Part shown: piece by piece, positions 1 to 64,000 of the stretch | Numbering within the stretch: the first letter of the stretch is position 1 | How the letters are laid out: each line of letters starts with the position of its first letter | Source of the DNA: Thalia democratica | Taxonomy: Eukaryota | Direction of reading: 5' to 3' | Length of the DNA: 64,000 nt | Assembly: GCA_965202585.1 (NCBI GenBank) | Contig: OZ241828.1 | Location: 65,968,001-66,032,000, forward strand | Program-made: the position numbers and the translations under genes | The notes under the pieces: generated by a model | What the model saw: only the letters and a program-made list of their open reading frames with translations | Told to the model about the DNA's origin: nothing | Database searches by the model: none

Positions 1-181
1 ATTAGTAAGTATCTAAATTAAACATTGTTTTCTAAAAATTTCGTTGTAAAGTAAAATTTCGAAAGCTTGTATTTTAATAATATTAGTAAATTGTTTTCAT
101 AACTATAAATTAAAAGTTTATTGTAGGTGATAACTTATATTTGAACAGTAGGTTTGTAGTTTACTTATGTGATTCGTTTAG

Positions 182-273
182 GTTAGGGGACCGCGGACTC
201 CATCTAGCCCGCCAAGTGGAAATGAACGGCTCACCAATGTTTACTAAATTTAGTTGTAATGAACCCGCAAAAG
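182..273 (+). CDS. Possible isolated internal exon (LGDRGLHLARQVEMNGSPMFTKFSCNEPAK) of a gene lying mostly outside the window
   Basis: GC-richer island with tttag| acceptor at 180-181, one open frame, and G|gtaaaa donor at 274; no recognisable domain. Confidence 0.25.
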
Positions 274-1638
274 GTAAAACTGAGGGCAATAAGAATGTGA
301 ATCTAGCCTGTTAAACAGTTTACTTGACATTCTAAGATTTTAAGTGACGAAAAAAAAGGTCTCTCGTAGAACTTACAGGAAATTTAAAACTTGTACTAGA
401 TGTAGTAACAAAAAGATTCGTATAAAATAAGTAGTTTTTTAATTTCTGATTTTTTAAGTTTTATATTTAATTATAGTTAAGTTCATTAAGTACCATTAAA
501 ATAAAGAAGTTATAATTAAGTTGATACTTGAAGATAATTAAACAGCTAGAATCTTGTCGATAAAAAAAAAATTTTTTAAAGATAGTAGTATATGTACTTG
601 AGTTGCTAAATATAAAAGGTAAAAGTTGGGATAAAAGGTGGCAGAAAACTATATTTTTAATGCATTGACATATAACATGTAAGTGAATACGAAGCATAAA
701 ATAAAAACTAAGAACAAAACTAAAGTTATTTAAAAAATATAGCACTAAAACTTTCTTAATTTATAACTAACTATACTAAATAACTATTAAATGATACTTT
801 TTTTATTTACAATTTTTTATTTCAAACTAGCTTATCATGTAGATGTGTTTAGCTCTTCTAACTGAAAGTTAAAAGTGAAAATGTGCTTAACTTTTACTTA
901 AAGTTTAGTTGTCTTATAACTAACAGCGAACTAAATTAAAAGCTTATATTTTAATTCACAGTTTAAAGACTATAATCAGCTTGAAGACCACTAAAGTATT
1001 CTATTATGTATTTACATCAAAATGAACAAAAAGTTTTTATTAACACCAAAAATAGAATGTTTTACTTTAATAATGCTTATCTACAAAAACAACAGTTATA
1101 GTTAACTAAACAACAATAAAACAAAGTACTTTTAAAATTATTTTTATTCAAAAACTTATATTTCTGTTGAACAATGTAACAAATAGAGTATTTGAGATTG
1201 AGGTAGATCTTAGTTTGCTAATATGTTTTTAATTTGTGTTTTATATCATTAATTATTTAATATTAGAAAATATAAACTATGTTAATAACTTTGTGACAAA
1301 ATGTCTTTTGTTACAATATAACTTATCAACTTAATAAATCCCGAGTCAAGAATAGTAAAATTTACTGTACTTATAAATTAATGAATTTGGTTACTTTAAT
1401 GAATTTAAATTATACAAACAAAATACTTTATTTACACATTCATTTACTACGCGATAACGTTGCTAACTAATATACAGAGTTCAACAAAAAAGTAATCAGA
1501 TATTATTGACGTAAGCTTCAGTTGTCTAGATGCTGTGTGTTTTTATTATAAACAATTAAAATAAGAGAAAAAATTCCCACCAGCGAGCTAATTTAAATTT
1601 TTGGAAACCAAAAAATCAGGACTTAGTGAATCCTGAGC

Positions 1639-2530
1639 CTACTGCAATAAAACTGATTCAAAAATTTTGGAAACACGTGTCCTCGTTGCAAACGAAATGC
1701 TTAAAATCGTCTTTCTAGCCGCTGGTTTGCTCCTTAAACTCCTGATACAGTGTTCTTCGTACGTTTCTTTCGAGCCTTCATCTTCTTTCCGCCTGACGCA
1801 CTTTTGAAAGGATCTTATTTGATTTCGCTCGTTCAACTCGTGTGAACACTTGCAACTTTTTCGACTCCAGTATTTCGTTGACGTATTGTTATAATTAGAT
1901 ATAGTGTAATGATTACATATTGAAAAGTCATTATTGTGATTATTTTTCATCACGGAATATCCGGCTGCAACTGTCGAGCTCTTAGTGTGGTCCTTTTAAC
2001 CCGGATTGGGACCTTTTAAAATCTTTAAAATGTGTGGTTAAAACAGATTTAACATAGAAATTAATTCAAAAGAAGATTTTGAAAACGTACTATAAATTTA
2101 CAGTTATTCAGCTTCACTGCAAAACGGATTTTCTACAATAATAAAAAAAAATATCAAAACGGCAAACTTTTCAAAAACAAATAAAACATTGCTAGAAATG
2201 TAGTAAGATTTCAGAAAAACATCATGTTGTACAAGTTTGAATATTATTTAATGGTTTGAAACCTCCTTTTAATATTCCAACAGCATTGTCAAGGCTCGCG
2301 TTGTGAAATAACAAAATGTTGTCACTTTTCTCTAAGCTTTTTTGGTGCCGTTTTACAACGCGGTATATCTTGTCTACATAAGGAGTGCCTCTGATCATCG
2401 TATCTTTGAAACATTTATTGATGATTTCGTAGTCAGAACAGTTGAATTCTATGGCGTGCAATTCGTACATTGAGTATTCGTCATGTTCGTTAGCTATTGA
2501 GCGGCTAATGTTGGTTATTTTAACTTTTGT
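1639..2530 (-). pseudogene. Decayed PARP-like (ADP-ribosyltransferase catalytic domain) pseudogene, copy A
   Basis: YELHAIEFNCSDYEIINKCFKDTM...KIYRV...NILLFHNASLDNAVGILKGGFKP matches the PARP pattern L-x-F-H-G-(T/S)...I-L-x-x-G-F. Downstream frames give KETYEE, DDFKHFVCNED and PKFLNQFY (cf. P-x-Y-L-I-x-F), separated by stops and frameshifts. Confidence 0.7.
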
Positions 2531-5209
2531 TTATTTCATTGTTCATATACATATACGTATATATGTATATATGAATTTAGAAATTAGGTAGTTTAAATTA
2601 TTAAATAGTTTGTAGTATAATATGTTTTAACTTTGACAACTTAAAACTTTTATAATTTTTTTATAAGATTTATAATTAAATGTAAACTTTAGTTTTGTCC
2701 GTTTATTGCTGTAGTAATTCAAAATTAGTACTTTGGTTAAGCTAAATTACTAGCGCTTTTTTTTTTAGATTATAATAAAATTGATAACTATGTCTTTTAT
2801 ATATTTTTTATCAGAAGTTTTAGTTGTAAGCACTGAAGAGCAAACTTAATTTGGCAAAAAAACTATAAAAAAAAAAGTTAACAAAAATACATTAAACGTT
2901 TACTGAGTTAAAGTCAAACTAGTTGACTTTATTTTATAGGAGTAAAGTAGTTTTTTTTTTAAATTTAACTTTAAATTTCCTAAATAATTAAACTGAGAAA
3001 ATTTTGATGAAAATTGAAATAACTTTAAAACTTTTAACAACACATGGAAACCTAAGCGTTTTCAGTAAATTAATTCTAAAAACACTTTTATAGTTATCTT
3101 ACTATAATAAACACTCTAAATAAAAGTTTCTTCAAAAAGTTTTAACTAAACAACCTTTCTTCAACTTTTTTTATCCAATTGGCCGATTTTTCACTTTGTG
3201 AGTTCGCATAGCTAAAATATTTAGAACAAAATATTAATTTCTTTTTTTATGCTAAAATTATAATCTTACTAAAATAGTTATTTTCAAAGAATATTTTTTA
3301 ATGTTGTTGTTCAGACAACTTTTATTTAATAGTAACATAAGGTGAAGTTACAATGAAAACAACATTACTTTGTTTATTACAAGATATATAAGTACCTTTT
3401 ATAACTCATTAAACTTGACAAAAGCAGTGTTTGGCTTTTATCAAAACAAGAACTGAGTTGTGTTTAAGATTAAGAGTTTTGAGCTTTTTCTTAAAACCGC
3501 TGTTGCAGTCTTGTACAGTCTTAGTAAACGTAATAAATATTAAACTTAGAACTTTTTATTTACTAATATGTTAAAATAAGTTTAAGCTAAAAGTTAATAA
3601 TTCTAAATACTTTGTTTATATGCCTTTGAAAATAACGGCTAATCATAAATTATATCAGAGTTTTCCAAAAAGGACAATATCGCCATTGTTTAAGCGAACT
3701 CATTAAGTCGGTAAAAATAACTAGTAGGCGCAAAAAAGGTAAATTTTTGAAACTCGACAACTGAAGTATTTTATCATAATTAAATAAAATAACTTTTTTA
3801 AGAAAAAAAAGTTGAAACTAGTTGTAATGAACTGCTGCAAATTACTTGCAGTATTCATTGTTCGAACCCTGAATACAAAAGCTAGATCAAAAACGGCCAT
3901 ATTCGAACATGTTGACATTTAAAAGTTGAAAAGGGGAATTCCGGTGAATCAACAATTGGACCCGATCGGACTGTCAAGTATACAAGAATGTTTTTTGTAA
4001 AGAAATGCATAACTGTAAAATATTTAATTGTTTAGGACAAATTTTCACATACAATTTTATATCACAACAGAGTGTAAGGTCAAAGAATGAAGATTTTAGA
4101 ATTTATAGTAAAATATGCTTTATTACATAAACAAAAATTAACAAAATAAAAAAATGTAATGAACTGCTGCAAATTCCTTGCATTGTTTATTGTTTGAACG
4201 TTTAATATTAAGAGAATATTTAGAGCTTGCTGAAGTTATAAGAAATGAGGCTTAAAATCAATGATGCAACATTACAGTTAAAATAAATGATGCAGTAATT
4301 CATCAAAACATAACAGTTGCATTTTGATGTGTTCAGACTGTGTGATGGGCAGCTATGTGAAAGACCTCAAGAAAGAAATCTTGAACTTATTTGATATGTT
4401 TATATAAGGTACTGTTTGATTATAGATTTAATTGCCAACTGACGATGAATGCTTTACAAGCGTTAGTTTGTTTTGAATTCTAATGGCAATCGCGATTATT
4501 TTTTGCATTTTTTTGTATTGACATGTTTGCTGCCAGCAAAATGATTGCTGCCTGTTACTTAAATTTAGAACTATTGTTTACTGAACTTATTTATACTACA
4601 GTCGTTTTAAATAAATTATTTAACAAACAAAATTGTTAGCATTTTTAATTCACAGAATTATATTGCACAAGACTTGTACCTTTATAAATTCAAAACAGGT
4701 ATAATAAGTATTTATTAAAAAAATTAAACTAATAAACATAACCTTCAAGTTACACTAACAAATTTTAAAAGACTACTGTTGAAAACTTTAAAGTGTACTT
4801 ACTGCTTTTAATGACTTTATTAGATAAAAATCATATAAGAATTATATATTTATGTATTTTAATATTTTAATTTTTATACAATTAAAATTTAAAAAAACGA
4901 TAAATAAAAATTTACTGTACTTACTAAACATTTAAAGAAAAATGTGTTGTTTTCTAAATTTAATCAAAAACCATTTAATAAAGTTTAAGTACATACAGAA
5001 AAATTTTAATTAGTAAAAGCTAACTTCACTAAATAATAATTATGATTTTATATATCATTGAATTCACTTATAAAGTAAAATATAAATGCTAATAAATGAA
5101 ACTAGCATAAATTAATTAAGGGGTAACAATGATATTCAAAATAAAAAAAAAAACTATTGAACTTATAATTTAAAATAAAATTTAAAGTAAAATTTAAAAA
5201 AAAGCTACC

Positions 5210-5419
5210 AACGAGGGTAAGGGTTAGGGGTAACAGTGATAATAAAAAAAAAATTGACCCGTGCAAAATTGTCTCCATGCAAAATTGTCTGCTCGTGCAA
5301 AACTGTCTTTGTGCAAAAGTGACCCTTCGTGCAAAACTACCTTCGTGTACTTTTGTGCACTCGTCCAATTTTGTCCTCTTGTGCAATTTTGTTCACTAGT
5401 GCAATTTAGACAGCTACCC
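5210..5419. mobile_element. Non-autonomous DNA-transposon (MITE/foldback-like) arm with tandem GTGCAAAA(A/T)TG(A/T)C subterminal units
   Basis: About 8 degenerate 16-19 bp units ending ...gacagctaccc, preceded by gagggtaagggttaggggtaacag; same family at 37000-37294, 39490-39885 and 51860-52066. Confidence 0.65.
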
Positions 5420-5883
5420 ACTTGGTATATATTTACTAAGAGATATTCTTAGCTTTTGAATAGTTTTACACTTAATGTATTTTACTAATGTTGTGAACTA
5501 GCTTCTCTTTTTATAAAAATGTAAAAAAAAATTATCTTAATTATTTGAGTGTGTTTAATTTAATTTAAAGAAGTGATTGAAAAAAATGGAAAACAGCTTT
5601 TTAAATTTATACAAAGTTGCCACAACTGTAAGATAATCTGAACTTTTAAATTATTTTTATGAATAGTTCAGGTTGGCAAAATTTTTTTTTCTTGTAAAAC
5701 TACAGCTAGTTTTGAACTTTTAACACAGATTTCAGGATATATTTTTTAGCTTTAAAATGTGTTTTTCTTAAATCAAATTTATAATATCAAGCTTTTAAGT
5801 CTTTTTATTTAAACAAATCACAAATACTTTTCAAAAACTTGAATTTTTTTATTTTTAAAATTTAATTAGATTTTTTTCTTAGT

Positions 5884-6280
5884 TTTAGAGTTGCCAAAAA
5901 CCTGGAATCCTAGAACTTGTCAATTTTAGCTCAAAAAACCTAGAACTAGTATTTTTTTGAAAACCTTAAGTTTTGAACAAAATCACTAAAAAAACTGGAA
6001 TTAAAATAAAATACCTATAATAAAAAAAATTACAAGTTGACACAAAAAATCTATACATGTACACATTTGATGATATCTTAAATTTTTATTTTATTAAAAG
6101 ACATATTTAAAGTAACTTTACAGTATCTTTTCAATGCTGTTATACTGTTGAAGACAGTTTTTTTACCTTAAACTTTCTTTCATAGTAAAAATATACCAAA
6201 ACATGTACATACTTCTGAAAACCTGGAAAAAATTTAGATATCCTTGAATTTTTCTTTCAAAAACCTTAGGCAAACTTGTA
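5884..6280. mobile_element. Degenerate short DNA element with (C/T)AG(G/A)GTTGCC...GGCAA ends and aaaacctggaa subterminal repeats (copy B ~52533-52925)
   Basis: tagagttgccaaaaacctggaatcc at the left end, aaaacctggaaaaa...ccttaggcaaacttg at the right; related fragment at 12322-12420. Confidence 0.45.
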
Positions 6281-8504
6281 AATTGTAAACGGTTTTAAAT
6301 CCTAGGATGACTTAAAACAGTTAACAGTTCAAGGTCAACTTAAAAACAAAAACATGATTTTTCAAAAATTCAGACCTACTAAGGCTCACTTTTTTCTTAA
6401 TTAGAAAATTTTAGATACGTATTTAAAATTTTTGGCTTTTTTTACTTTAATATATTTTTTTGCTATTGAAATTGTTAAAATTATATAATGTTTCAAATCA
6501 GTCTAAATTTTAAAGCAGGTAGAGACATTTAGTTTATTACTAAACAAGTTTGCCACACACTCAGTATAACTAGGACTAGTTAAAAAATTTATAAAATTAT
6601 AGGCTTTTTTAATTTTATTTTAGTAAAAAACAATATAGTTTTGAAAATTATCCTAAACAATGTTTTTTTGAATATTTTATATATTAAGTCCTGTTATATT
6701 GTACTAGAAAGCAAAATCCATCAGAAAAGAAGTAACTTAACAATTTATTAAAGTACCTGTAAAAAATTTCTAGAATTTTATAAGTTCATTGACTTTACAA
6801 GTAATTTTTTCTTTACATGTACTTAAGTTGTAAAATTAAGTTCATCTTTGAATATTAACATTAATCAGTTATAAGCTTGATATTGTTTAAAAAGAAAAAA
6901 AAAACTACAAACTTAAAATTTAGAAAACGGAATGAGAAGTATCATCTCAGCGCAGCATCGGACAAAAAGACCAGGACAGTGGCTAATAACAAAAGTGAAA
7001 AGATGACCAGAAACAGAGCTTTTAATAGATTGAAATTTTTAATTGCTTATTTTTTATTTTTTGTTTATATGAAATAAGAATCGACAAGAAAAATAAAAAT
7101 TAATTAATTGAGTAGTAGTTTGTTATTTTCGCATTCTAAGATGACTAAGTACCAGTTCAATTGTTGAAATGTTTTTGCTAAATTAGTATTTAAGTTAAGA
7201 GTGTGCAACGTTTTTATTCAGCGGACCAGATGTGAAAAAATTTAATTAATGGTTTACTAGAACATTTAATTTATATTTGTTACACGAATTATAAGTAATT
7301 TATGGAAAAATGCTAATTTTATATGACCATTTTTAATTATGAAGATTTTTAAATCCCACAAATTAAACTTATGGTTTTTTCGTATAATTTTTAACTCCTA
7401 GAATTTCTGATGTAAGTTTTACCTCTCCTGGCCGGATTCCACTTAAACTCTGTAAGTACTTTCTGAACGCTTTTTTTCTTTGCGGTTCCTAAAATTGGAA
7501 TTGAGCGATAAAAATAAATATATTGCTTTGAAGTTAAGATTAAAGAAAACATTCAGAAGTGCATAAATTTGTGTGAGTTTTTCATAAACTAATAAACTAG
7601 GGTCTAACAAAAAAGCTCAGAAATTGCTGCAGTATGCTATTATAAATATTAAAGCTGTTTACGTATTCTTACTACTAGCAGCGTAATTAAGGGGTACACA
7701 AAAAATCTTTATCTCAGTGTGTTGTGCAAAGAATTTTATCAGCTTGTAGACCACTGAGTTAGTGTGTTGTGGCAGCTGTGTGAAAGATTAATAGAAGAAA
7801 TCTTACTGAGAACTTATTGTATCCGTTAATCGTAAGTATTGTTTAGATATAAAGTTAAAGTTAAAATTAATATTAACTGCTTTAAATTATTTAAGAAAAA
7901 TTTTTAAAAAATAATAGATATTATATACTTTATTGTTTTATTGCTCTCTAAAAGTTTTATTTAATATTCATTAATTGCTTAAGTCTTTTTGAAATAGATT
8001 TAAATAGTTACCAGTTATTTAAGTGTTTTATAACTTACTGCATTAAAACTTGGTTAAATAATTAGTTGCACTTTTACCAAGTGATTTATAAAATTTTAAA
8101 AGTGATGTTTATATTTTAATATAGTGCTAGTATTTCTTTGTGGTTCTTTTGTATAATAGATACATCACTCCAAACTCTCTTGTCTGGTTATATAAAGAAG
8201 TCTAGAATAGCTTCAAGTATTTATAGATAACATCCACTGATAAGTATAAGTTAGCACTAAAGTATTTTGAATTTTTAAGTCCAACTTAAATAGTATAAAT
8301 GAAAATTTGCTTGCAGTGGGTCTTAAGCATAAGCGTGTTAGAAAGTCACCCCGCCTGCAGAAAATATAAGCAAAATGAACAAGTTGACAATCTACCCACA
8401 CAAAGTCAACCACACCTAATTGAGACTTTGAATGTTGGCCCACCTACATCCTAACCTCACAGCATGTTAACATGTAAGATACATCTACTTAGCGGTATAC
8501 TATC

Positions 8505-8826
8505 AAAGTCAAGCCAAGTTCAAAATCCGCCCGAGTCAAAATCGACCCAATCAAAATCAACCCAAGTCGAAATCCACCCGATCAAAATCCAGCCGAGTCA
8601 ATATCAACCTGGTCGAAATCAACACAATCAAAATCAACACGAGTCAAAATTACTCTATCAAAATCAATCCGAGTCGAAATCACTCCATCAAAATGAATTC
8701 GAGTCATATTCCACCTGATCAAAGTCCGTACGATTAAAATCCAACCGAGTCAATATCCATCAAAGTCAAAATCCACCTGATCAAAATCAACCCAAGTCAA
8801 AATTTACCCGAGTCAAAATCAACCCG
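8505..8826 (+). repeat. Degenerate 15-17 bp minisatellite (TCAAAATC(A/C)ACCC(GAG))n
   Basis: About 20 tandem units such as gtcaaaatcaacccaa, gtcgaaatccacccga, tcaaaatccagccga. Confidence 0.9.
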
Positions 8827-9107
8827 TGTTTAAACAAACACCTCGCTCTATTTATTTCTTTTTGAATTAAATACCATTTAAGTAATTTCTCGCACTTCCA
8901 ATTACTAATCTTAAACAAATCTCATTTGCAGAAGTAACTGGCACTTACTAAAGTCTTATTTTTCTCTCCGTTATAAAACAACTTAAGAATAAAGATTTGT
9001 ATTACAGATTATATATATTATGCGATGCTTTTGGAGTTGTTATTTAGTATTTTTGCTCGTTATATAGAATTTTTAACGAATGTTTTTTTTCTTGATTACT
9101 GAATATA

Positions 9108-12100
9108 GGGTGGCTTCGCGTTTAGCCACTAAATCTTTCACTCTACTGAGCACGAAAGATAGCTTTTTTCAAGAGAGTTTTCAACGGTTTTTAAGAAGCT
9201 AACTGTTATCTAATATGAAAGTTCATTATCGTAAAAAGTTAAATAACGATGAAACGAATTTGAGTTGGATAAATTATATTTTAATATCAGTTTTAAACGG
9301 GCTAATTTTAAAATGTTTTTTACTGTATTCTTACACTATACTTTATCTAACTTTCACTATTTATACAAGTTAGTTGTGTTATTTTTTAGATTAATATAAC
9401 TAAATAAAAATTGTTTTATTACAAAATTACATGTAAAAATCAACGTTATCTAGTCAAAAATTAATTTATATATAAATAAAATATTAAGATATAATGACTG
9501 TGGTAAAATAAAACTTATAAAATAATTGAAAGTTTTAATTAAGCAACTTTTATAACTTTTCTACATTTAACATAAATAAAATTAGATAATTAAAAAATAT
9601 ATTTTAATAAAAGCATAATTTAAAATACTTTATTTAAAAATAAATCTACTTACACAAAGGGATGTTTTTAGCATATATTAATTTTTTAATTGTATCTTTT
9701 TTAATATAGACTAATAAAAAGTAGCATTTACTCATTTACAGTATGATAATAAATTGCAAATAGAAAGAATTCAGACTTTAGATATAGTTTGATAAAAACT
9801 GGTAAACGAATATAATTTTTCTTATAAAACTAAAATGAAACTGTTGAAACGTAATAAAAAAAAAAAATAGATTAAAAGGTTGGATTTGATCAGTTTTAAC
9901 TAAAAATAACATTAATATAATTTTTATTAAAAAAAAACAAAAAATATTTTTAAACATAATAACTAGAACTCATTTTTAGTACTCATAGGTAATAGTTTTA
10001 AAAGTTTCAATTAAATGTTTTCAATACTTATTCTTTCAGTTAAAATAAACACGAAAAACAGTTTAAATGTCCTTAGTAGAACCTTTTTGTACATAAATAA
10101 CATTAGTATTTGGTCGAGGCATGGCTTTTTAGTCAATTAAAATAGATAATATGAGAATAAATGTACTTCAAAAGTTTAATAGACACGAAAACAAAGTTAA
10201 AGCATTCAAAATGTTTTTTTTTTTCATAAATTATACAGTTTTAATGGTAAGTTAACAGTTATAATAAAAAAAAAAGTTAGTTTTAGTAACAAAAAACATA
10301 AAACGCTTATAAAACCTCTTATGTTTTTAGCACAAAATTACATAACAAAATAAAAATGTAGTTTAAGCAGGTATAGTATATAAACTTACAATAAAAAACT
10401 TTTTAACAGAAACATAAACACAATTAAAGCGTCTTTGAAGTTATTTTAAACAAAGTTTTGAGAAAAAAAACAACTCCTGTATTTAATAAAGAAGATAAAT
10501 TTTCCTAGAAATTTATATATACAATCCTTGTTGACAACTTATATAACAATTCAGATAGTTTCATAATCCGTTCGGAAGTTCTGAGCTTCGTAACAGTTTG
10601 TATAAGTAATATAATTTCTTATGACAATAAACAATTTAAAATTGTTTTGCAAGCATTTAAAAATAAAAAAGATAATCTTAAAAATAACACACTTTTTAAT
10701 GAAAAAAAAAACAAAAATTTTTTAAAACAATAAGTAGAGGTTTTTTTTTACATAAATTATAGAAATAGTTAAAAAATGTTATTTTCAATAAATGAATTTT
10801 AGGTTTAAACAACCACAAAAGAATTTTTAAAACGAGATTAAAGTTGTTGTAAACAGTTTATTTTAAAAATTAACAAGTTTGTACTGTATATTATGCTTGA
10901 TTAATGAATTCATTTTTTTATTAAGAAAATAGATACGCAGTTAATTGTTTTATCATATATTTCTTAAACTTACATTTAAGTATATAACTGCAGTGCAGAA
11001 ACTTTTAAAAAATTTCTTAAGTTATGAAATTCATAAAAGCTAAATATAAAAATTAAAGCAGATTTAATGGCCAAGTGGTTGAGACGCCAGGCTTGTAACC
11101 ATTTAAACCTCAAATGTCTGGGTTCAAAACCCATCACAACTATATTTTTCATCATTGTTTGGTGATCTGTTGGACCCACATTTTAGGATCCGACCCAATG
11201 TTTCATGTAATTTTGATTAAGAAAAAAAAAACTTTTAAAAACTATTTTAGATATATATTATCTTATAGTATATATATAATCTAATTTTTCAAAGAAAAGT
11301 CAATGTTAAATAAAAATATTAAATAATTTCAACTCCCTATGGCCTTAAAAAATAAATAGTTTGGTCATAAGCTTCTTAATTCTTTTATCAAAATGTCGAA
11401 ATAGGATTTTCAACTACTAATGCATAAATCACTTCCTGAAAATATGAAGTTAATTTATTAAAAAACTAAGAAGACCGAATTTTAGTAGTTTTATTTTTTA
11501 ATTTAGAGGAAATCACCAATGTAAAATTGTTCTTCTATATTTCTATGAAGCATTTTATACAAAAGACTTTATCACAAAAGTTAATTAACATTTTTCATTC
11601 TATGAAAATTATCTTACGGTAATAAATTATCTTATGGCATATAATTTTTAGCTTTTATAAATATATTTAAATCTAATAAAAAAAAGGATAAATGGTTCAA
11701 AAGGCATAAGAGTGGTTTCGGATTCATAAATAACTTAATACTCACCTTTTGACTCAAAAAGTTTTGAGTCTAAATGTTTTGTTTCTTTAAAAAATCAGTA
11801 TAAGAATCACATTAGCTCTCCTGATATAATCAGGGCTAATTGAATTTATCTTACTGAAATTTTAAGATACTAGTTGTAATGTATAAGTTCTTCCCAATAA
11901 ATGTTTTTATTTTTATTTATGTGATAAATCAAAATATAAGCGTTTATAACAGTGTTTCAAAATAAAACAAAGTTATAAAAACTACAATTCTGAGTTTCCA
12001 TAAACTCAAAAAAAAATCTTTCAATAAAACAAATGGACTTAAAATATTATAATATTGACATTATTATCACATTCTTAGATCAGGCTAACATCAATTTTAT

Positions 12101-12313
12101 TTATCTATGTGCTGTTAACTGTGTCATCGCTACTACTGTCTATAACTTTAAATATTATAAGATTTTATTGTTTCACTCAAAAAAATTATGTTGTGTTTTA
12201 CTGTTTAGCTCTTAGCAACAACTTATACGGTTGAATGATTTTACCTCATTCAAAAAAGCTAACTTTCGTGCTCAGTAGAGCGAAGAATTTGGTGGCTAAA
12301 CGCGAATCCACCC
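9108..12313. mobile_element. 3.2-kb non-coding DNA element bounded by ~62-bp terminal inverted repeats starting GGGTGG (superfamily unassigned)
   Basis: 9108-9169 gggtggcttcgcgtttagccactaaatctttcactctactgagcacgaaagatagctttttt vs reverse complement of 12252-12313, about 6 mismatches; no clear TSD and no transposase ORF. Confidence 0.75.
11058..11143 (+). pseudogene. tRNA-derived relic (pseudo-tRNA or SINE head)
   Basis: A-box TGGCCAAGTGG, anticodon-loop-like CTTGTAA (UGU, Thr-like), B-box GGTTCAAAACC; acceptor and anticodon stems do not pair properly. Confidence 0.6.
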
Positions 12314-15300
12314 CAAATTTAAAATCCGGGAAAAACCTGGAATTTGACAATCTAGGCTAAAAAATCCTGGGAAACCTAGAATTTTGAGAATTTTGGAATA
12401 AAAAACCTAGGATTTAAAATTCACTACCTGCGTTTATAGATGAGAAATTTGTTGGGTTGCCACCAATGAGTTCAGTTTCTGTTCAAAGCAAATACAGCAG
12501 CACAGCTTCGAGTTATTTGTAGTTTCAGCAGCCGAATTAAAAAAACAAGAAACCATCCGGCAAACCATGTTATTTCAGAAGAACCTGATTGCAAACAACA
12601 AATTCACTGACAGTTGTTATTTTTTGATTTTTCGATCAGCAAACAATAATCTTTATTTTTTTTAATAATTTTCAAGTTTGGTTTTACAAGCTTGTTTTCG
12701 ACTTTAACTTTAAACGTTAGAACTAACACATAACTCCTTATGTTTAATTACTTTTAAGAAGTTTTGTGTTATTTATGTTTGTTTGTAAACACTTATCTTC
12801 ATTTTTATAAAAAGGTTGTATAATAAAACCAATTTTTTTTACAAACGTTGCTGTTTTAGTTTTTAAATCTCAAATATATTTCAATTTGTTACTTATTCTT
12901 TAAACTACAAGAAAAATGTCGTTGCAGTAGTATCTATTTTTTACATAAAATTTTCTATTCTTACATTTAAAAATATTAATAATTATAAGAACGCTAATAT
13001 AGAAAATTTAAGTAAGTTTTTGAAAACGTAAACACTTTTTACGATGTCAAGAAAATAAATTAGTTTTAAAGTCGTAAATGACATAATTAAAACTTTAGAT
13101 GAATAGATTTTTTTACGTGTACGGTCGTAAACTTGTTAGTTTTTTTTGTAAAAGTGTGAATTATAAAAACTTTAGCTATTTTTTTATTTGTTATTTTGTT
13201 AGGATAAAAAAAAACTATATAATACATATGCAGTTTTGTTAAATAAGTTTGTTTTGTTAAAAAAACAAAAAAATTATGATGTTCTATCTAAATTATCTTA
13301 TATTGTTTAAAAGCAAATTTTAAAGAGTTAAACATTTTTACAACAATGATATTATTCAGATTTTATTCTAATTATTCAAGCTTTCTTAAACGTTTAAGTA
13401 AAAAAATATCTTAACAGATATAAACCAACATGTTAAATACCACACAACGGTGCAAAAGAGTCAGTTGGGTTGCTTAGCAACATAAACAGCCCTTTTAAGA
13501 CTTCCTTCACATCAGGACCATTATCTAACTTCACCTGTCGAAGTTTCTTCTTCAGATTACTACAGTGATCAAAGTCAATGAAAAAAATTTTAAATTTTTT
13601 ATGTTAACTAAATATTTCGGTAATTCTAAAAACTTGGTAATAATATTTTATTTTAATGAAATAGTACTTTTTTATATATTTTCTATTTAAAGCTAGGCTA
13701 ATTTTTGTTTACTTTTATGAAAAAAACATTTTTTTTAAAGCTTTATTATCGGCTAAAAATGTGTTTTAACTATGTAAAAATTTGTAGATAGATTTTGTTT
13801 TAAATATAACTATAACTTTTTAACTTATTATTTATAAAATCGCGTTTTTTGTCGAAATTGATTAAAGCTGCTGATATTTTTTTTATTTATGTTTTTTAAG
13901 CTTAAATACAATCATATTTTTGCTTAATTGTACATATATGTTTATAAATTTCATAAATATTGACTTTAGTTAAATATATTTTTGACTCACAGAAATTTAG
14001 TTTACTGTGAGAAATAACTTTTTGAAATCTGATTGTTTTTAGCATACGTGTTATGACTTTAAAATTGAGTTTTATAAAAACTATCACAATATTTAAGATA
14101 ATTACTTCCTTATTTAGATTTGATTATAAGCTTTCAAAAAAAAAAAAAACTTTAACTAAGAAATATTTTATGTAGAATAAAAAAATAAAAACTAGACACT
14201 TTAAATGCAAAAAAATTAATTGCACACTAAAACTAGAATAGTATTTAACGAAATAACATTAAATAATATAAAAGTTTTGTTTACTAGTTTTAAAGTTATA
14301 AACTGCTGAAAATGGTAGCAGGTACAATATCAACACCTTTGTTCAGATTTTGTCCTCATATTTTACAAAAAAAATTAAAAGCAAAATAAAAAATTGCCCA
14401 AAAACACGATTGATTTAGACCGGCAATTGTTTTTCCGATTTTTGAAATACCAATGCAATCAATTTTGAAGTGCAGTTTTCTGTCAGTTCAATAAGTTGTT
14501 TGTTCTGAGTCAAATACGTCTCTTGACACGAGACAGTTGCATTTTGTTAAAGAGCAGTTTGTAAAATTGTAACAAATAATCTTTGTTAATAAATGTATAA
14601 TTTTAAAATTTATTTTTAGTGTAAAATTAATTTGAACTTAGTGATAAGTCACATTATTATAAGTTATTTTTGTTTTTTTTACTGAATAACAAAACAACTT
14701 TCTTTACATTAAAGTGCATTATCCGTTTTATGGGAAATTAAAATATATATAATCAGTTGTATTACAGCTTTTAATGGCAATAATTGATCTTTTTTTAAAG
14801 ATTAACTGTTAAAAGTTTGAATAGTAAATATTAATTGATATAAAAGATGAATTCTAGTATGAATTACTTAATCTCTAAATAGTTATAATTTAAAGTATTG
14901 TAAAGTGATATAAAGTATCGTTTAAAAGCTATTATTTTAATTTTAAAAATTGTTCTCAAGAAAGTAGCAAATACTTTAAACGAAGCAAACGTATTTATGA
15001 TTCACTACTTAATTTAGTTTTTCTTAAGTTTTAAATAGTAGCACTTGAAAGATAAGATAATAAAAAAATAGTAGCTCGTTTTGGCTTATAAATCAGTGTT
15101 CTAGTAACTCGTTGTTGTTAGCTTAAAATTAACGTAATTTGTTACCTACAGGTCATTTATAGTGTTAGCTGTTATCAAGTAAGTAGTTTATTATGTTAAT
15201 ATTTTATTAGTTTGTTGTTTCTTATCATATGACAAAATGAGAAAATAAATAAAATATTCAATCAAATTAAAACAAACTAGATTATTTTTGTTAAAATAAA

Positions 15301-16533
15301 CAAAAACGCTTTAAAACTTTGTATTTATAATTTATAATTAAACATAAAATTAATTTAGATTGGAAAATATTTTAAATAATATCTAAGAAAATTCACAGTA
15401 AAAAGACATTAAGAAAAAAAATATTTGTTAAGCAAGTTTAATGATAAACAATATTTTGCATGCATATAGGTTTTTTAATCTTCGCTCTTACTTCACTTTA
15501 TAAGCTTAGGAATTTTCTTCTACTTTACTTCTTAATACTTGTAGTAAATATTCCTAAGTTTTAGAAAAGTATATAAAATTACTCCAAATTTGCAGCTAAC
15601 TATAAAATAAACAATTTTTTAACTAGTCATTAATAAATTCATTATAAAAAAGTTCGTTTTTGATCTGGTTTAAAGTTCTTTTAAAGCTAGTAAGGTTGTA
15701 ACAAAAATGTTTTTAAAGCTATTTAAACTGTCGTTTTTAAAACTTAACTGTTTTTAAACTTTTTCACTGTCTTTAAACCATAAAAATTTATTTAACAAAA
15801 TATCACTACTTAAATTTTCCATCGTTTATATATCAACTCTATACTTTGGTAATTAATTAAATTTTATATAACTACTTTTTCCTTAATTACTTTTTATTAC
15901 TATAACTTTTACTTAAAAGTTAGATTATATATCATATAATTCAAGTTAAGGTTATACATTTTTGTAGAAAAGTATTAAAGCTTAAGTAAGAAAATAAAGA
16001 TACTTTTAATCTTCATACTGTATTAAATTTATTTTTTTAATTAGTTGAAACTTTTAATTTTAAAAAATAGCATAAACTGTTTTTTCTATATTAGATTTTA
16101 AATATTTTATTCAAATAAAACTAAATTCTGATAAAAATGAAAAATTATAACAGTTATAAAGGTTTGCTACAAAACTAAAACATCAAAAAAATAGTTGAAA
16201 AACAACTGGGAACAAAAAATCAAACAAAGAAAGTTTGTAAAGAATAGTAATGCAATCTTTTTAAGAAAAGTTTTTATTTTGGCAAGATAACAATAAGTAA
16301 CTAAACATTTATTTGAAAGTTTATTTTAAAAAAAGTTTATTGCAAAGTATAAAGATAATCGACTTATAATTAATTTAATTTTTAAAAGTTACTTTTGTTT
16401 TTCAATATTAGTACTGTGCACACGATGCTAAAACTTAGTCTAGTTTAGACATCAAGTTAACACCAGGTACTCTTAAATTTTGATTTAAACAGTATTCAAT
16501 TCTTGGAATGTTAACTTAATTGTAAATTTCAAG

Positions 16534-19318
16534 GTGGTAATAGGCACGTTCCTAAAAAAAGCGAAAGTAAATTGAAAGTAAAAAAAGCAAGAAAAGCAAG
16601 AAAGAGAAATAAAACGCGCAAACTTCCGCCAGCCAAGTTTATCGACAGGGACCACACGTTCAACTACTACAAGTTTACAAAGAAAATGACGTCAGCGATT
16701 TGGAGGTGCGACAAGCGAGTTGGCGGATGCAAAGCCAGGATTCACACTGATTTGCTAACTAACAAGGTTCATTTTATTTTTTGAAAACTTCATGATTTGA
16801 TAACAAACATAACTAAAGTTTTTAAAGTCTTTGTATAAATAGTTACATTTAAGTATGCGATAAAAATACTGATATAGTGTTTTTTGAAAAGTCTTAGCTG
16901 TTTAAACTCTGTTCATAAAAATTGGTAAACTTTAATTGTTTAAATGTTTACTTTATTTATGTTAAATTTTTGCGATTAACATTTAGTAGGGGCTGCATAA
17001 AGTACAGCTAACATGTTTTATCCTGTCACTTACAGAAGTCTTCAGCTTGCGATTAAGTTTTCAGCTAAAAACATATTGGGAGTGCTTTTTAGTAAAATAG
17101 TAATGAAATATAATCTTAATTTTATTATTAATACATGATAGTGCTCATTAAAAAATATTTTATCAGAATTTTTTTTTGATGATTTGTTCATAACATGAAA
17201 TTTCTAAATACCTTTTTAGGTCTTTAATAATTTATTTTCACAAGTTCAAAATATATTTAGACCTACTAGGAAAGCTGCCTACATCTAGTTTAAAATTTGT
17301 ACTGTTTATAACTCAAACTACGAAACTCAGCATAAAATATAATATGTTTTAGTGTTTACTTATATAAGAAATTTTATCCTTTAACTAAATGATAGTACTG
17401 TAAGCCAAACATGTCTGTTTAATTTATAGAAAATCGTAGTCATCGGAACAAACTTACTCAAATTTACATCCTGTTTTCTACGCTCAAATTAAAATATTTG
17501 TTTTACTAAAAACTATGAAAAATTATACATCCTTCTCACACTTTAAAAGTTCTTAGTTTTTGAGAATTACGATAAAACTTAGTAAAACTGCTTTTGTACA
17601 AAAAAAATTATACATATTTTGTCAGTTAGAAATAATTTTTATTTTATAATACTAGAGCCAACTTAATGTATTCTATAAATTTTAAACAGGTAGTAAAACG
17701 AACAAATGATCACAACCATGACAGCAATCCTAAAGAAGTTGAGATGAAGAAGTTGAAAGCTCTAGTTAAAATCAAAGCTTTACAAACCGACATTCATCAA
17801 GATCAGGTTAATTTAATTGCATATATTTTACAAGAAACGTTGTAAGGTAATCACGTATTCAACAGTTATGACTAAAATAGTATTTATTAAACTGTTTTGT
17901 GACTTTAATACTAGTACATAGTTAATACTTTGACATTAGCTTGAAAAGCAATTAGAACAGAAGTACAAGTAATATAACATTTGATATGGTTAATTAAAAA
18001 AAATTGTTTTAGCCGATACTAGCTCAAAGCTGTATTTGGCTTAGCTGTATCTAGTATTATTGTGAAAATATTTCCAATTTACAGTTAGCGTTGTTTTATG
18101 CGTTTTTTTTCATTTTTGCTGTAAAACAACTAGTACTTTCAATCTGAAGCTTTTTTATTTAGGTTATTGAATTAAGTAAGAAAGAGCTTGGAATAAAAAT
18201 TGAGCTGGACCAAGTTCAGAGGCGCAATTTAAAGAAAATTATCAGAAGAGAAAGATTATTTAAAGAAACATTTCTCGACTCTAAGTTCCTTTGTTTTTTG
18301 AAAAAAATAGTGGCGGTTAGTGATTAAGCAGTGTGACAATTTAAAATATTTTACTATATAAACGTAAATTATTTAACTTTTAATCCTATAAATTAAAAGT
18401 TAGTAATAACATTACGCTTAGTCTACATTCAAATGCAGAAAATTATAAAATTGTACATAAGTTTACTTTTAAATTTTATAAAATTCATACTTATTTTACA
18501 AAGACACTTTGTTTAAATTATAACAACCACATAAATAAATAATAGTAGAATTGGAGGACGAAACAAATCAGGTGGAACAATATCACCAACACTCACAGAA
18601 ATATTATCGTCATGGGCATAACAGTCATTTTAGTAACGAGAAAGATTATTACAATCACGGTCGCCTGCAAACGTTTAGAAATAACCTGCACGATGTAAAA
18701 CCTGTGAACGTTTATGTAGAGTCAACAGGTCAGAAAAGTATATTAATTTGTTAAAAGTATGTATTTGTGTTATTAGAATTAAAACAACTTTTTTTGATGT
18801 CCTTTTTATCACATGAACATAGATTAATATAGTAAAAGGATAATTTTGAAAGCTAAGGTTTACATTACTTAGTTTAAAAAAAATGTTTTTATAGGTAATT
18901 TTTGTTATCTAAATACTCAAAGGTCGAGATACACGGAGAACCAACAGCAAAATGAAGCGATTAATGCACTTATCAAAATTGGTTTGTGATTTAACTGATC
19001 AATAAAGTGTATTATCTAATAAATGTAGATACTTGCCATCTTTTTTTTTACTATAAGTATGTAACGTTAAATTAAAACACAACATTTGCAATTTTGAAAA
19101 ATTAATTATAAAGCAAAATATAAAATGTGTTTTAGAAAGATTATGATTTTAAAGTACTACGTATTAAAAACAATGCATTAATTACACAAAAGTTTTCAAA
19201 CATTTTACTTATAAAACGTCAATAGTTTTTTATTTTACTTTCAGATCAACCTATCGTAGTCCATATAATTCAGGACGGTCCACTAAAGAAGACATACAAA
19301 AAGGAACCTCATTTTTAG
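16534..19318 (+). CDS. Spliced FLYWCH-type zinc-finger protein (MULE-transposase-derived). Exons 16534-16766, 17690-17806, 18163-~18315, 18546-18728, 18895-18981, 19245-19318; first exon(s) not located
   Basis: Joining exons 1-2 in phase 0 gives HTFNYYKFTKKMTSAIWRCDKRVGGCKARIHTDLLTNK|VVKRTNDHNHD, i.e. W-R-C-x6-C-x-A-R...H-N-H. Exon 3 has NLKKIIRRER. The last three exons join in phase 1 with GT-AG ends and stop at TAG 19316-18; AATAAA at 19527/19531. The exon 3 donor is ambiguous. Confidence 0.75.
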
Positions 19319-20116
19319 GATACCTACTAAAACAGAAATTCAAGAGCACTCAGCTTATTTTTATTATTAAACACTAATAGACTAAAGATCTTAAAAATAT
19401 GTTTATTAAAATTAGTTTCATATAATATATCCTAAACTTAATGTTTTAGGGTTTAACTGCACAGATTTTCAAAGTTCTGATTTACTGTTCTATCTATTAT
19501 ACTTGTTTTTCATTGTTTGTTGGTGTAATAAATAAACTAGTTTTTTTTTAATACTTTTGACTTTTGTTTATTAATATAATACCTAATATTTACAAATTTC
19601 AAATTAAAAAAAAAAACTTGATTAACAATTTAACAATAAAACCGCATTTAGGTAAACATTAAAAAAACATTTCATTTTGTTAAATTGTAAATGTCGTGAA
19701 TACTTTATAATTTTTTATTAATGTAAAAGGCAAAAGAGCTAGGTGTTGGAATTATAAAATGTTTTTAGTTTAAGATTCCTATTTCACTATAGTTTGATTT
19801 AAGTTAACTACACAAACCAGAGCACAAATTACCATTATTGTTAAAACATAATTGAAACAGCCTTCACTTAAGTTGCTTTTACCTGAAATAAAACAAAAAT
19901 AGTTTGAGATGTTTAGCTTTTAAAACGTAAAATAAAAATCAAGTTAGTTTGAATATAGGCAATTACTAAGATTTTATTTAAAAAGGAACTCAAACAATAA
20001 ATTTAGTTAGCAAAACAAAACTATTTAAAAGTAAGTTGTACATACAGTTTACAGTGCTAAATAACAACGAAAAGATTTAAAAATTACTGAAATGTTATAA
20101 ATTGTAGTATCAATTA

Positions 20117-20647
20117 ATTCTTTCAAGAATTTATTTTACAAAGACCTTTCGGTCAAAGACCTTTTCAGTGCTTAAATAAATCTAAAAAGATATGTAACAG
20201 ATATATATGACATTTGGACAGGATTTCATAGCTATTACAAACACAAGATTATTTAAATTTTCAATGGTTACGTCACGATTAAAATAAGCTACGTCAAAAA
20301 GCATCTCAACTTTAAGCTCACTTTATTTGATACATTTTTGCTTAAGCAATGTTTACTTTAAAAAATTAGTTAGAAGAAAAAAAAACTACATAAAGCTTTT
20401 ATCATTATTATTGTTGTTCTACTTATTTTAAAACTTAACTTAAATTTAAACTTCACCTTAAATTCAATGTTAATTTAAAATTCAATTCGTTTAGTTTTTT
20501 AAGTAAAAATTTTGAGTAGAAATTTGTTTGCAATTTAACTATTTTAATACTATTTTCGATGACTGTTACATATCTTTTTAGATTTATTTAAGCCCTGACG
20601 AGGTATTTGACTGAAACTTAGTTTGTAAAATAAACTCTTGAAAGAAT
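20117..20647. mobile_element. Inverted-repeat element with hammerhead-ribozyme-like cores (Penelope-like pLTR remnant)
   Basis: ~85-bp arms at 20117-20200 and 20563-20647; right arm CTGACGA-ggtatttgact-GAAAC, left arm (minus strand) CTGAAAA-GGTCtttGACC-GAAA, each followed by aaataaa. Confidence 0.6.
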
Positions 20648-21049
20648 AAATTCATTATTTCTCTTCCAGTAGTTGAGATCTCTTTAGTTGTTTTCTTAAA
20701 ACCAAAACATGTAATGTTTAAAAATTCAACAACAAAGTTTATCAAAAAACTATTATTGAAAACGCTTAAAGCATTTTCATTCTTTTTTTTCTCTCCGTTA
20801 TCAAATCAATAATATTTATTGTAAGTTTAAAATTATGGTCTTGAGGATCTTCCTTTTACAGCTTATGGCCTCCTAAATTTCTTTAATTGTTTCTAAGATA
20901 TTTAGTATAAGTGTTTTAACTACTATTAAAAGTCCCTAAGACCTGTATTTGATATTTGCTCTTTTTCATCAACTCAAGAATATCGAGTGTAAATTTCAAA
21001 TTATGACCTCATGGGCTGTGAAACCTTTTCTGCTAATGGCCTCTAAGAG

Positions 21050-21078
21050 CGCAACTTGGCCCACGTTGGGAAACCCTG
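21050..21078. mobile_element. Solo hAT-like terminal inverted repeat
   Basis: ggcccacgttgggaaaccctg is the reverse complement of CAGGGTTTCCCAACGTGGGCC, a typical hAT MITE terminus; partner end not found. Confidence 0.4.
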
Positions 21079-22138
21079 ATACAATTATTTACAAAATTCT
21101 TTAAATTTTATTTTATTATCGTGATTTTGTAAAGTTTTTTTTTACGAAATTATAAATATTTAAAAAGCTGGTATATATCTAACATAACAAAATACATACA
21201 ACATTATCCTAATCAAAAATGTGTTTTTTTATTAAATTTTTCAGTTATTCTGAAGTAACTTATTTTAAATTTCTTAAAAATTAACAAAAAAAGTTTTTTA
21301 TTGGTTAATTTTGTACTTTATAATAAATTAAATTGATAGGCATTGAGTACTATGAAAAAAGCATGCGTGTATCTTTTGTAATATAAATTAGATTATTGGT
21401 GCTGTAGTTCCAAAATATAATAGATTAGACTTTAACGCTTTCTAAACAAAAGTTTTATTTCTGTTTAGAGCACAGATCAAACTCTTTATTTATTGACTTA
21501 TACTAGCATTGTAATCTAAAATCTAGTTCATAATAGTAATAATTTTCGTATATAAAATTAGCTCATTGAGAAAAAACTTAATTTTATACATTAATACAGT
21601 TTAAATTTATATTCTGTTTTAGCTTAATGTAAGGCAAGATTTCTACATACATTTTTATGGTCGACCCCTTTCTTTTAGTTTTTAAAAATATCCCTCTTAA
21701 TAAGTAACTAACCATTCATTTTCATCCTAAATATTAGATATTGCTTGATAAATTAAACTACGGATCACGTTGAGGATTATATCTTAATCTAAATTAGTAC
21801 AAACAAAAAGTATGGTCGGAAGTCATTTATAATTTTTATTTCAACAACTATGATTTTTGTATATTTTAAGTCAATTTGTTTAGGAATGTAACAAATTTGA
21901 ATTTTTAATGCTTGATACATATTATTTCCGAAACTTATAGTTTAAAAGATAGTTTATATTCATTTGAACAGTTTAAATGGTAATACTTTATTTAAGTTTA
22001 ACTTCATTAAATTAAATAATATTTATATAGCAGTCAATTGTGCTTTTTTTACGATTTTTATCTAGTTTAAGGTAACTTAGTCACTATCTTAACTTTTACA
22101 ACAGAAGTTCACACTAAAGCAAAAAAAAAACAACGGAT

Positions 22139-23055
22139 ATGAACAATCAGAGTAAAATCGAATACTACAAGGTGAGCTACAAACATTTTACATGATAAAT
22201 GTTTATAAAGTTTAATGAAAAGAAAAATAATTGAATTTTTTTCACGTTGATATAATTTTAACTATATTGAAAAGTTTCAAAAGTATGATTTTTAAACTCA
22301 ATTTTTAAACAAAAGCAGTAAATTTCAAAAATTAAAAAAAAAAAATTAAAAGTTTCATAGTATAAAACGTTAAAAAAGCAAAAAAAAGCCGTTCACTTCA
22401 TAATTTGAAAAAAACAGTAATTTAAAACTGAAAAATACTTTTTACAAATAAAAAGTTTTACATAAGTGTGTTAAAAAAATTGAATCGGCTTTTTTGATAT
22501 CAGGAGGTCAACGTGAAGTTAAAAGAAGAACTTGATACCCATTATGAGAATTGGCAGGAAATAATTGACAATAGAGTGGCTAATTTAAATTTGTTGTTTG
22601 AATTCCATGAAACTGCAGAAGAAAATAAAGAAAACCTTGAAAATAAAATTCAAAAGGCCCGTACAAAACTTATCTAAGAAGAAAATATGTCTGATAAACG
22701 TGTTAGACTCTTAAAGGATGATCTTGGTCAGTTTCAAGTTGAACTGAACGAAAAGTATGACTACTATTGTGACTTGATTTTTCAACAAGCAATTGTAATA
22801 AGAGTTCTCAATATAGACTTTTATGACTCAAATTAAATATAACAACGAGGTCTGACTTTTCAAAGAACTCAGCAATTTAAAAAATTTCAAGCTAATGAGT
22901 CATTTGTTGGTGATCAGTGTATGATATGCATGGAAGACATTGAAATCGGTAGAAATATGATGTGTCTCGACTGCAATGGTCAGCAAACTTTTTCTCAAGT
23001 TTGTATTGAAAGATGGTCTGCTAACCATAACACATGCCCCATTTGTAAGTTCTAA
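22139..23055 (+). pseudogene. Unprocessed RING-H2 E3 ligase pseudogene (exons 22139-22171 and 22504-23055)
   Basis: ATG...AAG|gtgagc and cag|GAG phase-0 intron; coiled-coil-like region then CMICMEDIEIGRNMMCLDCNGQQTFSQVCIERWSANHNTCPIC; three in-frame TAA stops (22675, 22834, 22840) and two Zn-ligand positions lost (H>Q, C/H>S). Confidence 0.85.
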
Positions 23056-24230
23056 AAACTTCCTTATCTCATAAAAACTCTTCGATAGTATCATTTATAA
23101 ATAAAACTTTTTCAGTTACACTTATTGCTTTTATTGTTGTTCGTTTTTAATATATTTTCATGGTAAAGTTTAGTTTTTAAGGAAATTAGTTTTAAAGCCT
23201 TTTCTTTAACCTAGTATAACTTTATTTTTTAAACCAAAAATTTGTAATAGGTCAAAAATATTAACTCAAAATAGATTTTACAGTTCCAGAGCAAATTACT
23301 TTTAATTTATTTCTACTATTTTTAATTAATTAATTTAGATTTGCATCATAATTATTATAAGTATCTACCTGAATTGAGAAAGGTTATCATTATTAAATTC
23401 AGTGAATGGCGTTATGTAACAAAATCATAATTTCTTGTCTTAGTGTATTCTATCAACATTTTTTTTTATCTTTTCACCTATTAAATACTCTTAAATTAGG
23501 TATATTGGTTAGAACTATCTTTTGTGTACAATTAGGAATAAATCAAATGTTTAATAGTGTACAAAACAATGATTAACAATTGTTGTAAATTACTAGTCAT
23601 CTCTTCAGTCTTGATAAAGATTTCTAAATTTACATCCCTCTTGTTCACTGATATACTAGATATTGCACTACGACTGTTTAAGTTGCCAAAAAAGTAGCGT
23701 TATCTCCGTTTGAAAATAACGGGATTAGACTAGAATTTTTTTTATTAGCAGTAAATAGAAATAGAGAAAAAACAATTAATTTCGTCAAAAAATTGGATTT
23801 CTATTCTACAGGATTCTAGTAGTTTGATTTTATGTAAAATAAAAAAAAAACAATATTGTTGCAGTACGATAATTGAGACTTAAATAAAAAACTAATTAAC
23901 TATTTGAAACTTATTCTACTTGTAATTAAAGTTTTCTTTTAACTAAACACTGAAAATTTAGTCATAAAATAGGCTACAATTGTAAATAAGATAAACCTTT
24001 AACTTGTTTTAAAACTACTAGACAAATTCAGTTTCCAAAAAAAAAATTGAAAAAAAAAACTTTATAAACGCTTGATTAATATAACTTGAATTCAATGATA
24101 AATTAAGTATATTAAGGTTTTTTCTCTAAAAATCTGGCAACTATTGGTACAAAAAAAAATCTAAAGCATCTTTGTTAGGTTTTAAATTTTAGATTTTATA
24201 TTATTTTTTGAAAAAATTGTAGTAACAGTC

Positions 24231-24563
24231 GTTTATTAAACGATAAAAAAAAAGCTCTCAAAAAGTTTAGTCTAAGTACCTGGTGTACGAAATCTTCGGT
24301 TATCGAGTCATTATGCTTATAAAATTTCATATAATCTTAAAAAATATTTTATTTATTTTTAAATTTCTAAATCTTAAGAAACAAAAACAACAAATAAAAT
24401 AAAATAAAAAAGAGAAAATTAAACAAAAATATTTAGTAAGTTTACATTTTTGCAAGTATAAGTAACCCAAGTAATAGTAAGTATGACTCGATAACCGAAG
24501 ATTCCGTACAACAGGTCCTTAGACTAAACTTTTTGAGAGCTTTTTTTTTATCGTTTAATAAAC
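24231..24563. mobile_element. MITE/foldback element with 81-bp terminal inverted repeats
   Basis: Arms 24231-24311 and 24483-24563 are reverse complements with 3 mismatches. Confidence 0.85.
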
Positions 24564-27500
24564 AACGTTTAAAAGTATGAATGCCTCTAATGTTAGTTTA
24601 TGTTTTTTTTTCTAATAAGGTTAATTTTAAGACATCTAATGACTAAATTAGTCATAACTAAATTGCTAACTGTTAGTTGTAAGTAATAATGGAATAGTAA
24701 ATTTGAGAAAAAAGTATCTTCCACTATTAGATAGTAAACTTGACTAAAAACTTAATAGTATTGAATAAAAATAATGTTAAGGATTGTTTAAGTTTTTTAA
24801 TTTTTACATCTTTAAGATTTTATTTTTCTCAACTTTTATGAAATAGACAAAACTGATGATTTTTAGCTAAACATCTTTTTTTCAAATCTACTTTTATTTT
24901 CACTAATATATCAAATAATTTTCATTTCTAAACGTAAATATAAAATTAGAATTTGTACGTTTTTCAAAAACTATTTCTTTAAGAAATACAATCACTATAT
25001 ATTCATTTTTTTACAATTTTATAATTTTATTTACAACCTTTAAACTATCCTTTATTTAGATGAATTATAACTTTTTTTTTTAATTTTTAAGGTGGTAAAG
25101 CAATTGGATCTATTTTATTTTATAAAAACCTTGTAAATTACTGTATGATCTACATAGTGTAATTAAAAATTATAGTACACAATTTAAGTTTTTTATAACT
25201 AGTTTATTAAATTAAGAGTGGCTAACAGGTATAATAAAGTGCTTTTTATTCTTAAACTCAATATGTTTTGCTTATTTTTTTATTAATTTAATCCCTTAAA
25301 ACCTTTTTTTTTGTCTTATGAGTTGTACACACGCAGGAAAACTCATGTTTGTTAAAAAATGATGAAAATCTCATGCTAACTTAAGTTATTTTTGACACTT
25401 GTTGAGTCTTATGCTAGTCATTAGAACTTTTTCTTGAATTAAAATTATTTAATTGCCTTAATTTTATAAACTTGCTGTTTTAATGTATATATTATCAGTT
25501 GGTAGTAGTTGTATCTTTGACTTATATAAATTATATGTAAATGCTTATATAAGTTGAGGGTATCCCTGTTATCAAAGGTTGATAACCATGTATCTTGTTT
25601 GCAGTAAATACTTGAGAAATTTTTAAATTTTTTAAGCTCTTTAAGTTTCAGTTAATAGTTTAGGAAAATATCTAATGACTTAACTATTTTGTTTAATGTA
25701 CTAATAATATTTAAGTTACAGACTAAATACAATATTTTTAAAACTCACCAGACTCAGAAGATAAACCACCTTTAGATGTTTAACCACTCAAAAATAGAGA
25801 TATCTGAAATCTTGGAAATCAGTTGATGACTTAAAAGGTTTTTTTTATATGTAACAATTAATAGTAATTTAAAACACAAATTTTAGTATTTATACTTTGA
25901 AATCAACCACACAGTTTTTTTTTTCTGGAAAAACTTAGCTTTTTTTACTGAATTTTTTAAAGCAAAGGTTTTTAAAGCAGATTTAAGATTTTCATTTCTG
26001 TTTTTTATATAAAATGTTTTTTTAGTTACTTTTAAAGTATAATTTGTAGTTTGAGTTTAATATTGCACAAATAATCATTTATCATGTAAAGTCTAAAATC
26101 CTATTTCACTTATTATTTGAAAATTGATATTTTTTTAACAATCTTGTAAGTATTGTTATTCAACAGTTAGCAATGCAATTTTCAATATTTTCCATAAACT
26201 TAGACTATAAATTTAAAATGGCTATAATCAGATTTTGCAAATATTTAAATAAGATCTTTGAGTTCAAAACAAAATTTGCTTTTTTTTATTAAGTAAATTA
26301 AATGTTTAATGGGGTCATAGGGATGAAGGGAGGCAAATAACTTGTTAATAAGATTTAGTTTTATTTTTACTCAATTAACTACGATGTCGGTTGTTTTTTT
26401 ATTAAGTATAAAATAAACTAATAGCTTTACTTAAAACTTTGGTTATAACATGCTTTGTACTGTACTATTATAAATTTCTTACTTTTATTTTAAACTTTGA
26501 TTTTTTAAGCAAAAAATTATAAATGAATTTTAATGTTGTGAAATCAATTATTTATATGAAATGTAAAAATACCTTTTTATTTTATTACTTTAAAATTAAT
26601 TAATATTTTTCAATTATTGTTTCCATAAATTATTAAATACTATTATTAAGCACTATTTAATAGTTTAGTAACAAATTTATTTTATGTTATTACTATACTT
26701 AGACTTAAATTTTTTGATATTTTTTTTTGTTTTTGCAAAACTTGGTTTTGTAATTTTATTAATTAGATCATTTGGTTAATTGAGGCCATAGGGAGGGGGG
26801 ATATCTGTTTACAGCATTTAGTTTTAATTTTTCCTTATTAATTTGACATAAAATTTTTTCAATAAAAAAAAGGAACTTATTTTTTTATATAGTTCATAAC
26901 AAATTATAATTTGAATTTTAATAAATCTTTTTATGACATGTGGTTTGTAATAATATCAAGATCTCTTTTTGAGAGTTTGAAGTAAATTGTTTTAAAGTTG
27001 AAAGAGAAGGGAGACTTTTAGTTTTTTCAATTAATGCCAAAAAAATTGACTTAGGCAGATTTTCATACTTTACAGTTGACTGGATTTAATAAAAAAAAGT
27101 TTATATAACAAAAAATAATTAATTTTTTCTAAAGAAAGTATGTTCTAGCAAATTATTTTTAAATATAGCCAATATTTTTTTTTTTATTATTTCGATCCCT
27201 TATGGCATTAACAAGTTGTACACACCTTGTATATAACATGTTACAAGCTTCTAAAGTTGTTTTATTCATAGAAGCCTTATGCTTTTTACCATTTTTTAAT
27301 GGTTAATTGTTATGTTTTTTGGTATAAACAATAAATTTTTTATATGTTACAATGTTGGCATAATTATATACCTACATTTTTAAATTTTATTTTAACCAAA
27401 GGTGTTATTAATAGAGTGAAAATTTTTTTATAACAAAAGTCGTGACTAAATAATCTTAAAATTATAAAAAAGTATTTAAAGCATGGCTGAACTTAAATAT

Positions 27501-30500
27501 AAATCATGACTAAACTTTTACTGTTTATTTATTAATTCATTTTATTTGACAAGTAGATTATGTTAATATTCTTCTTCAAAAAAATAACGATCGAACCTTT
27601 TTAGGTTAGATCTGCAATAAACATACTTAAACAGAATCTGAAAGACTTCATTTACACGCCAATTTCAAGTAAGCTTAGTTTTGATAACAAAGAAAATATA
27701 ACTTGTTTTTTCAATTTAAGCTTTTTATAAATAAATATAGTAAAACATTAGTTTTTAATTATTTTCTCAAAAATATACATCTTTATTTATTTATAAACGC
27801 CTAAAAATGTACTACTACTTTCTTACAACCTAAAATTACTAACATTAAATTAAAGATTTAGTCTAATATTTTTTTGGTTAAATTTAACAACAGTGAAATT
27901 AATAAATGTTATTTATTTTCTAATGATTTGAATAGTTTTTATTTTTCCATATAAATGAATTTTTTAAATATAAAATTTTTCAATTTTTTTATAGGTCCTT
28001 TTGTGGAAGAACATAACTTTCATTTTGAAGTCAAAGAGATGTATGAAAATATCACATTTAATTAAAAGGCACAGGTAAAACCACTCAAAATTCATGTTGT
28101 ATAGTCAATTGTGTTTAATAACAACTAAACTAAATAGCTTAAATTTTGTTTTAAAGAGGATGTATCTAACAAGAATTAATAAATTTCTGATTTTGTTTTT
28201 ACTTTACTATTAAAAAACTTCAGTCAAAATACAAGTTACTAAAATATTTATGTTTCTTTTAAAATAATTATTTTTACTTCCTACTTAGTAAGTTGTCATA
28301 CTTTCTGTAATTGCTTTTCAATCAAAAGTATAAATTATTATAAATGCTTTATTTTAAACGCCAATTTCTTAAAACAAGAGTTTATTTTTGCATTTTTGTA
28401 GTAACTATAATAAGTATAATGATGACTGAACTGTTAATTTTTTTGTAAAATAAAAGTTTTGACTTAAGTTTTTTTTGTCTATTAACCTTAGAAAATTCTT
28501 ATTTTTGTAGTTTTTATCATGTATTTTGTAAAATTTTGTATTATATCTAAAATATCATATAAATCCTTTGTGTTCCTTAAAGAAAATTTAAACAAACTAG
28601 TTTTAGCTCAAATCCTTTTTTTTTTTGAATTTTCAACAGCTTTTTTGTTTTATTTCTGAAATTTAAACTTAAACAAGAAATTAAACTATACAAATTAAAT
28701 GTTTTTGTAAAATTGCGACAACTCCCAATTATAACAATAAAAAAAGTTTAAGTTAAAGTTTTGTAAAATGTTTTTATGTTGTGCACTTGTTCATTAATAA
28801 ACATATTTAATAAGCTCGTTATCTATACATCAGAAAAATATTTATATTATTTAGCTGTTAATAATAAAACTTACTGTTGTGTTGAAGGTTTATATAACAT
28901 TTTTATTTACAATATCTCACAGTTTGCCTTTTTTCACAAACTTTGAAGCTTGAATTGAATAAATAAATCTTAAAGCACATAAGTAATTAAAAATAATGTT
29001 TATTTAATGGCTCATTATACGTACAAAAAACCATAAAAAAAAATTTAAAACTTAAAGCTAAGTAAAGTAAGTTATAGATAGTTATCTCTAAAATTAATTT
29101 TTCTCTTCAAGTTATTTTTACTCATTAAACACATTAAAGTTGTTGTAATAAAGTAAAGTTCCTTCAAAATTTGAATTTTTGCTTTATATTATAGCCACTA
29201 ATATTCAAAGAAAAGGTATACTAACTAATTTAAAACTTTTAGATGCGAATTCTTTTAATATCATAAACTTAAGTAACATAAGTTTGTAATAAATTGTATA
29301 AGCAGAATAATTTTTTAAATTTAGTGTTAAATAATGTTTGGTAATATAAACATGATAATTAAAATTATCATTAGTTGATATTTTAATAAAGTTGTTACAG
29401 CAACAAAAATAATTAAGAAACTATGAAATTTAAGAAACTGTAAAACAAGAGGTGAAAGTTAGCTATAACTTGAAAAATTTACAAGCTATTATGAAGAAAT
29501 ATGAGAATAGTTTAAGCGTACCATTTGTTTTACTCACTAGTTTCCTTTTTTAGTTCTCTCTCTCTCTTGCGCTTTAAGCGTGTGTAATTTTGAAAAGTTT
29601 TAAAATAAAGAGAATAACTCGAGCGCGCTCACGCGTACCACTTATTTTTCACTTTAGTTTCTTTTATTTCTCTAGGTTTCTCTCAATTTACTATAAAACT
29701 TTAAACACGTGTAAACAGATAAAACAGCTATAATTAGTGACTTTAAAATTTTACCATGCCTGCTCAAGAATGTTATGAAGGGATATGTTGTTACCTAAAG
29801 CCTAAAAAATCATTCATTTAAACATTCTTTTTATTGAAGCCCAAAACAATGTTTAACAACTAGTTCCTTATCTAAAATTATCGACCTAGGCAGTCATTTT
29901 TTCTAGGTGATTAGTAAAATATTTAATTTTTAGAAACGATGTCTTCGAAGCGTAAAAATATGGGTTTTTCTTTAACGTAAATCACACAAAAATATTCACT
30001 TAACTCAAAACTGACAATGCAGGAGAGCACATTTCCTTACACACTTTTTATGACGTAACAGAAGACTTCAAAATCTTAACAAACATTTTTAGATCATTAA
30101 AACGAAAATTCTATATTTTTTGACACCTGTTTAACTAACTATATAATTTTAAGTTATTTAAGTTCAACTAACTTAGTGAATTTACTAAGTGAGGTTTTCT
30201 GAAACTTTATTTACTTCTTAGTTTCAGCTATTAACCATGCGATACATAGCTTCGAAAAATTTGAATAAAAAGTTGTAGTTTATAATACAAAAGATCAAAA
30301 GACCTGCTTATTTTCTTTCATTTTAAATGAGCTTAAAACTAGGGTTTAATGTAAAATTTGCTACGTATATATATATCTTTAAAATGTTTCATAAAGTAAA
30401 ATATTTTAATATAATATAAATTATATATATATAAATATAATATAAAGTAAAATAAAACCCAGGACACTACTTCTACTTCTTTTTGCTTATCATATTTTTG

Positions 30501-32771
30501 GAAGATACGCAAAAAAGTTTTGCTAGAGAACTTTTTTAAAACCTAGGACAAAGTTTTATATATTTTTATTACCGTTACTTGTTTTTAGTTATTTATTTAA
30601 TTTTAATTATTTTTTAGTACGCAATGAATATATTAATTGTGTGAATTTTATATAATTAATTAAATTATTAGGTTATCTGAAATAACCAATAAGCTTTTGA
30701 GCAAAAAATTAATAAAAAGAAGTACTACTTGGTGTCTGAGTTGATAATAAAGAACAGTCACTGCTTTAGTTTTTAAGCATGAAATAAAATATACAGATAC
30801 TAAAGTAACTATTTTCAAGAAAATGTAGTTAAGCGAAAAGAAAATCGTTTTAAATGGGCTTTAACGATAGGCAAATTAAATTTTAATATTATTTTCTAAG
30901 AACAGTTTTATTACTGGTTTAGCTATTTCGTTTTTATTCACTAAAAAACTTGTATTTTAAAACCTTTTTTAATTTGAGTTAAAGTTGTTTTTAGAAAAAT
31001 AAAAACAGTTTTAGAACACTTTGACTATATTTTCTAGATACACTTTATAACGATAAATATTAACACAAATAGTACATCAGCTAAACAAATAGTTTTGTAG
31101 TTTTATTTTCATACTTCATGAATTCACACGAATGCTCAAATATTCAAATAAGCACTCTTCAAAACAAAACTATCAATTTACGGAAGTTAAAAGTATTTCA
31201 CACGAAACATAAAACTTTGTTTTAAATATTTTTGTAGATTCTTTAGGGTATAATTTCTATCAACACCGCCCACATCAAAAGAATAATAAAAATAATAAAA
31301 TCTTTAAATCTAGACACAATTCTAACTTTTAATAATTTGACAGCAACCATTGCATATAAGGTTTAAAAGTTATTTAAATGTCATGTTAATAAGTTAAAAA
31401 ATAACAAATTAATCTTATATGACTAATATGAACAGTTAAAACTTTGTTTTAGTTCAACAGCGACTTTAAAAACTTTATAGGATTGAAGAAATAATAAATA
31501 AATGTTTCAAAAATACGACGTTTTTATAAGGTTCGAACAAAAGCTGTTGATATTCAATAATGAATTTTTTAAATAAAGTAAAACAATTACCAAACCAGAT
31601 GTTTTACTTGTAATTTGCTATAATACATTAGTTCAACATTAATAGGACTGCAAGAAAAACAATAATAACTCTCTCAAAGAAGCTGTAATTTATAAAACAG
31701 TTTATTATTCTAAAAACAACTGTGATGAATAAAAAACATTATTAGTATTGATTATCTATCGAATTAAGAGTAAGCTTTTGCTGTTGACTTAAAATATGTT
31801 TTGGTAAATAGACTTGAAGATAACAACAAAATAAAAATAATTTGTCGATATTTAATAAATAAAACATAGAAAAAAGTAATGTAGTCTAAATACACTTTCA
31901 TCAACATTTTTTCTTTTCAAAGTTTTTTAGAAATTTATAAAATACTTTTTTTGTATGTCTAATTGAAAAGATTTGTTTTGTTACTGGTATTAACTAATAA
32001 AAATAATAAAAGTCACTCATTAAAAAAAAGTTATTAATTTCATTTAGATTGATATCAGAATAACCTTGCTGAAAACTGATAAGATTATAAAGTAAATTTA
32101 GTTATATACAAGGATTTTTATATGTCTAGCTAAAAATAGCTACATCATATAGAGTTAAGTGTAAAAATCTATCTAAAAGTTTTAAACTATAGTTTAGTTA
32201 TACTTTGCTGATTTAAATTTATTTTTAAGACGAAATTTTCTGAAATCATCATAAAATGGTTTGACCTCTTTTAAATAAATAACAAAAAAAGGTGGTCAGT
32301 TAATAAACTTTGTTATACTACAACACTTAGTTGACTAGTTACTTTATGACTTTTCCTTTATGAACTATGTTATAATTTTTAAAGTTATCGACAATGTGAA
32401 ACAAAAAAATTAAAATTTAGATTTTGGTTTAGTTATCTGAGAACGATTTAATAATTTTATTCTAAAAAATGAATAAACATTTTTGTATAAAACTAGTAGC
32501 CAAACATAAAAATGTAGTCTAATCTTTTTATCTTGTATTAGTCAACAAATTAGCCATTTCATAACTATTCAAAATAAAAAAGAGAATATTTTTTAGCCAG
32601 TTTTTTTTGATATGAGTACATTAAACAAATGTATTTTTTAAACTTAAAAATGAGTTGGCACAAATAAAGTAACTAAACATTTTTACGAACAAAAACACTT
32701 TTTTACGGCCTTAACATTTCAGTAATACTTGCGGTTACGTTTTTTACAATTGCAGATTTAACAACAAAAAA

Positions 32772-33802
32772 ATGACTTTCACTTTGTTCACATCAAACAT
32801 AAAACTGTTAACAACTGTGTTAATGGTCACTGTTATCAACTCGTTTGAACTTCAGCAAGGGGGTTATGACATTCTGTTGAACAAGTTTGACAATTTGACT
32901 CAACTCGAAAGTGTGCATCAAAGTGATAATATCAAGCCGGTTGCTCCTCACAAAACTTATAAATTCAGATGTAGGTGAGCTACAGTTTTTTCAGTTTTTT
33001 TTTAAACTAATGAGTTTAATCAAAACATAATGTTGGTTATAAAGTTGTTTCGCTAAAATTTTAAATAGTTTTTACTGATTGTTTGAAATAATAAATATGT
33101 TTTTAAGTAAAGTTATTTTGTGATTGATACTAAAAACTTTTATTAGCTTTTTATTTGTACTTGAATGTTTATTGTATAACCTACTTGTAGTTAAGTTAAA
33201 ACAACTGAATTAACACTTCTTTTATTAAAACTTTCTTAAAAATTTGTATTAATATTGAATCAATGAGTTACAGAAACCTAGAGCTTAGCTTTGTTGAAGT
33301 GAAAGATTGTGTTGGAAAATGTTACAACCCGAATACATGCCGAGTGTTCGAGGTAACTTTTTTTAAGTTCATCAGACATTTTACTAAAACTCTGCTAACA
33401 GATGTCATTTTAGTAATAAGACTTTAAAACAAGTGAATCATAAGTTTTAAAAAATTGTTTTTTACAGCTAAAACCAAAAATAAAATAACTGGTGTTGTAT
33501 ATGGAAAACAATAAAGTTTTTTAATTATAAAAAATGTATATACATAAAGTATATATAGAAATCATAATAAAGCTCTAAATGAGTAAAACCAAGTTATAAA
33601 TTAACAAATTTTATAGAAGTTCAAAAACACTCCGATATGGAAGTATGCCACCTTCAAAACACTAGATGGCGGTAAAGAGACGTTTCGCATTCCAGATGCT
33701 TGCCACTGCACAGTGACGTCACAGCAAAGTGGAAGTTCATACGACGAGTGCGTCAGCAAGCGGGGAGAAATATTTAAAATGATGATGATTTTTAAATTTT
33801 GA
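32772..33802 (+). CDS. Secreted cystine-knot protein, 155 aa (exons 32772-32974, 33274-33352, 33617-33802)
   Basis: Canonical GT-AG introns with matching phases (2, 0) give an uninterrupted frame: hydrophobic N-terminus, then C67-x12-C80VGKC84-x5-C90-x32-C123HC125 plus C139; CxGxC and CxC form the cystine-knot signature. Confidence 0.8.
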
Positions 33803-36800
33803 TATCGGATTTATTGTTTATTATGTTTTGAATTAAAAATTCAAGCAGTTTTATATTTTGATCATAAAACGCTTATGTTCGGTTTATCTTTAAAGCCTTG
33901 AAAAATTTAAAAGCCATTTTTATTTAAGCTCGGACACTCGTCTTCTTCTTCTATTTAACAACTTTTTCTTGCCTTTTTGTTAAATTCTATTTTTAATTAT
34001 TTAATGAAATACAAGTTTAGCAGAGATTAGAAATTATTTCATGATTTTAAAATTTTTGTTTTAGCGGTAAAACATATTTATTTTAAAATAAAACGATGCT
34101 ATTAAGTTTTTTGTTGTTGCTGTTGTTGAACTTTTCAATTCTAGAAATAATGATTCTGGTTTTTTGCTGACGTTATTTTTTATTGCTTTTCGATTTAATA
34201 ATTTAGTAGATTTTTATTTAGGTAATGAAATGATTATGTTTAGTTTGTTACAATATTTGAAGACTTTTAAACTCGTAACTACTTATTACCAAAACAGGAT
34301 ATTCTAGATTTTATATTTAATAATTTTTCTTTTTATTTCTGTCGACAGTTTTTCTTTAAATATTTTGTTTAGAGTAAAAAAACGTTTTAATGTAAAAATT
34401 GGCTTGTTAAGAAAAATAAGGACATTAAATTTGCTAACTACTTAACACATTTTCTTATTTTGCTTTGTTGTTAGTTTAATAACTTTAATGATAATTAAAG
34501 ACTAATAAAAAACTAACTTCAATGAAGTGTTAAATTTTTAACACTTGAAAACATAGTTTGGAATACAAAAAAGAGTATAAATAACTATTTAAAAAAATCA
34601 AATTTTATTGTTTTTTTCTTTTTTACATAAAAATTTTATGGGTAAATATTAGGGTAAATTATAAAAAATACATAGTTTTTTTTGTCCGAAACTAAATTTA
34701 TATATAAACATTTAACAACGTCTAGTACATCAATGTGTATGTGAAACACAAAGTTTTAGTACTTATTTTTGGAGTTTTTGCAAATAAACTATATTCACTT
34801 CAGAAAAGTATGATTAGTATGAGATATTATTTTAATAACAAAAGTTGTACCCAAAAATATTATATTTAAGCTTTTCTAAATTGTTAAAAAATAAAAAATA
34901 ATTCATTAATGAATTACAAATAATAAATGCATTTCACGGTAAAATTAATTTGATTTTTATTTTAGTTTAGCTTAACATTAATATTTTATTTATTTTTTAA
35001 TAAACTTAGATTTAGGAGACGTTTAATGTTTTATAAAATTATAAACTATACTGTGTATTAAGTTTAAAAAAAATACGGCTTCGGCTTAAATAAAACTTAA
35101 ATTTAGTTACTAAACAAACTTAGTCTTGCTTGTTTTGTGTTAAACGTTAACATTTTTTTATTCAGGTTTAGAGACTTTCTTTTTAGACAAATTTAAATAA
35201 TAATGAAAGGTATACATTTTATAACACGCTTAAACTTTTAATTGAATCATATTTCAATAAAAGGAAGGCAAAATTTGATTAAAAACCGAATAGTTTAATA
35301 AGTCAACCTGTTTTTTATTTGTTGCTAAAAAACTTAGATTTTTTGTTAGAAAATTGTACGTAAAGTTTTATGTTTGAAATGTTTAATAGTGCTATAAAAG
35401 TACAATAGTAATTATTTATTTAAAGTAATTTTAAAAACTTACATTAGTTTAATGAACTGTTGTTAAGCTTAATATTTTCAATTAACAGCAAAACTTAATG
35501 TTGCTAAATCAAGCACCCACAACAGATTTTAACCTTTGTTGATATAATTTACTCATTTATCATAATTTTGTAACAAAAACTCTACAAACTTAAGTTAATA
35601 TTCTCTTTTAAATAACTTACTTTAAAGTTCAACTTGAAATCTTTAAACAATAAAGCTTCTTTGTAACGAAACTGTATACTACGAAAAATTTAACAAACCA
35701 GCTGGTTTTATATATCTTCTAATATCTGTATACTTTAATTGATAACTAAATGGTCAAGTTACCAACATTGATAAACTACTGTCTCCTTTTTTTCAACTTT
35801 TTCTAATCAATCAAATATATTTTTTTGATTTTTATCAGTATTAAGGCTCACACTCATCTCAAGTGAAGATCAAACGAGTTCAAGTGCATTGTGTTCAGCT
35901 TCTTAGGAAAGAACTCGAATAGGGCGCGAAAGAAAATACGGGATAAAGAAAGTTCAGTTATTAGTATTATGTTTTTTAAGTCCGGATTACGGTTTTTCTA
36001 TTAAGTATTTTGAACATTGTTTACGTTGACCAAGCGAAAGATTTTACACTCCTTAAGGGCTTGTTTATTAATAATAAAAACTAAATAAACTTCAAGTTGA
36101 GGTAATGGGTACTGTTTTAGATATTCTAGCAATATTGGTTGAGTCGAAAAATGTTCTTACCCAGATAAAAAGAAATCAAATGCATATTTCTTTTCTAAGT
36201 TGTTTTAATGTGTCTTAACATATTTATTACATTTGTAAAACTATTTATTTGTTGTACTACTGATGTTTGTAAATGCTGCTTAGCCTTAAAACATTAAGCA
36301 GTTTAGAAAAATGAAATATTTAGTTATATTTTTAAACCCAGTTTGTAAGCATTAAATGATCGATTATCTTGTAGATTGTAATCTTAAAGCAAACATTGTA
36401 TACAATAATCGCTTGTACATGTCAAGTATTAGAAGTTTACAACTTGATTTAACATGAAAAAATTTGAAAATGTTTTTTTTGTGTTACAAAGTAAACTTTA
36501 ATGACAAAAAACTATTAAAGTATTAGATAAATGTAAAAATAAAGTAAAAAATTAACGTATCATAAAACATATGTTGTTAATACAGATAAAAGAAGTTTTA
36601 AGATTAAAATTAAGTATTTTTTTTTAGAAACTTTATTAAGTTTTGCTAAAACAACATGCTTTACGACATTAAAACTTTGCAATGGTAAAACAAACAAGCT
36701 TCTTAACAATGGTTGTGTTTATAACAGAGTGTTGTTAAAATTCGTAACTTTTTGTTCTATTAATATAATAACAAAAGTTTGACCATATCGTTGACCCCAT

Positions 36801-36999
36801 TAAGTATAAAATCAACAATTTTTTACTATGTTTACTTTTTTTTTATTTCTAAATACTTGTACTTAAAATACTCACTTTTACTATTGCTTAAGTATACTGT
36901 TTGCAGTCTAAATGTTTTTTTATTTGTTCATTTTAGTGTGCTTTAATTGTAATTTTATGCTGAAAAGCTTTTATTATTAAAAAACGGTTATGTGTTAAA

Positions 37000-37294
37000 T
37001 ATGCGCGAAGGGACTCTTTTGTATTAAGAGATTTTGCACGGATGAAAAATATTTTTATTTTCTTTATTTTTTTTTAATTTTTCATTATCATAATAATTCT
37101 ATTTTGATTTTTTTTTACTATTACTGTTACCTCTAACCCTTTCCCTCGGTCGGTAGTATTTTTCTTTCTTTTTGTTATTTTATAAATTTTTTATTTCTTT
37201 TTTTTTTCTTGTATGTTATACATTTTTTTTTACTAACGTACAGAAATGACCTTTCGTGCAAAAACTACCTTTGTGCATATTTGACCCGTCCCCC
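37000..37294. mobile_element. Member of the GTGCAAAA-array MITE family
   Basis: attttgcacgg on the left, ctgttacctctaaccctttccctcg inside (reverse complement of the motif at 5213-5236), tttcgtgcaaaaactacctttgtgca...gacccgtccccc on the right. Confidence 0.55.
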
Positions 37295-37990
37295 AAAACA
37301 AAAGTGTACTAATTCTTATAAAATTCGTTTCTCATAATATATTTGTGTTTATTTGCCATATTTTTCATCATTAAAAAAAAGAAACAAACCAAGTTAAAAC
37401 TGCTTTATTATTACAATAGAAAAAAAAAATCATCACGTTTTTCTTCAAAAAAAAAAGAAGTGTATAGCTATTTCTTAAAACTTTTAAGGTTTTTTTTTTT
37501 TGAAAAATGATTTATAAATTTCAAATATGTAGCATTTTTAAGTTTTATCTACTTAAAGTTTTGTTATTAATATAAAGATTTTAAAAATACAATAATTGCT
37601 ATCAAAGAACTTTTGCTGTATTTCTAAAAATAACAATAAAAATAAATGTAATACTTTAATTTTAAAATGTATCATTTTATTTTAAGTATACTTTAAAGTA
37701 TAAAACAAAAAAAAAGGCAGTGTTGACCTTTTTAATTTTTTCATTAAACTTTGTAAGGTATCATTTATTAAACATTCTGAATTATTTTCTTAAACGTACT
37801 TAAAAGTTGAGTTTGCCTGCTTAACTCTAAAAACAAACAGTACAATAAGCACAGGCAGATCGCACAGTGCTCTTAAACAAACATATAAATCTAACTCATT
37901 TTTATTGACCATCAACCGCTTTTGTTTCCCTAAACTTGTTTTACTCGAATTATGCTTTTTCCAACATCATATCATGCAAAAAAGTAAAGC

Positions 37991-39256
37991 TCATGTTTTG
38001 AAATAAACTGATAAAGTGAACGCTATAAGTGACGTCACAATAAGAAGAAAGTTTGATTGCGTTGTGTTTGAGTTGCTCTCCTGCTCATTCGAGTTAGGAA
38101 GGTCTGTTAGAAAATTTAAAAGGCCTTATTTACGTAAACACATTTGAAATTGTCTTCATACTAAGGTTGAAATAAACTTACATGATAAGCTAAACATGTA
38201 TCATAAAATTTGAGCCAAAAATAATTACTTTAGATAGTTTACTGGGAGATCTGTTGAAAGATTTAAGAAGTTTTTAATTCTCACAATCAAATCAAAAATT
38301 ATCTTTTTACTAAGTTCGAAGTGAACTTAGTGTTGAGTTAAACATGCCATTCAGAAATTGACATAAGAGAGAAATAAAATTAGAAACTAAAATCAAAAGT
38401 AAAACTTAAGATCATGGTATCCAAAAAATGGAAGATATCAGACTTGGGCCAGTTTTTGTTATCAGTGGCCAACTAGTAGAACACTGGCGAAAGTAAATAG
38501 AAATTTAACTAGTAAAGAGGCGATATATAATAAAGGGGGAGAAGATTTCTAAATTTCAGCAGTATCGGAAATCAGGAAAATGAGTTTTAGAAACCCTAGT
38601 TTAGATAATTAAAAAAAAAAAAAGGATTATCAAGTATAAATTTTTATTATACTGAAAATATTTTACATTCAAACTAAAGTATATTTTTACAAGTATGTAC
38701 ATTTAAGACACATCAAAGTTTGAAAATTTGTCTTAACTTCAACTTTATTGTAAAATGTTTTCTGTTACATAAAAACAATCGTTTAACAAAAGTCAGACGT
38801 ATTCGTTTTTTTATTGAATATTGTTTTAAAAACTAATTTTTTGTAATATTAGACATAGTTTACAAAAAGATAAACTGGTTCGAAGTTAGTTTAGATATAA
38901 AGCATTTGTGTTGTTGTCAAAGTGACCAAACAAGGTATTTTTTTTTACATAAAGTTTTCTCATAATATTAACATATTGATAAAACACTCAACCTTAGTAT
39001 ATAAAAAAATACAAACCATTAAAAACACCCGCGTTGTTAACACTAAGCTTCCTCGTTGTTGAGTTTGTCGACGTTTCCACTTCTATCGGCTTGGTGATTT
39101 TAAACTTTGGTGACATTTTTACGTGTGTCGTAGTTGAAGTCCTTGAGGTCTTCTTCACGTGTTTGTGATGCCTCTCAGGATGGATCCTGATTTCCATTCT
39201 CATTTTGTTCTTGCAGTTTGGTTGTGATTCTTCAGCTTCTAAGTCGTTTGCGTAGG
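37991..39256 (-). CDS. 3' part of a Ser/Thr/Lys/His-rich, probably GPI-anchored surface protein (exons 39256-39017 and 38103-37991; 5' exon unresolved)
   Basis: 240-nt phase 1-1 exon (cag|CC TAC...AAT G|gtttgt) joins a phase-1 terminal exon DLPNSNEQESNSNTTQSNFLLIVTSLIAFTLSVYFKT* with a hydrophobic tail. Confidence 0.65.
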
Positions 39257-39489
39257 CTGTAAAATTTTTGAAAGTATTAAACTAGGAAACTAAAGGTTAT
39301 ATTGTTCGTATTAATATTTAGACTTTAAGAAAATATTTACAACATCAGCTGCAGAGCACTTTAATGTTGCTCTATTAGTTTTCCTCTCATAACACACAAT
39401 GCACTTTGGTGAAGATATTTTTATCAATTACGTATCTTTACTACATTTATTTTTAAAATCTTGTAATAAAAAAAATGTAATAAAATACA

Positions 39490-39885
39490 TTGGATCAGTT
39501 TTACACGGAGGGTCAATTTTGCAGAAGTGTCAAATATGCGTTGAGTAACTTTTGCATGAGTGACAGTTTTGCACGAGTCGTCAATTTTGCACCAAGCTGT
39601 ATTTACGCATGGTTAAAAAAGATAAGAATAATAAAATGAAACTAATTAAGCTTAAGAAAATAAACTTAAGTTTTAATACAACTTAAAAACATACCTAATG
39701 CAAAACAACAATATTATAAAAAAAAAAATTGGCGGTTTGAAGTAAGTTCTTGCTAAAAACTTTACTACTTTTGCAAAACTATCTACGTGCAAAATTGACT
39801 GCTCGTACAAAATCGATGACGTGCCAAAATCTCATTCCGTGCAACAGTGACTTCGTGCAAGAAAGACCCTTCAAAAGTGACCCTT
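39490..39885. mobile_element. Two-armed member of the GTGCAAAA-array MITE family
   Basis: Left arm of gtcaattttgcac-type units (39505-39590) and right arm of gtgcaaaattgac-type units (39775-39885) in inverted orientation. Confidence 0.65.
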
Positions 39886-41315
39886 TATAGTTTATGTTGT
39901 TTTTTAAACTATTAGTATATAGTGTAAATTTAAAAAATCCGAGGCTCAAGAATATCTAATTCCTAAGTTAGACTTATTTATTCTTGAGCTACGTCTTTTA
40001 TTTTGTTCTCGATCTAAAAAAAAATTGTTTTGTTTTTATCAATTTTTTTATGTGTATAGTCTTGAAGAGTCTACTTAAAAAAATATACTAGCCTACGAGA
40101 CTTCATTCAGCTAAATGAGTTCGGTACTTTAAAAAAACTGTGTTTCAAGTCAAGACTGTTTGAACAGTTGGGTAGTTGTTAATTAAGCAATAAAATAATT
40201 TTTTTTGTAAATTTTGTTAACACTATAAAAACCTATTATTTTTAATAAACTATAAAATAAAAACAAAAATAAACTATAAATATTCAATTTAATTTTTTAT
40301 ATAAGATTTTACTCAAAGAATATTAAACCTAATATTATAAATTATTACTTACTTTTACTAATTTGTCGTAGAAATATAAACTAAGAATATAGACTTTTTT
40401 CTCTAAAAAATACAGTAACACTGAGCAAGCAAAAAATAATTATACTTTTTAAAAACATATAAAAAATTATAGAAAAATAACAAAATTTTTCTCAAAACAG
40501 ATAATAAAGATGTTAAGAATAAATTTAAATATAAAAAGATATCAAACCAAAGTTAACTTTTCTTTCTAACAAATATTTTAGTTTGTTTATTGTTCAATGT
40601 ATATTTTAGTTTATAGTTAATTGTGTTAGTAATTTAAACTTTTTAAACTTAAAGCTGTGCGTGTTAAATGAAACTACACCTTATTTTAATACTTTAATTA
40701 TTTATTAAGCAGATAACTTTTGCCAGTAACGTATTCATTATAAATAATTTATTTACTTATTTTTTAAATTATTTCATTTGTTATTTTAAATAAACAAATT
40801 TTAGTACGTTTTAAACTAGAAAACCTTATTAAATAAAACACTTACAGTTTTTGTTTATTTATTTGTATATAGTAAGTTTGAAACGTTTAAACAGTTTTTT
40901 GTTATAATACCTGTAATAATTAGTCAGTTAAACGTAAGCTACTTTTAACACAGTCTAAAAATTAAGTAAAGGCTACATTAAACAAAGTAAATAAAATATT
41001 AAAGATGATAGTAAGGAATTTCATTTATTAAAAACTAAAATATTGTAAAGGGTTTAAAGTGAGTTTAATTAATTTATTAATTTTTTCTAATTTTTGTTTA
41101 GATACAATAAATTTTTTTGAAAACCTTAAACTATTTTGACTTCTTAATTCAAATAAGAATTAGTTCTTCTTTAATTCAAATTTGCAAATTAAAATTAAAA
41201 AATATTATTTGCAAATGTTGCTGAAGTTTTTCAACACCTTTTTGTTTCTTAAATAGTACAGAATTATTTTTTTAATAAGCATTTTAAATTAAATATTTGT
41301 AAATTTTATATTTTG

Positions 41316-41445
41316 TTTACTAACAGGTTTCGGTGGAAAAAAAATTGCTACCTTATCAAGTATATTAAAATAACAATTGTATAGTTTACTATTTTATTAT
41401 ATTTGAAAAGGTCGCAAATTTTTGCCACCGAAACCTAGTAGTAAA
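41316..41445. mobile_element. Small inverted-repeat element with hammerhead-like core (Penelope-like remnant)
   Basis: ~49-bp arms at 41316-41364 and 41398-41445; right arm tTGAAAA-GGTcGC..GCcACC-GAAAC-cta-GTA..aaataaa. Confidence 0.55.
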
Positions 41446-43108
41446 TAAAGTATTTAACTTGACATTTTTAATTAAATAAGCTCTTTACATTTCAGTAAAT
41501 TGAGCAATATTTTTAATGAAGACAAATAACTACACAAAATGTACTATAAATAACTAAAGTTAAACGATTTTTGAATTAACGCAGGTTTGTATGTTAAAGT
41601 TTTTAACAGGTTTTAAAAATTTATTTAAGTTTGATTGAGTAAAGTTAACTATTTTAGGTGAAATTTTAATGTAAACAAAAATAGTAAACTAATTTATAAT
41701 GTATTTTTTCATTGGTTTATTCTAAACCATCTGCTGTATAAGTAAAAAGCAGATCATATTTTGATTTGAAACGTCTGAAAGAAAAAGTTAAACTTACGCT
41801 ATTCCGAAACAGTCGGTAATAAAAGTTTAAAAAACAATTCAAGTTTATTTAAGTGTCGTGTTTTATTAATGTGTGGCGTAAAATTAGTATAAAATAGAAT
41901 ATTAACAACTATATGTAGTTTGTGTATTTGGTTGATGTAGCAACTAAAAAAGAAACAGTAACTTTTAAACAATTTAAGAAAACTTTTTCCCTAAATGAAA
42001 GCTGTTTTTACTTTACAACTATTTCTTTTGTAACTTTGGATTAGCCAGAAAACTAAAACCTTAAAGTTATATTGTTGAAATAAAACTACAGCTTAGTTTG
42101 CTGTATAGGATACGTGTGTCAATTACGTAACTTCCTAATTAAATGAGTGGGAGTGAGTTTGTTCTAAACGCCACAACTTGCAAGTTAGTAATACAGCACT
42201 TGCAACCAACATTTAGTTTTTTTATACCAAGTCACATTTATTTTTTTACATTTTGTTTTAGCAATAGTTGAGATATTGTGTTTCAAATGCTTTTTAGTTA
42301 TTACGACAATAATCGAACGATAAAAAAATAGAAAAATAGGTAAAGTTATTTAATTTGTTAAGTATTACTTATACTATAAAGAAAAGTTTTAGCAAGTTCA
42401 AGCTGTTTTTAGGAAAATTCCTGTTAATTTTATAGATTTTAGTAAGTTTTTTTTAAATGATGTTTTTAAATGTAGTTAATGTTTTTGTTTTAAAATTAAG
42501 TATTATTATGTTTAAAAATGATACTATTATCAAGAATAATGACTTTAGTACAAAAAATAATTCAATTCACAATGTTATATTACATTTTGTGCAATAAGTT
42601 TATGTACAAATATTAACTAACTTTTGATATGGTTGTAATCAAAAAATAAAAAAGAAAAAAACATCCACCTTAAAACACGACCAATAGTAAAATTAACATT
42701 TGAAATTGCTTTATTATGAAGCAAGTGAGGGTTTACAATGTAGATGATATGAAAATACTAAAACTTTAAAACTAATTTTAATGTAGCAACTACTACATTC
42801 TGCGAGCTGGTTTTTATCAGACAAAAAGAATTTTCTGCTTATAAAGATATCCGTCTAATTTAAAAAAAAATTTAGACTGTACGGAATGAATATTACAAAT
42901 ATCATGTCAAGGACTTTAAACTGTTAATACTGTTTATACAGATTGAGGAATTAAACTAAGTTACAAATAATAGTTAAAAACTAACAAAATAGTTCAAGCA
43001 AGTAAGAAAATACTTTTAAAAACCCTAACCACATTCTCTTCAACAGAGTAGTACTGAAAACGACCTGTTTTTTAACTCCTTAACTACTTTAGAAAACAAC
43101 AGCCGAAG

Positions 43109-44512
43109 ATGAGTTGCAAAAGACTTTGTCTGCTACTCATAGCGCAAACCATCGCTGCGAAATTTCAGTGTAAAGTGGGCTACAAAATTGGTCATTCTAG
43201 CGGGTTCATGCCGGAAGTCGAGGCGTGGAAATCTGGTGGTCTTACAGAGGTGGCTTGCGATTCCTCAACAGGGATCGGACACAAATGCTTGCGGTTGGAA
43301 ATGGAAGAAATGGAACTAAACGGAACCAAAAGTTTGTGGCATATTATTGTGGATAAACCGTAGTAAAATTTATTTTAATTTATTTATTGCGTGTCATAAA
43401 AATAAATCACGCTACATTTATCACTTTATAGATAAAAATAATCTAGGAAAGCTATTTTATAATTTTGTTTATTAACGAAGTTTATTCAAAAAGTTCAAAG
43501 TATCAGTTTTTTACAATATTTGTAGGAAATTATGTTTAAAAATTAGCCTTTATATGTCACGAATAGTAAAGTAAGTAAACTAGTAAAGCTTATTAGTTAA
43601 GAAAAAAAAATACAAAAATTTAACAATGTACTTAACATTGTGATTTATTCACAGTATTATTCTAGTGCTCATCAACACGCAAGTTAAAAATGACCCTTTG
43701 TTTTACAGTAAAATTTTGAGCGTTTTAATTTGCTTCACAGTAAAAGACGTGACGTATATGAGCTGCCAGATGTTTTGCGATTTGCATTATGGGAACGTTA
43801 CTGAAGTACAGAGAAAGTTTAATGCAGGCGTATTGTTTCAGGTTGCAGATAACAAATTTCAAGTGAGCAAGGGGTGAGCTGATAGTTGTTAATTTATACT
43901 ACTTTTATTGGTTTAAATAACTTTTTCCTACCTTGCAAACATGCTGTACGATGTTTTCTAGTTTTTTATTAAAAATAAATGAAGTTAGTTTTAAGCATTA
44001 AAAAAAATACAATTTGTTTAAGTGAAACTTTTATAGAATAAGAAACTGATAATTTTTCAGTTTTGTTAAAGTTTTAAAAAGTGTTTTAAAAATTGATTTG
44101 CAAAGTCTATTTTTCAATCAAACATCTAGGATGATAATTGTTTAAAATAATTTTGGTGTGAACAAATTTAAAAAGTTACAAACCTATTAAAATTAAAAAC
44201 ATGATATTCAAAGTTAAACTTATAGTGAACAAGTTGTGTTTAACTAGCACTGTAGTTTCAAGCATAGCTCCCAAATGAAGTTGCCGTAGAATATTAACGC
44301 AACAAATGTTCAAAAGTTCAAATGTAAACAGAAAATAATATTTTTTTTTGTTACAATGCAGTGATGTCAAAGCTCACTGTTGCACGACCGACAAGTGCAA
44401 TGATTTGAAGGACAAAAACATCCCAGCCAGCTGCGGTGGAAGAACATTTGGTGTCAACTTTCTAATGAGCTTTTTTGCGGTGGCCGTTTTCAACGTAGCG
44501 TGTATCAACTAA
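43109..44512 (+). CDS. Ly6/uPAR (three-finger, LU domain) GPI-anchored protein, 168 aa (exons 43109-43331, 43741-43873, 44362-44512)
   Basis: GT-AG introns in phases 1 and 2 give one frame: signal-like N-terminus, 8 domain cysteines ending in the diagnostic CCTTDKCN, then a small-residue omega region and hydrophobic tail FLMSFFAVAVFNVACI. Confidence 0.88.
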
Positions 44513-46550
44513 CGTTTTAGTGACGTCATAAAGACTTGATTAGTTTGTTTTGAGTATAATTTTACTTTTAATGAGCACAATAGATTCTGGCTTTTGTTTT
44601 TGTTTTAACTGTTGTTTAAGTTTACAAGGGTAATTAATTTTTTTTAACTCAGCAAAAAATAACAAATCTGTAAATTTAGTTTCAATTTGTAAAAGAATTC
44701 ACTTTATATCTGTACGTATCGTTTCTTAAAAAGTTTAAAATATTAAAAAAAAATTAATACCTTATTTTTTATTAATGAGCAGTTAAGGTTTTTATCTACA
44801 AACTAAGCTTTCAAAACACACTGTATTGACTAAAAAAGCATTTATTTAACAAATCTATAAAACTTAGAGAGCTTTGTATAATAAAAAATTGTTTTGTTAC
44901 TAAACAATTATATTATTAGTGTATCAATTACCTTTTCACTATATAAAATAAACTACAGTGGTTTTTTTAATTAAAGGTAAAATTTTTAGCTTTGTTTTGA
45001 GTTGTAAATAAAAAAGGTTTCAAGCTTTTATTTATTTAAAATTTTGAAAAAAATTAAACTCTAAAATTATGTAGTATGCATAAAATGTTTTAAATAGATT
45101 ACATAAATAATGGCTATAATTTAGTAAAAACGTTGAAATAAGCCAAGATTATAGATAAAAATCTCAATAAAATTGAATGTATTTAAATAATCTCAATAAA
45201 ACTATTTGCAACAAACTTGAAGTCTTTATTCAACATATTTAGTTAACACTTAGTCTCTAGTTTTTTAATTTATTTATAGTGTATACAAAGCTGAGTACAA
45301 AAAGTCTTAAATGAATATTTTTGTTAAAACTAATGGTATATATCTCATTAAGTTTAAAAACTATGTGTCTTTTGTAAATTTATAGAAAAACTTCTTTAAT
45401 GTGTTAGATTAAATTAACTCATGGATAAAATATATAAAATTAGTCAGTTTAAATCATTTTAAATATTTTATTGATACTTTTCTTTAAACTTTTACGATTA
45501 CTTACGAACGTTTCTAGTATTTTTGTTTTAGTTGTCTTTACTCGATTGTTTTATTGTATACAAAAAGTAGCTTACGTTTTGCTGACTAACTACAACGTGT
45601 AGCATGACAAATAAATGATTTAAACTAACTAATTTTATTTATTTTACCCATGAGTCATTACTGTATATCACTTACTAGACTTACTGTATACAAATTATTA
45701 AACAGAAACCGTCACTGTTACGTTTAGCATAAGATGTAGTTTTTTATAGCATAAAATGTATTCCAGTTTGTTTGTTATTAAGTTGAAATTAAAGAATGTA
45801 TAAATAAGTACGTTACTGGCAGAAACTTAAGAAAATAAAAACAAACATAAAATATTAAACGACATTAACTGAAAATTACCAAAAAAGTAAAAAATGATCA
45901 AGTTAAAAAAACGTACTATATGAAAAAACAATTTTCCTTTGTTAACTTTTTAAAATTAAAATTATTTTTTTAACATCTATATTATCTGTTTTTAGCAAAT
46001 TTTGTTTATTGTTTTTATAATTTTTAGCTGCATCTAATAAGTATAACTGTTTTTTTTTTCAATAACATTGTATCGTTAGATAAAATATATTTAAAAATAG
46101 TATTTTTCTTTTATTAATCAGTACTCTGCAATTAAAAAACTTAGTAGAATTAAACTTTTTAAAAATATTAGGTCTAGTTGAAAAATGTAATCTTACAAAA
46201 ATCTTTATTTTCAAACACTTTCAATCAACTAATTTTTACCTCATTTAAACTGATTGCTATATCCAATATCTGCATGTATTTATATTATATGGCTTTGTTA
46301 ATAACTACCCAAATTAAAAAAATCTTAATTTAAATTATCAACAAACAATGATCTTAACATGAAGTATTTATTCTTTAATTTAAACACTAGACATTTTTGA
46401 GCCTTGACATTTTGTAGCTCGAACCAGATATGTTAGAGTTTGTAATAAAAAGTAAAAAATGGTTAGTTGTCTTATAACTAACAGCGAACTAAATTAAAAG
46501 GTTATATTTTTCATTCGCAGTTTATAGACTATAATCAGCTTGAAGACCAC

Positions 46551-47629
46551 CAGGGGCGTAGCGTGGGGAGGGACACTGGCGCATGCGTGCCACCCAAAAA
46601 AGAAAAATGTAAAAAAAAAAATGTAATATCTTTATCCTTTATCTTTTATTTTTTTTTCTGCTTAATTTGCCTTTTTTCAACTATGTTTATCTAGTGATCA
46701 AAAAGTTATCGAAATTTTGAATACCAACTAGTGGCAAAATAGGAAAGTACATGTTATTACTCAATATACTGATTCGGTGCGTAATTGCAAATGCACACCG
46801 ATGTTGATGAAAAACTCCATAAGGAAAAATTTTATAAGTTTATTAACTTCATAAGAATTTAGACTCAAAAAGCACGCAGTTAATATAGCGCACCGCTGTA
46901 GTATAACCTTATTGCAGATTATTTTTCTACAAAAAGTTTACAAAAATACGTCACGCTTAAAGAAAAATTAAACAAATTTACAATTTTTTCTTATGCTACA
47001 TTGTTAAGACTACTGCTAGTTTTCTGAACTTTATTTTTGTAAACATACACGAAAAAGCGTGTCGGCCTATGAGAAATAAACTTTGTTTGTGATTTTTATT
47101 TTAAACAAATACAATCAAATGAATTAAATTTAAAAAGTATACTTTTAACTATTTTACAAAGTTGTAATAAACTGTAATAACAGTTATAAAATTGGTCTAT
47201 TTTAAGTTCTGTGTAACTTTATTAAAATTATGTGCAATGAGGTGTTGTTATCACTGCTGTATTGTATATTAAAGAGATTGATATTTTTTTCGTAAATAAA
47301 ACAGATACTTTCGTTTTATTGAATATATAAATTTTTAAAAATATAAAGTTTACTATAAGTAATAAAACAAATTTTATTTAGTAAGTTTACATTTTTGCAA
47401 GTATAAGTAATTTTAATGAAATTTATATTGTTTATTTAATTGTTTAATATTCTAATATATAATTATTTTTTTAAACAGTTAACGAACTTATTTTAATAAA
47501 TAAATTTATTTCAATTATGTCACTTATAAAAAGTTTTTTTTATAGCTTATTACAAAAGTTTTAGTTTAGAAGTTTTTTTGAGAAAAAAATTTGCGCACCC
47601 CCTGACCAAAATACCACGCTACGCCACTG
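46551..47629. mobile_element. Non-autonomous hAT-superfamily transposon, 1079 bp, with 8-bp TSD AAGACCAC
   Basis: TIRs CAGGGGCGTAGCGTGG and CCACGCTACGCCACTG (15/16); aagaccac at 46543-46550 and 47630-47637; single empty site at 984-991 in copy A. Confidence 0.95.
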
Positions 47630-48273
47630 AAGACCACTAAAGTGTTTACATTAAAATGAACAAAAAGTTTTTATTAACACCAATAACAGAATGTTTTACT
47701 TTAATAATGCTTATCTACAAAAACAACAGTTATAGTTAACTAAACATTAATAAAACAAAGTATTTTTAAACTTATTTTTATTCAAAAACTTATATTTCTG
47801 TTGAACAATGTAACAAACAGAGTATTTGAGATTGAAGTAGATCTTAGTTTGCTAATAGGTTTTTAAATTGTGTTTTATATCATTAATTATTTAATATTAG
47901 AAAATATAAACTATGTTAATAACTTTGTGACAAAATGTCTTTTGTTACAATATAACTTATCAACTTAATAAATCCCGAGTCAAGAATAGTAAAATTTACT
48001 GTACTTATAAATTAATGAATTTGGTAACTTTAATGACTTTAAATTATACAAACAAAACACTTTATTTACACATTCATTTACTACGCGATAACGTTGCTAA
48101 CTAATATACAGAGTTCAACAAAAAAGTAATCAGATATTATTGACGTAAGCTTCAGTTGTCTAGATGCTGAGTGTTTTTATTATAAATAATTAAAATAAGA
48201 GAAAAAATTCCCAACCAGCGAGCTAATTTAAATTTTTAGAAACCAAAAAATCAGGACTTAGTGAATCCTGAGC

Positions 48274-49170
48274 CTACTGCAATAAAACTGATTGAAAAAT
48301 TTCGGAAACACGTGTCCTCGTTGCAAACGAAATGCTTAAAATCGTCTTTCTAGCCGTTGGTTTGCTCCTTAAACTCCTGATACAGTCTTCTTCGTACGTT
48401 TCTTTCGAGCCTTCATCTTCTTTCCGCCTGACGCACTTTTGAAAGGATCTTATTTGATTTCGCTCGTTCAACTCGTGTGAACACTTGCAACTTTTTCGAC
48501 TCCAGTATTTCGTTGAGGTATTGTTATAATTAGATAAAAAGGTATTGTAATGATTAAATATTGAAAAGTCAATATTGTGATTATTTTTCATCACGGAATA
48601 TCCGGCTGCAACTGTCGAGCTCTTAGAGTGGTCCTTTTAACCCGGATTGGGACCTTTTAAAATCTTTAAAATGTGTGGTTAAAACAGATTTAACATATAA
48701 ATTAATTCAAAAGAATATTTTGAAAACGTACTCTAAATTTACAGTTACTCAGCTTCACTGCAAAACGGATTTTCTACAATAATAAAAATAAATATCAAAA
48801 CGGCAAACTTTTCAAAAACAAATAAAACATTGCTAGAAATGTAGTAAGATTTCAGAAAAACATCATGTTGTACAAGTTTGAATATTATTTTATGGTTTGA
48901 AACCTCCTTTTAATATTCCAACAGCATTGTCAAGGCTCGCGTTGTGAAACAACAAAATGTTGTCACTTTTCTTTAAGCTTTTTTGGTGCCGTTTTACAAC
49001 GCGGTATATCTTGTCTGCATAAGGAGTGCCTCTGATCATCGTATCTTTGAAACATTTATTGATGATTTCGTAATCAGAACAGTTGAATTCTATGGCGTGC
49101 AATTCGTACATTGAGTATTCGTCATGTTCGTTAGCTATTGAGCGGCTAATATTGGTTATTTTAACTTTTG
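48274..49170 (-). pseudogene. Decayed PARP-like pseudogene, copy B
   Basis: Near-identical to copy A; here a stop follows GGFKP directly (ORF 48890-49111) and the downstream ORF is 2 aa longer. Confidence 0.7.
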
Positions 49171-51859
49171 TTTATTTCATTGTTCATATACATATACGTA
49201 TATATGTATATATGAATTTAGAAATTAGGTAGTTTAAATTATTAAAAAGTTTGTAGTATAATATGTTTTAACTTTGACAACTTGAAACTTTTAAAATTTT
49301 TTTATAAGATTTATAATTAAATGTAAACTTTAGTTTTGTCTGTTTATTGCTGTAGTAGTTAAAAATTAGTACTTTGGTTAAGCTAAATTACTAGCGCTTT
49401 TTTTTTTTAGATTATAATAAAATTGATAACTATGTCTTTTATATATTTTTTATCAGAAGTTTTAGTTGTAAGCACTGAAGAGCAAACTTAATTTGGCAAA
49501 AAAACTATAAAAAAAAAAGTAAACAAAAATACATTAAACGTTTACTGAGTTAAAGTCAAACTAGTTGACTTTATTTTGTAGGAGTAAAGTAGTTTTTTTT
49601 TTTAATTTAACTTTAAATTTCCCTAAATAATTAAACTGAGAAAATTTTTATGAAAATTGAAATAACTTTAAAACTTTTAACAACACATGGAAACCTAAGC
49701 GTTTTCAGTAAATTAATTCTAAAAACACTTTTATAGTTATCTTACTATAATAAACACTCTAAATAAAAGTTTCTTCAAAAAGTTTTAACTAAACAACCTT
49801 TCTTCAATTTTTTTTATCCAATTGGCCGATTTTTCACTTTGTGAGTTCGTATAGCTAAAATATTTAGAACAAAATATTAATTTCTTTTTCTATGCTAAAA
49901 TTATAATCTTACTAAAATAGTTATTTTCAAAGAATATTTTTTAATGTTGTTGTTCAGACAACTTTTATTTAATAGTAACATAAGGTGAAGTTACAATGAA
50001 AACAACATTACTTTGTTTATTACAAGATATATAAGTACCTTTTATAACTCATTGAACTTGACAAAAGCAGTGTTTGGCTTTTATCAAAACAAGAACTGAG
50101 TTGTGTTTAAGATTAAGAGTTTTGAGCTTTTTCTTAAAACCGCTGTTGCAGTCTTGTACAGTCGTAGTAAACGTAATAAATATTAAACTTAGAACTTTTT
50201 ATTTACTAATATGTTAAAATAAGTTTAAGCTAAAAGTTAATAATTCTAAATACTTTGTGTATATGCCCTTGAAAATAACGGCTAATCATAAATTATATCA
50301 GAGTTTTCCAAAAAGGAAAATATCGCCATTGTTTAAGCGAACTCATTAAGTCGGTAAAAATAACTAGTAGGCGCAAAAAAGGTAAATTTTTGAAACTTGA
50401 CAACTGAAGTACTTTATCAACATTAGATAAAATAACTTTTGTAAGAAAAAAAAGTTAAAACTAGCTGTAATGAACTGCTGCAAATTACTTGCAGTATTCA
50501 TTGTTCGAACCCTGAATACAAAAGCTAGATCAAAAACGGCCATATTCGAACATGTTGACTTTTAGAATTTGAAAAGGGGAATTCCGGTGAATCAACAATT
50601 GGACCCGATCGGACTGTCAAGTATACAAGAATGTTTTTTGTAAAGAAATGCATAACTGTAAAATATTTAATTGTTTAGGACAAATTTTCACATACAATTT
50701 TATATCACAACAGAGTGTAAGGTCAAAGAATGAAGATTTTAGAATTTATAGTAAAATATGCTTTATTACATAAACAAAAATTAACAAAATAAAAAAATGT
50801 AATAAACTGCTGCAAATTACTTGCATTGTTTATTGTTTGAACGTTTAATATTAAGAGATTATTTAGAGCTTGCTGAAGTTATAAGAAATGAGGCTTAAAA
50901 TCAATGATGCAACATTACAGTTAAAATAAATGATGCAGTAATTCATCAAAACATAACAGTTACATTTTGATGTGTTCAGACTGTGTGATGGGCAGCTATG
51001 TGAAAGACCTCAAGAAAGAAATCTTGAACTTATTTGATATGTTTATATAAGGTACTGTTTGATTATAGAGTTAATTGCCAACTGACGATGAATGCTTTAC
51101 AAGCGTTAGTTTGTTTTAAATTCTAATGGCAATTGCGATTATTTTTTGCATTTTTTTGTATTGACATGTTTGCTGCCAGTAAAATGATTGCTGCCTGTTA
51201 CTTAAATTTAGAACTATTGTTTACTGAACTTATTTATACTACAGTCGTTTTAAATAAATTATTTAACAAACAAAATTGTTAGCATTTTTAATTCACAGAA
51301 TTATATTGCACAAGACTTGTACCTTTATAAATTCAAAACAGGTATAATAAGTATTTATTATTAAAAAAAAAATTAAACTAATAAACATAACCTTCAAGTT
51401 ACACTAACAAATTTTAAAAGACTACTGTTGAAAACTTTAAAGTGTACTTACTGCTTTTAATGATTTTATTAGATAAAAATCATATAAGAATTATATATTT
51501 ATGTATTTTAATATTTTAATTTTTATACAATTAAAATTTAAAAAAACGATAAATAAAAATTTACTGTACTTACTAAACATTTAAAGAAAAATGTGTTGTT
51601 TTCTAAATTTAATCAAAAACTATTTAATAAAGTTTAAGTACATACAGAAAAATTTTAATTAGTAAAAGCTAACTTCACTAAATAATAATTATGATTTTAT
51701 ATATCATTGAATTCACTTATAAAGTAAAATATAAATGCTAATAAATGATACTAGCATAAATTAAATAAGGGGTAACAGTGATACTAAAAATAAAAAATAA
51801 CTATTGAATTTATAATTTAAAATAAAATTTAAAGTAAAATTTAAAAAAAAGCTACCAAC

Positions 51860-52066
51860 GAGGGTAAGGGTTAGGAGTAACAGTGATAATAAAAAAAAAA
51901 TTGACCCGTGCAAAATTGTCTCCATGCAAAATTGTCTGCTCGTGCAAAACTGTCTTTGTGGAAAAGTGACCCTTCGTGCAAAACTACCTTCGTGTACTTT
52001 TGTGCACTCGTCCAATTTTGTCCTCTTGTGCAATTTTGTACACTAGTGCAATTTAGACAGCTACCC
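51860..52066. mobile_element. Same MITE arm, copy B
   Basis: Duplicate of 5210-5419. Confidence 0.65.
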
Positions 52067-55000
52067 ACTTGGTATATATTTACTAAGAGATATTCTTAGC
52101 TTTTGAATAGTTTTACACTTAATGTATTTTACTAATGTTGTGAACTAGCTTATCTTTTTATAAAAATGTAAAAAAAAATTATCTTATTTATTAGAGTGTG
52201 TTTAATTTAATTTAAAGAAGTGATTGAAAAAAAATGGAAAACAGCTTTTTAAATTTATACAAAGTTGCCACAACTGTAAAATAATCTGAACTTTTAAATT
52301 ATTTTTATGAATAGTTCAGGTTGGCAAATTTTTTTTTCTTGTAAAACTACAGCTAGTTTTGAACTTTTAACACAGATTTCAGGATATATTTTTTAGCTTT
52401 AAAATGTGTTTTTCTTAAATCAAATTTATAATATCAAGCTTTTAAATCTTATTATTTAAACAAATCACAAATACTTTTCAAAAACTTGAGTTTTTTTATT
52501 TTTAAAATTTTATTAGATTTTTTTCTTAGTTTTAGAGTTGCCAAAAACCTGGAATCCTAGAACTTGTCAATTTTAGCTCAAAAAACCTAGAATTAGTATT
52601 TTTTTGAAAACCTTAAGTTTTGAACAAAATCACTAAAAAAACTGGAATTAAAATAAAATACCTATAATAAAAAAAATTACAAGTTGACACAAAAAATCTA
52701 TACATGTACACATTTGATGTTATCTTAAATTTTTATTTTATTAAAAGACATATTTAAAGTAACTTTACAGTATCTTTTCAATACTGTTATACTGTTGAAG
52801 ACAGTTTTTTTACCTTAAACTTTCTTTCATAGTAAAAATATACCAAAACATGTACACACTTCTGAAAACCTGGAAAAAAATTAGATATCCTTGAATTTTT
52901 CTTACAAAGACCTTAGGCAAACTTGTAAATTGTAAACGGTTTTAAATCCTAGGATGACTTAAAACAGTCAACAGTTCAAGGTCAACTTAAAAACAAAAAC
53001 ATGATTTTTCAAAAATTCAGACTTACTAAGGCTCACTTTTTTCTTAATTAGAAAATTTTAGATACGTATTTAAAATTTTTGGCTTTTTTTACTTTAATAT
53101 ATTTTTTTGCTATTAAAATTGTTAAAATTATATAATGTTTCAAATCAGTCTAAATTTTAAAGCAGGTAGAGACATTTAGTTTATTACTAAACAAGTTTGC
53201 CACACACTCAGTATAACTAGGACTAGTTAAAAAATTTATAAAATTATAGGCTTTTTAATTTTTTTTTTAGTGAAAAACAATATAGTTTTGAAAATTATCC
53301 TAAACAATTTTTTTTTGAATATTTTATATATTAAGTCCTGTTATATTGTACTAGAAAGCAAAATCCATCAGAAAAGAAGTAACTTAACTATTTATTAAAG
53401 TACCTGTAAAAAATTTCTAGAATTTTATAAATTCATTGACTTTACAAGTAATTTTTTCTTTACATGTACTTAAGTTGTAAAATTAAGTTCATCTTTGAAT
53501 ATTAACATTAATCAGTTATAAACTTGATATTGTTTAAAAAGAAAAAAAACTACAAACTTAAAATTTAGAAAACGGAATTAGAAGTATCATCTCAGCGCAG
53601 CATCGGACAAAAAGACCAGGACAGTGGCTAATAAAAAAAGTGAAAAGACGACCAGAAACAGAGCTTTTAATGGATTGAAATTTTTAATTGCTTATTTTTT
53701 ATTTTTTGTTTATATGAAATAAGAATCAACAAGAAAAATAAAAATAAATTAATTGAGTAGTAGTTTGTTATTTTTGCATTCTAAGATGACTAAGTACCAG
53801 TTCAATTGTTGAAATGTTTTTGCTAAATTAGTATTTAAGTTAAGAGTGTGCAACAATTTTATTCAGCGGACCAGATGTGAAAAAATTTAATTAATGGTTT
53901 ACCAGAACGTTTAAGTTATATTTGTTACACGAATTATAAGTAATTTTTGTCAAAATGCTAATCTTATATGACCATTTTTAATTATGAAGATTTTTAAATC
54001 CCACAAATTAAACTTATGGTTTTTTCGTATAATTTTTAACTCCTAGAATTTCTGATGTAAGTTTTACCTCTCCTGGCCGGATTCCACTTAAACTCTGTAA
54101 GTACTTTCAGAACGCTTTTTTTTCTCTGCGGTTCCTAAAATTTGAATTGAGCGATAAAAATAAATATATTGCTTTGAAGTTAAGATTAAAGAAAACATTC
54201 AGAAGTGCATAAATTTGTGTGAGTTTTTCATAAACTAATAAGCTAGGGTCTAACAACAAAGCTCAGAAATTGCTGCAGTATGCTATTATAAATATTAAAG
54301 CTGTTTACGTATTTTTACCACTAGCAGCGTAATTAAGGGGTACACAAAAAATCTTTATCGCAGTGTGTTGGGCAAAGAATTTTATCAGCTTGAAGACCAC
54401 TGAGTTAGTGTGTTGTGGCAGCTGTGTGAAAGATTAATAGAAGAAATCTTACTGAGAACTTATTGTATATGTTAATCGTAAATATTGTTTAGATATAAAG
54501 TTAAAGTTAAAATTAATATTAACTGCTTTAAATTATTTAAGATAAGTTTATAAAAAATAATAGGTATTATATATTTTATTGTTTTATTGCTCTCTAAAAG
54601 TTTTATTTAATATTCATTAATTGCTTAAGTCTTTTTGAAATAGATTTAAATAGTTACCAGTTATTTAAGTGTTTTATAACTTACTGCATTAAAACTTGGT
54701 TAAATGATTAGTTGCACTTTTACCAAGTGATTTATAAAATTTTAAAAGTGATTTTTATATTTTAATATAGTGCTAGTATTTCTTTGTGGTTCTTTTGTAT
54801 AATAGATACATCACTCCAAACTCTCTTGTCTGGTTATATAAAGAAGTCTAGAATAGCTTCAAGTATTTATAGATAACATCCACTGATAAGTATAAGTTAG
54901 CACAAAAGTATTTTGAATTTTTAAGTCCAACTTAAATAGTATAAATGAAAATTTGCTTGCAGTGGGTCTTAAGCATAAGCGTGTTAGAAAGTCACCCCGC

Positions 55001-55149
55001 CTGCAGAAAATATAAGCAAAAAGAACAAGTTGAAAATCTACCCACACAAAGTCAACCACACCTAATTGAGACTTTGAATGTTGGCCCACCAACATCCTAA
55101 CCTCACAGCATGTTAACAAGTAAGATACATCTACTTAGCGGTATACTAT

Positions 55150-55472
55150 CAAAGTTCAGCCAAGTTCAAAATCCGCCCGAGTCAAAATCGACCCAATCAA
55201 AATCAACCCAAGTCGAAATCCACCCGATCAAAATCCAGCCGAGTCAATATCAACCTGGTCGAAATCAACACAATCAAAATCAACACGAGTCAAAATTACT
55301 CTATCAAAATCAATCCGAGTCGAAATCACTCCATCAAAATGAATTCGAATCATATTCCACCCGATCAAAGTCCGTACGATTAAAATCCAACCGAGTCAAT
55401 ATCCATCAAAGTCAAAATCCACCTGATCAAAATCAACCCAAGTCAAAATTTACCCAAGTCAAAATCAACCCG
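55150..55472 (+). repeat. Same minisatellite, copy B
   Basis: Duplicate of 8505-8826. Confidence 0.9.
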
Positions 55473-55754
55473 TGTCTAAACAAACACCTCGCTCTATTTA
55501 TTTCTTTTTGAATTAAATACCATTTAAGTAATTCCTCACACTTCCAATTACTAATCTAAAACAAATCTCATTTGCAGAAATAACTGGCACTTACTAAAGT
55601 CTTATTTTTCTCTCCGTTATAAAAAAACTTAAGAATAAAGATTTGTATTACAGATTATATTTATTATGCGATGCTTTTGGAGTTGTTATTTAGTATTTTT
55701 GCTCGTTATATAGAATTTTTAACGAATTTTTTTTTTTCTTGATTACTGAATATA

Positions 55755-58700
55755 GGGTGGCTTCGCGTTTAGCCACTAAATCTTTCACTCTACTGAGCAC
55801 GAAAGATAGCTTTTTTCAAGAGAGTTTTCAACGGTTTTTAAGAAGCTAACTGTTATCTAATATGAAAGTTCATTATCGTAAAAAGTTAAATAAAGATGAA
55901 ACCAATTTGAGTTGGATAAATTATATTTTAATATCAGTTTTAAACGGGCTAATTTTAAAATGTTTTTTACTGTATTCTTACACTATACTTTATCTAACTT
56001 TCACTATTTATACAAGTTAGTTGTGTTGTTTTTTAGATTAATATAACTAAATAAAAATTGTTTTATTACAAAATTACATGTAAAAATCAACGTTATCTAT
56101 TCAAAAATTAATTTATATATAAATAAAATATTAAGATATAATGACTGTGGTAAAATAAAACTTATAAAATAATTGAAAGTTTTAATTAATCAACTTTTAT
56201 AACTTTTCTACATTTAACATAAATAAAATTACATAATTAATAAATATATTTTAATAAAAGCATAATTTAAAATACTTTATTTAAAAATAAATCTACTTAC
56301 ACAAAGGGATGTTTTTAGCATATATTAATTTTTTAATTGTATCTTTTTTAATATAAACTAATAAAAAGTAGCATTTACTCATTTACAGTATGATAATAAA
56401 TTGCATATGGAAGAATTCAGACTTTAGATATAGTTTGATAAAAACTGGTAAACGAATATACTTTTTCTTATAAAACTAAAAAGAAACTGTTGAAACGTAA
56501 TAAAAAAAATTTATAGATTAAAAGGTTGGATTTGATCAGTTTTAACTAAAAATAACATTAATATAATTTTTATTAAAAAAACACAAAAAATATTTTTAAA
56601 CGTAATAACTAGAACTCATTTTTAGTACTCATAGGTAATAGTTTTAAAAGTTTCAACTAAATGTTTTCAATACTTATTCTTTCAGTTAAAATAAACACGA
56701 AAAACAGTTTAAATGTCCTTAGTAGAACCTTTTTGTACATAAATAACATTAGTATTTGGTCGAGGCATGGCTTTTTAGTCAATTTAAATAGATAATATGA
56801 GAATAAATGCACTTATAAAGTTTAATAGACACGAAAACAAAGTTAAAGCATTCAAAATGTTGTTTTTTTTTTCATAAATTAGACAGTTTTAATGGTAAGT
56901 TAACAGTTTTAATAAAAAAAAATTTAGTTTTAGTAACAAAAAACATAAAACGCTTATAAAACCTCTTATGTTTTTAGCACAAAATTACATAACAAAATAA
57001 AAATGTAGTTTAAGCAGGTATAGTATATAAACTTACAATAAAAAAACTTTTTAACAGAAACATGAACACAATTAAAGCGTCTTTGAAGTTATTTTAAACA
57101 AAGTTTTGAGAAAAAAAACAACTCCTGTATTTAATAAAGAAGATAAATTTTCCTAGAAATTTATATATACAATCCTTGTTGACAACTTATATAACAATTC
57201 AGATAGTTTCATAATCCGTTCGGAAGTTCTGAGCTTCGTAACAGTTTGTATAAGTAATATAATTTCTTATGACAATAAACAATTTAAAATTGTTTTGCAA
57301 GCATTTAAAAATAAAAAAGATAATCTTAAAAATAACACACTTTTTGGTGAAAATAAAAACAAAAAATTTTTAAAACAATAAGTAGAGGTTTTTTTTTACA
57401 TAAATTATAGAAATAGTTAAAAAATGTTACTTTCAATAAATGAACTTTTAGGTTTAAACAACCACAAAAGAATTTTTAAAACGAGATTAAAGTTGTTGTA
57501 AACAGTTTATTTTAAAAATTAACAAGTTTGTACTGTATCTTATGTTTGATTAATGAATTCATTTTTTTATTAAGAAAATAGTTACGCAGTTAATTGTTTT
57601 ATCATATATTTCTTAAACTTACATTAAAGTATATAACTGCAGTGCAGAAACTTTTAAAAAATTTCTTAAGTTATGAAATTCATAAAAGCTAAATATAAAA
57701 ATTAAAGCAAGGTTTAATGGCCAAGTGGTTGAGACGCCAGGCTTGTAACCATTTAAACCTCAAATGTCTGGGTTCAAAACCCATCACAACTATATTTTTG
57801 ATCATTGTTTGGTGATCTGTTGGACCCACATTTTAGGATCCGACCCAATGTTTCATGTAATTTTGATTAAGAAAAAAAAAACTTTCAAAAACTATTTTAG
57901 ATAAATATTATCTTATAGTATATATATATTCTAATTTTTCAAAGAAAAGTCAATGTTAAATAAAAATATTAAATAATTTCAACTCCCTATGGCCTTAAAA
58001 ATAAATAGTTTGGTCATAAGCTTCTTAATTCTTTTATCAAACTGTCGAAATTGGATTTTCAACTACTAATGCATAAATCAGTTCCTGAAAATATGAAGTT
58101 AATTTATTAAAAAACTAAGAAGACCGAATTTTAGTAGTTTTATTTTTTAATTTAGAGGAAATCACCAATGTAAAATTGTTCTTCTATATTTCTATGAAGC
58201 ATTTTATACAAAAGACTTTATCACAAAAGTTAATTAACATTTTTCATTCTATGAAAATTATCTTACGGTAATAAATTATCTTATGGCATATAATTTTTAG
58301 CTTTTATAAATATATTTAAATCTAATAAAAAAAAGGATAAATGGTTCAAAAGGCATAAGAGTGGTTTCGGATTCATAAATAACTTAGTACTCACCTTTTG
58401 ACTCAAAAAGTTTTGAGTCTAAATGTTTTGTTTCTTTAAAACTTGTTTCTTTAAAAAATCAGTATAAGAATCACATTAGCTCTCCTGATATAATCAGGGC
58501 TAATTGAATTTATCTTACTGAAATTTTAAGATACTAGTTGTAATGTATAAGTTCTTCCCAATAAATGTTTTTATTTTTATTTATGTGATAAATCAAAATA
58601 TAAGCGTTTATAACAGTGTTTCAAAATAAAACAAAGTTATAAAAACTACAATTCTTAGTTTTCATAAACTCAAAAAAAAATCTTTCAAAAAAAACAAATG

Positions 58701-58978
58701 GACTTAAAATATTATAATATTGACATTATTATTACATTCTTAGATCAGGCTAACATCAATTTTATTTATCTATGTGCTGTTAACTGTGTCATCGTTACGA
58801 CTGTCTATAACATTAAATATTATAAGATTTTATTGTTTCACTCAAAAAAATTATGTTGTGTTTTACTGTTTAGCTCTTAGCAACAACTTATACGGTTGAA
58901 TGATTTTACCTCATTCAAAAAAGCTAACTTTCGTGCTCAGTAGAGCGAAGAATTTGGTGGCTAAACGCGAATCCACCC
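55755..58978. mobile_element. Same TIR element, copy B
   Basis: Both TIRs preserved in the duplicate. Confidence 0.75.
57707..57790 (+). pseudogene. tRNA-derived relic, copy B
   Basis: Duplicate of 11058-11143. Confidence 0.6.
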
Positions 58979-61900
58979 CAAATTTAAAATCCGGGAAAAA
59001 CCTGGAACTTGACAATCTAGGCTAAAAAAACCTGGGAAACCTAGAATTTTGAGAATTTTGGAAAAAAAAACCTGGGATTTAAAATTCACTACCTGCGTTT
59101 ATAGATGAGAAATTTGTTGGGTTGCCACCAATGAGTTCAGTTTCTGTTCAAAGCAAATACAGCAGCACAGCTTCGAGTTGTTTGTAGTTTCAGCAGCCGA
59201 ATCAAAAAACAAGAAACCATCCGGCAAACCATGTTATTTCAGAAGAACCTGATTGCAAACAACAAATTCACTGACAGTTGTTATTTTTTGATTTTTTGAT
59301 CAGCAAACAATCTTTATTTATTTTTAATAATTTTCAAGTTTGGTTTTACAAGCTTGTTTTCGACTTTAACTTTAAACGTTAGAACTAACACATACTCCTT
59401 ATGTTTAATTACTTTTAAGAAGTTTTGTGTTATTTATGTTTGTTTGTGAACACTTATCTTCATTTTTATAAAAAGGTTGTATAATAAAACCAATTTTTTA
59501 TACAAACGTTGCTGTTTTAGTTTTTAAATCTCAAATATATTTCAATTTGTTACTTATTCTTTAAACTACAAGAAAAATGTTGTTGCAGTAGTATCTATTT
59601 TTTACATAAAATTTTCTATTCTTACATTTAAAAATATTAATAATTATAAGAACGCTAACATAGAAAATTTAAGTAAGTTTTTGAAAACGTAAACACTTTT
59701 TACGATGTCAAGAAAATAAATTAGTTTGAAAGTCGTAAATGACATAATTAAAACTTTAGCTGAATAGATTTTTTTACGTGTACGGTCGTAAACTTGTTAG
59801 TTTTTTTTGTAAAAGTGTGAATTATAAAGTACTTTAGCTATTTTTTTATTTGTTATTTTGTTAGGATAAAAAAAAAATTGTATAATACATATGCAGTTTT
59901 GTTAAATAAGTTTGTTTTGTTAAAAAAACAAAAAAATTATGATGTTCTATCTAATTTATCTTATATTGTTTAAAAGCAAATTTTAAAGAGTTAAACATTT
60001 TTACAACAATGATACTATTCAAATTGTTTTCTAATTATTCAAGCTTTCTAAAACGTTTAAGTAAAAAAATATGTTAACAGATATAAACCAACATGTTAAA
60101 TACCACACAACGGCGCAAAAGAGTCAGTTGGGTTGCTTAGCAACATGAACAGCCCTTTTAAGACTTCCTTCACATCAGGACCATTATCTAACTTCACCTG
60201 TCGAAGTTTCCACTTCAGATTTCTATAGTGATCAAAGTCAATGAAATAATTTTTTTATTTTTTATGTTAAATAAATATTTTGGTAATTATAAAAACTTGG
60301 TAATAATATTTTATTTTAATGAAATAATACTTTTTTATATATTTTTATTTGAAGTTTGGCTAATTTTTGTTTACTTTAATGAAAAAAACATTTTTTTTTT
60401 AATTTTGTTATCGGCTAAAAATGGGTTTTAACTATGTAAAAATTTATAGATAATTTTTGTTTTAAATATAACTATAACTGTTTAACTTATAATTAATAAA
60501 AGCACGTTTTTTGTCGAAATTGATTAGAGCTGCTGATATTTTTTTTATTAATGTTGTTTAAGCTTAAATACAATCATATATTTGCTAAATTGTACATATA
60601 TGTTTATAAATTTCATAAATATGGACTTTAGTTAAATATATTTTTGACTCACAGAAATTTAGTTTACTGTGAGAAATAATTTTTTGAAATCTGATTGTTT
60701 TTAGCATATGTGTTATGACTTTAAAATTGAGTTTTATAAAAACTATCACAATATTTAAGATATTTACTGTCTTATTTAGATTTGATTATAAGCTTTCAAA
60801 AAAAAAAATAACCAACTTCAACTAAGAAATATTTTATGTAGAATAAAAAAATGAAAATTCGACACTTTAAATGCAAAAAATTAAATTGCACACAAAAACA
60901 CTACTAGAAGTGTATATAACGAAACAAAATTAAATAATATAAAAGTTTTATTCACTATTTTAAAAGTTATAAACTGCTGAAAAAAGTACCAGGTACAATA
61001 TATAAGCCTTTGTTCAAGTATTGTCTTCATATTTTACAAAAAATTTTAAAAGCAAAATAAAAAATTGCACAAAAACACGATTGATTTAGTCCGGCAATTG
61101 TTTTTCCGATTTTTGAAATACCAATGCAATCAATTTTGAAGTGCAGTTTTACTGTTAGTCCAATAAGTTGTTTGTTCTGAGTTTAATACGACTTTTAACA
61201 CGGGACAGTTGCATTTTGTTGAAGAGCAGTTTATAAAATTCTAACAAAAAAGCTTTGTTAGAAAATGTATAATTTTAAAATTAATTTTTAGTGTAAAATT
61301 AACTTGAACTTAGTGATTAGTCATATTAGTACAATTTATTTATGTTTTTTACTGAATAACAAAACAACTTTCTTATACATTTACATTAAAGTGTATTATC
61401 CGTTTTATTGGAAATTAAGTATATATAATTAGTTGTATTACAGCTTTTAATGGCAATAATTGTTCGTTTTTCTAGATTAATTGTTAAAAATTTGAATAGT
61501 AAATATTAATTGATATGAAGGATGAATTCTAGTATGAATTACTTAATCCCTAAATAGTTATAATTTCAAGTATTGTATAGTGATATAAAATATCGTTTAA
61601 AAGCTATTATTTTAATTTTTGCCATTGTTCTCAAGAAAGTAGTAAATACTTTAGTTTAAACTAAGCAAACGTATTTATGATTCATTACTTAATTTAGTGT
61701 TTCTTAAGTTTTAAATAGTAGCACTTGAAAGATAAGATAATAAAAAAAAGTAGCTCGTATTAACTGATTAATCAATGTATTAGTAACTAATTGTTGTTAG
61801 CTTAAAATTAACGTAACTTGTTAACTTGAGTGCATTTATAATTTTAGCTGTTATCAAGTAAGTAGTTTTTTAAGTTAATATTTTATTAGTCTGTTGTTTC

Positions 61901-62323
61901 TTGTCATATGACAAAACGAGAAAATAAATAAAAAAAATTATCAAATTAAAAGAAACTGGATTATTTTTGTCTAAATAAACAAAAACGTTTTAAAGTTTTG
62001 TATATATAATTTTTGATTATTCATAAAATTAATTTAGATAGGAAAATATTTTAAATAATATCTAAGAAATCTCACAGTAAAAAGACATTAATAAAAAATA
62101 AAAATTTGTAAAGCAAGTTTAATGATAAACAATATTTTGCATGCATATAGATATTTTAATCTTCGCTCTTACTTTACGTTATAAGCGTTGGAATTTGGTA
62201 CTACCTAACTTCTTATTACTTGAAGTAAATATTCCTAAGTTTTAGAAAAGTATATAAAATTACTTCAAATCTACAGCTAACCATAAAATAAACAATTTTT
62301 TAATTTGTCATTAACAATTTTTA

Positions 62324-62399
62324 AAGAAAACCATACATTTTAATTGAAAATTAAGTAGAAACAATTACTTAATTTTCAATTAAAATGTATGGTTTTCTT
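62324..62399. repeat. Perfect 34-bp-stem hairpin with 8-nt loop
   Basis: aagaaaaccatacattttaattgaaaattaagta / gaaacaat / exact reverse complement. Confidence 0.95.
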
Positions 62400-63194
62400 A
62401 AAAAATATTAACATCAAAAAAACAAAAAAAAAGCTAAAAAAATAGAATAAGTTCTAATTTTACAAACTATAAGCAAAAAGTTTAAAAAGTATTACATGTT
62501 TGTACACTATTAACTTTTAGGTATTTTGGATTTTAAAATTTAACGCCTTATAAAATAGTTCATAAAATTAAATTCAAAAAATAAGGTCTATATAGTAAAT
62601 TAAATTAAATTTATATACTTTTTATCTATTTATCTTTTTTAATTAGAAAAATGTATTGACGACCATTAATATTTTTAAAATGTATTAGAACAGTTATTCT
62701 ATGGTTTTCTTTACAGTAAAGACATAAAAAAAATCAAATGTTTAAATAGAAAAATAAAAGAAAAGTTGTCAAGTTTATACTAGAAAATATAATTGGTAAA
62801 AGAATACCTGTATAAAATACTATTGAATGATGTCTATTGAAATAACCATTTTAACCTAACTAAGTTATTACTTAAATACCAACTTAATAGTGCACCCTTT
62901 TTATCGGTCTTACTTTTATATCGGTAAAAAAATATATAAATATGAATATCTTTCATAATAAAAATTGTTGATTTTGAAAATATTTTAATATTTTTTTGCT
63001 TTGTGCCTTAGTGTTTTTTACAGTATAAACACTAGTTATTAAAATAAAAACAAAAATTAAGTCATTAGTCAAAGTAGCTAAACTCTAAAACACAAATAAG
63101 TTTCATAGATACTTGTTTTTACAGATAAACCTTTGAAACCTTTTAAACAATTATTTTGTCATCAGCAAATTACTAGCAGCTGCTAAACAAAAAC

Positions 63195-63845
63195 TCAAAT
63201 AAACTTTCAAATAATTTTTTAATTACTTATTGTTATCTTGCCAAAATAAAAACTTCTCTAAAGAAGATTGCATTAGTGTTCTTCACAAACTTTTTTTGTT
63301 TAATTTTTTTTCCAAATTGATTTTTAATTATTTTTTTTGAAGTTTTAGTTTTGTAACCAACCTTGATAACTATTATAATTTTTAATTTTTATCTGAATTT
63401 AGTTCTTTTTGAATAAAATATTTAAAATCTATTATTGTAAAAACAGTTTATAAAATTAATAGTTTCAACTAGTTAAAAAAAAAATTAATACAAAAGTATC
63501 TTCATTTTCTTACTTAAGTTTTAATACTTTTTCTACACAGTTGTATAACCTTAACTTAAATTTTTTAGTATATAGTCTAACTTTTAAGTAAAAGTTATAG
63601 TAATAAAAAGTAGTTGAAGAAATAGTAATTATATAAAGTTTAAGTTGATATATAAACGATGCAAAATTTAAGTAGTGATAATTTTTAAATAAATTTTTAT
63701 GGTTTAACAACAGTGAAAAAGTTTGAAAACAGTTGAGTTCTAAAAACGACAGTTTAGATAGACTTTAAAACAAATTTTTTGTTTGTTACAACCTTACTAG
63801 GTTTAAAAGAACTTTAAACCAGATCAAAAACGAACTTTTTTATAA
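63195..63845 (-). repeat. Inverted, diverged copy of 15642-16325
   Basis: For example 63781-63845 is the reverse complement of 15642-15705, 63481-63640 of ~15880-16030 and 63230-63300 of ~16220-16300. Confidence 0.9.
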
Positions 63846-64000
63846 AAGTCTTATATGTCGAAAAAACAGACGGCTACACTAAATATTGTAAATATAATTT
63901 ACGACTTTTAGCATCACTAAGTGTTACACAAAAGTTCATTTAATACTAAAAACAATAAGAGAAATTTTGAAGTTCTAGGATGTAAAAAAAAAACAAGGAT

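What the first reader, a model, noticed from the sequence alone, without database searches (positions are those of the whole stretch)
32772..33802. Hidden three-exon secreted cystine-knot ligand (Spaetzle/neurotrophin/CKH-like)
Seen: the ORF track shows only a 68-aa fragment, but two canonical introns extend it to 155 aa: MTFTLFTSNIKLLTTVLMVTVINS...YKFR-C-RNLELSFVEVKD-CVGKC-YNPNT-C-RVFEKFKNTPIWKYATFKTLDGGKETFRIPDA-CHC-...DEC. Established: CxGxC plus CxC with two threading cysteines is the growth-factor cystine knot. Inference: it lacks the CC of TGF-beta, the CxGCC of PDGF/VEGF and the extra cysteines of glycoprotein hormones and DAN proteins. The ETFRIPDACHC end, a short pro-region ending in Arg before Cys1 and a seventh, possibly dimer-forming, cysteine recall Spaetzle/neurotrophin-type or non-bilaterian cystine-knot hormone-like peptides. 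It may be an unannotated lineage-specific signalling ligand.
Basis: partly seen in the sequence, partly recalled or inferred. Interest (0 to 1): 0.8.

Follow-up and report, generated by a model that had tools for sequence, protein, structure and literature searches.

The report
Orphan secreted cystine-knot-like protein gene
A small three-exon gene for a secreted, cysteine-rich protein is real and is kept by selection in several related marine (probably salp) genomes. Its cysteine pattern fits a growth-factor "cystine knot", but its fold, family and expression could not be tested here.

Summary
Exons 32772-32974, 33274-33352 and 33617-33802 (+) join through GT-AG introns into a 155-aa protein with a signal-like N-terminus and the pattern C-x12-CxGxC-x5-C-x32-CxC-x13-C.

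New here: the exon-1 ORF led to co-linear loci in about ten Tara Oceans metagenome assemblies. These keep all three exons, both splice positions and phases, all seven cysteines and the knot glycine. dN/dS is 0.14-0.21 at dS 0.5-0.64, and introns have diverged in length. So this is a real gene under purifying selection.

The relatives also correct the model. They carry an eighth cysteine, lost here by a 9-codon deletion. They stop 12 codons earlier, so the hydrophobic tail is a stop-loss read-through.

The family is unresolved:
- No Pfam or PDB sequence hit reached threshold, and no relative was found in 1.8 billion proteins.
- Protein-language features of exon 3 point only to cystine-knot families, Spaetzle and NGF first.
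- A cysteine-fixed shuffle test gives z about 4 to Spaetzle and 3.3 to NGF. It also gives 3.7 to a PAN domain, an incompatible fold.

The genome is probably a salp, not a cnidarian. The scan's first readers flagged two similar genes elsewhere in this genome; neither was followed up.

The parts
32740..32755 (+). Pyrimidine-rich tract ending in AG, 16 nt before the ATG. Candidate (trans-)splice acceptor for the 5' end of the mRNA.
   Evidence: Sequence ttttttacaattgcag. An AG at the same distance is kept in all three homologue types. Its function is inferred, not shown.
32772..32974 (+). Exon 1. Start codon, signal-like peptide (residues 1 to about 24), conserved N-terminal region with an NLT sequon, Cys1 (residue 67) and two bases of codon 68.
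   Evidence: hydropathy peak 1.8 at residues 11-21. Relatives P0005-P0014 are 34-66% identical. The homologues have an in-frame TAA directly before the ATG. The donor AG|GTGAGC lies at the same codon position in all loci.
32975..33273 (+). Intron 1 (299 nt, phase 2, GT..AG).
   Evidence: GC 21%. The homologous introns are 335-531 nt and 40-62% identical over all columns.
33274..33352 (+). Exon 2 (79 nt): RNLELSFVEVKD-CVGKC-YNPNT-C-RVFE, holding Cys2, Cys3 and Cys4.
   Evidence: It is 79 nt in every homologue, 87-89% identical at DNA level with no indels. KDC[VI]GKCYNPNTCR is invariant.
33353..33616 (+). Intron 2 (264 nt, phase 0, GT..AG).
   Evidence: GC 20%. The homologous introns are 447-527 nt. 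An in-frame TAG (33614-33616) sits at the acceptor, so exon 3 can only start at 33617.
33617..33766 (+). Exon 3, conserved coding part. A long beta-hairpin-like stretch NTPIWKYATFKTLDGGKETFRIPDA, then CHC (Cys5, Cys6), a Ser/Gly-rich linker and Cys7 (residue 139).
   Evidence: 38 of 50 residues are invariant in three lineages. The 29 residues from NTPIWK to CHC have one variable position (Y/H) across four lineages.
33767..33802 (+). Species-specific read-through tail (EIFKMMMIFKF plus the TGA stop).
   Evidence: The group A homologues have TAA where the window has GAA (AAGCGGGGATAA against AAGCGGGGAGAA). The other groups stop at or within one codon of that position.
33832..33837 (+). Candidate polyadenylation signal ATTAAA, 30 nt after the stop codon.
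   Evidence: This is a motif only, not tested.

Best explanation
This is a real, lineage-restricted protein-coding gene of a very AT-rich marine animal genome, probably a salp. It makes a secreted protein of about 130 residues.

The conserved core runs from Cys67 to Cys125. It most likely folds as a compact growth-factor-type cystine knot. In that fold Cys80-x-Gly-x-Cys84 and Cys123-x-Cys125 close a ring, and Cys67-Cys90 threads through it. The fold would have one long, almost invariant beta-hairpin 'finger', residues 91-122. The first finger would be unusually short (12 residues) and the heel only 5 residues.

The protein would then act outside the cell as a ligand, probably as a dimer. The ancestral form has two further cysteines, one in the N-terminal region and Cys139, which could link chains or clamp the N-terminus. 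The copy in this window has lost the N-terminal one.

Shown: gene structure, conservation, purifying selection and the cysteine framework. Inferred: secretion, knot topology, dimerisation and a signalling role.
For: Gene reality:
- GT-AG sites and compatible phases.
- Exon against intron GC, and GC3 of 44%. This fits Thalia democratica, with genome GC 25.3% and CDS GC about 17 points higher (PMC13746493).
- Co-linear loci in Tara metagenomes keep the same three exons.
- dN/dS is 0.14-0.21 at dS 0.49-0.64, and the window branch has omega about 0.17.
- Exons are 81-89% identical without frame-breaking indels. Introns are 39-62% identical over all columns and change length.
- Of the variant sites listed in the DNA runs, 7 lie in 468 exon nt and 23 in 563 intron nt. 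Four of the seven are synonymous.

Secretion:
- A hydrophobic N-terminus is conserved.
- The NLT/NST sequon is kept in all relatives but one, P0014, which has KAT there.

Knot:
- All six framework Cys and the Gly of CxGxC are invariant in four lineages.
- The pattern is expected in 1e-4 of shuffles.
- Atlas features of exon 3 give only cystine-knot families: Spaetzle, NGF, IL-17 and Noggin. With those left out, they give Cys_knot, DAN, sclerostin and PDGF.
- Cys-fixed shuffles give z 4.2 to Spaetzle and 3.3 to NGF, against about 0 for VEGF-A and IL-17A.
- hhalign of the exon-3 profile against Spaetzle gives P 1e-3.
- The C2-C6 spacing (x3, x5, x32, x1) is close to VEGF-A (x3, x6, x33, x1), counted on a PDB-verified sequence.
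Against: - No cystine-knot Pfam model and no PDB sequence matches, even at E 10.
- All hhalign probabilities are at or below 22%.
- The Atlas score is 0.80 with 163 shared features, in the range that shuffled proteins reach a third of the time.
- Twelve residues between Cys1 and Cys2 is far shorter than in the verified references: Spaetzle 36, NGF 42, VEGF-A 30. That stretch also has no obvious turn.
- Exon 2 gives a sub-threshold PAN_3 match (E 0.005, 17 bits against a cut-off of 21.1) and z 3.7 to the plasminogen PAN domain. The motif evidence therefore points equally to an incompatible fold.
- There is no RNA evidence, and the spliced protein is absent from the 15-billion-protein collection.
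- The fold could not be predicted.
Confidence: 0.5

Rival explanations
1. The gene is real and its product secreted, but the core is not a growth-factor knot. It may be a PAN/apple-like module: helix CxxxC, then C-x2-F, with disulfides 84-90, 80-123/125 and 67-139. Or it may be another small disulfide-rich fold, such as a cysteine-stabilised alpha/beta arrangement, which also uses CxxxC with CxC. Such a protein would act as a binding, adhesive or defence protein rather than as a receptor-activating dimeric ligand.
For: - The PAN_3 match has E 0.005-0.017 for a whole-library search, in the window and in the homologues.
- The Cys-fixed shuffle test gives z 3.7 (p 0.006) to the plasminogen PAN core.
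- C-x3-C-x5-C-x2-F is the spacing of all four factor XI apple domains printed.
- The span from Cys67 to Cys139 (73 residues) is the size of an apple domain.
- The first 'finger' is too short for any verified knot reference.
Against: - The PAN match is below Pfam's cut-off and covers only 21 of 71 profile positions.
- The factor XI apple domains give z about 0.
- The PAN Cys that should follow Cys4 by roughly 10-20 residues is absent.
- A PAN pairing leaves one Cys of the invariant CxC unpaired.
- No PAN or defensin family appears among the 100 best Atlas hits for exon 3.
- The Gly of CxGxC is invariant.
Confidence: 0.3
2. The core belongs to the neurotrophin/IL-17 clan but has an incomplete two-disulfide knot of the tunicate/vertebrate IL-17 type. 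The ring would be Cys84-x5-Cys90 with Cys123-x-Cys125, and Cys67-Cys80 would form a separate local loop.
For: - Both hhalign and Smith-Waterman align Cys84 and Cys90 with NGF Cys58 and Cys68 (KC.[DN]PN...CR), and CHC with CVC.
- Tunicate IL-17s are reported to have only the two-disulfide type (PMC11087794).
- IL-17 clusters make up 17 of the 100 best Atlas hits.
Against: - IL-17A gives no similarity (hhalign P 0.4, z -0.4).
- The IL17 Pfam model does not hit.
- This mapping ignores the invariant CxGxC.
- The NGF alignment has P of only 0.03.
Confidence: 0.1
3. The open frame is conserved but no longer serves as an expressed protein gene in this species. On this reading it is a silent or decaying copy.
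For: - No RNA run holding the locus was listed, although other loci of this genome had RNA data according to earlier notes.
- The window copy has lost a conserved Cys through a 27-nt deletion, and has lost its stop codon.
- A low-depth DNA variant lacks 250 nt of intron 2.
Against: - The frame, start, splice sites and all framework Cys are intact.
- The window branch has omega about 0.17 over dS about 0.4.
- Exonic variants within the species are mostly synonymous or conservative.
- Both lesions preserve the frame.
Confidence: 0.07

Closest known systems
Spaetzle / neurotrophin (NGF) cystine-knot cytokines (Pfam PF16077, PF00243; PDB 3e07/4bv4, 1sg1/5jz7)
   Same: - Small secreted proteins with six knot cysteines ending in CxC.
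- The last strand TFRIPDACHC resembles SFKIPSCCKC in Spaetzle and FIRIDTACVC in NGF.
- A turn with DG sits in the long hairpin before that strand.
- The second finger is of similar length: 32 residues here, 29 in Spaetzle and 27 in NGF, counted on PDB-verified sequences.
- They are the best Atlas feature hits.
   Different: - Neither Pfam model hits.
- The ring here is the tight CxGxC (x3), against x6 in Spaetzle and x9 in NGF.
- Cys1-Cys2 is 12 residues, against 36 and 42.
- Cys3-Cys4 is 5 residues, against 13 and 11.
- There is no furin- or Easter-type activation site before the knot.
[quoted passage not shown]
PDGF/VEGF homology domain (PF00341; VEGF-A, PDB 2qr0/1vpf)
   Same: - It has the nearest cysteine spacing from Cys2 to Cys6: x3, x6, x33, x1 in VEGF-A against x3, x5, x32, x1 here.
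- A conserved helix-prone N-terminal segment lies ahead of the knot.
- The ancestral form has eight cysteines, as PDGF/VEGF do.
   Different: - There is no sequence similarity (hhalign P 0.24, z 0.3), and no Pfam hit.
- It lacks the CxGCC signature and the interchain Cys positions.
- Cys1-Cys2 is 12 residues, against 30.
- The two extra Cys lie outside the knot.
IL-17 family (PF06083)
   Same: - Similar size (about 155 aa).
- Secreted, with a knot-type C-terminal CxC strand.
- The family is present in tunicates and is known for very low sequence conservation (PMC11087794).
   Different: - There is no similarity to IL-17A, and no Pfam hit.
- Tunicate IL-17s are reported to lack the Cys1/Cys4 pair, which this protein has in the canonical mapping.
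PAN/apple domains (PF08277 PAN_3; plasminogen N-terminal domain 4a5t; factor XI apple domains)
   Same: - The core motif C-x3-C-x5-C-x2-F is shared.
- PAN_3 gives a sub-threshold match (E 0.005).
- The shuffle test gives z 3.7 to the plasminogen PAN domain.
- The domain size is similar.
   Different: - The score is below the curated cut-off, and only a third of the profile is matched.
- The expected fifth Cys is missing.
- Factor XI apple domains give no signal.
- The exon-3 half shows no PAN-like features.

Membership tests
Growth-factor cystine-knot superfamily | Six cysteines in the order C1 ... C2-x-G-x-C3 ... C4 ... C5-x-C6. | tested here: met
   Cys67, 80, 84, 90, 123 and 125, with Gly82. 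All are invariant in four lineages. The pattern is reached by 1e-4 of composition-matched shuffles.
Growth-factor cystine-knot superfamily | Knot topology: the C1-C4 disulfide passes through the ring made by C2-C5 and C3-C6. | not testable with these tools
No cDNA-like locus was found.
Growth-factor cystine-knot superfamily | Two long beta-hairpin fingers, C1-C2 and C4-C5. | tested here: inconclusive
   Finger 2 has 32 residues, which is normal. C1-C2 has only 12 residues, against 30-42 in the PDB-verified Spaetzle, NGF and VEGF-A sequences.
Spaetzle (PF16077) / NGF (PF00243) | A match to the family profile at or above the gathering score. | tested here: not met
   Neither model hits at E up to 10, for the 95-aa spliced core, the exon pieces or the homologues. 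PDB sequences give no hit either.
Spaetzle / NGF | Residue similarity beyond the cysteines. | tested here: inconclusive
   Cys-fixed shuffles give z 4.2 (p 0.004) and z 3.3 (p 0.011). hhalign gives P 0.0076, 0.029 and 0.001, with probabilities of 5%, 2% and 22%. A PAN control reaches z 3.7.
PDGF/VEGF (PF00341) | The eight-Cys signature with C-x-G-C-C, and a profile match. | tested here: not met
   The motif is CVGKC, not CxGCC. There is no Pfam hit, hhalign P is 0.24 and z is 0.3. Only the C2-C6 spacing agrees.
IL-17 (PF06083) | A profile match, and a C-x4-C ... C-x-C framework. | tested here: not met
   There is no Pfam hit, hhalign P is 0.4 and z is -0.4.
PAN/apple (PF08277 and relatives) | A profile match at the gathering score. 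| tested here: not met
   PAN_3 scores 15-17 bits against a cut-off of 21.1, over profile positions 15-38 of 71 only.
PAN/apple (PF08277 and relatives) | Cysteine framework C1..C2-x3-C3..C4..C5..C6, with C5 about 10-20 residues after C4. | tested here: inconclusive
   C-x3-C-x5-C-x2-F fits the factor XI apple domains. But there is no Cys between residues 90 and 123, and the factor XI apple domains give z about 0.
Secreted (classical pathway) proteins | An N-terminal signal peptide. | tested here: inconclusive
   There is a hydrophobic stretch at residues 11-22, with a Kyte-Doolittle peak of 1.8, conserved in all relatives. A conserved N-x-T sequon is also present. No signal-peptide predictor was available.

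The most novel reading that the evidence does not exclude
Thaliacean tunicates keep a miniaturised member of the neurotrophin/Spaetzle/IL-17 cytokine clan, with a complete three-disulfide knot. This subphylum is thought to have lost neurotrophins and all full-knot IL-17 types. The almost invariant 30-residue finger would be a receptor-binding surface for a Toll-like, IL-17R-like or p75-like receptor. That would give a new ligand-receptor pair in the sister group of vertebrates.
Probability: 0.15. Interest if true: 0.65.

Novelty: new variant of a known kind. Interest (0 to 1): 0.42.

Why it matters
The gene codes for a small extracellular protein kept under clear purifying selection in several pelagic genomes. 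One 30-residue stretch has stayed nearly unchanged while silent sites have diverged by 0.3-0.6 substitutions per site (pairwise). That degree of constraint usually marks a binding surface.

If the fold is a cystine knot, the family would be the most compact growth-factor-type knot known to me. It would be a candidate signalling ligand in salps, whose cell-cell signalling repertoire is almost unexplored and whose relatives are reported to have lost neurotrophins, full-knot IL-17s and, in most tunicates, PDGF/VEGF.

It also shows that small spliced genes of this kind escape ORF-based gene calling. Only the exon-1 ORF is on record in public protein collections.

If the fold is something else, it is an ordinary lineage-specific secreted protein.

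Tried and rejected
- RNA test of the junctions. The three runs listed (X1-X3) have flat depth over introns and contigs that cross exon-intron borders, so they are genomic DNA. A second search restricted to RNA-Seq listed none.
- Exon-junction and exon-3 patterns in JGI metagenome contigs gave 0 matches.
- Exon-3 peptide against 1.84 billion representatives gave four hits. All are bacterial SprB-repeat giants and spurious, and the query did not find itself. The word-index search gave no candidate.
- Exact look-up of the exon-1 ORF: not on record.
- Pfam on the pieces, on the 95-aa spliced core and on the homologues gave only sub-threshold PAN_3.
- PDB sequence searches with a single sequence and with profiles gave nothing at E 10.
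- Atlas search of the 30-aa exon-2 piece gave noise, with score 0.50.
After that I did not send the spliced sequence to any other remote search.
- No paralogue lies in the window. There are no Rfam families or tRNAs.
- Rejected: the chance-ORF reading, because of conservation and dN/dS.
- Rejected: a cnidarian origin. The composition fits Thalia democratica, and earlier notes agree.
- Rejected: a cleaved pro-peptide ending in Arg. That region is as constrained as the knot and has no conserved processing site.
- Rejected: a functional hydrophobic C-terminal tail. It is a stop-loss read-through.

Full report
**1. The observation**

The ORF list for 32500-34100 shows a 68-aa ORF at 32772-32978 and nothing longer on the + strand. 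Joining 32772-32974, 33274-33352 and 33617-33802 gives a 468-nt frame.
- The donors are TAG|GTGAGC and GAG|GTAACT, and the acceptors TTACAG| and TTATAG|.
- The introns are 299 nt (phase 2) and 264 nt (phase 0).
- Exon 3 can only begin at 33617, because an in-frame TAG forms the acceptor. The other two frames of exon 3 close within about 20 codons.
- Exon GC is 36-42%, against 20-21% in the introns and 24.3% in the window. GC3 is 44%.
- The N-terminus has a hydrophobic stretch at residues 11-22.
- Shuffles of the mature sequence reach the full six-Cys pattern in 1.1e-4 of trials.

**2. RNA evidence**

None could be obtained. The only runs listed (X1-X3) have even depth over exons and introns. 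Their contigs run across exon-intron borders, for example 32805-32994 and 33005-33323, so they are DNA. No joint at the predicted junctions was seen, and none would be expected from DNA. A search restricted to RNA-Seq libraries listed nothing.

The listed variant sites still speak for coding. Seven lie in 468 exon nt against 23 in 563 intron nt (Fisher p 0.015). This list is truncated, because the tool showed only its best-supported sites. Of the seven exonic sites, four are synonymous third-position changes and three are conservative (L5M, L72V, E94K).

**3. Relatives: the decisive result**

The exon-3 peptide found nothing real among 1.84 billion representatives, not even itself. That is explained: exon 3 has no start codon, so ORF callers never record it.

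The exon-1 ORF has both a start and a stop. It hit a cluster of 73-84-aa products from ENA/Tara Oceans metagenome contigs at 66% identity and E 2e-21. A profile of these added four more types, down to 34% identity. I fetched 20 contigs, L001-L020.

- tblastn finds all three exons, in order, in L003, L004, L006, L007, L010 and L013. The shorter contigs break off after exon 1 or 2.
- The contigs are co-linear with the window from about 30.6 to 34.6 kb, at 68-77% DNA identity.
- The gene models are L004 816-1045/1382-1460/1933-2085, L003 528-754/1286-1364/1812-1964 and L013 152-381/689-767/1295-1444. They give intact proteins of 153, 152 and 152 aa.
- Both introns sit at the same codon positions and phases, with GT-AG.
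- Exon 2 is 79 nt everywhere. Introns range from 264 to 531 nt.
- Exons are 81-89% identical. Exons 2 and 3 have no indels, and exon 1 has only an in-frame one. Introns are 39-62% identical over all columns.
- Nei-Gojobori estimates: window against L004, dS 0.49-0.50 and dN/dS 0.21. Window against L003, dS 0.63-0.64 and dN/dS 0.14-0.15. Window against L013, dS 0.60 and dN/dS 0.19.
- Synonymous against non-synonymous counts give p 1e-8 to 1e-12.
- A quartet fit puts omega at about 0.17 on the window branch, so this copy shows no relaxation.

The gene is therefore real and its protein is under purifying selection.

**4. What the relatives correct**

- (a) In every homologue a TAA lies directly before the ATG, so the ATG is the true start. 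An AG 16-18 nt upstream is kept in all, which is compatible with a (trans-)splice acceptor. That is an inference.
- (b) All relatives have nine more residues, RV[IL]RKYCPSF, in the N-terminal region. This stretch carries a cysteine, and one type carries two. The ancestral count is therefore eight, and the window copy lost one by an in-frame 27-nt deletion.
- (c) The homologues end at ...DEC[AV]S[KM]R[GR] or ...DECYNKD. Where the group A homologues have TAA, the window has GAA. The tail EIFKMMMIFKF is thus a stop-loss read-through.
- (d) The region before Cys1 has dN/dS 0.15-0.24, no weaker than the knot. It holds an invariant GYD[IV]LL.KFD stretch and an N-x-T sequon kept in all relatives but the most distant, P0014. 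It has no conserved dibasic site. It is probably part of the mature protein and not a discarded pro-peptide.
- (e) KDC[VI]GKCYNPNTCR is invariant in four lineages. NTPIWK[YH]ATFKTLDGGKETFRIPDACHC varies only at the bracketed Y/H position.

**5. Family and fold**

Profile tests were negative. No Pfam model of the cystine-knot clan matches the spliced 95-aa core, the exon pieces or the homologues, even at E 10. No PDB sequence matches, either with single queries or with profiles.

Three weaker lines favour a knot.
- (i) The complete framework is present, with the invariant Gly.
- (ii) Protein-language features of exon 3 return only cystine-knot families: Spaetzle in 36 of 100 hits, then NGF, IL-17 and Noggin. 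With those excluded they return Cys_knot, DAN, sclerostin, Cerberus, PDGF and GPA2. The scores are 0.80 or lower, which the tool rates as leads only.
Against these, Smith-Waterman scores compared with cysteine-fixed shuffles give z 4.2 for Spaetzle and 3.3 for NGF, and about 0 for VEGF-A and IL-17A. hhalign gives P 0.0076 for Spaetzle and 0.029 for NGF. With the exon-3 profile it gives 0.001 for Spaetzle, at 22% probability.

Counted on the same verified sequences, the Cys2-Cys6 spacing is closest to VEGF-A.

Against the knot, Cys1-Cys2 is 12 residues where the references have 30-42.

Exon 2 also gives a sub-threshold PAN_3 hit (E 0.005, 17 bits against a cut-off of 21.1). As a control I ran the same shuffle test against PDB-verified PAN and apple domains. 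Plasminogen PAN reaches z 3.7, and factor XI apple domains about 0.

Two motif resemblances of equal weight thus point to incompatible folds. Sequence alone cannot decide. The knot reading uses both cysteines of the invariant CxC and the Gly. The PAN reading leaves one CxC cysteine unpaired and lacks the expected fifth Cys. I therefore put the knot at about 0.5 and other folds at about 0.3.

I did not try to get round this.

**6. Host and context**

Earlier notes of this scan assign the genome to a pelagic tunicate, probably Thalia democratica. I could check only the composition. That species has a genome GC of 25.3% and a CDS GC about 17 points higher (PMC13746493). This matches 24.3% for the window and 39% for this CDS.

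According to the literature:
- The full three-disulfide IL-17 types are lost in tunicates and vertebrates (PMC11087794).
- PDGF/VEGF genes were found only in Ciona among tunicates (PMC10328876).

A complete-knot cytokine in salps would therefore be of some note, but membership in any of these families is not shown.

First readers flagged two similar small 'cystine-knot' genes elsewhere in this genome (s1-317372, s1-291903). Neither has been followed up, and I could not read them.

**7. Verdict**

- Gene reality is now strongly supported, at about 0.93.
- The likely mechanism is a secreted, probably dimeric, compact cystine-knot ligand with one highly constrained finger (0.5).
- The kind is known, the family is new and the architecture is unusual.
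- Expression, fold and function remain to be shown.

Noticed in passing
window 1008-15633 and 47642-62314: A 14.7-kb direct segmental duplication at 96.5% identity. The target gene lies in the unique 32 kb between the copies. It could be a real tandem duplication with a period of about 46.6 kb, or an assembly artefact.
   Followed up: partly
window 43076-43360, 43644-43874, 44339-44509 (+): A probable three-exon Ly6/uPAR (CD59-like) gene. The first exon has a Met and a signal-like start. The last exon has CCTTDKCN and a hydrophobic GPI-like tail. The CD59 model gives E 0.0076, below its cut-off.
   Followed up: partly
window 22843-23052 (+): An exon encoding a RING-H2 finger (zf-RING_2, E 2.4e-10). 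The rest of the gene was not modelled.
   Followed up: no
window 16515-16781 (+): An ORF with a FLYWCH zinc finger (E 2.3e-5, above the cut-off). It may derive from a transposon.
   Followed up: no
window 2225-2530 (-) and copy 48893-49171 (-): ORFs inside the duplicated unit with a weak match to the PARP catalytic domain (E 1e-3, below the cut-off).
   Followed up: no
window 33363-33614: In runs X1 and X2, which come from one sample, a low-depth contig (10-14, against 100 or more) joins 33363 to 33614. It removes 250 of the 264 nt of intron 2 with TA..TA ends. Such a variant could not be spliced and would shift the frame. It may be a rare allele, a decayed second copy or an assembly error.
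   Followed up: no
window 30602-31956, against L002:320-1628: 1.4 kb of upstream non-coding DNA aligns with a Tara contig at 73% identity, the same level as the introns. The loci are therefore orthologous or co-linear, and not just copies of the same gene.
   Followed up: partly
L002/L007 (ERZ28654358) and L003/L010/L013 (ERZ27291622): Two or three diverged types of the gene (dS 0.3-0.4 between them) occur in the same Tara assemblies. Either several related species co-occur, or the gene is multi-copy in one genome.
   Followed up: no
L011:381-776: The most distant relative found (P0014, 34% identity in exon 1). It keeps RKYCPSFE and RFRCR followed by a donor. The contig ends before exon 2, so the divergence of its core is unknown.
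   Followed up: no
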